The notes beneath the pieces are model-generated. The model worked only from the letters and a program-made list of their open reading frames with translations. It searched no databases and was not told the DNA's origin. A DNA stretch of 64,000 nt. Origin: Pocillopora damicornis. Taxonomy: Eukaryota. Where the stretch lies: assembly GCF_003704095.1 (NCBI RefSeq), contig NW_020846824.1, positions 248,001 to 312,000 of the forward strand. Reading direction: 5' to 3'. Positions within the stretch are counted from its first letter, which is position 1. Every line of letters starts with the position of its first letter. The position numbers and the translations under genes are program-made. Positions 1-64,000 of this stretch are shown one piece after another.

Positions 1-2115
1 TTTGTTTTGTTTTTTCGGCAAAAATAGAAAGTAACCTTCACTACAAATATAATTTCTGTCGCTAAGACATATTTAAACATGTGTCAACCCTTGCAGCATT
101 TTTCTGCCGAGAAGACCATGGAAACTAGCATGTAGTGCAGGAACTGACAATTTGTTGCGAACTTAATCGAAAAGAGTGATATGAAGTCCAAACATTCCCG
201 GTTATTCTAATTTGAAGCGAGCCTTACTTGGAATTGTAAGCGGAGGCGGGCTGCGGTCGGCTGCGGTCAGGCCCAAGTATGCATGCGGATATTTTACATG
301 AACAGATCGTGATGGGCCGAGAAAATTATTTCAATCTGAAGAATAAGAGAAGAGTTGAGATCGATCATAGATCGAAGTAGACTTTTACAATCTCTCTTTT
401 CTATCCATTTCCTCGACCATTTGGGCATTGCTGATCTTGGTAATATGCAGTACTCTTGACATAAAATTAGTTATAGTTCAGCTCACAATGAAGTTCCCGG
501 TCATTATAAGGGATATTTCCGGAGCACAAAATAGGGAAGGTTTGGGAATCGACTCCTTTTGAGCTAGCTGATAAACTTTTCCTCAAACTCGTGACAAACA
601 TAAATAATATCTTAGTTCATTTGAAAGGTGTTTCCATCAGTCTCCTGTCATTCACCTCTGAACAGTATACATATATTCCAAATGGCTGGAAGTGTGGAGA
701 ACAGAGTCCAAATAAGTTCGAAGCACGAGAGATTCAGAGAGGGCAAATAATACAATATTCTTAGAGCAAAAAGGAACCCGCGAATAACAACAGTCGCGTG
801 TGACAAAATTATTCGCCTTCTATTTTTGCGCTTAAATAGTTGGGCCGCTGATTTCGATCAACGAGCCATCAAATTGGAGTCATTTAAGCTACTTTAACTC
901 TTTTGAAACTTTCTAGCAGCAGACAATCAATTAAGCGGAAACGATCGATTGTGACGGTCTAATAAATTTAGCATAAAAATCGAGTTGAGAAGGATATAAA
1001 AAGACTGCCCACGCGTGATCTGAGAGACAGAAATGAAATGAAAGTCCACCTCAGCTGGTTGTGCTTGTCGATTTCTTTTTTTTTTTTTTCTTGTTCATAA
1101 ATCTCCTTTTTGACTTGTCTTCAATAATTATTTCTGATTTCTCATTGTCTTTTCTCTTATCGTTTTTTCAACGTTGAATTGACTCAAGAGTGGGTGATTA
1201 CACACCACGTGCACCTCATAGCTTAGTTCGGGTATCGTGAGGAAAAAACGATAAGAGAATTCACAATCATAAACCCAAATCGAACCTCGTGACCAAATAT
1301 GGTAAAGGGAAAATGATTTTTTTTTAATTTTTTTATTCCATTTTCGTGCTGAAGACGACGAGAGCCCTTAATGAAAAAGAAAAGACTCGAAATCTCAGAC
1401 GTGACTCCGGGAAATTACACGTTATCATTGAAAAATCTCTCCACAGAGCTATTCCGCTTGAAATTAGCTGAGAAAAAGGTGTGAATGAAGCGTGTGCGCC
1501 AACGACTTCCGGTACAAGCAAAAATTATCGATGACGTTGCGCGTTGGACTTTGCGCTATCTGCCTTATCGTTATGGCAACAAACGTTATTTCCCAGCATG
1601 CTTCCCTTCACCTTTCTTTTTTTAACAACTCACTGTAATGGAGTAAGCGAGTGGTTGAGAGGGAAGTTCGTACGATCGAACACGCCTTTCTACCCGAGAA
1701 ACTCCATACAGTTCAAGGAAACTTGTTTCTTAGTATCTTTTCTGTCGAGAGAGCTTAACCCGTTGATTTGAAGCTGAATTTGGACGTTTGGATTTGACTT
1801 CGTTTTGTTGATTCGCGACACGCCCGCTCGACGAACGCCATATTGGTTGTATTTCACAACTTTTCCTGACACAACATTTCCTGGAGAGAAGATACGAGCA
1901 GCCATTAGGCATAAACACTTTGCTTCTGAAAGTTTACGGTAAAGAGACGCTGTGGAGTTAGTACCATTTCCTAAAGAGAGATTTGTTTTGGAGAATCGTT
2001 GGAATAAAGTTTGACTTGGCGCGCTTTGCTTATTGAAAGTACTCGTGGTTTACCGACTAGCTGCTTCAAGAAAGACAAACATTTCTGTTTGAAAATAAAT
2101 AAAGTACTAAGCACT

Positions 2116-5009
2116 ATGACAACGAGGTCTGGAAAGCATTTTCGAGGGGATAAGAACGTTATGATCCACGACAAAACTGGAAGGGTAATTTACATGTTTT
2201 GCTTTGCACGTTTCGTGAATGTTACCTCCCATGTGCCTTTCATGTGTAAAGAGTTAAAAGAGTCTCCTTAATACTTTGCAATTCCCAGGGCCTGTTTTTC
2301 ACGTGCTCATACCGATTGCATATTTTTATTTGCAGATTCTGATTTCATGGAATCGCTTTGCAAGATCGCTGAAGGAAGCGTTTGAAATTTATTGGGAAAC
2401 CAAGCAGGTAGGTTTTGCTACGAGAAACTGTTTTCGTCATTAGATGATTTGACGATCGAGCGAGAGTAGTCGTTTGTTTTGCCAGAAATCGCCAAATTTC
2501 TTTGCACAGTTGTATCGACATGTGCACGCAATTGAATGCTACAGAATTTTTCAGTCGGCTGTCATTGCTCATGTGACAATAAGTTACGATTTCCGTGTGA
2601 ACATTTTGTTATGAATTCGGATCCTGCTCCAGTTGTTAGTACTTTTCCCTGGGGCCAACGAAGCGTAGAATTATTCCAACGTTGCTTGAATAATTGATAA
2701 GTCGGGCTCTTGTAATATTCTCCTTCTCCCAGCCTCAAGGCGTAATGTCAGGCTTATTCATTGCTTCAAGAAGGTATTCATTTATTATAAAATCGGATAC
2801 TAATGCTGCATCGTTTTTGCGCAATGAGATGACGTGCTGACTATAGGGAGGTCTGCGACATGTAAAGAACACTCCGTTGATTTGCATCGGATATTAAAAA
2901 CAAACTGTGACATTTTAATTAACTGCTGTGTTGTGGTTCAGTATTTCGAAGGAAATGTATTAAGATTTCAGCCTTTTTTTGAAGTTCCTCTTTTGCTTGA
3001 GGATGTACCTCGAGTCAGAGAACTTACTGGAACTTGATACACTTCAAAAAGGTCACGCACATGCATCTGATCTGCCACGAAATGGGTGTGTTGTTTTCAA
3101 ACTGTTCGAAGTCTGCCTGAAAGATTTGTCAAATTAGTAAATCAAATTCTAATGTTTTTTGAGTACAAGTAGATTAAGTGTAGCTTGAATTTGGTCTTCT
3201 TAGCTGCGGTTAGGGTGCTGACATTTTGGGAAGCAGTGCCAATGCCAAAATTAATCGCTTATCATGATCACTGAATCACGAAATTAACATTTGCTTGAAA
3301 AGGCCTAATAAAAATTGCAACAGTGCTAAATTGGAAAATCGATGCAAACTGCGAATTTCATTTTCTTTGTCAGGATTGTTTTTAGGAAGTTGCATCTATA
3401 TCAAACGGGAATGATTATTCAAAACATCTGCAAATCATGCTAGTATACACATTCTTGTTTTGATTGAGAGATTAAAGCTTTGTTTGCTGCAAATCTCTTT
3501 TTTTCCATGTGCTTTAACCTTTTATATATATATATTTGTGGATTGTAATCAAGAAACCGTTTGATCGATCATGACAAACTGTTACAACAATGACAGCTCT
3601 ATCAAAGAATGCCTTGTGCAATATTCACAAGAGGTGTCCATTTTCACATTTACTCTTGTCTAGCAATTATTTGTATCACTCTGTAATCTTTTTTTGCGAA
3701 AATCCATGATCCTTAATCTAAGATGAAAAAAAATTTCAACTTCAGTGTTCTTAGTGATGTAGAATTGCTTATTTTAATACAGAAATTTATCACTGGAAGG
3801 TGATTAATCTAGAAAATAGTTAAAAAATTTCAGCATTTCTTTTTTTAGGTGCCTTCTCAATATTGTCAGTTATAGGTATGTGGTCGAGGAAGCTAGAAAG
3901 CTGCAGAATTTTCCTGATATTGAACCCTCTGCCACATTCTGCTGTTATTCTTGAATTTCTAAAAGGATCAAATTGGTACAAAGGTTGAGTTTTCTGATCT
4001 TTGGTCAACCCCTGTTTGTTTGAACAAGGGATAAAATAGATTAAAGAAACATTTTTTGAGCCATCAATATGGCTTGCTTTATGTTGAAAATGATTGATGC
4101 TTGTTTAGATAGGACTTTGGGGGAAATAGTCTCACAACTTTAATTTATTTTTTTTTCTCTCTACAGGCTGAAGTAACCTCCTGGTTTGAAGAACTACCAA
4201 GAAAGATAAAAAATATTCCTTTCAAGGACACCTTATTGGCTGCCATTCCATTTCTGTCTTATCTATTAGTCTATTCGAATTATTCACTCCTACGAACAAT
4301 TTTAGGACTTGGCAAAGTGACAAAACCCAACCATACTTTCTTACCATGGATGGAAGTGTTAGTTTTCCATTGCCTTCCTCATCAAATGCTGGCAAAATTT
4401 GCACATCCCGCACTTGACTGTGTTGCTGCAGTTCCTTACATATTTCATTTTGCTCTTCCATTCCTGTTCATCTTATTCAAAATTGTAAGCAATCATAGCA
4501 TTCGCGGAGTGTTTCCGTTTCTTTGGTGTGCAGGATGGGTGAATCTCGTCGCAACCATCATACAGTTCCTCTTCCCAACAGCACCACCTTGGTATGTGGA
4601 CTCAGTTGTTTTTAGTCCCATGGGAGATGTTCTCAAAGCAGGAGCTAATGAAGCGGGATTTCACAGACTTGATGCGGCATTAGGTGTTCCATTCTTTCAC
4701 GGACTTTATGCAGCTTCTCCATTGCCATTTGGAGCATTTCCTTCACTGCACGTGGCATGGCCAGCAGTGATATTAGTTAGTGGACCCTGGATAAATGAAA
4801 AGTTTGCAATGTTTCATGTTGTGTGGATCACGTGGGCTGCTCTGTATTCAAATCACCACTATGGTGTGGATGCCGTGGGGGGAATTTTTTTGGTGTTTTT
4901 GGTCAATTTTATGATGCGTAAGGTGTGGTGTCCGTTTCCTCTTGAAAATGGAAAGAAACCCTCCTGCCATTTTTGTAGAAGCATATCACCACCCTTATTA
5001 CAAGTTTAG
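2116..5009 (+). CDS. Aur1/Ipt1-type inositol-phosphorylceramide-synthase-like phosphotransferase (PAP2 superfamily), ~303 aa
   Basis: Exon 1 2116-2184 (MTTRSGKHFRGDKNVMIHDKTGR|GTAATT) splices in phase 0 to exon 2 4167-5009 after a polypyrimidine-ACAG acceptor. The protein has several hydrophobic helices and the Aur1 motifs NLVATIIQFLFPTAPPWY, AGFHRLD, FGAFPSLHVAW and LYSNHHYGVDAVGG (catalytic His..His-x3-Asp). Exon 1 is inferred from frame fit. Confidence 0.85.
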
Positions 5010-7304
5010 CAATTTATAGATTTGGTGTCTATTTTTTAGGTTAATTTTCAAATTTAGACAAACTGAGAATTTGAAATTTTGGCTGGTGCCTTCTCAGCCT
5101 TTTGGTTTATTTTAACTTTTTTTTAACCTTGCTTTTGTTTTTATTTACCACAACCAACACAGCTAAAACTAAAAAATTACTTTGTTGTCATTTTGCAAGG
5201 GGATTCAATTCATTCATATGATAATTCTGTGTTAAGGATTAATTTTGAGTGAAGAATTTCTCAGTTTGTGTGTGTTGAAAATTGCAAAATTATGAAAAAA
5301 AAATACATCTTAGAGAAAGTGAAATAATATTAGTAGGAAATTTTATAAATTTCAGGCTTAAATTACTGATTGCTATGATCAATACTGAAGGTCTAGTTTG
5401 TTGATGATGAATATTCCCTGAGGTGTGAATTGTGATGTGTTTATGAAAATTGACTGGAGAATTGGTGTAGACAAATATGAGGTTCTGTCTTAAAGTAGCT
5501 TTTTCTACATGATGCGCAAGAGCTAAATAATTTAAGAGTAATAAGTTTCTCAATATCTTGATGCTTCAACATATGAACAACCACATAAATGGTTTGATAG
5601 TTTACTTTTCCTACGTTTTCATTTTTTTAAATTTTTGTTCATAGTGTTGATGTAGTAGAAGTCAGTTGGAATAATTAGATTTTTTATTTCAATCATTCTG
5701 TTATTGTTTTTGTTTTTGTTTTTGTTATGGTTTACACAATTATTGCTTTGTTTTTCAATGACCACATTGTTTGTTGGTCCTTAATATAAAATATTTCAGT
5801 TTGAGTATAGTTATATCCTGAATAGTGAATACACTTTATTCTCTATTATCAGTATGCATATTCCCATTATCATCCTCCACACATTCTCTATATTACTATC
5901 TAGGAGAATTTGTTGAACAATCAAGAGCTCTTGCTCTCCTTCTGGGGTTTTTAGAGGGTTGCTAGTAACTTGATACAGAATGTACACCTCTCCAGTAATT
6001 ATTAATTTTAAGCAATTCAATTGCATAGTCAGGCTTAAACATATACTGACAGACATTCAAGAGTACTCCAATGTGAACACTCTGCAGTAAATTTGGTTAC
6101 ATAATTATTATTAGTGATGTACATTTGAAGAGGAAGTAATTGTTGGAGAGTAGTGAAATTCTTTTGCAACCTGGAAGTCGACTAAAATCGTTGTAGTTGG
6201 TAGGAGCCATTTCAATTTAAGAATTTTTAGAAAACTATCATTTTTAATAAAGACGTCACTGGACTGGTCCTCAAGATATACCTGTTGTACTGTTTTGCTT
6301 TTTTGAGGGGATTAGCAGAAATCAGATCAAGTTTGATTGGCTAGAGCTAATAAGTATGCACCACAGATCCTGGTAATGTTCCTTCGATCCTGTGTGCCCT
6401 TAACACCCGAATATCAGTAAGGATATTCTCCATACTGTTCTTTATACATCTCCTAAGGTAGCGACTGACTAAAGCACGCGAATAACGCTCGTCTCGCGTT
6501 ATCACGAACACTTCCCATTTCAAACCATGAACATGTACGGCGCATGCCCGGTCAGTACCAAGACCCTTATTTCTCTGGCAACTACACTCTTCCTGAAAAG
6601 CAATATTTTGCGCCTCTAGATGTTATTACACAACCACATCGACACAGCTTCGGCGAAACAAACAGGAAGTCGCTAAAGAATTGAAGTTTATCTCTTTTGG
6701 TAATTTCAATAATTTGCCATTCCTCAAGCATTAGAAAAAGGGATCTTTGAAAAAAATACTGCCTTCAGAGAATAAGATCTCTTGGACTACCGTATTGGTA
6801 ACATAAGAAATTAAATAAGATTGGCGACGCTTTCATCAGCATCGATTAATAACAAAAATGAGATCATGTATTACCGACCCCTGGAGCGATTCCGCAGATT
6901 TGTCAGAGACACGTTGAGATGTCATTTAAACAATTAACGCTGAAACTGCTGAGGTCACGCAAACAAGCAATTCCGAGATAAAAAATAATTTTTTTTTTTC
7001 ATTTTATACCTTAAGTTTAACCAAAGGGTGTTCGCATATAAAAAGAAGTTTGATGACCAATGGCAGTTTACTGGAAAGGTTTGAAGTTTACTTGAGAAAC
7101 GTCTGGAATAATGAAATACCTTTTCAACTGAATTCGGAAATAACGAAAGCGATATAAGGAAATTTGGTTCGCAAACGTCTTTAATTACTCTTTTCCCCTA
7201 CGCAAAGTGTTCCCTCACGCAAACCGATTCTTCCCGATAAAGCGAACCGGCTTCAAGATTTTCACGGGACGGGATTTTTTACCGTTGCCTCAACATATTT
7301 CAAA

Positions 7305-10300
7305 ATGATAGATTCTTTTCGCGTTGTGATTCTATTTTATTTGATTCACATACTTTCCAAGAAACTCTTTCATGCCCATGAAAATACTGGATCATTTTAC
7401 ACTTCGGGATGTAGCTATACATCAAACATCAACAACTTAACTGTGCAAGAACATGGTAAGAACTACAACCTTCCCCTAGTTGCGATCAACTGCACCAAAA
7501 GAAACCTCAATGAATTCCCAGCAGAATTGCCAATTAACACTGGTAGACTACTCCTCAGTTTCAACGCGATTTCAAGATTAAACGCTATTGAAATGGAGAA
7601 GATTCGGCACGTGCGAGAATTGTTCATGGAAGGAAACAATATGTCATTTATTGGACAAAGGAGCTTTCTAAATAACAAAATGTTACAGACACTGAATCTG
7701 GGAGCAAACAAACTGACTGACCTCACCCCAGGAATATTTGAAGGGTTGAAAAACCTACTGAATCTGTATCTTGATCGAAACTGGATCACTCAACTACATA
7801 ATGGAACTTTCCAGAGTTTGAATTCCCTAATCAATCTTGATTTGAGTGCGAATGAAATTTCTGAAATCAGCGAAGGAGCATTCAGCGGCCTCAAACAACT
7901 GATTTATCTTGACTTATCTAGAAATGAGTTGGGTACAGTCTTACCGAATCATTTCAGTAAACTTTCGTCACTTCATACACTGAATCTTGGTTTCAACAGG
8001 ATTAGCTCTCTTGAAGAAGAAGCATTTTCTGAATGTACAAACTTGAAATTCCTTTCCCTAAATCATAACAATTTTACTTTTGTACCAAAAGAGGCCATGA
8101 AGCCGTTAAAGGCCCTTAAAAAACTAGACCTCAGTGGAAACCTAGTAGCGTTTATTCCTTTGGATGTTTTCGTCACTTTACGTTCCTTGGAATTCCTCAA
8201 TGTAAGTTTTTGCGAAGTTCGAGTGTTTCATGGTATGAATCTAAAGAAAATTATGCCTCAGTTAAAGCTTGCTGTTAATAACAACCCACTAGAATGCACT
8301 TGTGATATGCTTTGGATGAAAGAATGGCTTAACGATGATCCCACCGTATTTTATCACTGGCCACAAGTCAAGTGCAAGTTTCCCAAGAGGTTAAGCGGAA
8401 GAACATTGGCGGGGTTAAACAATTCTGAGATGAATTGCACGTGTGATCGTTGCCAACTGTCATTCAAGTGCTTTTTGGGAGAAAAAACGTGCAAGTGCGC
8501 GAGCGAGTGGGCGGGTCTATCATGTCTTGACACATGTCAATTTCATAATGACAGTATTGGCATGTTATATGAAATGGTGTGCAGCTCTTCACAAGGAAAA
8601 TGTTTTTGCTCTAATATGTCCGAAGTCTGCGTAGAAAATGCTCAACTTATCAATTCAAACCTAACATGGCAGTGTACTTGTAAACCTGGTTTCCAAGGAG
8701 ACGGGTTTATTAACTGTTCTGATATTGATGAATGTGCGCAAGCGCACAGTGTATGCGACAAAAGCGCTGACTGCATTAACACAGAAGGCTCGTATCGATG
8801 CTTCTGTCCAAATGGTTACCAGGGAGACGGAATAATCTGTCAGTCAATGAAACATCAAAATAAGACTGTGTCTATAGTTACAACCACGTTTTCCGTACTT
8901 GTTTTCGTTGTCCTGATCGTTGCACTGGGTTGTTGCATCGCTCCCAAAAGAATCCAAAAGATCAGAAATGCCAAACGATCCACGGACAGGAAGAGAAAAA
9001 GAAAACAGTCTACTAGGCGGTATGTTGACCTGTACAACGTTCACGAGTTAGGATTCACTAACATCGTTTGTACGCAAGGTAAGAGCGTGTTAGAGAAAAT
9101 GGTGAACAAATGATTGAAACATAGGGTGCTTATCTGATGAGTATCCTTAAGTCTGCGCTTGAGTAATCTATTTCATCAGTGACACGGTGATCTAAAACCC
9201 GTCCCATTACCAATTGCGATGCACGCTTTTTTGGAAAAAGTGGATGAAATAGAAATGATAGTGTTGCGGTGGTACACAAGCGCACAGCCATAAGGTTGCC
9301 TTCATTTACTTATCTATGCAGCGCCTATGAAATGCACAATCACCTTCAGCAAAACTTACCAAATCTACTGCTGACCACATTTTTGTTACTAGAAGAATGT
9401 CTAAGAGATGACAAATGGGAAATCCCCCGTGAGAAGCTACACATCTTTGCAGCCATTGGAGAGGGTGCGTTTGGTGTTGTAATGGAAGGATCGTTAGATA
9501 CAGGTATAAAATCACTCGATAACTAATTCTTCTGGTTTCTTTTAAAAAGACAAAAATATCAACTCCTTTAGAGGCTTTTTATTTTTATTTTGAGGCCTTT
9601 TAAGCGCAGGTCTGGGTTGTTCGAAACCCGATCAACGCTCCTCATGGAATGACTTGGAATCTACGTTTACTTCCTATCATTAGAAGCCTGGGTACAACCG
9701 TTTGAACTCGCACTTATGCGCTTGCGTGGTGAATGGCATGGGAAGCAATGCAATTCACTAATTTTCCTTGTTTTCAGACGAAGGAGCTATAAAAGTAGCC
9801 GTAAAGACCTTAAAGCCAGGCGCTGATCGCTATGACTATAAAGACTTGATGGCAGAACTGTCAATCATGAAGCAGGCCGGAAGTCACCCTAACATCGTCA
9901 GCCTCTTGGGAGCGTGTTCTGTGGAAGGACCGCTGTACTTAGTGATGGAGTTCGTTTCCGGCGGAAACCTGCTATGCTTCCTTCGAAAAAGCAGGTGTCA
10001 ACATCCACATTATATCAATATCACCTCGTCTCTCAACGAGCGAGAATTGCTGAACATTGCCAAAGACGTCGCTGATGGAATGAGTCATCTGAGTAATCTA
10101 AACATAGTGCATCGAGATTTGGCTGCAAGGAATATTTTACTGACTGAAAACAAGATTGCGAAAGTGACAGATTTTGGACTTGCTCGAGACTTGCAATCAG
10201 AGGGTGTTTATACCAAAACTACGGCTGCGGGGAGACTCCCGGTGAAGTGGATGGCACCTGAGTCCATTCAATTCCATACATATACTTCCAAGTCAGATGT

Positions 10301-10778
10301 TTGGTCTTTTGGGGTGTTGCTATGGGAAATAATCTCAATTGGCCAGTGTCCTTACCCGGGAATTCCAGCGCGACTGCTGATGAGGAAGCTTGTGATTGGT
10401 TATCGCATGCAGAAGCCCTCTCAGTGCTCCGATGACATGTACGAGGTTATGAGAGCCTGCTGGCAACTGGATGCGGGCGCAAGACCTACTTTTGCTGAGT
10501 TAGCAAAAATCTTGCACGAGTTTTTAGCGCGGACTGGACGTGCATACATCAACTTAGAAGGAGCAGATTCATATTTGGAGCAAATTCCGACAGCTTCTTT
10601 TGATTTGAGAAGCGAGTTTGAAAAAGATGAATCAGAAAGCAATGATTTTACCGAAGGTTCCGATGAGCTGGAGCGTGCGCAGATTGAAAACGATGTGGGA
10701 AGACACTCTGAAAGTTCTGCACATGCGTCATTTCAATTCCAGACTGAAACAATCCATTATATGATAACGAAGTTTTAA
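7305..10778 (+). CDS. LRR-EGF receptor tyrosine kinase, paralog 1
   Basis: Exons 7305-9078, 9393-9503 and 9778-10778; both introns are phase-1 GT-AG. Hydrophobic N-terminus, ~9 LRRs, LRRCT (NPLECTCDMLWMKEWL), Cys-rich/EGF modules, cbEGF (DIDECAQAH..CINTEGSYRC), TM (FSVLVFVVLIVALGCCI). Kinase motifs GEGAFG, VAVK, HRDLAARN, DFGLAR and LPVKWMAPE are intact. Confidence 0.92.
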
Positions 10779-12001
10779 AAATAACGGAGAAGCTAAAACT
10801 ACATTTATCGATAGTGTTAAAAAAAACTCAATGTAGATGTTATTTGGCATGTCAATTACAAATTCTTATTAAGAAGAAAACATTCTAAAATTACATAAAG
10901 AAATTCATGAGGAATTTCGGTAAAACATTTTCGAACTGATCCGCTGACAAAGCGCAATGACTTTGAACGAGAAGATTCAAAGGTCACAGGCCTGTGAAGG
11001 GAAAACAGGAAGAATTTGAATGACTTACAAGTTTTGGTTTGTGACAAGTTTGTTCAGAAAACGACAATCACATCTTATGCTTCGTTTTAAACATTTTTCA
11101 AATTTATGTTTTTCAAAAAGACTTTTAGAGAGGTGAACACAGTTTGCAGTACTTCAGAATGTTTTTGAAAAACAGATGATGTCTTAATGGGTTTACCGGG
11201 TATCATGCTTTGGTTATCAAAATTTACCAATGGAACATGTAATGATATGTATAAATAATACATAATTTTAGTTTATTGAACACGATGAAAGCCGAAAGGT
11301 AAACTGTGTAAATATGGAAAAACAATAAGATAGGTCTTTAGACGTTGAGGGGAGCATATATATGAAAGAGCACACAGGAGCCTTCCACTCCTCGACTTTG
11401 CTTCGCGCGAGATGGAGTCTTTCACATCTTTCTCCTCAGACTGCTGTACTGTTCTTTATTTTATTTTAGCAATTTTTTTTCTATAAGACCAGCTAGAAGC
11501 CCATGAACGGGACACTAAGTCGAAACCCATCGAGATCGCCGTCTAGGTAAATAAAAAACTAAAACTATTGATTGATGATAAATACTTCTTTTATTGCCAT
11601 GGCACATTTAACGCACGTGTATTAGTAAGATCCATGATTCAAGTTTGTCTCTTTATGCGTATTTTCCGTTTCTAGAGGCTCTGGACTTTCATCGTTTAAA
11701 ATCAAATTATTTTTAAATCGAATTCAATATTCATGTTATACAGCAAGATATTATAATCTCTTGGTTTCAGCTATTCACAAATGCACAACAAATGCTCCAT
11801 ACTTCGCAAACAAAATCTGGGACAGGAATTTGAAACAAGGGCGAGTAAGGTAAATTAAAAAAGAAAACGAGAGCTCGCCGAACTGTTATTATAGGTTTCT
11901 AAAGTATGCAACAATGCAAGTGTTATTTCACATTAATCTTATACATTAATAACACTTTCGCTTATGTTTTTAACATCCAACTTGTTTTGATGAAACAGAA
12001 A

Positions 12002-15000
12002 TTAATCAGAGGTCTTCTGCTCATTAGTGTCGTCGCTAAACTCTACCCCAGACCCCATTTGTTCCTCACTGACAGTGATATTGACGTAAGACCTCGCCGA
12101 TTCGGACAGCATCTCCGACAAGGTGCCGCAAATTTCGGGGAATGTCGGTCTTTCTTCGGGATCCAAGCGCCAGCAGGTTTTCATCAATCCGTAGAGTTCG
12201 TCAGAGCAGTGAGCTGGCTTAGACATACGATAGCCGCATAGGAGTTTCGTTAGAAGAAGATTTACCGGAACACAGGGATACGGGGAAGCCCCGATGGTAA
12301 CAATCTCCCATAGGAGGACCCCAAAAGACCAGACATCCGAACGGGTAGTGTATATCTGATCTTGAATGGATTCGGGGGCCATCCATTTTATGGGGACACG
12401 CCCCACTCCAGTCTTAACGTACTGCCCATCGCCATAAACATCACGCGCAAGTCCAAAGTCTGCCACTTTCGCTTCATGTTCAGCGGTGAGGAGAACATTT
12501 CTAGCGGCAAGATCTCGATGGACAAATTTCTTCAGAGCAATGTGATTCATTCCTCGAGTACAGTCCAACGCAATCTTAAGAAGATCGCGTGAACTCAGCG
12601 TGGAGATGATATTCACGTAGGTCTCATCCGCTGGACGGCTGGAACGCAGGTAATCAAGTAAGTTTCCACCTGAAACATACTCGGTTATTATGTACAGCGG
12701 TCCTGGTGTGGTGCATGTGCCAATTAGGCTGACGACATGTGGGTGTTGTCCAATCTCTTTCATCATATCCATTTCCAGGAGTAGATCCTTGTAATCAAAG
12801 CGATCAGCGTGTTCTTTAATGGTTTTCACTGCAACCTTTATGGGGCCGTCATCTGTAACAGTAAAGGAAAAATTAAGACCCCAAACTTGTTTTTAACAGC
12901 AAATCACAGACACAGTGTGGCTGAGGCACACTCCAACCATCCCAACCTAGGTCGGGGAAAAATTTAAAATGAATATTTCCCCCATCACTTTTTCCTGTGC
13001 AGTCATCTCTACAGGGTCCAGTAGCATCAATAAATAAAAAAGTGTGGTCCGACATCAGAAGAAACCTTCTACTGCTAAGACAATAGCGTCCACAAAGGTA
13101 CCTTAGTGTCCGAATTCAGATATTACTGTCCAAAATTGGACACTAGTGTGTAAAATCAGACACGAGTTTCTACAAGCGGATAATCGGACACTATCATCCA
13201 AAATTGGTCACTAGTGTCTAATACTGGATAATTGAGCACAAGTGTCCAAAATCGTCACTATCATCCAAAATAGCACTCTAGCGCTTAAAATCGGACAATA
13301 ATGTTTAAAATCGGACACTAATGACAAAAAAATCGGACACTGGTGTCCAAAAATCGGACGCTTGTGTCTAAAATTGGACACCAGGGACCAAAATCGGACA
13401 TAAGTGTCTGAAATCGAACCGTAATTTCTTATGTGTTAGGCTTGTCCAAAATCGACATTAGTTTCCAAAGTCAAACTATGAGTTGGGTGCTTTTATATTC
13501 ACTATTGGTAGGCGTGTCTAGGCTTACCTGCCAAGTCATTTTGAAATCATTAAACATTTGTTGCCAGAGCGAGAACCCTAACAATTTTACAAAAAGCTAA
13601 CAAATAAACAACAAAGGGGCTTAATGCTTCCAGTCAAACAATTAATCTTTGACGGCCACCGCCAAACACAAGAACGTTAGTGTAAGCGCGAAGCAGCGTC
13701 AGTAGACAAACTTAGCACGTCTACTGATGAAAGTTAGAAAAACAGTCACAATCAGAAGACTCGTTGCGATAGCATACGCCATGCAAATAACTCTAGAGCT
13801 TGAATTTAGGTATTAAATAAGTATCAAATATAAAAAAAATCAGTAAAATAGTTTTTGACTTGATGCTCCACACCACTTGTGACATTTTTTTTTATCGTTT
13901 TCATTAGAAGCTGTAAAAACTTTGTTTTAGGCTTACGACACTCAATGGACATTCACTCCATGTACTCACCAGTCATAAGTGTACCCTCCAACACCAAACC
14001 AAACTGGCCTTCCCCGAGTTTTTGACCAGTTAGAAGACGGTCTCGCTCAATTTCCCATTCATCAGTGTGATCGACTGTACCGCTTGCGAACGAATGCAGA
14101 TTACCGCCTGAGGAGTAACAAAATATGAAAGACATAATTTAGGTCGGACTAGAACTATTATAAAAAAAAAAAGATTTACGATTGAGTCATTAAATAGGCC
14201 CATTATGCGTTTATGTTTGCGTTGCCACTATGAAGCTCTAATCAATGAGTTTGGCTCGTCGTCTAACATCAGACAATGCAAGTGTTTATATGAAATAAAA
14301 TTCGGCCATACTGATGCTTCCAAATAAACATTTATAAGTTACAGTCCTTTTCGATGTAACCACGTTCTTTCAATAAACAAATATGGTTACGAGTCGCGTG
14401 AATAAGAAGGCTCTACGAATTCCACCAGATACCAACGGATTGATTGCTTTACCTAACTCCAAATGATCTCTGTTTCCTCTGTGATCAGCTCCACCACTCT
14501 GAGTACGGGTTCTCATCTCAATCAAGTCCTCCAGTCCAGGGACATATTGTGGATTGCTTCCCCTTTTGGGCTTCTTCTTCCTTCGCATTAAGTAGACGAG
14601 TAACACTGCGATGATTATTAGCACAAATAAGCTCACTGCGAGCGCCACAACGATCACCAAGCTGTTTTGAAAACCTCCGTCGGAGTGGGAGTCTGCTGTC
14701 GGATGTGTTGTGAATAGGTTCTTCTCGCTGTAACTGCTTGTGTTAAAAAAAGAAATAGCACCTAGACAAAAACAAAAAAGACAGAAATCGTCATCAGCAT
14801 TGTTGCCATTACCATCATCATCATCATCATCACCATAATCACAGTGACTATTTTCCTAAAGAAACATTAACTATATAAAATTAAAATTATCACAGGGATC
14901 ACAACACTTAAAATCTCAGGACTAATCGATATACATACGCCTCAACAGGTCTATCAATCTGTACAGTAGAAAAGTGACAAGAGTGAGGGAAATCATCAAA

Positions 15001-18000
15001 CAGTACATATTGACCTCACACACGCTTTCAGATCCTAGTAATTAACGAAACATCAGAGACATTCTCATTAAAAAACTGTCACCAAACTTCTGTTGTTGTG
15101 GTTCGTTTGTTTTCGTTTGTTGTCGACGGCGATTTTAAAAAACTTCAAAGGACGTTCACTTGTTGAATATTCGATCGTGGCTGATAAATACAATGTGGGC
15201 TCGGAAAGTTCTGCCATACTTTGAACACTAAATAATGAAGATTTTATGGTTCTTTAGTACTTACAGATTGCCTAATCAAGTGGTAATGGAGGCTGAGTGT
15301 TCTAAATCAACAAGACCGTCATACCTACACGAACCAAATAGTTTGCATGAGGTGTCAGCTCTCTCAAAGTTGCTCTTGTTTCGTTTGGTTGCAGGTTTAT
15401 AACCTCCCAGTCCTCGCCATGAATCCCAAATCGTTTATATTCCACTTTAATTAACTTTGTTTTAGAAATATCCACAGCAGTCCATGACACGGAAACCTCT
15501 GTACTAGAAATGACTGTTATTTTGAGATCTGTCGGCTTTTCTGGTTCTGGCATACAGGAATCCCCAACGAAGCCCGCGTGGCATATGCAGGTATATGAAC
15601 CTTTACGCAAATGAAAAAAGGTAGTTAAAAATAATTTTTTCAAACTAATTAAATCCATAAGGTAATTATAAATATATTCTGTTGGTGGAGTAAGCGAGCA
15701 AGTCTATAAAATCATTAACAACCACAAACGCAAGTATTATGATACCACCTTGATTTTTTTTCTTCACCTCAGCTGTTATTCTGAGCCGTTTTATGCAAGG
15801 TAAATGTTGTTCAGTGTTTCGCCGAAATGAGCTGGGCTAAGCGATCTAGAGACGAAACTTAATTTCAAAATTTGAAGCTGTCCAGAAACGTTTTTCGGGT
15901 GAAAAGTGATAAAACCTAGAGAATTATATTTGTTGCGATCGATCATTTCATACAAAAAGGGTTTCTACGACATCAAACGATTCCATGTTTCATCAAGTTG
16001 ACACGGATTTATGATTAACAGCCTGGAGAGAATCGATAAAAAGGTTAACTTGGAATTTTAAGTACTCGTGGATGCTTTGGGATGTGGTGAGGTTTTTCTG
16101 TTCAATATCGCACTAAAGTAAAATGTGATGCATATGCTATTTGGAATGTCATGTAGCTTTGATTCATATTGTTTTCCAGCACAACCACTGAACCAAGGAT
16201 TGTAATTTTGAAACAAGCTGTCATGTAGTATGCCTTTCAACCTCTTAAAACCTTGCTCACTCGCACAATCAATTAAACCATAATAGATCAATTTTTGTAC
16301 TATTCGAGTACCAAAGAAAGAAAAGGTAAGATCTGCTTTCTTCATTAAAATCAGTTGTTCACCTTCATTTCGCAATGTTAGATCAAGCCGTCGGTTTGAT
16401 AGAAAATTTTAATATAAACGTCAATAAAATTGTAGTGTGGAATTGTTTTTGCCTCTGAAAACCAGTGACAGCCTGGTAAAAACTTGTCAAATAAAGGAAC
16501 CAACTATAAAACCAATAAACCTGATGAAAATTAATTTGTTTTGACACACCCTCCATTACAATAAGTTGAGCATAGTCCATGTAATACGGACATTTTTGGT
16601 TTAATGTATGGACCGAGCCATAATCTTTATTTAAAAAAAAAAGATTGATTGTTGTAAATTTTACTCAATTTCTCCTTTTTTGATTATTTCTCCCGCAAAT
16701 CAATCCCGGGAAGGGAAAAAATCTAAGATCTATCTTTGAGATTGTCCAAATTATTTTTTTTCTCTTTCTTGGTGAGAACGTAGCTCGGATACTACGGATA
16801 TCAATGTGAAAATTTGCGCAATAGCCATGAAACGAGAAACGCAAACGTAAATATCAAGAACAATATTCCGGCGCATATTTCTTCGCACTTCGGGCAAAAC
16901 TGTATGTGTTCATAGCTGTCAATTCCTTCAAATAAAAAATAGTGACATTTATGTATTTAGCATCTTTCGATGAAGGAGATGTTTGCAAGGTAACAATCGT
17001 AATAGAGTGATTTACATTTTGATAAGAATTGCATTTTCCTTATCTGATCATAAAATTGTATTAATTTGCAGTCACTGTGCTCCTACGTTGTCGAGCTGAG
17101 TTTTTAAACCGGTAATAATCATGATTAATTCCTTTTTGAGCGGCAACTTAGGGAAAACTTTTAATTTTCTCATCTTAAACGACTCCCGTCGGAGTTTTAG
17201 GCCTTTAGGAATAAATAATCACTGAAATAGTTTTCGTTCGTGTTAATGAAGATTTGATGCTTGGAATCCGGCGTAATAAGAGCTGCTTCAGTTCCTGGCT
17301 TTTAGACATCGAGGACTTTAGTTAGGCATCACAGTTTCGGAAGAAATCGAATTTCGGATTATATCACTCGGTCAAGGAACAGTTTGGTTCATGGGTCAAT
17401 CAGCGTTTATCAGCCCGCTTGATCTTTCAACAATAAAAGCATTTGTCGATCCAGTGTCCTAAAACCTTAGCCAAGGCTTTCACGTCAGCCAATCAGAAGG
17501 GCAATCAGAATTAAGAAAATGTCACAGGGAGCCAATGAGAACCCAACGTAAAGAAAACTGAACTAAGCGCGGGAAAAAAGCCAGCAACCAATTCGGAATT
17601 AGTTACTAGTTATTTTTGTACCTGATTGGTTGAAAACTTGGCGCAAGTCTTCTAGGCCAATCACAGAATGAAGTGAAAAAAAAACTTAGGGCAATCCTGG
17701 ATTACTTGTAACAAGCAAGTACGGATGTCATTTTGACTCATTCACTTCACTCACATTGACACTCAATCAGCTAGTGACTTGAATGGTAAAATGAAGTTAT
17801 CCACTAAATTGACCACATACCTAGACTGTTGTAGCATGTAGCGTTGACATGACATGGTTTTTGCCTCGAACATTCATTTACGTCCATGCACAGTCCCTCA
17901 ACTTCCTCTGTAAACCCCTCCTGGCATTCACAGCGGTGTGATCCTTGCGTATTGATGCATACTGAATGTTTTAGACAGAAATGTTTCCCCGTGTTACACT

Positions 18001-19495
18001 CATTTATGTCAGTGCAGTAACTTCCATTCCCTTCAAATCCTATGTTACATTTACACTCTAAACGAGACCCATTTTTTTTTAATTCACCATTTTCGCTGCA
18101 CTTTGCTGAGGTTATGTTGAATGAACAAATGGCTCTTGACAACGGCTTGGTAGTTATGTTTCCTCCGCAAAAGCATTTCCCGCCAAAGTTTTGACACGTA
18201 CCGACAGCCCCGCTGTCTGACTGACAGGTATCACTGCAGGATGACCCCGCCCAGTTGTCTGGGCAGGAACAATTGACTGATTCCCCGCTGCAATTTGCAT
18301 CCATTTTACATGCTGCGCATGAGCAAACAAAGGATGTAAGGTTTGCCGAGGTCAAACCAGTTCCGGAAATGTCATTTGGCTTGTGACAAATGGCGCCATC
18401 AAATGTCAAGCCTGGTCTCCTTGACAACCATGTCGGAAGCCATCTCAAGTGACAATTGCAGTTTAAAGGGTTATTACGTACATGGACCGCTTCAAGGTGT
18501 CCGAGGTCATCAAAAGACCCATTTTGAATCGAAGAAATTTTGCAATGACTTAATTCAATTGTGGTCAGGCGTCGTAGCCCTTTGAAAGCATCTGCTTCTA
18601 TTAACTCTAGTGGATTGTTGTTGACATAAAGAAACTCTAGAAACTTAAGGTTCGCTATAACTTTTGCGGGAATTTTATCGAGCTTGTTTCCATTCAACAC
18701 TAGTTTATTGACTACCGGAGCGCAATCGAAAGCATTTCCATCAATTGTCTTTAATCCATTCGAAGCCAGCTCCAGAGTCTTTAAGGACATTAAATTTCCA
18801 AAAACGCCTTTGTTAATAGTTGTCAGAGAGTTGAAACTTAACAAAATATTTTCTAAATAATCCAATTCGTCAAATGCACCTTCCTCGAGCACACTTATTG
18901 TGTTATTCCGAAGATCAAGCTTCCTCAAGAGTGGTGTGTATGAAAATGTTCCCTGGAAAATCCTCTGTAGCTTGTTATGATCCAAACGAAGTTCGTTCAG
19001 GGTTTTCAATCCCTCAAAAGTTTCACGACTTATGTTAATGAGTTTGTTATCTTGAAGCCACAGTAGTTCAAGGTCTTTCTGATGATGGAAAGATCCCGGC
19101 TCAATGGACCTGATGTTATTGTCCTTCAGGTATAACTCATACAAGAACGGGTAATTTCTCAACGAGGCATGTTTTAGTACACCAACATTTTGGGAATCCA
19201 TTATAAATTTTCCAAGTTTTGGTGGTAGTTTTTGGGGAATGTCCGTCAACTTGCTGCCTTCTCTAAAACTGCATATTGCGTTCACATATGTCGATGGCGG
19301 TTTCCCACTAACTATACGATGTGTGTACGAGCATGAGCACCTTGTGATATTTGGGCAGAGATTTTGCGACCCACCAATAACCGTAGTACAACTAAACTGG
19401 GAAAAAACAATGATGTATCCGAAAAATGCGACGAGCATGTAGAAGTCATGCATCTTGGAAGCAATCATGGAATTTTTCGTAGCAAAACTAAACAT
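12002..19495 (-). CDS. LRR-EGF-FN3 receptor tyrosine kinase, paralog 2
   Basis: Exons ~19495 (ATG could instead be 19468 or 19453)-17821, 15600-15325, 14761-14453, 14107-13970 and 12852-12002, all phase-1 GT-AG and in frame. Signal peptide, LRRs, LRRCT (NPLNCNCHLRWL), EGF/cbEGF repeats, one FN3 (PTDLKIT..VSVSW..LTPHANYLVRVGAIS), TM (VIVVALAVSLFVLIIIAVLLVYLM). Kinase motifs GEGQFG, VAVK, HRDLAARN, DFGLAR and VPIKWMAPE are intact. Confidence 0.92.
13105..13470. repeat. Degenerate ~22-bp tandem minisatellite (consensus about AAAATCGGACACTAGTGTCC) in an RTK intron
   Basis: Roughly 15 imperfect units such as AAAATTGGACACTAGTGTG, AAAATCGGACACTGGTGTCC and AAAATCGGACATAAGTGTCT. Confidence 0.85.
17480..17710. 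repeat. Interspersed repeat (GCCAATCAGA/GCCAATGAGA family); related copy at about 24740-24920
   Basis: The blocks GCCAATGAGA..AAG..GCG(G)GAAAA..GATTGGTTGAA..CAATCACAGA..AAGT(G/A)AA occur in the same order at both loci. Confidence 0.5.
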
Positions 19496-21857
19496 CCTCC
19501 AAGGCAATCCAATCGATTTAGAGTCCAGTCGAATACAGGAAGCGATTTTCACCGTTCCGCATCGACAACAAATCCCCTAAAATTTTCCTTAATTGAAAGC
19601 GATGAGTGAGTGATTGGCAAGTCTCTATTGACTGTCAAATTTGACGGGCCGGTGGTTTAATTTAAGCATACAATTAAAGAGCGGACCTTTTTAACAGAAT
19701 TTCTCTTGGTAAAGCTTTATTATCAATCTTTATGAATCTACCACAAGTTTTTATTGTATTGTCGTTAGATCAGGATTCTGACCCCACGGAACATGGAAAA
19801 TAATACATATTAGTATCATTGAATTTAATCTAAAATTAAATTGCCCAACCTCTCGCGCAAACGAAAATATCTTAAATTACCTGTCACCCGAGGATGTTTT
19901 TTTCCCAAAATGTTAATTGCCTTGCTCATGCAGAGATCAGAGTTTAATGAAGGTTGGTGTCAAATACAAATATAGTAAGAGATTGGCGATAGAGGAATAT
20001 TCCATTAGACTGGAGACAATTTAATTCGACAGTTCAATTAATAGCTTTTGGGCACTCCTAAAAAGCGTCAATAAAAAGGACAGGTGCAAGGCCGCTTTAA
20101 AACACCAATTTGTAAATCCTTCCAGAACACGACAAAAATTTTATTCGTAGATAAACAGAATGTGTCGTTTGTTTTCGACTCGTCTCTGTTTTAATAATTC
20201 CAGGGCGTTTTATGAGTATGCAGTGCGTTGCCCTTAGTTGATCCTATAACTAACTGGCCGAATTCATTTTCCTTAACTGGCGATATTTCACAGATTATGA
20301 AGGATGTTCCCTCACACTTAAAATTATTATTTCCGAGTGGCTTTTGAAACCTGATGATATTCACACCCACTAAATTGGTCGAAAGAACCAAAACGCTGAT
20401 CTAGCAGGTTTTATTCCCGTCGCTCGACTTCTTAACAATGGAAAGGACAAAATTTACTCCATCGCCCAACTTAAGTTAAATCTTCTTTGAGGCGAAGAAA
20501 CGCTATGAGGCAATTCGACGGAATCATCTTTCTGTGCGTGGTAAAAATTTGCGCAATCATGAAATGAAAGAAAATAAACGATTGAATAGACAAGAGAACT
20601 CTCTCATCGCAATCCCAAAACAACTTAGAAATACCCGTTTTATTATTCTGTTATGCCTATTATGCCAAAATATACAATATAAAAGTCACAAATAACAGAT
20701 CATGCTCTCAACAATGTCGGCTGTGATTTCATGCGAAAATAAGAAGTTTTAATGTTTTTTCTTTTCTCAGTTTAGTTTACGCTCAGATTAAAAAAGATTT
20801 GACCTTTCTTTTAGGGTGATTTTGTTAACCATTTTCTTTTTGACGTAAATGAAAAAAATATCAGTACCGCACAAAAAGCTGATGAATATTTATATCTGTA
20901 GCTTTTTCATTAATATCCTTTGATTCCGGGAAGGAGATTTCATGGGTCACCCGCGGCGGAGAGATCCGGTTATGCTAGTGATTGAGCAAATAGGTGTTCC
21001 AATGCCTGCCGTTTTACCAGCGTTGAACGTGCTTCTCACGCAGTTTTATGGACATTTCATTTTCATCTTATCACTGACTTTATTTAGTTTTCATGGTCGC
21101 TCCATTAATAACTGTTGACATGAAAAGCAAATATGATACTCGTTTTCTAACCTTAAGACAAAAAAGCATTTTATTTGAACTTTGGGGTAGAATTACTCAA
21201 TCAATTACAGACAGACTAAAAAAGCATTCTTTAAACTGCAGTAGATAGATTATTTCAAAGTTTTGCAAGGCCACCATATAAAGCGAGACGGTGTGTACTA
21301 AAGACGAAAACAAAACCCAGGATAAAAGTTTAACCTTACAAGGCCGTGATCGAGCCCTGAATTTTGCTGAAAACGAAGAATTCGTAACGAGCCGTTGTTG
21401 TTCAAAGCCATATATTTTGCTTCTTGAGTACCTGTAGTTTAATTGGAATTATTTTCATTGTAAGGCAAATAGAAAAAAACTTTTCAAATTATATTTATCA
21501 ATAAATAATGATTCGTATGGGAATGACAGGCTGCGTCGACCCCTCACAAATTTTTGATGAAGATTTGATTGAGCTTAGAAGCAAAAAAGGATAAGCCAAA
21601 GAACATGCTGTTAATAAATCGAAAATATGTAGAACATTCCGCAATGTCACGAGTTCAATCAGAAGTAAATTAAAAGAGAATCTTTTTTATCTTAAAAAAA
21701 AATTGAGTTTTCATTAGATCGTTCTGTGATGTTTCGAAGCTCCAGTACTTCGACGTTGTAACGTTCTAATTTCCCAGAGCCCTCAGCGTTCGTTAGGGAG
21801 ACTAAGTCCGACTACCTAAGTAACCAAGGAAACGTAATCTTTTCATTGTGTTCCAAT

Positions 21858-24800
21858 ATGGCGCACAAGTATGACCTCCTATTAGTAGAAACCAAAACAG
21901 ACGGGAAAAAGAGACTTAAACCATGGTAAGTAAGCCTTTATACTGTCCAAATGCAATTAAAAAGTATAAGAGGCCGTTGAAAATGAAGTTAATGGCATAT
22001 TAAGTGAGGAATCATTCACTGAGAAAGCCATATTTATTCCATCAGATCAGCTTTGTTGCTGTTATGGCGAACAAATCATGGAGAATTTGTGGAGAAATAT
22101 GCTTTGCTCTGTGCTGCTTAATAAAAAGGAATAGTTAGATTGAAAGTTAAATCTTCTCTTTTTGTGTCTTCAATGATATACATGGATGACTTTGTTGTAC
22201 CAATCGAATTGATTAAACTATCTGTAATTTTATTACACACAGGTATAAAGAAAGATTAGAGACAAAGTATATAAAGCCAAGAAAGCTCAGAGGAAATTCA
22301 GAAACGCTGATCGGCACGTCTTGGACTTTTTTGGAGAAGGGAAGCGATGACTTTAGGGATGGTCTTCCCCCTGACGCTAATTATAATTATATTAAGAAGG
22401 TGAGACTGAGTGCGTAGACGTACTAGTAACGAATTATCATCGGATTATAAGTTATTAATTATTTAGTGATTAGTAATAGAAAACTGCTTGTAGGGCATTA
22501 AACCTTGGACCCCTAAGAGTGACTAGCATCTAATTTCTCCTCACAATATCTACCCTGAATCAAACATTAAGATCACCAGAATGAAGGAAATGATCAGCAG
22601 GTAAAGAAACTCTACATTGTTGAACAAACTCTCCTTGTCAGGAAATGTACAAAGAACAGTATAGAGAATATTCATACTGATGCTAGAGTGTGAAGGGTTA
22701 ACAATCTCTTTTATTGAGTGATGATGGATAATGTAAGGTAACTCCTCAGAAATGTTTGCTCTGTATGATAGTTATTTCTAGATGTGCACAAGTCATGTAG
22801 TTGTTTTCTGTTTTGTGACTGGAATTATTTTCCTTTGAAATTTAACATTGTATGAGGATAATTTATTTGGAGTGATCAACATTAAATTTCTCTTTACAAA
22901 AACAGTTCATAATGGAGCAGAAAGGTGATGAAAAAAAGAGAACATTATCAACTATTAGGGTTATTATCTGCTTTAATTGATACCAATTCTCAGAGCTTAA
23001 ATTGTGAGAAAAGTTAAGCAGACAGTGAAGAGAACTGATATTGAGGTGATGGGAGTCAAAGATAGAAAGGGTCCAGGTGGTGATATATAAAACAGCCTTG
23101 GAAAAAAGTAATTTCACTTTTCTTACATGTATTTTCTTTCAGACTAATACAGGGTTAGGACCAAACATAACTGGATCTGATGAAACAATAAATGAATATA
23201 TGAATGACAGAGTGAGATTTACAAAGAATGAAGCCTGTTTTTCAAGGTACATTGTATGTTTATCAATTGNNNNNNNNNNNNNNNNNNNNNNNNNNNNNNN
23301 NNNNNNNNNNNNNNNNNNNNNNNNNNNNNNNNNNNNNNNNNNNNNNNNNNNNNNNNNNNNNNNNNNNNNATAAGAGAGATGGTAAGTTTTAAGCTTGGTA
23401 AAGAAATAGAGAAATAAATATAAACTTTTGTACTAGATAATTGGGACCAGAGAAGCAAGTCCAGATAATTGACAAAATCTTGATAATCGAGGTCAGGATA
23501 ATCTAGGTTGAAGATAATCTGTTAAATGTTGTAATTAACTTGGTGGGGTGCAAAGATGATGTAAAACTTGATAGCACCAAACTCTATGATATAACTCTTC
23601 TCTTATTGCTCTCTGTGGTGATCTAGGTGTTTGAAGATGTTGTTGAGATTCTAGATCCAGAGATGAACATTGACAGTGAAACTGGAGATGAAGAGATGCA
23701 GGTAAAGATACAGTTTTCACATTAATCTCTTTCATAACTTTATAACAACTTAAAATTATTATTCTTACAAAACCAAAAACTCAGAAAGACTGTCAAGATT
23801 CATATGTTTCCTTTTTGCAGGAAAGTGATGAGGATTCTGAGGAAGCCAAAGGAGCTGGAGATCAAGATGAACTGCAGGTAAAAAGTTACATGAAAAATGC
23901 AGGCTAAAATTTTCTTTGGCGAACATTTTGAAAAATGACAGATTAGATCTAAACTGGGAATTAGGTTCTTAACACTGTTCAGTCAGTTGGTTGCATCTGA
24001 CTGAGTAGTATTCTGAATCTACTCCCCACCTCACAAAAATGTCCAGACTAAATGTTAAAAATAGTGGCCCTGAGTGAAGTCTGCTTCTCAAAGGAAGGCA
24101 GCCTCCAAGACCTTCTTCTAGTCAGGGAAACCTGAAATATAAAGACACTACTACTACTATTATTACACATCTCCTGAATTTGCGTTGACTGTAATACCTA
24201 ATAGATCATTTGCATTTTAAAAAATATTTGGGAGAAGGAAGTGCTGAAACATGGAGGGCAGTCATAAAATAAGTCTTTTTAATTTTCATGTTTAGGATTT
24301 CTTTTTCTTTTTCAGTCTTTAAAGAGTGGAGGGTCAGGGAAAGTAAGGTGAGGCTTTTGTACAGCAACACAGTTTCTTCTAATATTATATTCATTGCAAT
24401 TTTTTAATTGATATCTTGACATAAGTTTATTTGTTTATTTTATGTTACTGAAAAAAATAAATTGTTTGATATATTAACAGCAACTCTGAGTCTGAGAAAG
24501 ATCAGTCCAAACTCACATACAAATGGCTCCCTAAACAAGAAGATGTACAAAAAGAAGAGAGCAAAAGAGCTAGTAGGCGCAAGGCAGAGTCTCCAACATC
24601 GGTAAATCTTTTGATATTCAAAAACTGCTTTGCTGGTTAAGTCATGACATTTTTTAGTGCAGTTTTCACCTAACAGACCAGGAAAAAAAACAAAAAAAAA
24701 GTAATCACAACATCAAATCAGACCAAAAGTTAACATCATTATCAGCCAATGAGATCTCAAAGTTAACACAGGCAATCTGTTTTAAGTGCAAGAAAATGCA

Positions 24801-26497
24801 AGTGACTATGTTGGGTTGCATGGTTTCAGTTTTGCATTTGGTTGGTTGAAGTTTCCTGATCAAACCACAGACCAAAGTAAAGCGAAACCAAAGCAATTAT
24901 CCAGGATCACTTTTTAAACTCACTGCTCTCTGAATCAATGAAATAAGTGCATATAGGACTGCAGTATATGAGAGGACTCAAGACTGCATGTACTTTCTTT
25001 TTCAGGATGCAAGGATACAAGAAGTAACCAAGGAATTTTGTGAATGGGTGGCTGGCTTAGTGAGTTTTATTTTAATAAGTAATTTAAAAAACTATGAACT
25101 GAAGGTAATTTAGATATTCTGGACTTTGAACACCTCAATTTCTATCTTTTTCATAATTTTTAAGGGTGGTCAAAGCAACAATATAGAAGAGTCAACAGTG
25201 ATGAGTTTATTTGCCAGTGGATATGAAACAAAGGTTAGTGTCCAATTCAATCCTTCCTAGCAAGAGTCAGTGATATGATAAACGATGTTTTCCAGTCACA
25301 ATACTTTTCAACTTTAAATCTAATTAAGCCAGTGTAGACCAGGGTTTATTTTATTCAGAACAGAATTTTTTTTCCTATTAAATTCTCATCAAACCATTTG
25401 TCAAATGGCTGTTATCTTGTTTGCAGCCAGCACTGTCAGTGCCTATCCATGTTGTTGAACTGACAAATGTTCCACCTGAGTTAAGAATGAACACTGGATC
25501 TCCATTACCAAAGCCAAGTGAAACAAGACAAGTGCCAGAAACTGAAAAGGAAAAGGTAAAGTGCAAGTCCGCTCAAGCCAATTGTGGCAGAAAATGTAAT
25601 GAAAGAGATGTATGTGTTCCTTCTGTGGAACTAAAAAACTTTTCCCTTCCTTCAATTTTTTTTATCCTTTCCTTAATTGTGTATTAAGTATTCCAGTTTT
25701 CCTAGTTGTGATTGATTTATTAGTACAGCTGGTGATATTTAAAATTCAAATCAAAGTGTTCATGATTTTTCTAAGCTTCACATTGAGTGTTAAAACACAC
25801 GAACTTCTTATATGAAAGTTTTTGAAAGGAAGAATATCATTGATGAGGTGCTGCGTGAAATTTGTTTATAGGCCAAAACCAAGTACACTCCAAGCTGGGT
25901 GAAGGTTAAATATGGAGCATGGTACCTGAGCCCCTCAACATGGAAAGCTCGTGCCAGTGGCGAACCATTACAAGATCCAAAAGCACAGCAGGACAAAACA
26001 CTGTCTGAGTCCAAGAAGAAAAGCCAGAAGTTGGTAAGACTGTGGCATCAACTATAAACACCAACACAACAAAACAACATTAACTCTCTATATTGCTTCA
26101 CCCAATCTTCTTCCTTTTGACAATTGCTTACCCCCTTGGTACAAGTTTCCTTCTCTCCCCACCCTTCCACTGCTAGGTCATTCTCCTTCATTACTTCATC
26201 AGTAGAAGTATGTGAAAGAGGTACACTGGGAAAGAGGTTGCACCTACACAAGTGTGTTAAATGAACTTCTATCTAACTCCACAGGATAATGTGCTTTCCA
26301 CCATGCATGGAGCTAAAGCATTCAAAGATTTTATAGACAAAAAGAACACTAGAGTACCCGAATTTCTTGAAGTGGTAGCTGAACACCAAGAACCCAACAA
26401 AACTGACTCAGAGGAAACAACACAAGATGGTAGAAAGAAATCACGTGCTGTTAGCATTGCCAAATCACAATTTGGTTCAAATGAATATGTATATTGA
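21858..26497 (+). CDS. FAM47-family protein (multi-exon, interrupted by an assembly gap)
   Basis: Exons 21858-21925, 22243-22399, 23143-23246, [gap 23270-23369], several short exons in 23628-25555, 25872-26032 and 26285-26497. The motifs KPWYKERL..WTFLEKGSDDFRDGLP, WVKVKYGAWYLSPSTWK..EPLQDP and MHGAKAFKDFI..RVPEFLE match the conserved N- and C-terminal FAM47 blocks as I recall them. Confidence 0.8.
22498..22700. mobile_element. MITE-like element with TTAA(A/C)CCTT..AAGGGTTAA termini
   Basis: Starts TTAAACCTTGGACCCCTAA and ends TAGAGTGTGAAGGGTTAA. A related truncated copy in the reverse orientation lies at about 6395-6440. Confidence 0.55.
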
Positions 26498-26849
26498 GTG
26501 GGTAGGTATTTTAATAATGTCAGAGGACCTAGTAGATCTGAATTTACAAGTTGGAAGTAAGGTCAACATAAGTGCAATCATACAAGTCTGTACAGTTTCT
26601 CTTTAAAATCAATTTATTCTTTTCAAGAAACACCTCAAATGGAACAAATGTAAATACATTATCTTTGTAAATACTTTATAAAGTACACTATTTATTTGAT
26701 ATTAAAAATAATACTATGTACTTTTTTGTAATAAAGTGTTCAAAAATTGTTCCAAGAAAGAATAGTTTACCTGAATTATTATTATTTTTATCTTATTTAA
26801 AATCTCAGGCTTATGATATAGTACACCATCCAAGTGTACCTGTTAAATT

Positions 26850-29840
26850 TAATTAGACCATGGCAATAAGAAGGAGTCCAGCCATCAATGCTACTACCCC
26901 CAGAACATGACAACAGTAAACTAGTGATGCTGGAATCATGATTGTTCAATTATTTCTTCCTTTTGCTTCCTTGGACGCTGTTTCTTCCCTCGCTGTTTCC
27001 TCTCAAACCACTCCAGTTCCTCCTGGGTTAATAATAAGATGGTAAATTATAGTTATTGTGGGAGACACAATGTCTAATGGTAACTGTACTGGTTATCAGG
27101 TCAAGAAGTCAGGGTTCCAAACCTGGTGGGGTTACTGTGTTGTGTTCTTGGGCAAAGTACTTTTCTCTCATAGTGCCTCTATCCACTCTGGAGTAAAAAC
27201 TGGTACCAGCAAATTGTCAGGGGAGCCTGATGAAATGCTGTGGGGTGTGTGTGTGTTTGTGTAAGTGGGGGGTACCTTGAAATGGACTGGCATCCCATTC
27301 AGGGAGGGAGTGGTACTGCTCCTTCCATCCTAGCTGCTTCATGCTATTGAACCTGTATAAGATCTGGCATGATGGATTGCTTGGATCAAGTGCAGACTTC
27401 ACCTTTACCTACCATATAGTTATCCTGGGGTTCAGGCTCGCTTAGATTGCCATGTCATCACTACACAGTTTCTGTTCCCATGAAACCAGCTTGAACCAAG
27501 GAAGACACATTGTTGAAAATATCAGAGTACAAGTTTACCTGCTGATTATCAACCACATCAGTGACAACATAACATTCTAGTTGACAACAGTGGTTTCCAC
27601 AAAGAAGTTGACAGCCATAAGGTCGAGCAAATAAATATGGCTTTGCAGAAGAACAAGCAAGAGAGTTGATCTGGGTGGGAAAAATTAAGACAGGTTAAAT
27701 AAATGATACAGAAACTAAATGATACAGAAACTTTTAAGAAGTTTATTACAAGTCAAAGGAAAGAAATGTGACAGGGACAATTAAGTGGAGGCTGTGAAAA
27801 TACGAGCTGTATAATTCAGACATTGCTTAATTCATTAATTTTAAGGACACCAAAACATCAAAATGGAAATGTAAGAAAACACACCTCATGCTTGCCAAAG
27901 CAGCTCCTAAAAATGGTTACAACAATAAATATAAACTTAAGTTGATTAAGTCATAATAACAAAGAAAAACATACTGACAAAATTTCAAATTATCACTTGA
28001 TTATAGCCTACACAGTAGTCCTTTCATTTGCTTTAAGCCATGCAGAAGAACTGAGGATGACTGTAAGAGATACAATTTTTCTGCTACAATAAAGTGAGAA
28101 ATATTTCATCCCAATGTTAAATCACAATTCAAAGAGAGAAATAGTGAGAAATCGTAGCAGTTTGAAGATGTCTCTGGTGACTAGAAACATATGGGAATTT
28201 AAGGACACACTTTCCTAAGGTCACACAATGACAGGCAGTGTATGTAATTGACTATTAATAATATGTTTTGACTAAAAGTAGGTAGTCCTCTGATCCTGGT
28301 ACCAACCATCAAAACATGCAAATACATTTGGGTTTCCATTTAACTCAGATTTTTATATTTTCATCAATGGAAAAAATCTGACAAAATCAATTTGACAAAA
28401 TCTGACAAACATTGATGAAAACAACAACCTCAGAAAGAAGTTATCAGAAAGTGCACATATCAAGAGCAGCATCCTAACTTGCAAAGTTCAGCATATTTAG
28501 ACTGGTGGTCAGTCACCCACAATGTGAGGAGGAAAAACTTGTAACAGCGAGTTACAACAGGTTTGTAGTCAATTGAAATCAATTCCATAACTTCACAGCT
28601 CCAAATTTATGGAATAAAGAAGAGAACATGCTATGTACTTGGCTAACAAACTGTTTTCTTACCAGCATGGCATGGAGACTCACAGCTGTGCTGGCCACAA
28701 GAAAGTAACTTTCCACAAGGCTTTCCACACAACCAAGATTTAGCACTGCAGCGTCTAACCACTGGTGCCTGAGATCCACAGTGACAGGATGTAAAGACAG
28801 TCTTTGGACAAGGAGGACACGGACCTGTATATGCAACATGGAATAGCACTTTGAATGAAGTGACCAATTTCCAACTTCTTGACACCATTTTAAAGCATTA
28901 TACAAAGAGCACATGAGGAGAAATGACAAACTTATCAGCTGGAGGGTGTCATAATTGACATAACACTAAATTCTCATTTATTTTTCCTTAAAAATCTGAG
29001 GATGTCCTCCCTTCACTTCACACTTTTCTACAACTACTTAAAAGCTGATCAATGCTTCAGCATTGCCTTTCTTGAATTGGCCATGGTAAATATATATTAA
29101 TTAATAATAACCACAAATTATGTCCTAGACAGTAATTAATATGTTATAAGTTCCAGTAATCGCTATTTTGATATAAATATGCAAGGTAATCCTTGAATTG
29201 TAGCTGTACAGTCTTGTTATTTTTTTTTTGAATTATAATCTACCCATAAATAAAGCATTCTTCTAATTGAAAAGAGTACTTATTTAAAGGAGCCACACTG
29301 TATGGCAAAAAATTGTCTCTATCCTCTCTGCCTGATGGAGGCCATTAGTGTGGCATTTGATGGAGAAAATACAGAACTCAACCTCAAAAAACTTGACAGA
29401 ATGTGGAATAAACAGAGGAAAAACTCTTGTCAAATTCAAGAATGTTCTAATTTAATCATAGCTATACCATACCTGCTTTTCACAAAAGCAATAATATTTT
29501 GCGGGACATTCAGACTGCTTGAATTCACCTGTGCATTTGGGGCTAAATTATTGAAACAAAACCAGCTGGTTATTAATTAATAATTTAAAAAGATAAAAAG
29601 ACCTGAAAAAAATAAATGTGACAAAATGGAACCAACTTATTTTTCAGGCCTCAGAGTAAAAGTTCAGAAGTCCATTATTGTAAGCAAATCCGTTATACAT
29701 ACCAAAACTACGGCAACTCAGCGGGATTTAAAGTATCATCTGAGGTCAATTGAATATAAGCAGCTCGGTCCATTCCTTGCCCCCTTTTGAATGCATTGCA
29801 GGGGAGGAGTTGAGCAACACCGGCTGCAGCTCCATACCTT
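26850..29840 (-). pseudogene. Decayed partial duplicate of NFXL1 (exon 3 to last exon, with internal deletions)
   Basis: Collinear with 31366-38443 but lacks blocks equivalent to about 31930-33270, 33890-34585, 34975-36635 and 37150-37720. There is a premature TGA at 26936-26938 (TGG in the intact copy), and a frameshifting insertion plus TAG in the exon-3 homolog (about 29703-29837). Confidence 0.85.
27057..27412 (+). mobile_element. CORE-type SINE-like element
   Basis: Degenerate tRNA-like head, core TGTGTTGTGTTCTTGGGCAAAGTACTT..AGTGCCTCT..GTAAAAACTGGTACC and a CTTCACCTTTACCT tail. The equivalent copy in the duplicated segment is at about 31570-31920. Confidence 0.65.
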
Positions 29841-30858
29841 AAATTAAAAAATATATATATATCAAAGGAGGAAGTTCTTAAGTATTTCTGAAGGATTAAA
29901 AAACAAATATTACGTTTTTGCACATAAAAGAACCTCCCATTTGCTCATTTTTTCCAGTTGAACTGCATGTACATGATTCAGCAACGAAGGAGTTATGAGT
30001 AGCAGCTCATAACTGACTCTATGTTATCAGCAACATTTGTCCTGTCGAATTTTCCATGGAAAAAATTGGCTTCAGATCCTTTTGAATAATTCTCATTTGA
30101 TCGGAATGATCCAAAGGATTCTGGTGACTTGTAACCAAATTAAACGACAGAAAATATGGTGTTGAGACCTGCATAAATTTATCGATCAAGGGATCTGTAT
30201 AGGTTTCCTAAATTCCATCTTTAAAGGTTTTAGGAGTTTAAAAACCTCGCCTAGTTACAAAACCATTTCGATGTCTAGCACAATATCCCAGATATTTGTG
30301 TTACCGTTTTTTGAAGTTCCGAGCTTCTCGTTTAAAATAAACCGAAATGCACAGATAGCGTATTCTCGAACTGACTCCTTAAAATATTTAACTTGGTCAA
30401 TCTCTAATAAGATATCACAAAAGAGTTAATATACAAATGAGTTAACATATAAATGGAAAAATATATTAAAGGTATTGTCCAGTACATGTAAGAGGGAGAC
30501 GAGGCCAATAGAGTCAAATGCTTTCCTCGCAATCTTTCCTCCTTGTCCTCTATCATGAATTTCATTGAAAGTAAAACCCTGAGCACGAGTCGTGCTCATT
30601 GGGCACTCGACCCAGTCTGTCTACGTGTTCGGGCCACGTGAAACCATGAAAATATAAACACTTGGAAAATAATTTCAGGCGAGGCAGTATATTAAACCCG
30701 TCTCTTCATCTCCAGCTATTCAGCTTGTCTCGCTGTCATACAACAGTCTTCGGATGCTNNNNNNNNNNNNNNNNNNNNNNNNNNNNNNNNNNNNNNNNNN
30801 NNNNNNNNNNNNNNNNNNNNNNNNNNNNNNNNNNNNNNNNNNNNNNNNNNNNNNNNNN

Positions 30859-31033
30859 CAAAGATTTTATAGACAAAAAGAACACTAGAGTACCTGAATT
30901 TCTTGAAGTGGTAGCTGAACACCAAGAACCCAAGAAAACTGACTCGGAGGAAACAACACAAGATGGTCGAAAGAAATCACGTGCTGTTAGCATTGCCAAA
31001 TCACAATTTGGATCAACGGAATATGTATATTAA
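30859..31033 (+). CDS. Second copy of the FAM47-like terminal exon, starting at a gap edge
   Basis: Near-identical to 26323-26497 (KDFIDKKNTRVPEFLE...EYVY) with an open frame. Upstream exons, if any, would lie in gap 30759-30858. Confidence 0.65.
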
Positions 31034-31365
31034 GTGGGTAGGTTTTTGATAATGCCAGAGGACTAAGTAGATCTGATTTTGCGAGTCTAAAGTAAGGTCA
31101 AAATAAACGCAATCATGCAAGTCTGTAAAGTTTCTCTTTAAAATCAATTTATTCTTTCCGAGAAATACCTCAAATTGAACAAATAAATACTTTATATAGT
31201 ACACTGTTTATTTGATATTAAAAATAATATCATGTACTCTTTGTAATAAAGTGTTCAAAAATTGTTCCAAGAAAGAATAGTTTACTTGAATTATTATTTT
31301 TTATCTTAAATAAAATCTCAGGCTTGTGATATAGTACACCATCCAAATGTACCCGTTAAATTTAA

Positions 31366-34300
31366 TTAGTCCACGGCAATAAGAAGGAGTCCAGCCATCA
31401 AGACTACTGCCCCCAGAAACATGACAATAGTGAACCAGTGACGCTGGAACCATGATGGCTCAATTATTTCTTCTTTTTGCTTCCTTGGACGCCGTTTCTT
31501 CCCTCGCTGTTTCCTCTCAAACCACTCCAGCTCCTCCTAGGTAAATAACAAGATGGCAAATTATAGTTATCGTAGCAGACACAGTGTGTAATGGTAAGTG
31601 CATTGTTTACCATGTCAAGAAATCAGAGTTCCAAACCCAGTAAGGTCATTGTGTTGTGTTCTTGGGAAACAGTGCCTCTCTCCACTCAGGAGTAGAAATG
31701 GGTACTGACGAATTGTCAGGTAAGCCTGATGAAATGCTGCTGTGGGGGGAAGGGGGGTTAGGGTTAGGGTTGGGGGGGGGTACTTGAAATGGACTGGCAT
31801 CCCATTCAGGGAGGGAGTAGTACTCCTCCTTCCATCCTAGTTGCTTCATGCTATTGAAACCTGGATAAGATCTGGCTGGATGGACCACTTTGCTCGAGTG
31901 CAGACTACACCTTTACCTACCATATAGTTATCCTTAGGCTAACTGTACTTAGGCTACTGTACTAAAAATCTTCAAGAATCATCGGTTCTAAGAACTAGTA
32001 TTTAAAATGATTTCTCTGCGCAAAGTGAAAGATTGTGGGTAGAAAAGAGAGTTCACATTGCTTGTTTGAAGGGTTCTGAATGATGAAAGTTGAGTTCAAG
32101 TTACCTGTTGTGCTTTAAGTTCTCCTTTTTTCCTCATCTCATCTTCTTCACTCAACAATTTCTTTTGTTTAGCTTTAAATGTTTCACACTCTTCATCACA
32201 AAGTAACTTAGCTTCACCTTTCTGCACCATGCGGCAGGGAAAATCCTTGATACAGAAAAGAAACACCACAGTTTAATCATGGCTTGTCAAGCTAAACAGT
32301 CTCAAAGCACACTTAAGTTCATTTTGATTCACTGTTGTGTAACAAAATCAATCATCCAAAACAATGGAGCCAATGAGGACTCGTAAGCAGAAAACTCCTT
32401 AAAACATAACAGAAGAATGACCAAGTTATGACCTTTGGTTTACATTTAGAACCTGACTTATTGCAATAGCACAAGAGTGCAGCAAAGCAATACCAGTACA
32501 GTGCCACATTACTTTTATTATCCACTTACTCTGCATTGGACCATACAGAAGACTTACCTTCTTTTTACGGCGACAAGGACACCTCACAGAAGACTTCCTA
32601 TTGCACAGCGCAGAGGATGGGCAGGGGCCGTAATGACAGTTGGATGAACACCGGTGACCACAGACTACTAGATTCTTTGGACACTGATTCTTACAGGACA
32701 TTAGTTCATTGCGAGTTTGTTCATCCACTGAGGTTAATTCACTAGGAGACAAAAAGCATCAGAAGGAGAATGTTTTTGAACTCCTCCTTCAGAAATACAT
32801 ACCACATATTAAAGATTAATAACATGATGAACTTTATAATGTCACATGCAGTATCTTACCTACATGACACATAAACCAGCATTAAGCCACAATGACAAGG
32901 AAGCTTCACCATCTGCTTACATTTTGGACAATCTCCTGTGATTGAGAAAAAACAATAACATGTTGCACTAAGCCAGAATAGACAGTATTGTGAATTTTTG
33001 CAAAAGAACCTTCATTTTAATAAGATCATCCTGAGGAACTCTTGACATAAGTAATAACAATCATGATATAGTTGAAATTTTTTTATACAAGAAAAACTTT
33101 CATTGATCATTTGCTCACCAATGTGACATGGTAGAGGGCAAAGATGTGTGCATCCCTCTGGCCGAGGTTTCTCGCAAGCTTCCTCACAATCTTGGCATTC
33201 TTTACCTGCCTAAATCAATACCAAAACCAAAAGAGTAATTTTTCAAAACCATGATTTTTTGTAAGAACAGCCACTCAGTTAGATTTCTGTGTCACCACTA
33301 CCCAGTTTCTGTTTCCATGAAACCATGACCAGCTTGAACCAAGAAAGACACGTTGTTGTAATTATCTGAGTACAAGTTTACCTGTTGATTATCAACTACA
33401 CCAGTGACAACATGACATTCCAGTTGGCAAGTGTGGTTTCCACAATGAAGCTGACGGCCACAAGGTCGAGCACATGAAAATGGCTTGGCAGAAGAACAAG
33501 CAAGAGAGCTGATCTGGGCGGGAAAAATTAACACAGGTTAACTTACTAGAAAAAAAATTGATACAGATACTTTTAAGAAGTTTAATACAAGTTAAAGGAA
33601 ACAAACTTGACAGGGACAATTAGGTGGAGGCTGTAAAAATACAAGCTGTACAGTTCAGAAGTTGCCTAACGAGTGAATTTTAAGGATACATTAACATCAA
33701 AATGGAAAGGTTAGAAAACACACCTCATGCTTGCCAAGGCAGCTCCTAAAAATGGCAACAACAATAAATATAAACTCAGGTTGATTGAGTCATAATGACA
33801 GGGAAAAACATTGATAAAATTGCAAATTATCACTTGACTAGCCTACACAGCAGTCCTTTCATTTGCTTTAAGCCACACAGAAGAAATCAGAGTTGCACAG
33901 AGGCAGGAGGGAAGAGTGAAAGAAGTAACGATGAAATTGAAAAGATTCCTATGTAGGCAGAGCTCTTCACTACTTACATCTCAACTGGAACAACACATGG
34001 GGGACAAGGTACTGGTTCCTTCTTAGTACTCTCTGAATTTGATTTAGATACAGCCGGGAATCCATTTGAAAACGACTAGAAACAAAATGACAACTGTAAA
34101 ACATCTACAGTTGAGGACAACACCACTAGAGGGCATATGGGTATTATCATTTCATTGAAATCAATCGTCTTATCATGAGTATGACATTCATAACTAACAT
34201 ACAAAACCTTTAAGAGTTTTGATTGGTCACGTTTGTTGTCATGGCAGCTGACAGGACAAGGGTGCCCACAAGGAAGTGGCAGATCACAGCGCTGGTGGCA

Positions 34301-37300
34301 AGGAGGGCAGGAGCCATAATGACAGTGATGACGCTGAAGGACAAACATAAAAAGACAACTTAACAAACCCATTTAATCACAACATCATTCTCGATCTAAA
34401 GTACATGTCGCAATTTAAAATCAAATTCTGATCAAATCGGTGACAGGATAGTACATTCGCTTTGTGCTTCCTGTTGCCATAACAACAGACATAAAGCAAC
34501 TACCGCTAATGCAAACATGTTTTACAACTGTTTTCATAGATAGATAGGTTTCTAAAACTTACTTTGCGTTTTGGGTGATGACAATCTGGAGGATGGCTGT
34601 AAGAGATATAATTTTTCTGTTACAATATAGTAAGAAATATTTCATCCCAATGTTACATCACAATTCAAAGAGAGGACAGAAATCGTAGCAATTTGAAAAT
34701 ATGTCTCTGGTGACTAGAAACATATGGGAATTAAGGCACACTTTCCCGAGGTCACACAATAGCAGGCAATGTAATTGACTATTATATACGTTGACAAAAG
34801 TAGGTAGTCCTCTGATCCTGGTAATAACCATCAAAACATGCAAATACATGAGGGGTTCCATTTAGCTTGGATTTTCATATTTTTATTAATGGACAAGCAT
34901 TGATGAAACAAAAACCTCAGAAAGAACACATATTAAGAGCCGCATCCTAACCTGCAAAATTCAGCACATTTAGGTGGCTTGGTAACTTTTTCACGTCCAC
35001 AGGGTACTGTAAGAATTGTAGAACCACAGAAACACTTCACATCTACCTGGAGGGGACATGGGTAACATGGTCCTACATATGAGAGAATATAGGAATAAAG
35101 AAATAAATAACTGTCCAATAAATCTTATACACTGACCAAAGTGTTAGGTCAACCACTGCAACAAAGACATACAAACATCAATTTGATACAATGCGCAATA
35201 CCTCTGTGACATTGTGATGGGCATTTGTGGTTCCTGCAGTTCAGATTTCGATTACAAGTTTGTTCACATGGAGGGCAACCTCCATCACAACACTGCAAAC
35301 AAATCATAGACATAAATGAATAAGTAGCATCAATTAATTAATGATGGTATTTTAAGTATGATTACAGACAGAATTGGACTACACAAAGTCCTGTCACCAA
35401 TTTATTAAAACTATGACAAAATTCGAGAGAGAAACAAGACATTTGTTACATGTTTGCGTTAGAAAAACAGTTAACTCTGAAAAATGCGAGTCAACAGTGC
35501 ACGCACAAGATGCGTTCAGTCCACTTATACGGGCACGACGTGTTAACTGCCCCTTTAACTGTCCTATTACTCTGTCCAATTACAAGCATGATACATACAC
35601 TGCCCTATTAGTGCCCATATCGGGCTGGTGATAACCAATCAAGCGTACCCTTTCCTATTTGTGCTCAAATCGGGCTGGTGATAAGTAATCACGTTTGAGA
35701 ATTTTGTTACAGTTTTGATTAGGAGCATACAATTTTAGCCATCAGGCTGCAGAAACATTTTTTGTTGCTTATAAAGTCAGTTTAACACCCCACCTTCCGT
35801 TTACATGGATGTCGTTCACACTGCCTCATCTTCAGACACTTAATGTCGCACAGAAACTCTTGGGAACACAAAACACTTTTCTCACGCTTGCCACAACGGC
35901 AAGTCTTGGTAACTAACCGTCGACAAACCCCACAGGACCCTGTATGACACTGCTGAGCACATTTATGTCTGCCACAAACCAATGGCTTGTCACAAGTGCC
36001 ACCACAGGTTGGAACATCTTCTGTGCAGGGTAGCAAAAGAGCTGAAAGAGACAACAGAGAGCTTCAGCATGTTAATGCCTTATTTAACTTTGAAGGAGAA
36101 TCATACATTTTCTCCCTTATTCACCATGCTGATATATATATAAAAAAATAAGTTTAAGGCTGTTTTCATCACACGTTTGGAATTTGGTGCTCACCAGGAC
36201 CAATTCTATTTTGTCAAAAAGTAAACCTTGTCCTCTTGGAAAATAAAATAAACAAAATTGACAAAAGCAAAATACTTACAAGTTTGTCCACAGGGACATT
36301 TTCTTTCTCCTGTTCTTGGGCATTCACCACACTTATCTGCATGGCACAGTCTTTCACATCTATGATGGCCACAGGACAACACTCTGTTACAAACCTGAAA
36401 GATTGCAGCAGTCACAAAAAGGTACAACTGCTAAAGTAAGCTGAAAAACTACTTGTAGCAAATTGTTAATAATAGCAATATTCAAATAAGATCCATTCTT
36501 GAGCTTTTTCACTTTTAACCTAATTATCAGTGAGACAAAACATCACCTGTTCACATTGCCAATCTGCACTTGCACAAGGTCTTTTATTTGTCATTTTACC
36601 ACACAGACAGCTCTGCACACTCTCTTTGGGGCATGGTAGACAGTCACCTACGATGTGAGGAGGAAAAACTTGTAATAGCAAGTTACAACAGATTTAGTCA
36701 ATTGAAATCAATTCCACAACTTTACAGTTCCAAATTTAAGGAATAAAGAAGAGAACATGCTATGTACTTGGCTAACAAACTGTTTCCTTACCAGCATGGC
36801 ATGGGGACTCACAGCTGTGCTGGCCACAAGAAAGTAACTTTCCACAAGGCTTTCCACACGACCAAGATTTAGCGCTGCAGCGCCTTACCACTGGTGCCTG
36901 AGATCCACAGTGACAGGATGCAAAGACAGTCTTTGGACATGGAGGACACGGACCTGTATATGCAACATGGAACAGCACTTTGAGTGAAGTGACCAATTTC
37001 CAACTTCTTGACACAACTTCAATGCATTATACAAAGAGCACATGAGGAGAAATGACAAACTTATCAGCTGGAGGGTGTCATAATTGACATAACACTAAAT
37101 TCTCATTTATTTTTCCATAAAAATCTGCTTAAAGCTGATGCTTCACCATTGCCTTTATTGAATTGACCATTTAATTCCACTGAAGGGATGGGCTCAATGG
37201 CTATATAGAAATAAGCCAGATGATTCATTCCGCTACAGATAATAAAGAATACCACTGCATATAGGGCTCTATTATCATACTGATATATCATTTTTCAAAA

Positions 37301-40300
37301 GATAATCTTGCAAAATGAAAGTAAAGAGCATTCTTTGTCAATCCTCTAACTTATACACTATTTTAGGTGAAATGATTAACTGATCTGTACTGCACCTGGA
37401 TGACAAAGAAGAAGGCATTCATGTCCACACTCAGGCTTGAGAGGTCTGCTACAAGATTGGCCACAAGAGTGTGGTGTCAACCAGGGGTCAAAAGATGGGT
37501 TGACCTGAAATTATACCATCCCCTTACCTATAATTATGCGACTTTACTCTAAAAATAATGCTACTCTGCACCACATGGATTTTACAAAATGCTGTAGGCC
37601 ATCTATCAAACTTTCAGCTATGCCTCTGCAGCATTATTCAAGGGCAATATTCATCTTAAGTTAGTATTAAATGTTTCATAATTTTCTCAAATCATTGACA
37701 TAAAATTTAAATTTAAAATTAAATGGTAAATAATTATAATAACCACACATATGCCCTAGACAGTAATTAATGTGTTATTTGTGTTCCGATTCTCACTATT
37801 TTGATATAAATATTTAAGGTGATGCTTGAATTGTAGCTGTACAGTCTTATTATTTTTTTTTCTCCTCATTATAATCTATCTATAAATGAAACATTCCTTT
37901 AATTGAAAATAGAACTTATTTAAAGGAGCCACACTGAATAGCAAGTTTGCCTCTATCCTCCCCGTCTAACAAATGGCAGCATTCATGCAAGTGTGGCACT
38001 GAATGGAGGAAATACAGAACTCAACCTCACAAAAAGACTCTTGTCGAATTCAAAAATTTCCTGATTTAATTAGCTACCATACCTGTTTTTCACAAAAGCA
38101 ATAATATTTTGTGGGACATTCAGACTGCTTGAATTCACACCTGCATTTCGGGCTGAATTATTGGAACAAAAAGACAGCTGGTTATTAAATTACAATAAAA
38201 GAAAAATAAACTAGAACAAAAGTAAGAGTAACAAAATGGACCCAACTCATATTTCAGGCCTCAGAGTAAAAGTTCAGAAGTCCATTATTGTAAGCAAATC
38301 CATTATACATACCAATACCACGGCAACTCAGCAGGATTTAGAGTATCATCTGAGGTTAATTGAGTATAAGCAGCTCCATCCCTGGCCCACTTTTGAATGC
38401 ACTGCAGATGAAGAGTTGAGTAACACCGGCTGCAGTTCCATACCTTAAATGTTAAAAAAAAATCTATCAAAGGAGGAAGTTCTAAAGTATTTCTGAAGGA
38501 TTAAAAAACAAACATCCAGTTTTTGCCCATAAAAAGAACCTCTCATTTGCCCATTTTTTTCCCAGTTGAACTGTACATGATTAAGCAACGAAGGAGTTAT
38601 GGGGAGCAGCTCATAACTGACTGTTATCAGCAACATTTCTCCTATTGTATTTTCCATGGAAAAAATTGGCTTTAGATCGTTTTGAATAATGCTCTTTTAT
38701 TCAAGATGATTCAAGATTCTGGCGACTTGTAAACATAACGACAGAAAATATGGTATTGAGACCTGCATAAATTTATAGATCAGGGGATGTGTTTAGGTTT
38801 TCTTTATTTAATCTTTACAGTTTTTAGGAGTATAAAAACCTCGCCTAGTTAGAAAACCATTACGATTTTTCCCAGTTATTTTCGTTACCCATTTTTTGAA
38901 GCTACGAGCTTCTCGTTTAACATGCACAGATTGCGTATGCTCGAACTGACTCCTTAAATATTTATCTTGGACATTCTCTGATAAAATATCACAAATGAGT
39001 TAACATACAAATGAGTTGACACATAAATGAAAAATTTATTTAAGGTATATTCCAGTACATGTAAGAGGGAGACGAGGCCAATAGAGTCAAATACTTTCCT
39101 ATCAGTCTTTCCTCTATCTTGTCCGTCATCATGAATTTTATTGACCGAAAAACCCACGCTCATTGCGCACTCGACCCAGTCTCTCTACGTGTTCGGGCCC
39201 CGTGAGCTACTTTCCCAAAGATCATCTAAATAAACACTAAAATAATTTCAGGCAAGGCAGTACATTAAATCCGTCTCTTCATTTCCAACTATTCAGCTTG
39301 TCTCGCTGTCATACAACAGTCTTTAGATGCTACCTCCTTCATGAACGTTATATCAAGAGTAAGTTCTAACTCCTCATGTTGTTTTGGTAAGAACAGATCC
39401 TGAATAGGACTGTAAAAAGATCAGAGAAGAAAGATCGCATTGGAAAATATGCTAATAAGAAACCTGCGTAGGCATGTTCTCCTTGTCACGTGTTAGATGA
39501 CAGATGATTGGTCAATGAATCTGACAGATCGATTGTGCACAAAGAGTTGGCGTTAGTTTATTTTTTAGTCTTGGTAACACACGATAGTGTTTGAATGCTT
39601 CCTCCGTCTCGAACAGTCCTTTAACGCCACGCAGGAAAGTAACGATTCTGTAACGATCTCTACCAACTTATAGGTATGTTTTTAGCTTTTACGCAATCTA
39701 ATAATATCCTACTTGGAACAAAAATCGCCCTCGATCTCTGTAAATATTACATGTCGCATTCCAGCCGAGATAGAGTGCTTAGGGAAGATCGAAAACGTTT
39801 CGGTGCACTTCCGTATTGATGGGAGTTAAATTCAAATGTAGACCCTAAAAGGAAAAGAATCTCAACTTCTAACGTGCTCTTGTCTGACGCAAAATCGTAG
39901 AAAAAAATCACCACAAACCAAAAAACCGAAAAAAAAAATTCGATCAAAACCGAAAACCGCATGCAAAACTGTCAAAACCGCCACATTTTCATGGGGGTGA
40001 CAAGTGGAGCATAACTACACTAACTTCGTTACAGTATTTATGAATGCCATGGACTTAGAATTCGTATAGGCGTTATTTCAGCTGCTCTCTCGAGGACCTC
40101 GAGCGTGGTCTCTGCGCACTCAGGAGCTGGTAATGGAGCCCAGTTTAATTAAGGAAATTCGCACAAAAGTCCTCCGTAGGATTGCAATTTTGCAGTCACA
40201 AAAAGCGATAGCTCTAGAAAGTTCCTTCGAAAATTCTAAATCTAACATTTCTATTTGCGAACTAAGACCTGAAAGTTTAAAGATTCTATTGGAATGTTGA

Positions 40301-43300
40301 ATCAATCAGTCACGGGTAGCCTGTAACTTGGTCACCGACTTCGAGGTGGCGTTGATAAAGAAACTCTGGTAATGTTCCATGCTTAGCCATTGTTGTTTCT
40401 TGTCGCACTGTCCTTCGTCTTACTGCTACACCATATTCGTCATTCAAGGCGCGTGAACCCCTACGGATGGTCAAAGCCTTGGGCGTCATTCGAGACGCGT
40501 GAACCTCCCAGGGATTAGCCCATGTGTAGCCTCGTACCCTCCCCTCCCCCTCCCCCCCAGGAGAAACGGAGGCGAAGTTCCCTAGCTTCCAATTCACCTC
40601 AGCGGGGGAAGGGTATGGCTACACGTTGGCTACCTTGGGATCACTGCGATATTTCAATTGGTTTGTCACGCATTCCTCTCAGCGTTTAGCGGCTATTCGA
40701 GATCAGTGGAGGCGCATAATTGCCGCTCAGATCGAAGAGAAACCGGAACTCAAATAGGTCACATAGGAAAAATCGAAAACCGCATCGGATATCAAATCCG
40801 AAAACCAGTTACTATTTTTCGCGGAAACCGAAAACCATATGCTAACAACAGAAAATCCGCAAACCGCAATGAACACCAAAACGGAAAAACTGAAGTTTTT
40901 TGGCACAAGAACCGTAAAACCGATCTAAAAAATAGCCAAAACCGCAAAACCGAAAATCCCAATCCCAGCCTCTATACAAGTAATACGGGTTAAAACATAA
41001 TTTCACGCAAACACAGTGACGCGTTGAATAATAATTACATTTCTTAAGCTACCCGATCTCCATTACTTGTGCCGAGAAAACCATCCGCTTTAAAACGCAG
41101 AGGAGTGATTCTCAGCGAACAAAAGGCTAGTATCGAAAATCTCTCGGTGCTATCGGTCTCACAAGAACTGCTATCGCTTGCTTTTCATGAAACAAAATTT
41201 ATGTTCCGTGCGAAAACTATAACGGACAATTGAGGGAATCAAAGACGCTTTGGTGTATTACCGCCTGAGTTAACTCGAACCTGAGAGCGAAAGCAGAACG
41301 GTATATTTACCTTCAACCATGCCAGAGTCTGACCACACCGGGGTTTTCAGAAAAACATTAAACAGCTTGCTCAAGCAAATCCATACGAATCCATACGGAC
41401 CGCTTTCTTCGGTTAGTTTGACAAGAAGAAAACAGTGTGACCATTTTGATTACATTACTCGGTCGGAAAGCAGCGAAACTGGTCGTAGTTTGTAAACCAA
41501 TGTCCAACAACGTCTATTATTCATACAAAAGCAAAGAAAATCGTAATCGACAAAATCGATTAATCTTTGATCAGCGCGTATTGTCTTTCGATCAACCAGC
41601 AATTTTTTCACTATGGGCTGCTTCCGTTCTACCCACCGCTGGCAAAATGCGGACAGTTGGTAAGATCGTTACCGTACTGCTTACGATTGTGTTGCACAGG
41701 ATGAAGTATAGTTTAAGTGTTTTCGGTTCCTCCTTTCCCCATGGTTTCGAGTAGTATAGGAGTTAGCGCCGCGGGACCAGTTTTGTGAAAACTTGTCTCG
41801 AAACCAAGTCAACTCAGTATTTTCTTAGCGAAAATTATGGCCGCCATCTTTGATTTTAATCATGTTATTTCAGAACAGAAGATACAAAATAGAACTTATC
41901 AGTTAGACCAGTTCATAATTTGTGTATCTCTCGATACATATTCCGTATACGTTGATATTATTACATGTTGATCATTTTTTCCTGTGATTTGAATTTTATA
42001 AAATGGATTAAAGTTTGCGTGTTAAATTTCGAGAGGATCTTTATTCACGGGTCTTAAATTTCCCCTTTTTTTTTACAATGGCAAAAAACGAGAAATTAAA
42101 GACCCGCGAAATCAAGAACGAATAAGGTGTAAGTATGATAAGGCAGGCATTTGTTATTCTTGTTCATTTATCACGCTCTTTTACATTTCACTTCTTCTTA
42201 AAAATCTGATTCTTTGATAAATTTAGACCGAGGAAGCATGGCCAAAGCATTGATTGGAATCCTTCTTGACGTCTCCGATTCCATGCGTCGTAACGTGGGA
42301 AGTGGTGTTGATGAAGATGGAGGACCGTGGGCTCTTTCGATATTTGAAGTTATTGACAACCTGATCAAACACGACGTCTCTCCTGATAACTCTGTATTTG
42401 CTTTGGCCTTTGGAGCTAGAGGTGGTGACCAATTATTAGATATCTTGACGTGTCTTCAGTCTTCCAAATGTGATCAGAAAGCCACAGATGATCAGGTAGA
42501 GAAGATTTTCCGAATACTGGAGGGAGCCGGTGCAAAATACATCCGCAAATGGGCAAGGAGGGAAGTCGTCCAAGGAGTATTTACACGTCACAAGGCTTCA
42601 TTATTTCTGGAAAAAGCTGAGTCGGACGAAGATTTTCCAAAAACTTTTGTCCAAATGTGTCTACCACCAGAATGCCGAGTTTTTCCTGGAGGAGCCTTAG
42701 CGGCACAGCTTTTAACCGGAGCCGAACACGCGTGTGCAAGTGTGTGGTCATCCATACGAGAAGCTACAGAGGAAGACATCCAAGGAGCACTGACAAAGGC
42801 CCAACCGTTGTTGGTCAGTTTCAAACCTCGCATCTTCAATGTTAAAGAAGCTTCAGATGTATTACATGGATACATCGATGAAGGAGAACTCTCGAAAGAA
42901 AGGAGCCGAGAATTATTAGAGAAAGTAGAACCCTACATCTACGGCGCGACTCCCTTGTATCAAGCAATCCGTACGGCGACTAAGTGTTTTGAAAAACACG
43001 CGTCTACGTTTCAAAGTCACAAAAAGCTGTTGTTTGTCTTATCAGACGGTGATCCCACGGATGGAGGAGAGAACGATTCGGCGGCAATAAAGAAAGTGGC
43101 CACAAGATTAGAGAACGCAGGTGTGACCGTAGTAGGCTGCTTTGTCACTCAATCCAAAACGATTCAGCCCAGACAAATGTTCAGTAAGATGAACACAAAC
43201 TGGGACTCAGGTTCAAAGTTCCTGTTCTCACTGAGCTCAACAATAACCACGCAGTCGATACCGCGCACCATGTTTGTTAAACGTGATTGGTCCATTGACT

Positions 43301-46300
43301 TTGAAAACAATGAAACACGTTTGTTCCTGCAGGTCAATCATCCTGACCACTTGCGAGACGCTTGCGACCTCGCTCGAAACGTCGTCTGTTCTCAGGAGGC
43401 GTTATCCGATTTGCTTGCAGACGTCGACCTCGATGTTTACATAAACCAGTCAGTAAGAGATTATGAAGCACAAGAAAAGCAAGAAGGACACNNNNNNNNN
43501 NNNNNNNNNNNNNNNNNNNNNNNNNNNNNNNNNNNNNNNNNNNNNNNNNNNNNNNNNNNNNNNNNNNNNNNNNNNNNNNNNNNNNNNNNNNTTAATCCAT
43601 ACGGACCGCTTTCTTCGGTTAGATTGACAAGAAGAATACAGTGTGGCCACTTTGAATACATCACTCGGCCGAAAAGGAGCGAAACTGGTCGTGGTTTGTA
43701 AACCAATTTCCATTATCTATCGCGTTCCAGCCGCGATACGGAGTATTCAGGAAAAATCGAATACGCTTTAGTGCACTTCCGTATTGATAGAAGTCAAATT
43801 CAAATATAGACCTTAAAAGCGAAAGAATCTTTACTTCTAACATGATTTTGTCTGACGAGCGGTTCTTGAACAGCGCAACTCAGATTTCTAGGCCAAAAGG
43901 CACCAGAAAAGGAAATTATAGAGTGTGATTACATTAAAAGATGTCAATAGCGTACTTTGAGAATCTTCAGCACGACCCGATGAAAAAAGGATTCAATCCA
44001 CTTCCCAAGTCTTTGGAAGGGAGCTGATGGTAATAATACAGGCTAAAACATAAATTCATGCAGACATAGCTGGTGACTCGTCAAATGATTACATTTCCTC
44101 AACTACCCGACCTCCAGTACTGAGAAAACCATCCACTTTGAAACGCAGGGGATTGATTTTTAGCGAACAAAAGGCTAGTATAGAAAATCTCGAGGTGCTA
44201 TCGGTCTAACAAGAACTGCCATCGCTTGCTTTTCATGAAGCTAGATTTATTTTTTGTGTGAATTTTATCTTTCCGCAGTTAAAGTAATGGCCATTCGTAA
44301 CTTATATCTGCTGGGCCTTCCGAGAAATTTGTTTCATTTGCAATTTAATTATATTCCCGGAAAAAAAGGCGATCAGGTGTTTCAAATCATACATTCTATG
44401 AACCCAGCCAATTGAAAACCAGGACGAACTAGCATGACGTCCGCATGGTCCGCATGGTTCTGCACAGACTATGGTTTTGTACAATGACTATTATTAACGT
44501 GGAAAAACGAAAAATATCGATCTACTGTCCCCTATAATAGAATACTAAGCAGACACAGATCCTGATAAACAGTTTGTGAAAAAGACAGTGCGCCAGAATT
44601 CGTTAAGTCGCTTATATAGTTACAATTAAAGAAAAAAAATATTTCCAAGTTCGATTCTAAGCAATCTCATACTAAATCTCCGCGGGGTTGGTCAATAATC
44701 ACGTGATAGTGTAATCAATGCGAAAGTTTAGTTCACTGGTATTTTTGTAAACCAGTATGTCAAGGCCGATTCTTATAATTATAATTGCAGACAAAGGAAA
44801 CATGCCCGCATTAATTGGAATCCTACTTGATGTCTCCGGATCCATGGAGCGTAACATTGGAAGTGGTATTGATGAAGACGGAGAACCGTGGGCTCGTTCG
44901 ATCTTTGAGGTCATTGACAACCTTATCAAATACGATGTTTCCGCTGACAACCACGTTTTTGCTGTTGGCTTCGGGGCTAACGAAGGTGAGCAAATATTCG
45001 ACATCCTGGGAACCCTTCAACGTATTCACCTTCATAACCGAGCTTTCGATAGAAATGACAAGCCCGTCACACGCGGCCACTTAAATGAAATTTTTAAAGT
45101 ACTGGAGAAGGCCGGTGCCCGTTACATCCGCAAATGGGCAGACGTGGAAGTCGCCAGAAAAGTAGTACCGGATTACACAGCTGATTTGTTACTAAGAAAA
45201 TGTCAGTCTGACCAGTCATTTGCACGTAAATTCGTCATGGAGTTTCTACCACCAGCTTGCCGTGATTGGCATACAGAGGATAATCCACTTCTAGGCCTCG
45301 TAGAAACAGTGGCTACCTCTGTCGTGACGACGTTTAAAAGAGCTACAACAGAAGACGTCAAAGATGTAATTGACAAGGCTGCACCACATTTGATGAAGAG
45401 AAGTGTAGGAGAAGATTCCATTTTCAATGTGCGCAAAGCCTCAGATATTTTACATGGATGTTTCGATGAAGAGGAACTCTCAAAGGAAAGGAGTCGAGAA
45501 TTATTACGAAGAATCGAGCCCTACATCTACGGTGGAACGCCTTTGTATGAGTCAATTGAAAGGGCCACAAACCTTATGAGAACCAGTGAGGTTTCAAGTC
45601 ATGAAAAGGTCCTATTTGTCCTATCAGACGGAAAGCCTGGAGACGGAGCTATTGATGATCACTGGAGAAAATCAGAAGCCGTCTCAGGATTTAAGAATGC
45701 CGAGGTGAACGTAGTGAGCTGCTTTGTCACTGACTCCACAACGATTGAGCCCAGACGACTGTACAGTGAGATGAAACCTGACTGGCATGAGGGTGCACAG
45801 TTCCTGTTCTCACTGAGCTCAATATTAACCACGCAGTCGATACCACGCACCATGTTTGTTAAACGTGATTGGTCCATTGAGGTTAAAAACAATGAAACAC
45901 GTTTGTTCCTGCAGGTCAATCATCCCGACCACCTGCGAGACGCTTGCGACCTGGCTCGAGATGTCGTCTGTTCTCAAGAGGTGTTGTCCGATTTGCTTGC
46001 AGACGTCGACCTCGATNNNNNNNNNNNNNNNNNNNNNNNNNNNNNNNNNNNNNNNNNNNNNNNNNNNNNNNNNNNNNNNNNNNNNNNNNNNNNNNNNNNN
46101 NNNNNNNNNNNNNNNNTTTCGATAGAAATGACAAGCCCGTCACACGCGGCCACTTAAATGAAATTTTTAATATACTGGAGAAGGCCGGGGCCCGTTACAT
46201 CCGCAAATGGGCAGACGTGGAAGTCGCCAGAAGCGTAATACCGGATTACACAGCTGATTTGTTACTAAGAAAATTTCAGTCTGACCAGTCATTTGCNNNN

Positions 46301-49300
46301 NNNNNNNNNNNNNNNNNNNNNNNNNNNNNNNNNNNNNNNNNNNNNNNNNNNNNNNNNNNNNNNNNNNNNNNNNNNNNNNNNNNNNNNNNNNNNNNNNNNN
46401 NNNNNNNNNNNNNNNNNNNNNNNNNNNNNNNNNNNNNNNNNNNNNNNNNNNNNNNNNNNNNNNNNNNNNNNNNNNNNNNNNNNNNNNNNNNNNNNNNNNN
46501 NNNNNNNNNNNNNNGCCCTACATCTACGGTGGAACGCCTTTGTATGAGTCAATTCGAAGGGCCACAGTACTTATGAGATCCAATGAGGTTTCATGTCATA
46601 AAAAGGTCCTATTTGTTCTTTCAGACGGAGAGCCTAGAGACGGAGCTATTGATGATTTAGTGAAAAAAAACGAAGCCGTCTCAAATTTGACGGATGCCGA
46701 GGTGAACGTAGTGGGCTGCTTTGTCACTGACTCCACAACGATNNNNNNNNNNNNNNNNNNNNNNNNNNNNNNNNNNNNNNNNNNNNNNNNNNNNNNNNNN
46801 NNNNNNNNNNNNNNNNNNNNNNNNNNNNNNNNNNNNNNNNNNNNNNNNNNNNNNNNNNNNNNNNNNNNNNNNNNNNNNNNNNNNNNNNNNNNNNNNNNNN
46901 NNNNNNNNNNNNNNNNNNNNNNNNNNNNNNNNNNNNNNNNNNNNNNNNNNNNNNNNNNNNNNNNNNNNNNNNNNNNNNNNNNNNNNNNNNNNNNNNNNNN
47001 NNNNNNNNNNNNNNNNNNNNNNNNNNNNNNNNNNNNNNNNNNNNNNNNNNNNNNNNNNNNNNNNNNNNNNNNNNNNNNNNNNNNNNNNNNNNNNNNNNNN
47101 NNNNNNNNNNNNNNNNNNNNNNNNNNNNNNNNNNNNNTTGCTCGAAAGGTCGTCTGTTCTCAGGAGGCGTTATCCGATTTGCTTGCAGACGTTGACCTCG
47201 ATGTGTACATAAACCAGTCAGTAAGAGATTATGAAGCACAAGCAAAGCAAGAAGGACAGACCTGCTTTGCACATGCATCAGCTACAGTGCTTCATTTGAC
47301 TATGAAGCGAATTCATGGCCGCCAGGGCAAAATCCCAGATTTCGAAGAATTGAAAAATGAAATGATCGGCCATTTTGGAAAAGAAGCTGCCGTTATCAAA
47401 ACAGTGCTCGAAAAAATGTGCAACAAGTACCGTTTGCGTTACAAGCAAGTTGACCTCAAGGGTGCCATGGAAGCAGTCGCTTCAAGCCGACCGGTGGTTG
47501 CAACATTTGGGCTTACCCTCAATGAGTGGGGTAGGTTTTATGAGTTCTTCGAAACTGACGGAAAAGGTATTTTGACAAAAAGGGTGATCGATATAACAGC
47601 CCGTCCTGAAAATCCCAAAGGGTTTGGCCATGCAGTGGTTTTAACCAGTTTCAACAGTGAATATTTGCGACTGTTGAATTCCAAGGGATCCGACTGGGCA
47701 GACAACGGCTTTTTTAAAGTGCAGAACGCAGACGTTCTTGGATTTAAGTTTTATGATGTTCACTGGGAAGTAGAAGATCTGAACGAAAAAGAAAAAACCT
47801 CTTTCAAGGAACTTGGATCCAAGCGTGCCAAATGGCTGATGGAAACTTTGCCGAGTCTTCAGCGAGATGATTACACCGTGAATTGTCCCAGATGCCAGCA
47901 AGATTCACCGGTCAAGAAGTTCACTGGCAATTTGTCAGGTGCTAAGTGTCCCAAATGTAACAAGGAATTCAATCTGAAAAATGTCCCCAAAGGAAACATT
48001 TTGGCTCTCAACATTTATCTCACTGCTTCAAGCACATAAATTCTCCTCGTTATCCTTTTTACTCTGATAGAGAAATGTTTAGCCTTCCTTTTTATTATAG
48101 GGAAGATATCACAACCTCCATAACAGGATAACCTGAACAAAGGCACCGAATGAAAACGATTTAATATCAGTTTCAGTTAATTTATAAGTGGTATTCTGCT
48201 TACTCAAACTAGTTGACAGGTATGATTACAGTAATCGTCATTTTGGCATAAACAACCGACCCTAGCGGTCCTAAAAAGAAAAATCTTCAAAGATTTAGAT
48301 CAAGTTTAGTTTTGCAGAGAGAAATAACCAAGGACGGTTTACAAAAAGCAAGGAAATTTCCCTACTTTTCATAGGCAAAACAACTTATCCATGCAGAAAA
48401 AAAAACAAAAAAAACAAAAACAAAAAAAACAAAAACAAAAAAAACAAAAACCAAAAAAACAGCAAATGTCATATAGAAAGAAATAGGCACAATGCAGGCA
48501 TTAAACATTAGATTTGACTTGAGAAAACTAGTGAAGTAAGATGAACAGGTAGAACAGGTTGAAAGAAGCTTTTTTTGAACTGGGCTAGTATTTTCTAGGG
48601 AATTTGTATCGATCTGGGCAAACTTTTACACTTGCCAGTTCCAGTGAGAAAAGAGGTTAGCTTTAATATGAAACGAATATAGGACATTTCGCATCAAAGA
48701 CTTTTCGCACAAGTCTTTTCCCACAAGTTTTGGACCGTTCGCACAATTCTTAATAGTTATTTCGCACAGTAATTATTGGTGAGAGACCTCAATGTAAAAG
48801 GCATTCTAATTTATACTGATAAGATATTTCACCGTCACATGTCACTTTCAATAAGATCCAACGGCGAGAGCTTAGATATTTCTTTATGTAACAACTCCGA
48901 CTAGATGGAAACGCTTGTGAACACGATCAGTATTCTTGAAGAGAGGAACAAATCTTTCTCTCTATGAAAATGTAAAGAACTCCCCATTCGAACGATTACT
49001 TCTATTACTTTTCCTTTGTTAAACGAAAAACTTTTTAGTTTTGACAGTACATCATCCACTACAAACATACGACCCACACTAACGACGCCATGTTGATTTT
49101 GAAAGTAATTGTCACCAGTCCTCCTTCCTCTGAAGTCAAAGTAAAAACCTGCAAACTGTTTCACTTTTTATTAAAAAGTACTAAAGACCTATTTTGTCTA
49201 AATATATAAAGTTCAAGTAATGTCAATTATGGAATTTTAATTGCAACAATTAATGATACATTCATTTGCTATCTAGTAACAATTAAACCGGAGGCACTGT

Positions 49301-52300
49301 CAAAATTAAACATTTCTTTAGTTATCTATACGAATCGATTTCGTCATTATCAAAACGATCCCAAAGCTTAATTATCTTTGACTGCATGTCACGATAGCGT
49401 TTTCGTTGAATTCTTGGGAGTTTAGCTTGACTAACAAGTTCCACCTGAAGCTTTGCTAGCATTGCTTCACTGTGCTGAAATTTCACTGGCAGATAAAATT
49501 GCAGCTGATGGCGGTAAGAGGCTCTTTGGTTCATCCTATTGTGCCAACCCTCAATGTAGCTGTTGGTACCGATATTCCCATGTTTTTCTCACGTATTAAA
49601 AAAGGTTTTGTAGGGCGGCGTTCTGGTCAGCCTGTTGTACGAGCCGGTTAAACATGTCCTCAACGTCGTCTGAGGGCCTGAAGTCCCAAATATTGGATCT
49701 GATGAGGTAATAAAATACAAGTAAGAACAGATTTCNNNNNNNNNNNNNNNNNNNNNNNNNNNNNNNNNNNNNNNNNNNNNNNNNNNNNNNNNNNNNNNNN
49801 NNNNNNNNNNNNNNNNNNNNNNNNNNNNNNNNNNNTAAATTTTCCTCGTTATCCATTTCCCGCTGATAAAGAAATGTTTAGCCCTTCCTATTTTATAGGG
49901 AAGATATCACAACCTCTATTACAAGATAACCTGAACAAAGGCGCCGAATGAAGACGATTTAATATCAGTTTCGGTTAATTTACAAGTGGTATCCTGCTTG
50001 TTCAAACTGGTTGATAGGTACGATTACAACAATTTTCATTTCGGCATAAACAACCGACACTAACGAATCTAAAAAGAAAAATCTTCAAAGATTTAGATCA
50101 AGTTTAGTTCAACAGAGAGAAATAACCAAGGACGGTTTATGAAAAATTAGGATATTTCCCTACTTTAAAAAGGCTAAACAACCTTTCCATGCACAAAAAG
50201 AAAACGGCAAATGCAGGCATTATACGTTAGATTTGACTTGAGAAAACTAGCGAAGTAAGATGAACAGGTAGAATATGTTGAAAGAATGTTTTTTTGAACT
50301 GGGCTAGTATTTTCTAGGAATTTGTATCGAACTGAGCAAACTTTTACACTTGCCAGTTCTACTGAAAAGAGGTTAGCTTGAATATGAAACAACATAATTT
50401 ATGTCACATTTAGATAAATATATGTTATTTGCCGGCTGGGAGGTCCGTATGGTGAAAAACTGTGACCGAGGTCTTGAAAATGCTGCCCTCGGCCTACGGC
50501 CTCGGGCAGTATTTTCAAGACCTCGGTCACAGTTTTTCACCATACGGACCTCCCAGCCGGCAAATAACATATATATATATCCTCCTAGGTTCGGCAGCAT
50601 TCAAAAATTGGTGACAAATTTTTCCATGGGCTTTTTCCCTTTTCTTTTTACTAGGAATACACATTGTAAAACGCTTCATCTGTTTCAAGTTGTATATGTA
50701 TAGTAAACCGATAAATGCCCGGAATCGAGACATCGTGGAGAAAAGGCTGACTCTGCCAAAAGAATTACCTGTTTGTTCCTTTCTGCTTTTAGCTCAGTAC
50801 CAAGTCGATAAGGGTGATACTTAAATACAATTATTCACGTTTTTTTGCGCAAAGAAGTTTCACTATTTTTGTGCATTTTTAGAAGAAGCTAAGCCCCTTG
50901 AGCTTGTATGCAATTCACCTGTGATTTTCTTCAAACCAGAGCAGACTATGTATAAGATCAGTTATGACCAAAACACCATTATGGAAAGAACTATCAATCC
51001 CACCAGTCTCTAACTAACAAATTTGCAGGTGATTCTGGAAACATTATAGTAAAACATAAGGTAAGGCTGCAGAAATAATCCCCAACTCATTCAGGAGGGA
51101 GTCTCTACAAACATTGATCTTGTTTCTTGAGCTTCAAGGCAGTTTTATTAAAGGAGAAAAGGTATTTCAGCAAGCCAGCCCAAACTAAAATATCTAAAAT
51201 TTATTGCTCAAAGAAATCAAACAATTTCTTAGGAAGATTCATAATTCCTTAAAGTCCTCTTGCATTGTTAGGGGCCAATTGCCTAAGCCAATTCTTTTTT
51301 CTTTTCTTGTGTAGCAGTTTATTTAACCATGCATGAAAGTGTGCTTATTCCAGGAAATTCACATGTGAATGGGACAGAATTTGACAGCACTTTAACACCT
51401 ATAGGCTAATACCACTCTGACACCCTCTGTAACCCTCCCTTCTTGGTCAAAATCAAGTGCATTGAAAAATATTGCAGACTCAAGTCTCTCCTAAGGACCA
51501 TCAGTGCTATCACCATGTGACACTCATTTAAAGAAAATGAATAAAAAGCTACGCTTTTGCAAGTCTAGGATTTGTGTTCACTTTGAAGCTAGATGTAGAA
51601 CAAAAATGTTATTTATCCCAGGGGATATCACATTGCCAGTGCATGTTAGAATTGCTAAATTGTCAGCTGTCTACTTCATGCAGTGAGGCACCTTCTCCCT
51701 GGTTTTGAGAACCACGAAAACTTTATCTTGAATGAGCACTACATACTCTTGACTAATTTGGATGGAAACAATTGGAAGACAGAAGGCAGGATTATTTAAT
51801 TGCACTTTGGGAATTTAAGGGTTAAATGGCAGAATCCAGTGAGAATACATGATAAAAGATATAAACAATATTCAACTTATACTCACAGCATCAACATGTT
51901 TGATGGAAGCAATGCATATTAAACACACACTTGAGCCAGGTTTACAGGAATCAATCAAGTACTGGGCAGTTTTGCCCAAGTCTGCCTCATTGTCTACAGG
52001 GGAGAAATGCAGCAAATTCCCTGATAAGTACAGATAAAACCTTGTAAATGAACACAAATAGCCCCCTAATATTTACTGAATTAGTTTCAGAAAAAAAAAA
52101 TTATAGCGATTGTGGATATCTGGTTTGCTAAGATCTTGGGACATATGAAGTAACCAAAGTTTGGAGCCTGACTGTCATGTTTACCAAATGAAAACACCTG
52201 CGCTTAAGTTTAGTAGCATAATCAGTTGAAGAGCCTTTCGATGACATTCATGGCACTAGCAAAATTGGCTCAGGAATGACTTAGCCTGCCCAAGCAATCC

Positions 52301-53440
52301 CATTAGTCATCTTCACCATACATAATTCAAGTTCCATGGGAATTTCTTGCTGAAAGCAGGCCACTACACTAGAAAAATAGACATGTTTAATTTGGTGCTT
52401 CCCCTCCACTATCCCATGTCCAACTAAAATTATTTATTGATGGCCAGGTGGGATTTTCTACCACATCATTTTTCCACAACAGAAGTTGATAATGGGCTCT
52501 CAAGATTGCTTTTTGAAGAGTAACCTGGGTCAAGGGCAACCTATTTGACTGGGCTTGTTTCTTCCTAAAAAGCAACCAACTCGGTTCTGTCACAGACAAC
52601 ATTTCGGGGAGATTTTGGGGAGATAAAGTTGACACACAAATTTCTTGATTGAAGCCATAATCTCAATTCTGGGAATCACTACTGCACCTCCAAGCTCAGA
52701 AAGACAAATGATGATTTCAGTTTCCAGGAAAGTCTTCCAGCATGTAGCATTCCCTTTTCACAAAAAAGAGCCAGCGTTGTCTGCTCCACTTTTAGCAGGG
52801 GAGAGGGGGGGGGGGGGGTGGCTGCCTTTTTTAGGGCATAATGCACAAAAACTTGCTTGACAGCAACAAAAGGGATGATCTTGCAAGACTTGAATAATGT
52901 CTGGGAGCCAAGATGAATCAGCCTTTCGTTATGTTTCAAGGAATGAAAAGGAGAAAGGAGGGAGGAGGGTTTGGGAATGGAGGGGAAATGCTAAATTAAA
53001 TATGTGCATTTTTCAGCGCTGTAAAAATTTTTCCTTCTCTACAAAGTTTAACATTAACTAACATAACTGTCCAGTTTAACAATATCTATTTCATTATACT
53101 TCATACTTTGTGAGGTACTCCTGTACTCCTGGAGTGTTTTGTTCAATATTTCACTGTCGTTGATTTCATCATCCTCCGAAGACTCTTCAAACTCGTCGTC
53201 CAATTTCTCCAAATACTTTTTCGCAGATTCTTTTATTTTATTCGCCTTTTCCTGTCTTTCTCTGGACACTTCAGTTCTTTGGGGAGACTCTCCATTATTG
53301 GCCACAGCGCTACTTGAACTTCCCCATTTTGAAGAGGAAGGAAGTGTACCTACATTTCGTCCAGTCGGCTTTGTACTGTTTTGCTCGTTTCCACGGCCAC
53401 GTCCCCGGCCTCTCCCCAGAAATAGTGGCCTTTTATTCAT
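31366..53440 (-). CDS. NFXL1: NF-X1-type zinc finger protein NFXL1
   Basis: Exon 1 53440-53107 (RG-rich, acidic); exon 2 51993-51887 ([13 protein letters not shown]); 13.4-kb intron; exon 3 38443-38313 ([27 protein letters not shown]-like). Many NF-X1 finger exons follow between 38152 and 32105 ([39 protein letters not shown]). The last exon 31536-31366 encodes a basic stretch and a C-terminal TM ([22 protein letters not shown]), which distinguishes NFXL1 from NFX1. Confidence 0.92.
31570..31920 (+). mobile_element. CORE-type SINE-like element in the last NFXL1 intron
   Basis: Same core and tail as 27057-27412, so it was inserted before the segmental duplication. Confidence 0.6.
35366..35720. 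mobile_element. Interspersed repeat insertion (GACAGAATTGGACT.. head) in an NFXL1 intron
   Basis: CpG-richer island in an AT-rich intron, with an internal direct repeat ATCGGGCTGGTGATAA (x2). Family assignment is from recollection only. Confidence 0.45.
39890..40972. mobile_element. Non-autonomous DNA-element-like insertion with AAAACCG arrays at both ends and a nested short inverted-repeat element (about 40516-40632)
   Basis: AAAACCG(A/C) arrays at 39910-39980 and 40740-40955; internal GTGTAGCC...GGCTACAC inverted pair. The block is absent from the homologous flank of vWA copy B (39760-39890 ~ 43725-43857; 40975-41200 ~ 44030-44250). Confidence 0.6.
42238..43491 (+). CDS. vWA(MIDAS)-papain-like protease protein, copy A (3' part lost in gap)
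   Basis: ATG at 42238, just after a TTTAG acceptor (5'UTR intron). Motifs [12 protein letters not shown] (DxSxS), [10 protein letters not shown] and LFVLSDGDP. The uninterrupted ORF runs into the gap at QEKQEGH, the start of the protease domain. Confidence 0.85.
44802..46016 (+). CDS. vWA(MIDAS)-papain-like protease protein, copy B (3' part lost in gap)
   Basis: ATG at 44802, after a TTGCAG acceptor. Motifs [22 protein letters not shown] and [12 protein letters not shown] is open up to the gap. Confidence 0.85.
46117..48039 (+). CDS. vWA-papain-like cysteine protease-Zn ribbon protein, copy C (gapped; the only copy with a visible C-terminus)
   Basis: Fragments 46117-46296 and 46515-46742 are homologous to copy B. 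47138-48039 encodes [12 protein letters not shown] (Gln..Cys 47263), FGHAVVL (His 47629) and [17 protein letters not shown] (Asn 47677), then CPRC-x16-CPKC. Confidence 0.85.
48398..48460. repeat. Poly-A/C simple repeat (AAAAAC)n
   Basis: Directly visible; absent from the paralogous flank at about 50190. Confidence 0.9.
48680..49735 (-). mobile_element. Degenerate Mutator/MULE-like transposon end with a transposase C-terminal fragment
   Basis: The minus strand encodes [48 protein letters not shown] (TNNxxEGWHxxxN MULE-type motif), with an upstream stop. Subterminal TTCGCAC repeats lie at 48685-48770. Homology to the paralogous flank (49836-50395) ends at about 48675. Confidence 0.65.
50418..50574. 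mobile_element. Near-perfect ~157-bp palindromic MITE-like element flanked by TA repeats
   Basis: Arm ATATATGTTATTTGCCGGCTGGGAGGTCCGTATGGTGAAAAACTGTGACCGAGGTCTTGAAAAT is followed by its reverse complement. Both strands give the same spurious ORF. Confidence 0.9.
52390..52860 (-). mobile_element. Frameshifted relic of a transposon-associated ORF in NFXL1 intron 1
   Basis: Fragments [19 protein letters not shown] and [35 protein letters not shown] resemble the GxD..F.GKGK..W and LPPT..L..RA.YQ..W motifs of a widespread invertebrate mobile ORF family. The relic is broken by stops and frameshifts; superfamily not assigned. Confidence 0.5.
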
Positions 53441-53667
53441 TTATGTTTCTATATAGAACTTTCAACGCCGCATTTTCCTCAAATCAATAACAAAGACCGA
53501 GAAGTTATTTCTTTATCAACGACAATGTTCGACGCTCACGAGAGCGCACACGAGAAAATTTCTTAAATCTGAGCCTGATGTAAGCAGCGGCTTGTACTGC
53601 AACAAATATATATGTCATGTAATGATATGTGAACTTTTTGACAAACGCTGATTCACCACAAAGTAAC
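53441..53667. promoter_or_regulatory. Bidirectional promoter between NFXL1 and the PUB-domain gene
   Basis: Only 227 bp separate the divergent ATGs. CpG-containing, with AGCGCACACGAGAAAAT at 53543-53559. Confidence 0.7.
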
Positions 53668-56360
53668 ATGGCTTCCAACTCTGTACGTCTTGGTTTCGAT
53701 TTAGATTTTGTTACGTTAATTTTATACTCGTAAACTTGTGGTCTGTAATTTTTTGCCTTTGATATCAACCTAGTCGAATGCTGTTTTCATTTTATTTCAC
53801 AGGGCGGAAGTAAGCTTGGAGAAGGAGAAAGAGAACAATCCTTGATTTCATCACTGGAATCGCTTTGTAAAGAACATGATCGTGAAACTGCTCGAAAAGC
53901 GATAGAAACACTATTAACACTGGCTAAGTAAAGCTATAACTATTTAATATTTAGAGGATTTTTACGGTTCATACTCTCACAAGCTTGATGTTTAACTCGT
54001 TTTCCACTACTTTGTTTGATAGCTTGTAGTTAAAGCTATGCTGATAATGAGTACGTGCTTTAAAATTTTAGGAAAGTAAAAATAAGGAGGACTGTTTTGA
54101 AGGAAGACTTTCTGGACCATAATGGGAGGTTGCAACTTAAATGTCAACAGCGACTTCCTCTGTCAAAGATTTGAGTGTTATTTCATTTGTTAATTGATTT
54201 ATTTAGTTTTTACCTATCATCTGACATGATATTACAGGGTTGCGTCTTTTTTTCCACAGTAACATAGTTAGATCTCCAACAGATGAAAAATATCGAAAGG
54301 TTAAAAAACAAAACAAGTCATTTTCTGTAAGAGTGTGGCAGCTAGCAGAAGCTCAGGAGTTTCTTTTCAGTTGGGGGTGGCAGGAGGTACTGTGTAGTTT
54401 ATGTGAGAATTAAATAAATACCACAAAGTTAAATTTCAAAAAACTAAAATAAGGCTGATTTGAATTTTTGTTAAAAGCAAAATTGTCTGAATTTGTCTTT
54501 AGGATAATGACCATGTTGTTCTTCCATCAGATGAGGATGTTCAACTTGTTAAACAAATATTAATGAAGAAATTGAAGTAAGCTTCTTTGTGTGTTGGTTT
54601 GTTGTTACCTGACTTATACAAACGCTTACTCTCCTACCATGATGTAAAGAATTAGATTTTTCTCCCATGAGATTGCACCTTTATCCACAGAAACTTTACT
54701 TTCCTTTTTCAGCAACATTCCTTCAAGATCAAGTTCAGGAGCAGCCTCTAATTCTGAACCTGTAAGTCATCAACCTTTTTTTAATTTTGCCAGATTGTTT
54801 CAAATTGATCTTCTTTTAGAACAATGCTCAAGTATATTAAATTTTCTGATATTAATGCTGAGAGACCAGAGTTTTGGAGAATTCTCTGCTCACTAAGCAG
54901 AATTCTGTAGCTAAGTTCCAATGGCCCAAGTTATTTTTCAGTTATCAAGGAGGTAAGTTTTGAAAGAAACTATGGTGTTGCATTGGTGGGAGAGGATAAT
55001 AGGGTAATTTAGGTTTATCAAATTAGTTGATATCATAAATTGGCCACCATAAAGAGTTTCAAAGCTGACGTTTCAAGCTTTAGCCCTTTGTCAATTACTC
55101 CGACAAAGGGCTGACTTCATTCTAAATGGCATGGCTCTCATGGCAAGTATTCGTAGAAACCTTATGGTTTTAGTGCCATCAAGAAAATGCAGTAATATTG
55201 TTTTGTTCATAGTCACAAATGTGTAATACCAACCCTTGAAGCTTGCGAGGTTGATTTTCATTTAACAAAAACAGCTTACAGAGAGAGAAAGACAATTACA
55301 AGAGGAAAGAAGGAAAGTTTTGGAAAAGAAAAAGTTTGAGGATCAGGAAAAAGCAAGAATCAAAGCACAGGTAGAAAAAAAAATTCTCATTTATATCAAG
55401 GAGGAAGTTCTCTAATTGTTGGAGATAGAACTGGGTCCGTCACTGGGTATATAACTTTGCTCTGTTCATGTCTAACTTGCACACAGATCCAGGCTGACAG
55501 AAAGAACATAAAAGACAGGGAAATGAGAGAGTCAGTAAGTACCAAAGTGGTTAGAGTGTCTTCAACTTCTGCTTTGAATAAACCTTGTAGATCTCTATTG
55601 ATTGTATCCTCTCACAGAGAGCAAGAAAACCGGAAAAATTTGGTGGAAAAATAACCAAATTTGGGGACATTGGTGTGGATCTAAACAAGGTATGTGATAT
55701 TCATTAGACAAACTTCCATGTCTTCTAGAATTACAGTAAAAAAGTAAATGATTTACTCTATAAGTATCATTTTAATGTTATCAATTATTACACTGCACGT
55801 GGACTATACTTAGTCTGAATGGAGCTGCAAAAGCCAAGCTGGGTGCACACAAAATAAAATGTGTATGGTCTTTAGAAGAACAAGATGGAGTTAGTTAACA
55901 TAAGATTATAATCCTTAAGTAGTTGGATGTAGTAAGTCATTTTTTACTTCAATTGGTAGGTGTCTCAATCTGATTGGCCAATTTGCAGTTGTAGATAAGA
56001 GTATAGACAACACTGCATGGTCAACATGTCACGGAATTGTCGCATGCCAAAAGAATGGTTTTATTTGATATTATAGTAAAAAACAAAGTGAAAGTGTTTT
56101 AGCATGGTCTCTACCCTTACACAGGGGTCAAAATTTGGTACAGACTTACTCAGCTGCACTTCAAGAGACCACATCATTTTGACCACTGTGATTACAAATA
56201 TTGTTGTTGTTTAGAGTACAGACCATATCAAACCATTGTCAATTTGTCAGTTTGCAAAACTGCTTGACACCATCAGGTAGTTTAACTACAGAGAAGGTCA
56301 TGAAAAATAATTGTAATATTCAGATGTCTCTTGTATTTTCAGGGTGGAGGATGAGGATAA
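53668..56360 (+). CDS. PUB-domain + coiled-coil protein with penultimate selenocysteine (C-terminus GGGUG), ~207 aa; putative selenoprotein
   Basis: Exons 53668-53682, 53803-53927, 54260-54386, 54503-54576, 54713-54761, 55275-55370, 55487-55534, 55618-55689 and 56343-56360, all GT-AG and phase-consistent. PUB signature AIETLLTLANNIVRSPTDEKYRKVKKQNKSFSVRVWQLAEAQEFLFSWGW; charged helix ERERQLQEERRKVLEKKKFEDQEKARIKAQIQADRK. The last exon reads GGT GGA GGA TGA GGA TAA and a SECIS follows. Confidence 0.88.
54945..55115. repeat. Interspersed repeat (AAGCTGACGTTTC family); related copy at about 60600-60770
   Basis: 54955-55035 is approximately the reverse complement of 60688-60765, and both loci carry AAGCTGACGTTTC. 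Confidence 0.6.
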
Positions 56361-56419
56361 GTTTTCTCTTGATCCAAGTTCCAGGAATTCAAATAACTAT
56401 TTAAGGCTGCTACTGCTGA

Positions 56420-56486
56420 CCACAGCATATGACAACATCTCTGGAAAAGCTTAATAAAGCTTCAGAGATGTTTGATGAAGCTGGGG
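56420..56486 (+). promoter_or_regulatory. Eukaryotic SECIS element, type II
   Basis: Helix I CCACAGC/GCTGGGG. Core A-TGAC (56429-56433) opposite TGAT (56473-56476). Helix II AACATCTCTGG(A)/(T)TCAGAGATGTT. Unpaired AAA at 56445-56448. Apical mini-stem GCTT-AATA-AAGC. Confidence 0.9.
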
Positions 56487-57253
56487 AATACAGAATTTAA
56501 AATTTATTTCAATTAAATTGTAATGGATTGTTTTTACATAGGACTTCCATTTTCATTTGCTCTCTTAGACTATAGGAAATGGACTCACTGGTTTGGAAAT
56601 GTAATGTTGAGGGTAAATGTGATGTGAGTAAGGCCTGTTATAGACAACCTGCTTGTTTGCACCTAATAATGAAATGGGAGATTAATTACACAAAAACTGG
56701 AATTCTTACTCTTAAGCTCTGTGACAGAATAAACCAAACTGTTTTTGCTTTGTTTACTAGTTGTTTATTTTCAATACTTGGAATTATTTTTTACACAGCA
56801 AGATGGCAAACAGCTGGTTGAAGCTTTCAGAACTGAAAAATAAAACAAAAAAGTGGATGTTTGGTTCCAGGTCTAAAACCTTACTGGTAGATGACCTAAA
56901 ATTAAAAAGAAATAAAAAACAAAAACAAACGAATTCAGGATCTAAGTATGAAGGTACATATTAATTTCTGGATAGTCTCCCTAAAGACATTTTAAAATGC
57001 CCCTTCTTATAAAAGAGTGATATAAGGTTCTATTCCTGGAAAATCATGTTCTTGGACGATAATGGCCATGTCATTTGTACATTTCTCTGAGAACTGCCAT
57101 AATCAACTCTTCAATGAAAGGGAAAAAAAAAACAAACTTTCTTGCCAAATGTCAAAATTCTGAAAACTGATATAGCTTAGGTCCCATCCACCACAAAGCA
57201 TCCTTAATTATTTGGCTAAATCACAGTAAACATTATACAAATACCTGGTAACT

Positions 57254-60117
<2,864 letters not shown>

Positions 60118-60199
60118 GATGACTGCCGCGAAAGAGAACAATCCCATCTACCATTGGGAGCTTTGAGACACTAGCGCACGCGCAAAAATCAATATCGCC
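60118..60199. promoter_or_regulatory. Very compact bidirectional promoter with a TCT/5'TOP initiator for RPS3
   Basis: 82 bp between divergent ATGs. The minus strand has TTCTCTTTC at about 60138-60130, typical of ribosomal-protein TOP starts. NRF1-like GCGCACGCGC at 60174-60183. Confidence 0.75.
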
Positions 60200-62460
60200 A
60201 TGTTGACGAGCCGGTGCATACGTTCGATTTCCAAGCTCTCTTCCTCAGCGCGCCTTGTGGTAAGAGCAAACTTTATGTCAGTGAGTTTATATATCAGCTC
60301 TCATTAATTTAGGCCTTCTTCCTGCAGCGCCATGCCTCAAGACTTCAGCAAGGAAGCTGTAAAGAAGGTAAAACATTACATAAGCCTTACCGCACGTGTA
60401 TACATATAGTGTGTAAGTTTGGACTCTACTCCGGTATAAAATTTATGATGATCTTTGATTTGCCCATCTTCACAGGGATTAATGTACAGATTGGATTATT
60501 AGGTAGATCGTCCCCGGGTGGTCAGTGGTAAGTAAAAATTTTGATTTTTTTATGTCTATGAAGGTTGCCTTTGAGGGACTGGAACTGCAATATAACTACA
60601 GCTAGTTGTCACCAACACCATTTTCAGGGCTTCTAAGCTGACGTTTCGAGTGTCATGTTAGAAACTATTGATAGTGGCTAATTTACTTTATCAACTCATT
60701 TGATGAAATCTAATTATCTTGTTTTACTCGCCCACCAACGCAGCACCACAGTGTCTTTAGAAACTTGATCACTTCATTCATTTTCAGGGGTGATTTGTTT
60801 CGGTTGAGGAACCACCAATTGAAAACATTCCCAGTTCTCTACAAAAAACATGCAAATTCCTTCACTCTGCACATGTAATTCTACTTAAACTGCAGCAAAT
60901 TGACCCACCAACTCCTGTGATCTGATCAGTATTGTAATCCTCCCTTCCAGAAGCCATACTTTTCCTCATGGAATAGTTTGGAGAATCTAAATCAAATCCA
61001 AACCATGTTATTACCTATACAAAGTATAGGGCTGTAAGGAAATCTTACCTAACTCCTCCTAGTTTTTCCTGCTCTTACCATAAATGACACTGGTGTTCTG
61101 CAACTGAAAAAAAGTATTCACAACTGTCTAAGTAAGTTTCTTTTTCTTTTGTTTAATAGCTTAGCTGCACAAGGCAAGTTTGGCAAGCGCTTCACCAGGA
61201 GTATTTATGCGACAACAGTAGCAGGTAAGTGACAATTGTAATCTGTTTTCTCTCAAGATCTGATTTGTTATTAGTTATTTTTCCTATAATACTGACACAT
61301 TTTCAGTAATTAGTATGTGAAGGCCAGAATAAGTGTTACTTCAATAAGTTTTACCATAATTGATGTAGTGTTCTCCTTTTCATGTTGTAACTGGTCAAAT
61401 TTACTGCTTGTATTACCTCTTATTACCAGCTTAAATTGCTTGGAATTCTTGGAATTTCAAGAGAAAAAAAATATTGCACTACTGGTTTGAAAATTCAGCC
61501 TACCTGTCATGCAATTAGGGGAGAACACCATTAATGCAATCCCTGCCAGTGCTACTACATTTACTGCTGTTACTACACTACTACAGAACTACTGTCACTG
61601 CTGCTGCTGCTACTGTAGCTCTACAGAGCACAAACCGTAACATTCCCATATTGCAATATATAGTTCAACTACACTTTCAATTGGAAGAATGAAAGTAAAT
61701 ATCAAAGACTGATAGTGTTATTTGATTACCAGCTGATTTTGCCAGGATACCAGAGATGATGGCTAACAGTCTAATTGAAGCTGCTGGAGTTGATGCTGGC
61801 GTAGCTGATGATGATGACGAAATGACGAGTTCGGTAAAGAAGGGGAAACATAGAAGGATCAATTGTGGCTGGTGTAGCTGATGACGATGATGAAATGACA
61901 AGTTCAGTAGAGAAGGCGCAACACATAGATTAATCATGGTTATTAACAAAGGATAAAGTGACAGTGAAATGTGATGGGAAGCTTTGTCAAGCACTGTTTT
62001 AAAGTTTAGGTTCATAAGGAAGACCCTGCACAATTCTTTTGCCTATCCTGAGAGCCTCAGCTTTCTTTTTAATCTCATTTTATCAAACACTTTTTTTAGC
62101 CTTTGGCGAAAGTATGAGAAAGGAGTTTCTAAATTTCCAATGTATGTTTAGACAGTTTAAGCTTGCTGATATAAAAAAAGCTGTTGTGTGTGTAGTCATA
62201 TTTTCAAAACTCTGCTCTGATAAGCACTGATAAGACTTATAATTTTGCTAATTTAATGGAATTTACATGAAACCAGAACTAGCTCAAGAGATTGAACTCC
62301 ACAGGCTTCAGATGTTCTTTCCTGAAGAGCAATAAGCTTCTTCATAACATTCATACAGTTATTTTTGTTTTGTCTTTTTTATATCTTGTCATTTCAGCAG
62401 TTGTTGACAGATGAAATCTTGAATCACCTGATTAGGAGAGAATGTGTAGTCTTGCATTGA
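60200..62460 (+). CDS. Unidentified protein with a mitochondrial-presequence-like N-terminus
   Basis: Phase-consistent exons 60200-60259, 60328 (or 60313)-60367, 60476-60527 and 61160-61224 (MLTSRCIRSISKLSSSARLV..GKRFTRSIYATTVA; R/S/L-rich, almost no acidic residues). Tentative further exons are 61733-61833 (acidic) and 62401-62460; the 3' structure is uncertain. Confidence 0.55.
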
Positions 62461-63351
62461 GACTTGTGCTGGTAAATTTCTGTTACATACAGGTGTGCTG
62501 TGTTGTGTTTTTATACCCTCAAGCCTTTTTGTTGAAAGCTTTTTTTTCCCTTTTCTTCCTATGCCAGTCTACTGGAATGTTGATGATCAGTAATACTAGA
62601 GTAACTGGCATGAGTGCTTTTCATTTCAGGGAAACTGAACTTCTGGTACCTCAATAGTGTATAATAACAAAAAGTTACATGTTTTAAATTTTTCTCACAA
62701 GAAAGTTTTGGTTGTTTGAAGGGCACTAATAGACTGAAAACTGTATCTACCTAATGAAATTTTGTCTGGGTTGTTTTATTAATACAAAACAAAGAAAAAC
62801 TTGTAGTTGTGTGGTTTATAGGGAATTTATGAATGAGCATGGAGTCTCACCAACACATGACATGGGATAATGTGTCCATGTAAATCGCTGGTTTTGTATA
62901 ACCCTCGTTAAACTGAAAATAAATACAACACTTTCTTTGTGATTGTAAGGGTTTTGTTTGTAGGTATGAGCCACAATCAATTAATCAGGAAGACGTCCAT
63001 AACAAGAGGTGTTGTTACCAACTGATGGTACAAACTGCCTCTAGGTACATTTGAATGGTTCAGTTAACCTTGTATGGAAAAGTGATTGTCCTCGTGTATT
63101 GGACGTTATTCAAACTTTTTACCAACGACTGGCAGTTCCGTGTTTGTTTTGCAGTCGCTCGTGTAGAACTGCGCCCCTTGTAATTCTCGCTTTCGTTTAG
63201 CCAATCATAACTCCATCAGCCCACATCCACAGCACTCCCCCATATTGAACAGAATTCGACAAAACGACAAGAGCAAGCCGGGACGTGAAATATACTGCAT
63301 AATCGAAGCTGAATCGGTAACGAATTTTTTTCGAAGTTAAGTCTTCCAGGC

Positions 63352-63486
63352 ATGTTTCTACGATCTGTTGCCAGGGGATTTTCTGCCCAGAGAGGCTTAT
63401 CTCTGCTGCTTGGGCGAGTGGCTGTCCGATGTGCGTCAGGAATTTATCCCAATCCCACGGCTTCTGTAGAAAATGGCGAGATGTCG
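63352..63486 (+). CDS. First exon of an unidentified mitochondrial-targeted protein (continues beyond the window)
   Basis: MFLRSVARGFSAQRGLSLLLGRVAVRCASG..ENGEMS followed by the donor GTGGGT. Preceded by a CpG-richer promoter-like stretch with CCAAT at about 63201. Confidence 0.6.
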
Positions 63487-64000
63487 GTGGGTATTGTTTA
63501 CGTCGTAGTTTGTTTGTATGAAAGCTTTTTCAATGGCTTGTTAGGAATTTCAGCGGACTTTTTCTGCTTTAACTGAGACACTTTTTTATGCTAAATAGTG
63601 AGAGATTTTATGTGTTTTAAAAAATCGGAGGAGAACAAATGCAAACTCCTAGAGTGCTAATGTGTTAGTAAAAGATTCTGGAACCAGTCGACCAGTTTTG
63701 TTGACGTATTATCGTTGTCCTCAGGATCATCAAAACTGTTGACATTGCTGGCTAGGGAGCCCAAAAGTTTAAAGCATCGCTAATTGTAAGGCCTTAAGTA
63801 TGTCTGGAGGAACCTCTACAGCCATCCACTTTGTAACATCGAGCAAATTTATACGAAAGATCCGACAATGATTGTGGAGTTCATAAAAACAGACACAACT
63901 GCCTTGGATTGGTCTACAGCTATCGATTTTCACAATCATGAGCGTTTTTGTGGCTGCAAATAAGAGTAGTTCTTTCGCTTCAATTTGCTTCAAAGTGCGA

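Follow-up and report, generated by a model that had tools for sequence, protein, structure and literature searches.

The peptidases closest in structure to the one encoded at the locus analysed here, a stretch of 64,000 nucleotides from the coral Pocillopora damicornis (hereafter the window), are those of the papain family (MEROPS C1), subfamily C1A (papain, the cathepsins B, L, K, C and X, and Der p 1/Der f 1). The coral family has in common with them the two-lobed fold (Z 14-15.6, rmsd about 3 Å over about 175 residues), the order Gln, Cys, His, Asn of the catalytic residues, and the motifs GHAV and NSWG..W.(D/E)NG(F/Y) around the His and Asn. However, it possesses neither the signal peptide, nor the I29 propeptide, nor the conserved disulfide cysteines that are hallmarks of C1A; its peptidase domain is shorter (about 180 versus about 215 residues) with marginal Pfam scores, and stands between an N-terminal vWA domain, to which it is fused, and a zinc ribbon. 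Bleomycin hydrolase and PepC (family C1B) are likewise cytosolic, prodomain-free enzymes of the C1 type, but they are a far weaker structural match (Gal6, Z 9.5) and, unlike the coral family, contain no vWA domain or zinc ribbon. The C1B enzymes are self-compartmentalising hexamers.

Other known proteins resemble the coral family in the combination of domains rather than in the peptidase itself. The CLCA proteins carry a self-cleaving protease and a MIDAS-bearing vWA domain in a single chain, as here, but they are extracellular, the protease is a zinc metalloprotease, and the order of the domains is opposite. The caspases and the MALT1 paracaspase are cysteine proteases of animal cell death and immunity that are linked to Death folds, and one relative of the coral proteins (P0151) has a Death domain ahead of its cysteine protease module; however, the fold of caspases and MALT1 belongs to clan CD rather than clan CA, and the Pocillopora genes do not encode a Death domain. 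In the prokaryotic MoxR-vWA ternary conflict systems a vWA domain, a helical linker and an effector, often a peptidase, form one polypeptide (Kaur et al. 2020, PMC7159879; 2021, PMC8195603). The coral family shares with these systems the layout of a vWA domain followed by an effector, as well as a link to Death-like adaptor domains. On the other hand, the coral locus has no evident MoxR ATPase or third component and no PADLOC sequence match, its genes are eukaryotic and monocistronic, and their helical segment is an insert inside the vWA domain. The likeness is one of architecture only.

A gene cluster within NFXL1 intron 2

The genes lie on the + strand, antisense to NFXL1, within the second intron of the latter (Table 1). 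This location had been predicted originally, and is borne out by the splice sites, by the RING/PHD half-exons that flank the intron on both sides, and by the same nesting in independent Pocillopora scaffolds. The NF-X1 zinc finger of the host gene is encoded at 36775-37014, and the only local neighbours of the cluster are NFXL1 exons.

Table 1. Positions of the genes, gene fragments, gaps and host exons in the window
Feature	Position	Strand	Remark
NFXL1 exon, downstream of host intron	38306..38443	-	second half of RING/PHD finger
NFXL1 intron 2	38444-51886	-	GT at 51886/85, AG at 38445/44
Gene A non-coding first exon, 3' end only	41921..41950	+	from RNA contig; exon start farther upstream
Gene A 5'UTR intron	41951..42224	+	274 bp, GT..AG
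Gene A visible coding part	42238..43491	+	residues 1-418: vWA with helical insert, start of linker
Gene A MIDAS codons	D11 42268-70; S13 42274-76; S15 42280-82; T238 42949-51; D270 43045-47	+	
Assembly gap	43492..43591	.	100 N placeholder, not continuous
Gene 2, B version	44789..46016	+	vWA part only visible
Assembly gap	46017-46116	.	100 N, not continuous
C version, piece 1	46118..46294	+	equivalent to B residues 96-156, inside vWA helical insert
C version, piece 2	46516..46740	+	vWA core with MIDAS Thr and Asp motifs
C version, piece 3	47140..48039	+	linker, papain-fold peptidase, long helix, zinc ribbon, C-terminal helix, stop
C piece 3 catalytic codons	Q 47248-50; C 47263-65; H 47629-31; N 47677-79	+	
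C piece 3 zinc ligand codons	C 47884-86, 47893-95, 47947-49, 47956-58	+	
3' flank type 1, after C version	48037..48674	+	repeat families D1, D12-D14
3' flank type 2	49836..50417	+	begins at stop codon directly after gap 49736-49835
NFXL1 exon, upstream of host intron	51887..52054	-	first half of RING/PHD finger; only the 3' boundary is mapped

RNA evidence places transcription on the + strand, and each gene has a spliced 5'UTR exon. Poly(A) RNA contigs span the open reading frames, while the intergenic stretch 43500-44700 is silent; in one library all reads are first-mate-on-minus, fitting + strand RNA, and expression in two raw-read runs is very low (9-16 reads). GT..AG splicing of the 5'UTR is seen in the contigs: over gene A, 255 loose letters precede position 42225, and the last 30 of them match 41921-41950 with 2 mismatches, directly before the GT at 41951. 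The acceptor AG of the coding exon of version B is at 44787-88, and the contigs begin at 44789 with spliced-on loose ends; an upstream ATG at 44757 falls outside the observed gene 2 transcripts, and the coding sequence of B runs from the ATG at 44802 to 46016 (405 codons). The 5' exon of gene 2 falls in sequence hidden by the gap at 43492-43591. The absence of introns noted in the original prediction therefore holds for the coding sequence and not for the transcripts.

Only part of each gene is visible, and the assembly gaps are misleading. The open reading frame of gene A (418 codons, no stop) ends at the gap 43492-43591, to the right of which the sequence is non-coding and a paralog of 41388-41506, a stretch upstream of A; in the related scaffold L007, 3147 bp separate the flanks of this gap, which conceals the protease half of gene A and its 3' flank, together with the 5'UTR exon of gene 2. 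Gene A is 99.5% identical to a modelled relative (P0036) and is the conserved member of the cluster. The gap 46017-46116 follows codon 405 of B, and the sequence on its right resumes farther back in the gene, at the position that corresponds to B residue 96. The gaps 46297-46514 and 46743-47137 separate pieces that are colinear with one gene, but their estimated lengths (218 and 395 N) are wrong, as the corresponding flanks in L013 lie 294 and 206 nt apart. Behind the gap 49736-49835 there is, directly, a second copy of the stop codon and 3' flank. Open reading frames of 495, 466 and 499 aa that read through N are therefore artefacts, and the NCBI model of 698 aa (LOC113681283) is a chimera of B and C across assembly gaps. 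The lesson for annotation is that this reference model is chimeric and that the copy number at the locus is unreliable.

The original count of at least three paralogs is confirmed only in part and is uncertain: three distinct sequence versions (A, B and C) are present in the window, but the protease half is visible in only one of them, with coding sequence to 48036 and the stop at 48037-48039. Versions B and C differ (96% nucleotide identity in C piece 1 and 87% in piece 2), whereas the same pieces are 100% and 98% identical to L007 and L013. Among four independent Pocillopora scaffolds, L011 and L012 have a B-type gene and L013 has one of C type, while L007 has a B/C mosaic. L007, L011 and L012 reach the next NFXL1 exons and have a single gene each in the interval after gene A, and L013 ends about 0.9 kb beyond its gene 2. 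The flanks pair with the versions: in L013 flank type 1 runs on directly from the C-type gene, while flank type 2 (98.8% identical to L011 and L012) is the one found behind B-type genes in other scaffolds. Since the related scaffolds carry one gene where the assembly shows both, B and C are probably two divergent alleles placed in series, and there are probably two genes per haplotype: gene A, which is conserved, and gene 2, which is highly polymorphic.

The alternative that B and C are true paralogs, making a haploid array of at least three genes (A, B and C) with possibly a fourth hidden before 49836, is a serious contender, which we consider somewhat short of an even prospect. It agrees with the 87-96% nucleotide identity in the overlap of B and C, with their position in series on one scaffold, and with the presence of two different 3' flanks in the window. 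Moreover, copy number does vary, since L010 has three copies or remnants and other contigs have two A-type genes. What speaks against it, beside the single gene between gene A and the next NFXL1 exons in L007, L011 and L012, is that flank 2 here sits behind a gap with no gene before it, that the protease half of B was not found anywhere in the 234-Mb assembly, and that the whole pattern is the expectation for two haplotypes scaffolded in series.

Domain architecture and family distribution

According to sequence profiles and structural models, the predicted protein of about 680-700 residues has the domain order vWA (with MIDAS and helical insert), papain fold, zinc ribbon; its parts are the vWA domain with a large helical insert, a conserved acidic linker, the C1 peptidase, a long helix, a four-Cys zinc ribbon and a C-terminal helix. 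AlphaFold2 models reached a pLDDT of 82 and 88. There is no signal peptide, and the N-terminus is occupied by the beta-1 strand of the vWA domain with its DxSxS motif (residues 4-15); likewise, no match to an I29-type propeptide was found in the proteins, in agreement with the absence of both elements in the original prediction. Hence the protein is predicted to be cytosolic.

The vWA domain, predicted to have a complete MIDAS and to be split by a helical insert, was recovered by several approaches. Gene A passes the Pfam VWA cut-off (PF00092, 27.6 versus 23.8 bits), as do many relatives (25-32 bits), whereas B remains under the cut-offs of VWA and VWA_2 (21-23 bits; VWA 21.1). A family profile matched vWA domains in the PDB (E 6.5e-9), and Foldseek with a full-length model matched the BatB vWA domain (E 1.7e-4). 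In the predicted order of strands, helices spanning residues 69-233 (about 165 residues) are inserted after beta-3. The MIDAS (DxSxS, Thr, Asp) is complete in both A and B, and its residues are conserved (84-100%) in a set of 55 relatives with 23-92% identity: the D and S in 51/51, the second S in 48/51, the T in 46/55 and the last D in 50/55.

The papain fold with its Gln, Cys, His and Asn is supported as well. The AlphaFold2 model of 47140-48036 (pLDDT 87.7) retrieved only C1 peptidases among the top 20 matches of VIA-align (Z 11.7-15.6), the best being C1A enzymes (Der f 1, Z 15.6; cathepsins B, C and X, Z 14-15), while other clan CA families reached a Z of 11 or less. Foldseek with the full-length model placed C1A peptidases first (probability 1.00 for the top matches). 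The family profile found papain and mexicain in the PDB (E 4.5e-6) and aligned the His and Asn to H159 and N175 of papain. The catalytic residues (Q37, C42, H164 and N180 in the numbering of the window piece) follow the clan CA order; Q, C and H are present in 55/55 relatives and N in 54/55, and the Asn is often Asp in pocilloporid copies. The nucleophile is the only conserved cysteine of the peptidase domain. By Pfam, the window copy scores 13.3 bits against Peptidase_C1 (PF00112, cut-off 20.7 bits), whereas close relatives pass at 28.6 and 24.5 bits, and the relatives P0066, P0096 and P0201 score 24-33 bits. The predicted CxxC..CxxC ribbon is also sustained, with the pattern CPxC-x17-CPxC (Cys conserved in 54-55/55) and four short strands in the model (pLDDT about 90).

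The family is widespread but patchy in eukaryotes. It comprises at least 664 clusters at 50% identity (E <= 1e-3), mostly of 650-750 aa and with the same layout, from corals, an annelid, an echinoderm, a tardigrade, a flatworm, ciliates, Rhizaria and fungi; none of the named matches is from a vertebrate, insect or nematode, and a limited scan found no bacterial relative. Every named relative is annotated 'uncharacterized' and we found no literature on a vWA-papain-zinc ribbon family, which thus seems to be unstudied and, as first supposed, is not a characterised animal family.

Selection and possible roles

Gene A evolves under constraint (dN/dS 0.25-0.31), and the protease half is under purifying selection (dN/dS 0.54-0.69, p 0.002-0.003 in the three larger comparisons). 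The vWA domain of gene 2, the alleles of which are mosaic and highly polymorphic, has a dN/dS of 1.1-1.8 that is never significantly above 1 (p 0.14-0.87), so that relaxed constraint would explain it no less well than positive selection. Two relatives carry further domains: P0151 an N-terminal Death domain (E 8e-17, in two runs) and P0232 a C-terminal WD40 propeller.

We propose that the protein may be an active cytosolic endopeptidase. The MIDAS face of the vWA domain would bind an acidic residue, either on a partner protein or within the linker of the same chain; such binding could recruit the substrate or gate the peptidase, and the zinc ribbon may serve as a second docking surface. Because of the Death and WD40 fusions in relatives and of the fast-evolving, mosaic vWA domain of gene 2, we tentatively suggest, as a possibility that falls clearly short of probable, an effector in cell-death, immune or self/non-self signalling. 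A role of this kind in immunity or cell death is plausible, though unproven, and we infer, rather than observe, the pairing of a sensor with an effector put forward in the original prediction. Counting against an immune role, PADLOC and NCBIfam defence models gave no match and the Death fusion is a singleton, found in a single cluster. Taken as a whole, and with this mechanism and role included, we find it rather likely that the locus is a real, transcribed tandem cluster of the vWA-papain-zinc ribbon family, probably with one gene A and one gene 2 per haplotype.

The protein could instead serve in regulation or housekeeping as a cytosolic protease that has no part in immunity or conflict, for instance one that carries out limited processing of a partner in a metal-dependent complex. 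Intracellular vWA proteins are commonly complex-assembly modules, the core architecture and all functional residues have been kept from ciliates to corals, gene A is conserved, and known defence modules are dissimilar. We nonetheless regard this as unlikely, if worth keeping in mind: the phyletic distribution is patchy, lineage-specific tandem copies and a hyper-variable gene 2 are present, and Death and WD40 fusions occur.

Origin and significance

The original suggestion of a horizontal or retro origin is not supported, and neither the tree, nor the linkage, nor the introns gave any evidence of recent horizontal transfer. A recent arrival of the cluster in corals, whether through horizontal transfer or retroposition, is very improbable: its single-exon coding sequence and the presence of the family in protists and fungi are compatible with this scenario, but a single starred clade (SH-aLRT 98), with the ciliate and the rhizarian outside it, holds all labelled metazoan sequences except that of the tardigrade, a 57%-identical gene of another coral also adjoins NFXL1 (head-to-head with its exon 1), the genes have spliceosomal introns in the 5'UTR, and a limited scan brought up no bacterial relative. 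It is very improbable that these are degenerating pseudogenes, or pseudo-enzymes without catalytic activity, as the apparent truncation of A and B, the sub-threshold Pfam score of the window copy and the dN/dS near 1 of the gene 2 vWA domain might suggest, given that the visible pieces are free of stop codons and that A and B break off where the assembly has gaps, whereas relatives of near-identical sequence extend to full length. In addition, the catalytic residues have been retained, transcripts and their splicing were observed, and the dN/dS of the protease half is about 0.6.

It is tempting to see in the family ligand-gated cysteine proteases of the eukaryotic cytosol that form a class not recognised before and act as effectors in cell death, immunity or allorecognition in a role like that of caspases and paracaspases with a different fold, in which gene 2 would be hyper-polymorphic and recombining, with balancing or diversifying selection on the vWA sensor; we advance this as a speculative and rather unlikely extension. 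Should the enzyme prove active and ligand-gated, it would represent a new architecture among the few intracellular signalling proteases, and gene 2 is a candidate marker of, or player in, coral immunity, symbiosis, and colony fusion or rejection.

The cluster and its position in NFXL1

A search of the whole 234 Mb assembly restricts the family to one locus, comprising a conserved gene A and probably a second, polymorphic gene (gene 2), of which B and C would be two visible sequence versions. The 13,443-bp size proposed for the host intron is correct, as canonical splice sites and the two halves of the RING/PHD finger of NFXL1 are found on either side of the cluster.

Features of the cluster and of the host gene
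Feature	Position	Strand	Remark
Gene A, visible coding part	42238-43491	+	stop-free
B, coding stretch	44757/44802-46016	+	stop-free
C, piece 1	46118-46294	+	
C, piece 2	46516-46740	+	
C, piece 3	47140-48036	+	followed by stop at 48037-39
NFXL1 RING/PHD finger, split halves	ends 51887, picks up again 38443	-	
NFXL1 intron 2, splice sites	GT 51886/85, AG 38445/44	-	canonical
NF-X1 zinc finger of NFXL1	36775-37014	-	farther downstream in NFXL1

Conservation of the nesting was checked on independent Tara metagenome scaffolds from closely related Pocillopora (flanks 98-99% identical), which served here as sources of gene order, identity of the visible parts and distances only. On one of them, L007, the cluster is nested in the NFXL1 intron just as in the window, which rules out a mis-scaffolded location of the array. 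In another coral, a 57%-identical gene lies upstream of NFXL1, head-to-head with exon 1 and outside the intron (L009:3476-5493 and 10001-12073), so that the linkage to NFXL1 predates the nesting.

The assembly of the cluster is interrupted by gaps that are not all of one kind. The gap 43492-43591 is discontinuous, with codon 418 of gene A on its left and, on its right, non-coding sequence that matches a segment in front of A (41388-41506) at 91% identity. Likewise, the gap 46017-46116 has codon 405 of B on its left and the equivalent of B residue 96 on its right. The pieces bordering the gaps 46297-46514 and 46743-47137 are colinear with one gene, and the estimated gap lengths of 218 and 395 compare with 294 and 206 nt between the same flanks in L013, a further Pocillopora scaffold. 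Since the gap flanks are discontinuous or the estimated lengths are wrong, the open reading frames of 495, 466 and 499 aa that run through N are artefacts. The NCBI model LOC113681283 (P0002, 698 aa, 44757-48039) is a chimera of two versions: it joins the vWA domain of B to the protease of C across the gaps, leaving out 46017-47137 with its gaps and two C fragments. The three C pieces can come from one gene, because the natural protein P0003 fits them all (100, 96 and 99% amino acid identity) better than it fits B (87%).

The original prediction of at least three paralogs stands as regards three sequence versions, but the count needs correction. In L007, L011 and L012 only one gene separates gene A (or the spacer leading from A to gene 2) from the following NFXL1 exons. 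In L011 and L012 this gene is of the B type (97% identical to B) and is followed by the 3' flank that we call type 2 (98.8%); in L013, which stops about 0.9 kb beyond its gene 2, it is of the C type (100, 98 and 97% to the C pieces 1-3) and carries flank type 1, the 3' flank of C; L007 carries a mosaic of B and C. The protease half of B occurs nowhere in the entire assembly, and in the window flank type 2 stands without a gene in front of it. We therefore favor, with some reservation, the reading that B with flank type 2 and C with flank type 1 represent alternative haplotypes of a single, highly polymorphic gene 2 and were put in series by the scaffolder. A true three-gene array in the window is a reasonable if somewhat less probable alternative: the single gene 2 of L007, L011 and L012 speaks against it, and the variable copy number elsewhere speaks for it, with three copies or remnants in L010 and two A-type genes in other contigs. 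The sequence directly 3' of the gap 49736-49835 consists of a second stop codon and a copy of the 3' flank (49836-50417), 82-92% identical to 48037-48653, and indicates either a gene hidden in this gap or the flank of the other haplotype.

Two further observations concern the surrounding non-coding sequence. The stretch of about 1.06 kb that follows flank type 1 (48675-49735) lacks a counterpart in L007, L011 and L012, but L013 shares it as far as 48998 at least; an insertion confined to the C-type haplotype is a possible explanation. In the spacer that separates A from gene 2 (43594-44262), short segments from upstream of A (39766-41506) recur in rearranged order with 81-91% identity, and may be remnants of shuffled duplications or repeats.

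Transcription and gene structure

The piece encoding the protease is present in 20 sequencing runs from 11 studies, of which nine runs are recorded as RNA. Transcripts of the cluster were indeed found: contigs of poly(A) RNA, mapped to 42100-48090, cover the coding parts at a depth of 6-30, while the intergenic region 43500-44700 has no RNA coverage in any of four runs. In one raw-read library every read is first-mate-on-minus, which fits RNA from the + strand and not NFXL1 pre-mRNA. In the two raw-read runs, expression is low, with 9-16 reads.

The RNA contigs stop at 42225 and 44789, just past AG acceptors, with 200-255 extra letters before. For gene A the extra letters correspond to 41921-41950, followed by GT, and thus delimit a 274-bp intron in the 5'UTR. 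The window lacks the 5' exon of gene 2, which L007 shows about 1.7 kb upstream, in a part that the gap 43492-43591 hides here. Gene 2 starts at the ATG 44802, as the observed transcript does not reach the upstream ATG 44757. An RNA joint linking 45951 to 47138 was rejected as an intron: its two ends are homologous between B and C, and the distal one coincides with the first nucleotide behind a gap. The predicted lack of introns thus holds for the coding sequence, which is a single exon, yet the genes are spliced in their 5'UTRs.

Domain architecture and predicted catalytic site

The proposed anatomy of a vWA domain with a MIDAS motif and a helical insert, followed by a papain fold and a zinc ribbon, is supported by profile and fold comparisons, for which each visible piece was searched separately. 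Pfam VWA matches A with 27.6 bits and gives B 21 bits (cut-off 23.8), and Peptidase_C1 gives the window piece no more than 13.3 bits, below its cut-off of 20.7, and relatives 24.5-33 bits. A family profile built from 55 relatives (23-92% identity) finds solved vWA domains in the PDB with an E-value of 6.5e-9, as well as mexicain and papain with E-values of 4.5e-6 to 1.6e-5, in alignments that span the His and Asn motifs. The full-length fold was predicted for P0036, a natural relative that shares 99.5% identity with A over the part visible in the window (AlphaFold2, pLDDT 82, pTM 0.71). In this model, the vWA strands are interrupted after beta-3 by helices 69-233, followed by the remaining vWA domain, a conserved acidic linker of low model confidence (386-408), the peptidase, a long helix, four short strands with two CPxC knuckles, and a final helix. 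Foldseek recovered both folds, with C1A peptidases at the top (E 5.6e-5, probability 1.00) and the vWA domain of BatB also matched; in the ESM Atlas, no usable match came up for the helical insert by itself. For the C piece of the window (AlphaFold2, pLDDT 87.7), the first 20 ranks of VIA-align against representatives are all C1 peptidases, the best being Der f 1 (Z 15.6, rmsd 3.1 over 174 residues), with cathepsins B, C and X at Z 14-15 and Staphopain, C39, UfSP and ATG4 at Z <= 11.

The conservation of functional residues agrees with this assignment. The catalytic Gln, Cys and His are each found in 55 of 55 relatives and the Asn in 54, the zinc cysteines are kept in 54-55 of 55, and the MIDAS positions are nearly as constant (D 51/51, S 51/51, S 48/51, T 46/55, D 50/55). 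Of the 99 sequences among the pocilloporid relatives P0001-P0120 in which the motif could be located, 83 have Asp at the third catalytic position and 16 have Asn, as does the C piece of the window; we consider Asp in place of Asn compatible with clan CA catalysis. The chain begins at the beta-1 strand of the vWA domain with its DxSxS motif, Pfam reports no I29 match, and the peptidase has no conserved cysteine besides the nucleophile. The anticipated lack of a signal peptide and prodomain is borne out, and together these features predict a cytosolic, disulfide-free C1-like enzyme without a prodomain. We regard both the architecture and the catalytic competence as very likely.

Relatives, selection and possible function

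An exhaustive search yielded 664 clusters (at 50% identity) with E <= 1e-3, 127 of them with E <= 1e-30; the majority are 650-750 aa long, with the protease at the C-terminal end. Named members come from corals (Stylophora, Acropora, Montipora), an annelid (Owenia), an echinoderm (Holothuria), a tardigrade (Paramacrobiotus), a flatworm (Macrostomum), a ciliate (Tetrahymena) and Rhizaria (Leptophrys), and the nearest ESM Atlas cluster, which carries VWA and Peptidase_C1, is eukaryotic, mainly Ascomycota. The family is uncharacterised, as predicted: every named member is annotated as 'uncharacterized' or 'hypothetical', and our literature search found no paper on the family or its locus names. 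A protein-knot preprint mentioning both 'papain-like' and 'VWA' is unrelated. The Macrostomum lignano protein P0128 (3511 aa) contains the family module within a giant model named 'ribonuclease H' and is probably a gene-model fusion with an adjacent transposable element.

A quick maximum-likelihood tree, built from the part with protease and zinc ribbon, unites all labelled metazoans, except the tardigrade, in one clade (SH-aLRT 98) that includes neither the ciliate nor the rhizarian, and groups the Pocillopora genes with Stylophora and the 57%-identical gene of the other coral. This clade and the old, shared linkage to NFXL1 argue for vertical descent with losses and against a recent transfer, so that the suggested horizontal or retro origin is not upheld. 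Prokaryotic relatives did not turn up when bacterial and archaeal genomes were scanned, in a limited and weak test, with P0186 as the only query.

Within Pocillopora, gene A is conserved (dN/dS 0.25-0.31), and between L007 and L013 the non-synonymous difference is about seven times greater in gene 2 than in gene A. Between versions of gene 2, dN/dS of the vWA domain is 1.1-1.8, in no case significantly above 1 (p 0.14-0.87). For the protease half, dN/dS values of 0.54-0.69 (p 0.002-0.003 for the three larger comparisons) show purifying selection. Gene 2 of L007 agrees with L013 in its vWA half (no synonymous differences) and with L011 in its protease half (dS 0.011), and such mosaic alleles indicate recombination or gene conversion inside the gene.

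Extra domains are rare across the family. P0151 carries an N-terminal Death domain (E 8e-17) and was seen in two sequencing runs (L014:49-2754, L015:51-2756), and P0232 has a C-terminal WD40 propeller; no further Death-domain fusion and no close kin of P0151 were found in the database. PADLOC matched no model, and NCBIfam gave only sub-threshold zinc-binding matches. In prokaryotic MoxR-vWA conflict systems, a vWA domain is followed by a C-terminal effector (PMC7159879, PMC8195603), a parallel to the coral family in architecture only. We take the protein to be, very probably, an active cytosolic endopeptidase. In the proposed mechanism, an acidic residue contributed either by a partner or by the protein's own conserved acidic linker would dock at the MIDAS face, and this binding would either recruit a substrate or gate the peptidase cleft, with the zinc ribbon as a second docking site. 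A role in immunity, cell death or self/non-self recognition is a possibility that we put forward tentatively, and the immune reading is plausible but unproven. The cluster itself is real and expressed, and belongs to an uncharacterised family; what is new here is that known domains are combined in an unstudied manner.

Follow-up and report, generated by a model that had tools for sequence, protein, structure and literature searches.

We found that a 64-kb stretch of Pocillopora damicornis DNA, referred to here as the window, carries a gene whose product is best explained, taken as a whole, as a genuine selenoprotein composed of a PUB domain, a disordered linker, a charged helix and a Gly-Gly-Gly-Sec-Gly tail. 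We put the probability of this reading at roughly 0.8, and we consider it highly probable that the gene encodes selenocysteine (Sec) in Pocillopora. The codons of its final exon are GGT GGA GGA TGA GGA TAA, which correspond to Gly-Gly-Gly-Sec-Gly-stop.

Gene structure and transcript evidence

The gene lies on the (+) strand between 53668 and 56360 and is divided into nine exons (Table 1), as the initial annotation had proposed from short, phase-consistent pieces of coding sequence. Together these exons comprise 624 nt in frame, every intron is bounded by GT..AG, and 8/8 splice junctions are present in assembled RNA contigs from four runs of four studies (three poly(A) and one cDNA library). 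A check of the junctions by RNA had been called for at the outset, and it favored the proposed gene end: the acceptor at 56343 is used in four runs, and single RNA contigs cover the last junction, the TGA and the SECIS and reach 56785 or 56835, beyond position 56486, placing the SECIS within RNA contigs that are continuous with the coding exons. This RNA evidence consists of contigs and not of reads, and it defines the spliced form but not the transcript ends or the expression level. No variants at the TGA were reported in the four RNA data sets. At the end of exon 2, a variant form with six different letters is present in the RNA contigs of two runs. An intron directly precedes the final Gly codons in 8/8 genomic animal loci read. 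The TGA is located in the last exon, where early termination would not trigger nonsense-mediated decay, and a premature stop at the TGA is therefore not expected to do so. The gene is real, spliced and expressed, and its product joins a PUB domain to a charged helix and a Gly-rich tail that has Gly-Gly-Sec-Gly at its end.

Table 1. Features of the PUB-domain selenoprotein gene, in positions of the window
Feature	Position	Strand	Details
Exon 1, coding part	53668..53682	+	ATG and 5 codons (MASNS); junction 53682>53803 in RNA contigs of 3 runs
Exon 2	53803..53927	+	N-terminal helices of the PUB domain; junction 53927>54260 in 3 runs
Exon 3	54260..54386	+	PUB core with ligand-pocket N48, K57-Y58-R59, K62 and N65; Pfam PF09409 E = 5.5e-13
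Exon 4	54503..54576	+	End of the PUB domain; both junctions in 4 runs; pLDDT >90 to ~residue 115 (AF2 model of P0044)
Exon 5	54713..54761	+	Ser-rich disordered linker; pLDDT <50 at residues 120-131 (AF2 model of ortholog)
Exon 6	55275..55370	+	First part of the long charged helix; model helix 134-181
Exon 7	55487..55534	+	Part of the helix with conserved Q-I-x-A-D-R; I163, A165, D166 and R167 invariant (12-sequence alignment)
Exon 8	55618..55689	+	Conserved basic, Gly-rich tail (S-K/R-A ... F-x-D-I-G-V-D-L-N), disordered in the model
Last exon, coding part	56343..56360	+	Junction 55689>56343 in RNA contigs of 4 runs
In-frame TGA, proposed Sec codon	56352..56354	+	Same place in all 12 related loci
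3′ UTR to the limit of RNA contig support	56361..56785	+	Contigs 56341-56785 (run X8, spliced to upstream exons) and 56341-56835 (run X1)
Type II SECIS in the 3′ UTR	56421..56485	+	Rfam SECIS_1 38.5 bits, gathering cut-off 35
Candidate AATAAA	56728-56733	+	Read from the sequence

A SECIS element downstream of the TGA

A SECIS is an RNA hairpin that recodes TGA as selenocysteine. A complete type II SECIS had been noted 74 nt past the TGA, and the Rfam SECIS_1 model recovered this element above its gathering cut-off (Table 1), with the ATGA core about 75 nt downstream of the TGA. With both strands considered, it is the sole gathering-level Rfam match of the whole window. The element, a canonical type II SECIS, comprises helix I, the ATGA core at 56429-56432, a helix II of 11-12 bp, an unpaired AAA, a 5-bp mini-stem and a GA at 56474-56475, and its fold has a z-score of -3.7 compared with shuffled sequence. 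Evidence that the Pocillopora genome encodes the machinery for decoding Sec comes from two tRNA-Sec genes (anticodon TCA, 77.8 bits); SELENOS-like and SELENOK-like loci are also present. Only two residues lie past the UGA: a product truncated there would be almost identical, and it may also be made.

Conservation of the TGA and the SECIS across orthologs

Orthologs were found in other corals, Nematostella, sponges, molluscs, annelids and marine protists. Twelve loci were read at the DNA level, namely the window, a second coral, Nematostella, Potamilus, Haliotis, Paralvinella, Corticium, Halichondria, an MMETSP alga and three eukaryotes from metagenomes or metatranscriptomes. Conservation of TGA-GGN-stop together with a SECIS had been suggested as a check by the initial annotation, and these loci bear the pattern out. 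The annotated stop is TGA in 12/12, never TAA or TAG, and a TAA or TAG follows one or two codons later; between the two stands GGN in nine loci, CGN in two and GGG-CGG in one, such that the in-frame UGA occupies a conserved position with conserved coding downstream (Gly, Arg or Gly-Arg) in all of them. Because the same TGA, one or two codons and TAA/TAG recur in all 12 related loci read, the TGA at this place is not there by chance.

A SECIS or SECIS-like fold is present downstream in 10 of the 12 loci, the window included. Most of the orthologous elements score under the Rfam cut-off: seven orthologs gave sub-threshold SECIS_1 matches of 22.7-29.4 bits on the sense strand, about 55-345 nt past the TGA, and at E <= 10 no SECIS_1 match was found elsewhere in the 47 kb covered by one of these scans. 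For Potamilus and Haliotis the element was detected by a purpose-built model or by its fold; in Haliotis, where the Rfam search found no SECIS, there is a textbook SECIS fold that scored a weak 15.4 bits with the purpose-built model. A first, simple SECIS pattern scanner was too crude and missed most elements. No SECIS was detected in the MMETSP algal contig, which contains only about 380 nt of 3′ UTR, or at the distant locus L037, where manual inspection gave only a non-canonical GUGA-type candidate 36 nt past the UGA. Across the orthologs, 10/10 pairs of SECIS helix II show compensatory base changes, and helix II pairing is 87%, versus 62% in shuffles and 29-46% in slid controls. The observed covariation was reached by 0/500 shuffles on four of five measures and by 3/500 on the fifth. 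From sponges to molluscs, as well as in protists, one arrangement is conserved: a UGA, then one or two codons and a true stop, with a SECIS behind them.

Cys homologs at the Sec position are the usual supporting evidence for new selenoproteins. The search for them recommended with the initial annotation came back empty, as no Cys homolog aligned at the Sec position was found in homolog searches of limited sensitivity in which deuterostomes and ecdysozoans were thinly covered. The C-terminal module on its own (residues 140-205), used as a query, turned up neither Cys forms nor proteins that carry the module without a PUB domain. Two loci came from a metagenome scan, one of them from a coral and the other distant, the remaining matches being PUB-only, and the ESM Atlas gave only low-score leads (0.78-0.81) in haptophyte and chlorophyte clusters.

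The conservation data bear on a rival reading, in which an ordinary PUB protein ends at the TGA, GGA-TAA serves as a back-up stop, and the hairpin resembles a SECIS by chance or has another role in the 3′ UTR. Public annotations do end the protein at GGG, only two codons follow the TGA and no Cys homolog was found, yet we regard this reading as very improbable: the stop is TGA in 12/12 loci spanning sponges, cnidarians, molluscs, annelids and protists without once being TAA or TAG, it is invariably followed by a Gly or Arg codon ahead of a non-TGA stop, a sense-strand SECIS lies just downstream in most loci with compensatory pairs at 10/10, and the SECIS of the window exceeds the Rfam cut-off as the only such match in 64 kb.

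Architecture of the selenoprotein

The selenoprotein would be 207 residues long, with a Gly-Gly-Gly-Sec-Gly end. Searches were run exon by exon, and the full-length Pfam, structure and complex jobs used the ortholog P0044, which is identical at 202/205 residues (98.5%). The PUB-like domain of the initial annotation was recovered by Pfam, as exon 3 alone matched the PUB profile at 49.1 bits (cut-off 34.3; E-value in Table 1) and P0044 matched it at 75 bits; Pfam found PUB and nothing else. The AF2 model of P0044 has a confident PUB fold, with pLDDT >90 over residues ~15-115. The best Foldseek matches are the PNGase PUB domains 2hpj, 2ccq and 2hpl (target-normalised TM-score 0.83, rmsd 1.5-1.6 Å), and profile comparison with the PUB chains of PNGase and UBXD1 gave about 1e-12. 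The PUB domain (~15-115) is followed by a disordered linker, a highly charged helix (~134-181) and a conserved, disordered Gly-rich tail, a layout that had been read from the letters and with which both the model of the ortholog and the residue composition agree. The helix stretch 134-181 has 18 K+R, 11 D+E and no Cys. Outside the PUB domain, the C-terminal 45 residues are the best conserved region, and S178, A180, F193, D195 and G197, all in exon 8, are near-invariant in the 12-sequence alignment.

No membrane segment was found, the highest 19-residue hydropathy being 0.3, and the protein is soluble, in keeping with the earlier description of it as lacking a transmembrane segment. A VIM (RX5AAX2R) in the conserved helix was considered but is not claimed, since the helix shows no more than a degenerate R-x5-x-A-x2-R/K string. 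No conserved Cys that could partner the Sec occurs in the C-terminal module of any ortholog. The tail had been called SelS-like at first, and of that description the Gly-Gly-Sec-Gly end stands; because no ortholog has a conserved Cys partner in this module, however, the tail is more like that of SELENOK than that of SELENOS.

The protein could be a diverged SELENOS or SELENOK member with homologous helix and Sec tail, in which the membrane anchor (and, for SELENOS, the VIM motif) was swapped for a PUB domain. The three would share a layout of charged helix, basic Gly-rich disordered tail and penultimate Sec, the algal ortholog ends GGG-U-G-R much like the GGUGR of SELENOK, and all three would connect to p97. 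Against this, nine full-length orthologs gave no match to PF06936 or PF10961 even at E <= 10, the C-terminal module was found only behind PUB domains and has no conserved Cys partner of the kind known from SELENOS, and the Gly-rich tail, being short, is too simple a sequence to prove homology. Moreover, the genome has separate SELENOS-like and SELENOK-like loci (contigs C21 and C3382, respectively). We therefore consider such descent unlikely, and the distinction from SELENOS and SELENOK made initially is upheld. For the SELENOS-like gene, the C-terminal end and a SECIS were not found within the 3 kb examined; a separate SELENOS-like locus exists in the genome, and Sec-coding there is not claimed.

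The PUB pocket and a possible link to p97

In other proteins, PUB domains bind the unfoldase p97, targeting its C-terminal tail. In the selenoprotein, the pocket residues N48, Y58, K62 and N65 are kept; their PNGase counterparts, N41, Y51, R55 and N58, make contact with Tyr805 and with the free carboxylate. The determinants of a PUB pocket for the p97 tail have been described as YxxN(x)9Y and K/RxxN, the latter holding the free C-terminal carboxylate (PMC6995525). The first of these motifs is incomplete, as the place of its first Tyr (PNGase Y38, UBXD1 Y181) is taken by L45 in the coral protein and by Leu, Ile or Met throughout the 12 aligned members, and the second pocket Tyr (Y58) is replaced by Phe in some members. 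The K/RxxN motif is present as K62 and N65, with an Asn that is near-invariant in the family and Ser in Acropora. Pocillopora p97 ends DDDLYS, and its Tyr-containing tail is kept. When P0044 residues 10-118 were modeled in complex with the 39 C-terminal residues of Pocillopora p97, the prediction scored 0.24 (mark 0.34), which speaks neither for nor against binding. We rate the chance that p97 is the ligand of the PUB domain as about even.

Other PUB domains have other ligands: that of HOIP binds OTULIN and SPATA2, and that of SPATA2 binds CYLD. The coral protein may thus be a real selenoprotein whose PUB domain binds a different Tyr-containing tail or surface and whose Sec tail works in a pathway unrelated to p97, which we consider possible rather than probable. 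The aliphatic residue in place of the first pocket Tyr in all members is consistent with this, and the complex prediction with the p97 tail gave no verdict. On the other hand, the four pocket residues named above are kept, the nearest neighbors in structure and sequence are p97-binding PUB domains, those of PNGase and UBXD1, and not those of HOIP or SPATA2, and a Leu can still line a hydrophobic pocket.

If p97 is the partner, a model of function can be drawn. The PUB domain would dock on a Tyr-containing tail at the C-terminus of a partner, with p97/VCP the likeliest one, in which case the protein would sit at the D2 (exit) face of the hexamer. The charged helix would serve as a spacer, with the flexible tail presenting a lone, highly nucleophilic selenol, whose targets may be p97 itself or the thiols or disulfides of unfolded clients as they leave it. 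Because there is no conserved Cys partner, intermolecular chemistry would be expected, as proposed for SELENOK. A redox role of the Sec tail at p97 is a tentative suggestion. Also tentative is the full scenario, in which the protein would be an ancient third p97-linked selenoprotein, soluble and kept in animals outside the well-studied lineages and in some marine protists, that docks on the D2 face and uses its lone Sec to reduce or capture client thiols and disulfides or to keep the redox-sensitive Cys of p97 reduced; vertebrates and ecdysozoans would have lost it, or it has simply not been described from them, and the current metazoan catalogues and annotations examined all miss it.

Annotation and significance

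Selenoproteins are systematically mis-annotated, with the UGA read as a stop. The NCBI and UniProt entries of this family that were examined are all two residues short, and every full-length annotated ortholog examined stops at ...GG(G), the truncation that had been foreseen. The entries are named 'peptide-N-glycanase', 'UBX domain-containing protein 6-like' or 'PUB domain-containing protein'. The first two names, used by NCBI for orthologs, are misleading because the protein has no transglutaminase, PAW or UBX domain and its partner module is a Sec tail.

To our knowledge, the list of animal selenoprotein families has grown little in recent years. Should the p97 link hold, a soluble PUB-type member would join the p97-associated selenoproteins, which opens a question testable in, for example, Nematostella: why is the p97/ERAD machinery repeatedly linked to a C-terminal Gly-Gly-Sec tail? 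Selenoproteome tools gain a new profile, and for coral stress biology the protein is a candidate connection of selenium status, redox stress and protein quality control.

Comparison with known systems

A 'PUB' (PUB domain-containing protein) selenoprotein family is listed for algae by Jiang et al. 2020 (BMC Genomics 21:699; PMC7539508). The passages of that paper used here name the family without sequences, Sec position or function, nor do they place it with the families reported for animals. A PUB family is also absent from the 2012 survey of metazoan selenoproteins (PMC3473315), and a literature search on the coral selenoproteome gave no relevant report. The listed algal family resembles the coral protein, as far as its entry goes, in having a PUB domain and Sec and in being present in algae. 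In the MMETSP algal ortholog P0068, a PUB domain (E = 4e-10) is combined with a tail reading D-I-G-V-D-L-N-K-G-G-G, followed by TGA-GGG-CGG-TAG. Since this algal ortholog has the same tail and TGA, the animal and algal PUB selenoprotein genes are most likely one family. The claim of a new selenoprotein in the initial annotation is thereby narrowed: on the listing in PMC7539508, the PUB selenoprotein family itself was already recorded for algae, and what is new is the animal member, which appears neither among the animal families in the passages used here nor in PMC3473315.

Among selenoproteins of animals, SELENOS and SELENOK are the nearest in design. SELENOS (VIMP) is a single-pass ER membrane protein with a long helix and a disordered Gly-rich tail ending Gly-Gly-Sec-Gly; its UGA lies near the true stop, its Sec has a Cys partner and its VIM motif binds the p97 N-domain. 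It is listed as a small p97 adapter (PMC10641518). The coral tail also ends Gly-Gly-Sec-Gly, a resemblance of the tail only. The coral protein differs from SELENOS in having a PUB domain and no membrane segment, VIM motif, conserved Cys or similarity to Pfam PF06936. SELENOK, a membrane protein without a PUB domain, ends GGUGR and is tied to p97-dependent ERAD. Like the coral protein, it has a lone penultimate Sec in a Gly-rich disordered tail and no Cys partner, and its GGUGR compares with the GGG-U-G-R end of the algal ortholog; unlike SELENOK, the coral protein has no membrane anchor and no similarity to PF10961.

By sequence and fold, the best matches of the PUB domain are those of PNGase (NGLY1) and UBXD1 (UBXN6), with E about 1e-12 and 35% identity to the PNGase PUB, and the coral protein keeps their pocket Asn, second Tyr and K/RxxN. 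Both of these domains bind p97 by its Leu-Tyr-Gly terminus, at the D2 face (PMC10641518, PMC6995525). In contrast to these proteins, the coral protein lacks transglutaminase, PAW and UBX domains, has an aliphatic residue in place of the first Tyr and has a Sec tail as its partner module. Caenorhabditis elegans PNG-1 carries a thioredoxin domain where other PNGases carry PUB and has both oxidoreductase and deglycosylating activity (PMC6429583). Its redox module is a Cys thioredoxin fold instead of a Sec tail and stands in place of the PUB domain, not alongside it, but PNG-1 is a precedent for a redox module joined to a cofactor of the same pathway.

The PUB selenoprotein gene and its RNA support

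We found that nine short exons, separated by introns that are all GT..AG, join in frame into a 624-nt reading frame ending in TGA GGA TAA, and that this anatomy agrees in its coordinates with the initial annotation (Table). The hairpin beyond the TGA was the sole gathering-level Rfam match on both strands of the 64-kb window. Its fold comprises helix I, an ATGA core (56429–56432), an 11–12 bp helix II, an unpaired AAA, a 5-bp mini-stem and a 3′ GA (56474–56475), with a z-score of −3.7 against shuffled sequence. In assembled RNA contigs from four runs of four studies, covering 53400–57000, all eight junctions were present at the predicted GT..AG sites, including the acceptor at 56343, and contigs were continuous from the last junction across the TGA to 56785 or 56835, past position 56486. 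The hairpin thus belongs to the spliced mRNA, within its 3′ UTR. The earlier call of a canonical type II SECIS is supported. No sequence variants were reported by these contigs within the last coding exon or the hairpin, and variants were seen close outside the hairpin at 56395, 56499 and 56517. Because the RNA data are contigs, transcript ends, strand and abundance are not reliably readable from them. Two tRNA-Sec genes with anticodon TCA were identified in the Pocillopora genome (234 Mb, 4393 contigs searched). We consider the gene call solid.

The window contains 1113 N. The public ortholog P0044, identical to the window protein at 202 of 205 residues, was used for full-length analyses, and the window exons were searched singly. 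Two RNA runs also carried an alternative end of exon 2 (53921–53927) with six other letters (AGCAAA) joined to the same acceptor at 54260, probably representing an allele or a sister species. Within intron 5, the segment 54973–55093 showed very high contig depth and many differing loose ends in all four runs, and behaves like an interspersed repeat transcribed elsewhere.

Features of the PUB selenoprotein gene and its neighbors (window coordinates)
Feature	Position	Strand	Basis
Exons 1–9	53668–53682, 53803–53927, 54260–54386, 54503–54576, 54713–54761, 55275–55370, 55487–55534, 55618–55689, 56343–56360	+	Reading-frame join
Candidate Sec codon TGA	56352–56354	+	Last exon GGT GGA GGA TGA GGA TAA
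Type II SECIS	56421–56485	+	Rfam SECIS_1, 38.5 bits (curated cut-off 35)
Ribosomal protein S3 gene (RPS3)	57254–58052	−	Pfam Ribosomal_S3_C, E = 1e-17
128-aa ORF	53054–53440	−	Arg-Gly repeat and acidic stretch
NFXL1 gene	42238–48039 (proposed)		

Conservation of the TGA and the SECIS

A search of 1.8 billion representative proteins with exon 3 retrieved PUB proteins of ~200 residues, and a profile search then enlarged the set. The relatives include cnidarians (Pocillopora verrucosa, P. meandrina, Porites, Orbicella, Acropora, Desmophyllum and Nematostella), sponges (Corticium, Halichondria), molluscs (Potamilus, Haliotis), annelids (Paralvinella, Owenia), the brachiopod Lingula (represented by a partial model), several eukaryotes known from metatranscriptomes and one MMETSP alga. 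All full-length entries of this set terminate at ...GG(G), which is the truncation by standard annotation that had been anticipated; the PUB selenoprotein is mis-annotated throughout public animal genomes.

Stop codons were compared at 12 loci, ten from the relative set and two from a metagenome scan. The annotated stop was TGA in all 12 and TAA or TAG in none. Next after the TGA came GGN in nine loci, CGN in two and GGG-CGG in the alga; the real stop beyond these codons was always TAA or TAG, never TGA. These loci are mutually orthologous and hence not strictly independent samples; nevertheless, stop codons and 3′ UTRs are unlikely to stay fixed across such an evolutionary span unless the positions are translated. 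An intron lies directly before the final Gly codons in 8/8 genomic animal loci. One of the two loci from the metagenome scan, a distant homolog with 25% identity (L037, 701–1300), intronless and on a 33.8-kb contig, ends in ...D-I-G-V-D-L-N-S-Q-K-K-G followed by TGA CGA TAA.

SECIS_1 matches below the Rfam threshold (22.7–29.4 bits, sense strand, ~55–345 nt past the TGA) occurred in Nematostella, Paralvinella, Corticium, Halichondria, a second coral and two metatranscriptome loci. In the 47 kb covered by one of these scans, SECIS_1 had no other match at E ≤ 10. SECIS-like elements were also present in Potamilus, from a pattern scan and a model that the Potamilus sequence itself helped build, and in Haliotis, with a textbook fold of −31.7 kcal/mol and 15.4 bits from that same model. 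When seven of these elements were aligned with MAFFT, the ATGA, the GA and one A of the AA motif were invariant, and 10 of 10 helix II pairs showed compensatory changes. Helix II pairing was 87% versus 62% in shuffles and dropped to 29–46% when partner columns were slid; on four of five measures 0/500 shuffles reached the observed value, and on the fifth 3/500 did. No SECIS was found in the algal contig, which holds only ~380 nt of 3′ UTR, and no canonical SECIS at L037, where the sole SECIS-like fold has a non-canonical GUGA core 36 nt after the UGA. The expected TGA was present at every locus and a SECIS or SECIS-like element at ten of the 12, the alga and L037 being the exceptions. No homolog with Cys at the Sec position was found among the family searches. 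Apart from the missing Cys homolog, these observations together make up the kind of comparative evidence that is standard for selenoproteins.

A soluble PUB protein distinct from SELENOS and SELENOK

Exon 3 by itself matched Pfam PUB (E = 5.5e-13), and full-length orthologs matched PUB and no other domain, in line with the domain originally assigned. The AlphaFold model computed for P0044 from an alignment of 12 sequences contained a confident PUB domain (pLDDT >90, ~residues 15–115) followed by a disordered linker, a single long helix (134–181; 18 Lys+Arg, 11 Asp+Glu) and a disordered tail. The closest structures were the PNGase PUB domains 2hpj, 2ccq and 2hpl (target-normalised TM-score 0.83, rmsd 1.5–1.6 Å, ~35% identity), with UBXD1 next, and the family profile matched PNGase and UBXD1 PUB chains at ~1e-12. 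The 19-residue hydropathy maximum of the window protein was 0.3, so a membrane segment is absent, as had been proposed. Its tail is Gly-rich and lacks Cys. The conserved C-terminal module is free of Cys in every ortholog, and the algal protein contains no Cys anywhere, leaving the Sec as a lone nucleophile.

The protein is not SELENOS or SELENOK: nine orthologs gave no Selenoprotein_S or SelK_SelG Pfam match even at E ≤ 10, separate SELENOS-like and SELENOK-like loci exist in the Pocillopora genome (contigs C21 and C3382, respectively), and a search with the C-terminal module alone met it solely behind PUB domains.

The VCP-interacting motif has the consensus RX5AAX2R. A string of the form R-x5-x-A-x2-R/K in the conserved helix (R-I-K-A-Q-I-Q-A-D-R-K; exons 6–7, 55275–55534) resembles a degenerate version of it; if the string is functional, both ends of p97 could be contacted, as by UBXD1.

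Possible docking on p97

Beyond the Sec recoding signals, PUB fold, soluble layout and conserved tail that the data demonstrate, we infer that the PUB domain would bind a Tyr-containing C-terminal tail. PNGase and UBXD1 bind through a pocket of the pattern YxxN(x)9Y together with a K/RxxN motif gripping the free carboxylate (PMC6995525); PUB and PUL domains are the only known p97-tail binders, and tail binding puts them on the D2 side of p97 (PMC6995525, PMC10641518). Window residues N48, Y58, K62 and N65 are the counterparts of PNGase N41, Y51, R55 and N58. At the position of the first pocket Tyr (PNGase Y38, UBXD1 Y181) the window protein carries Leu, and every aligned member has Leu, Ile or Met; the UBXD1 Y181A substitution weakens binding ~8-fold. 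The C-terminus of Pocillopora p97/VCP (L032 936–1055, on contig C653 of the genome, G000) reads DDDLYS, compared with DDDLYG in vertebrates, and keeps the tail-motif Tyr. We put the probability that the window protein docks on p97 through its PUB domain at about one half, and regard a p97 function as a good hypothesis, subject to an explicit caveat about the pocket structure. Were the protein to dock there, its helix and its flexible tail would position the selenol near the unfoldase exit. PNGase is thought to act on clients emerging at this D2/exit position. In the PNGase of C. elegans, a thioredoxin domain takes the place of the PUB domain, and the enzyme has oxidoreductase activity (PMC6429583).

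Genomic neighborhood

The RPS3 gene converges on the PUB gene, RNA contig depth rises sharply at ~56790–56900, and all four runs share a loose end starting GTAACTCTACAATCC at 56835 or 56897, probably the next RPS3 exon; together these indicate that the two 3′ ends nearly abut or overlap. On the other side, the 128-aa ORF, which gave no convincing Pfam match, lies head-to-head with the PUB gene, ~230 bp away from the start codon. This interval, where 53400–53520 is covered by RNA contigs, may be a bidirectional promoter. The NFXL1 gene was placed just upstream of the PUB gene, and the upstream neighbor in Nematostella (L011 1–319) bears a faint zf-NF-X1 Pfam mark; an NF-X1-type neighbor could be synteny conserved between anemone and coral. 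L011 (1–1423) also holds the 3′ part of SSU rRNA, 5.8S rRNA and a run of N ~1.6–3 kb upstream of the PUB gene, probably an oddity of the 2007 assembly. A HECT E3 ligase gene is the neighbor in the two sponges (L013 4814–5280, L014 1–578), and that of Halichondria has an AZUL domain as well, making it UBE3A-like.

Standing of the family and comparison with known selenoproteins

The one relevant paper found by literature searches on a PUB domain with selenoprotein or selenocysteine was an algal selenoproteome survey, which lists 'PUB: PUB domain-containing protein' among 42 families without claiming it as new and omits it from its 19 families that are 'also reported in animals' (PMC7539508). No PUB family appears in the tables of a 2012 survey that covered six invertebrates, Nematostella, Lottia, Capitella and Amphimedon among them; that survey puts Nematostella SelS on scaffold_211 (PMC3473315). 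The Nematostella PUB gene is on the 997.5-kb scaffold DS469573.1. By the accession numbering, this would be scaffold_67, which is missing from the table of the 2012 survey. A 2026 vertebrate survey was confined to known families (PMC13134290). The novelty first proposed thus stands with respect to the animal families of these algal and invertebrate surveys, but not to algae, where a 'PUB' family was already named; it is best viewed as the animal branch of that algal 'PUB' selenoprotein family, which has a name but is uncharacterised.

Among known Sec proteins, SELENOK resembles the window protein in that its Sec is a lone nucleophile. SELENOS, with its Cys-Sec pair, and thioredoxin reductase, with its Gly-Cys-Sec-Gly end, are unlike the window protein, whose Sec has no Cys partner.
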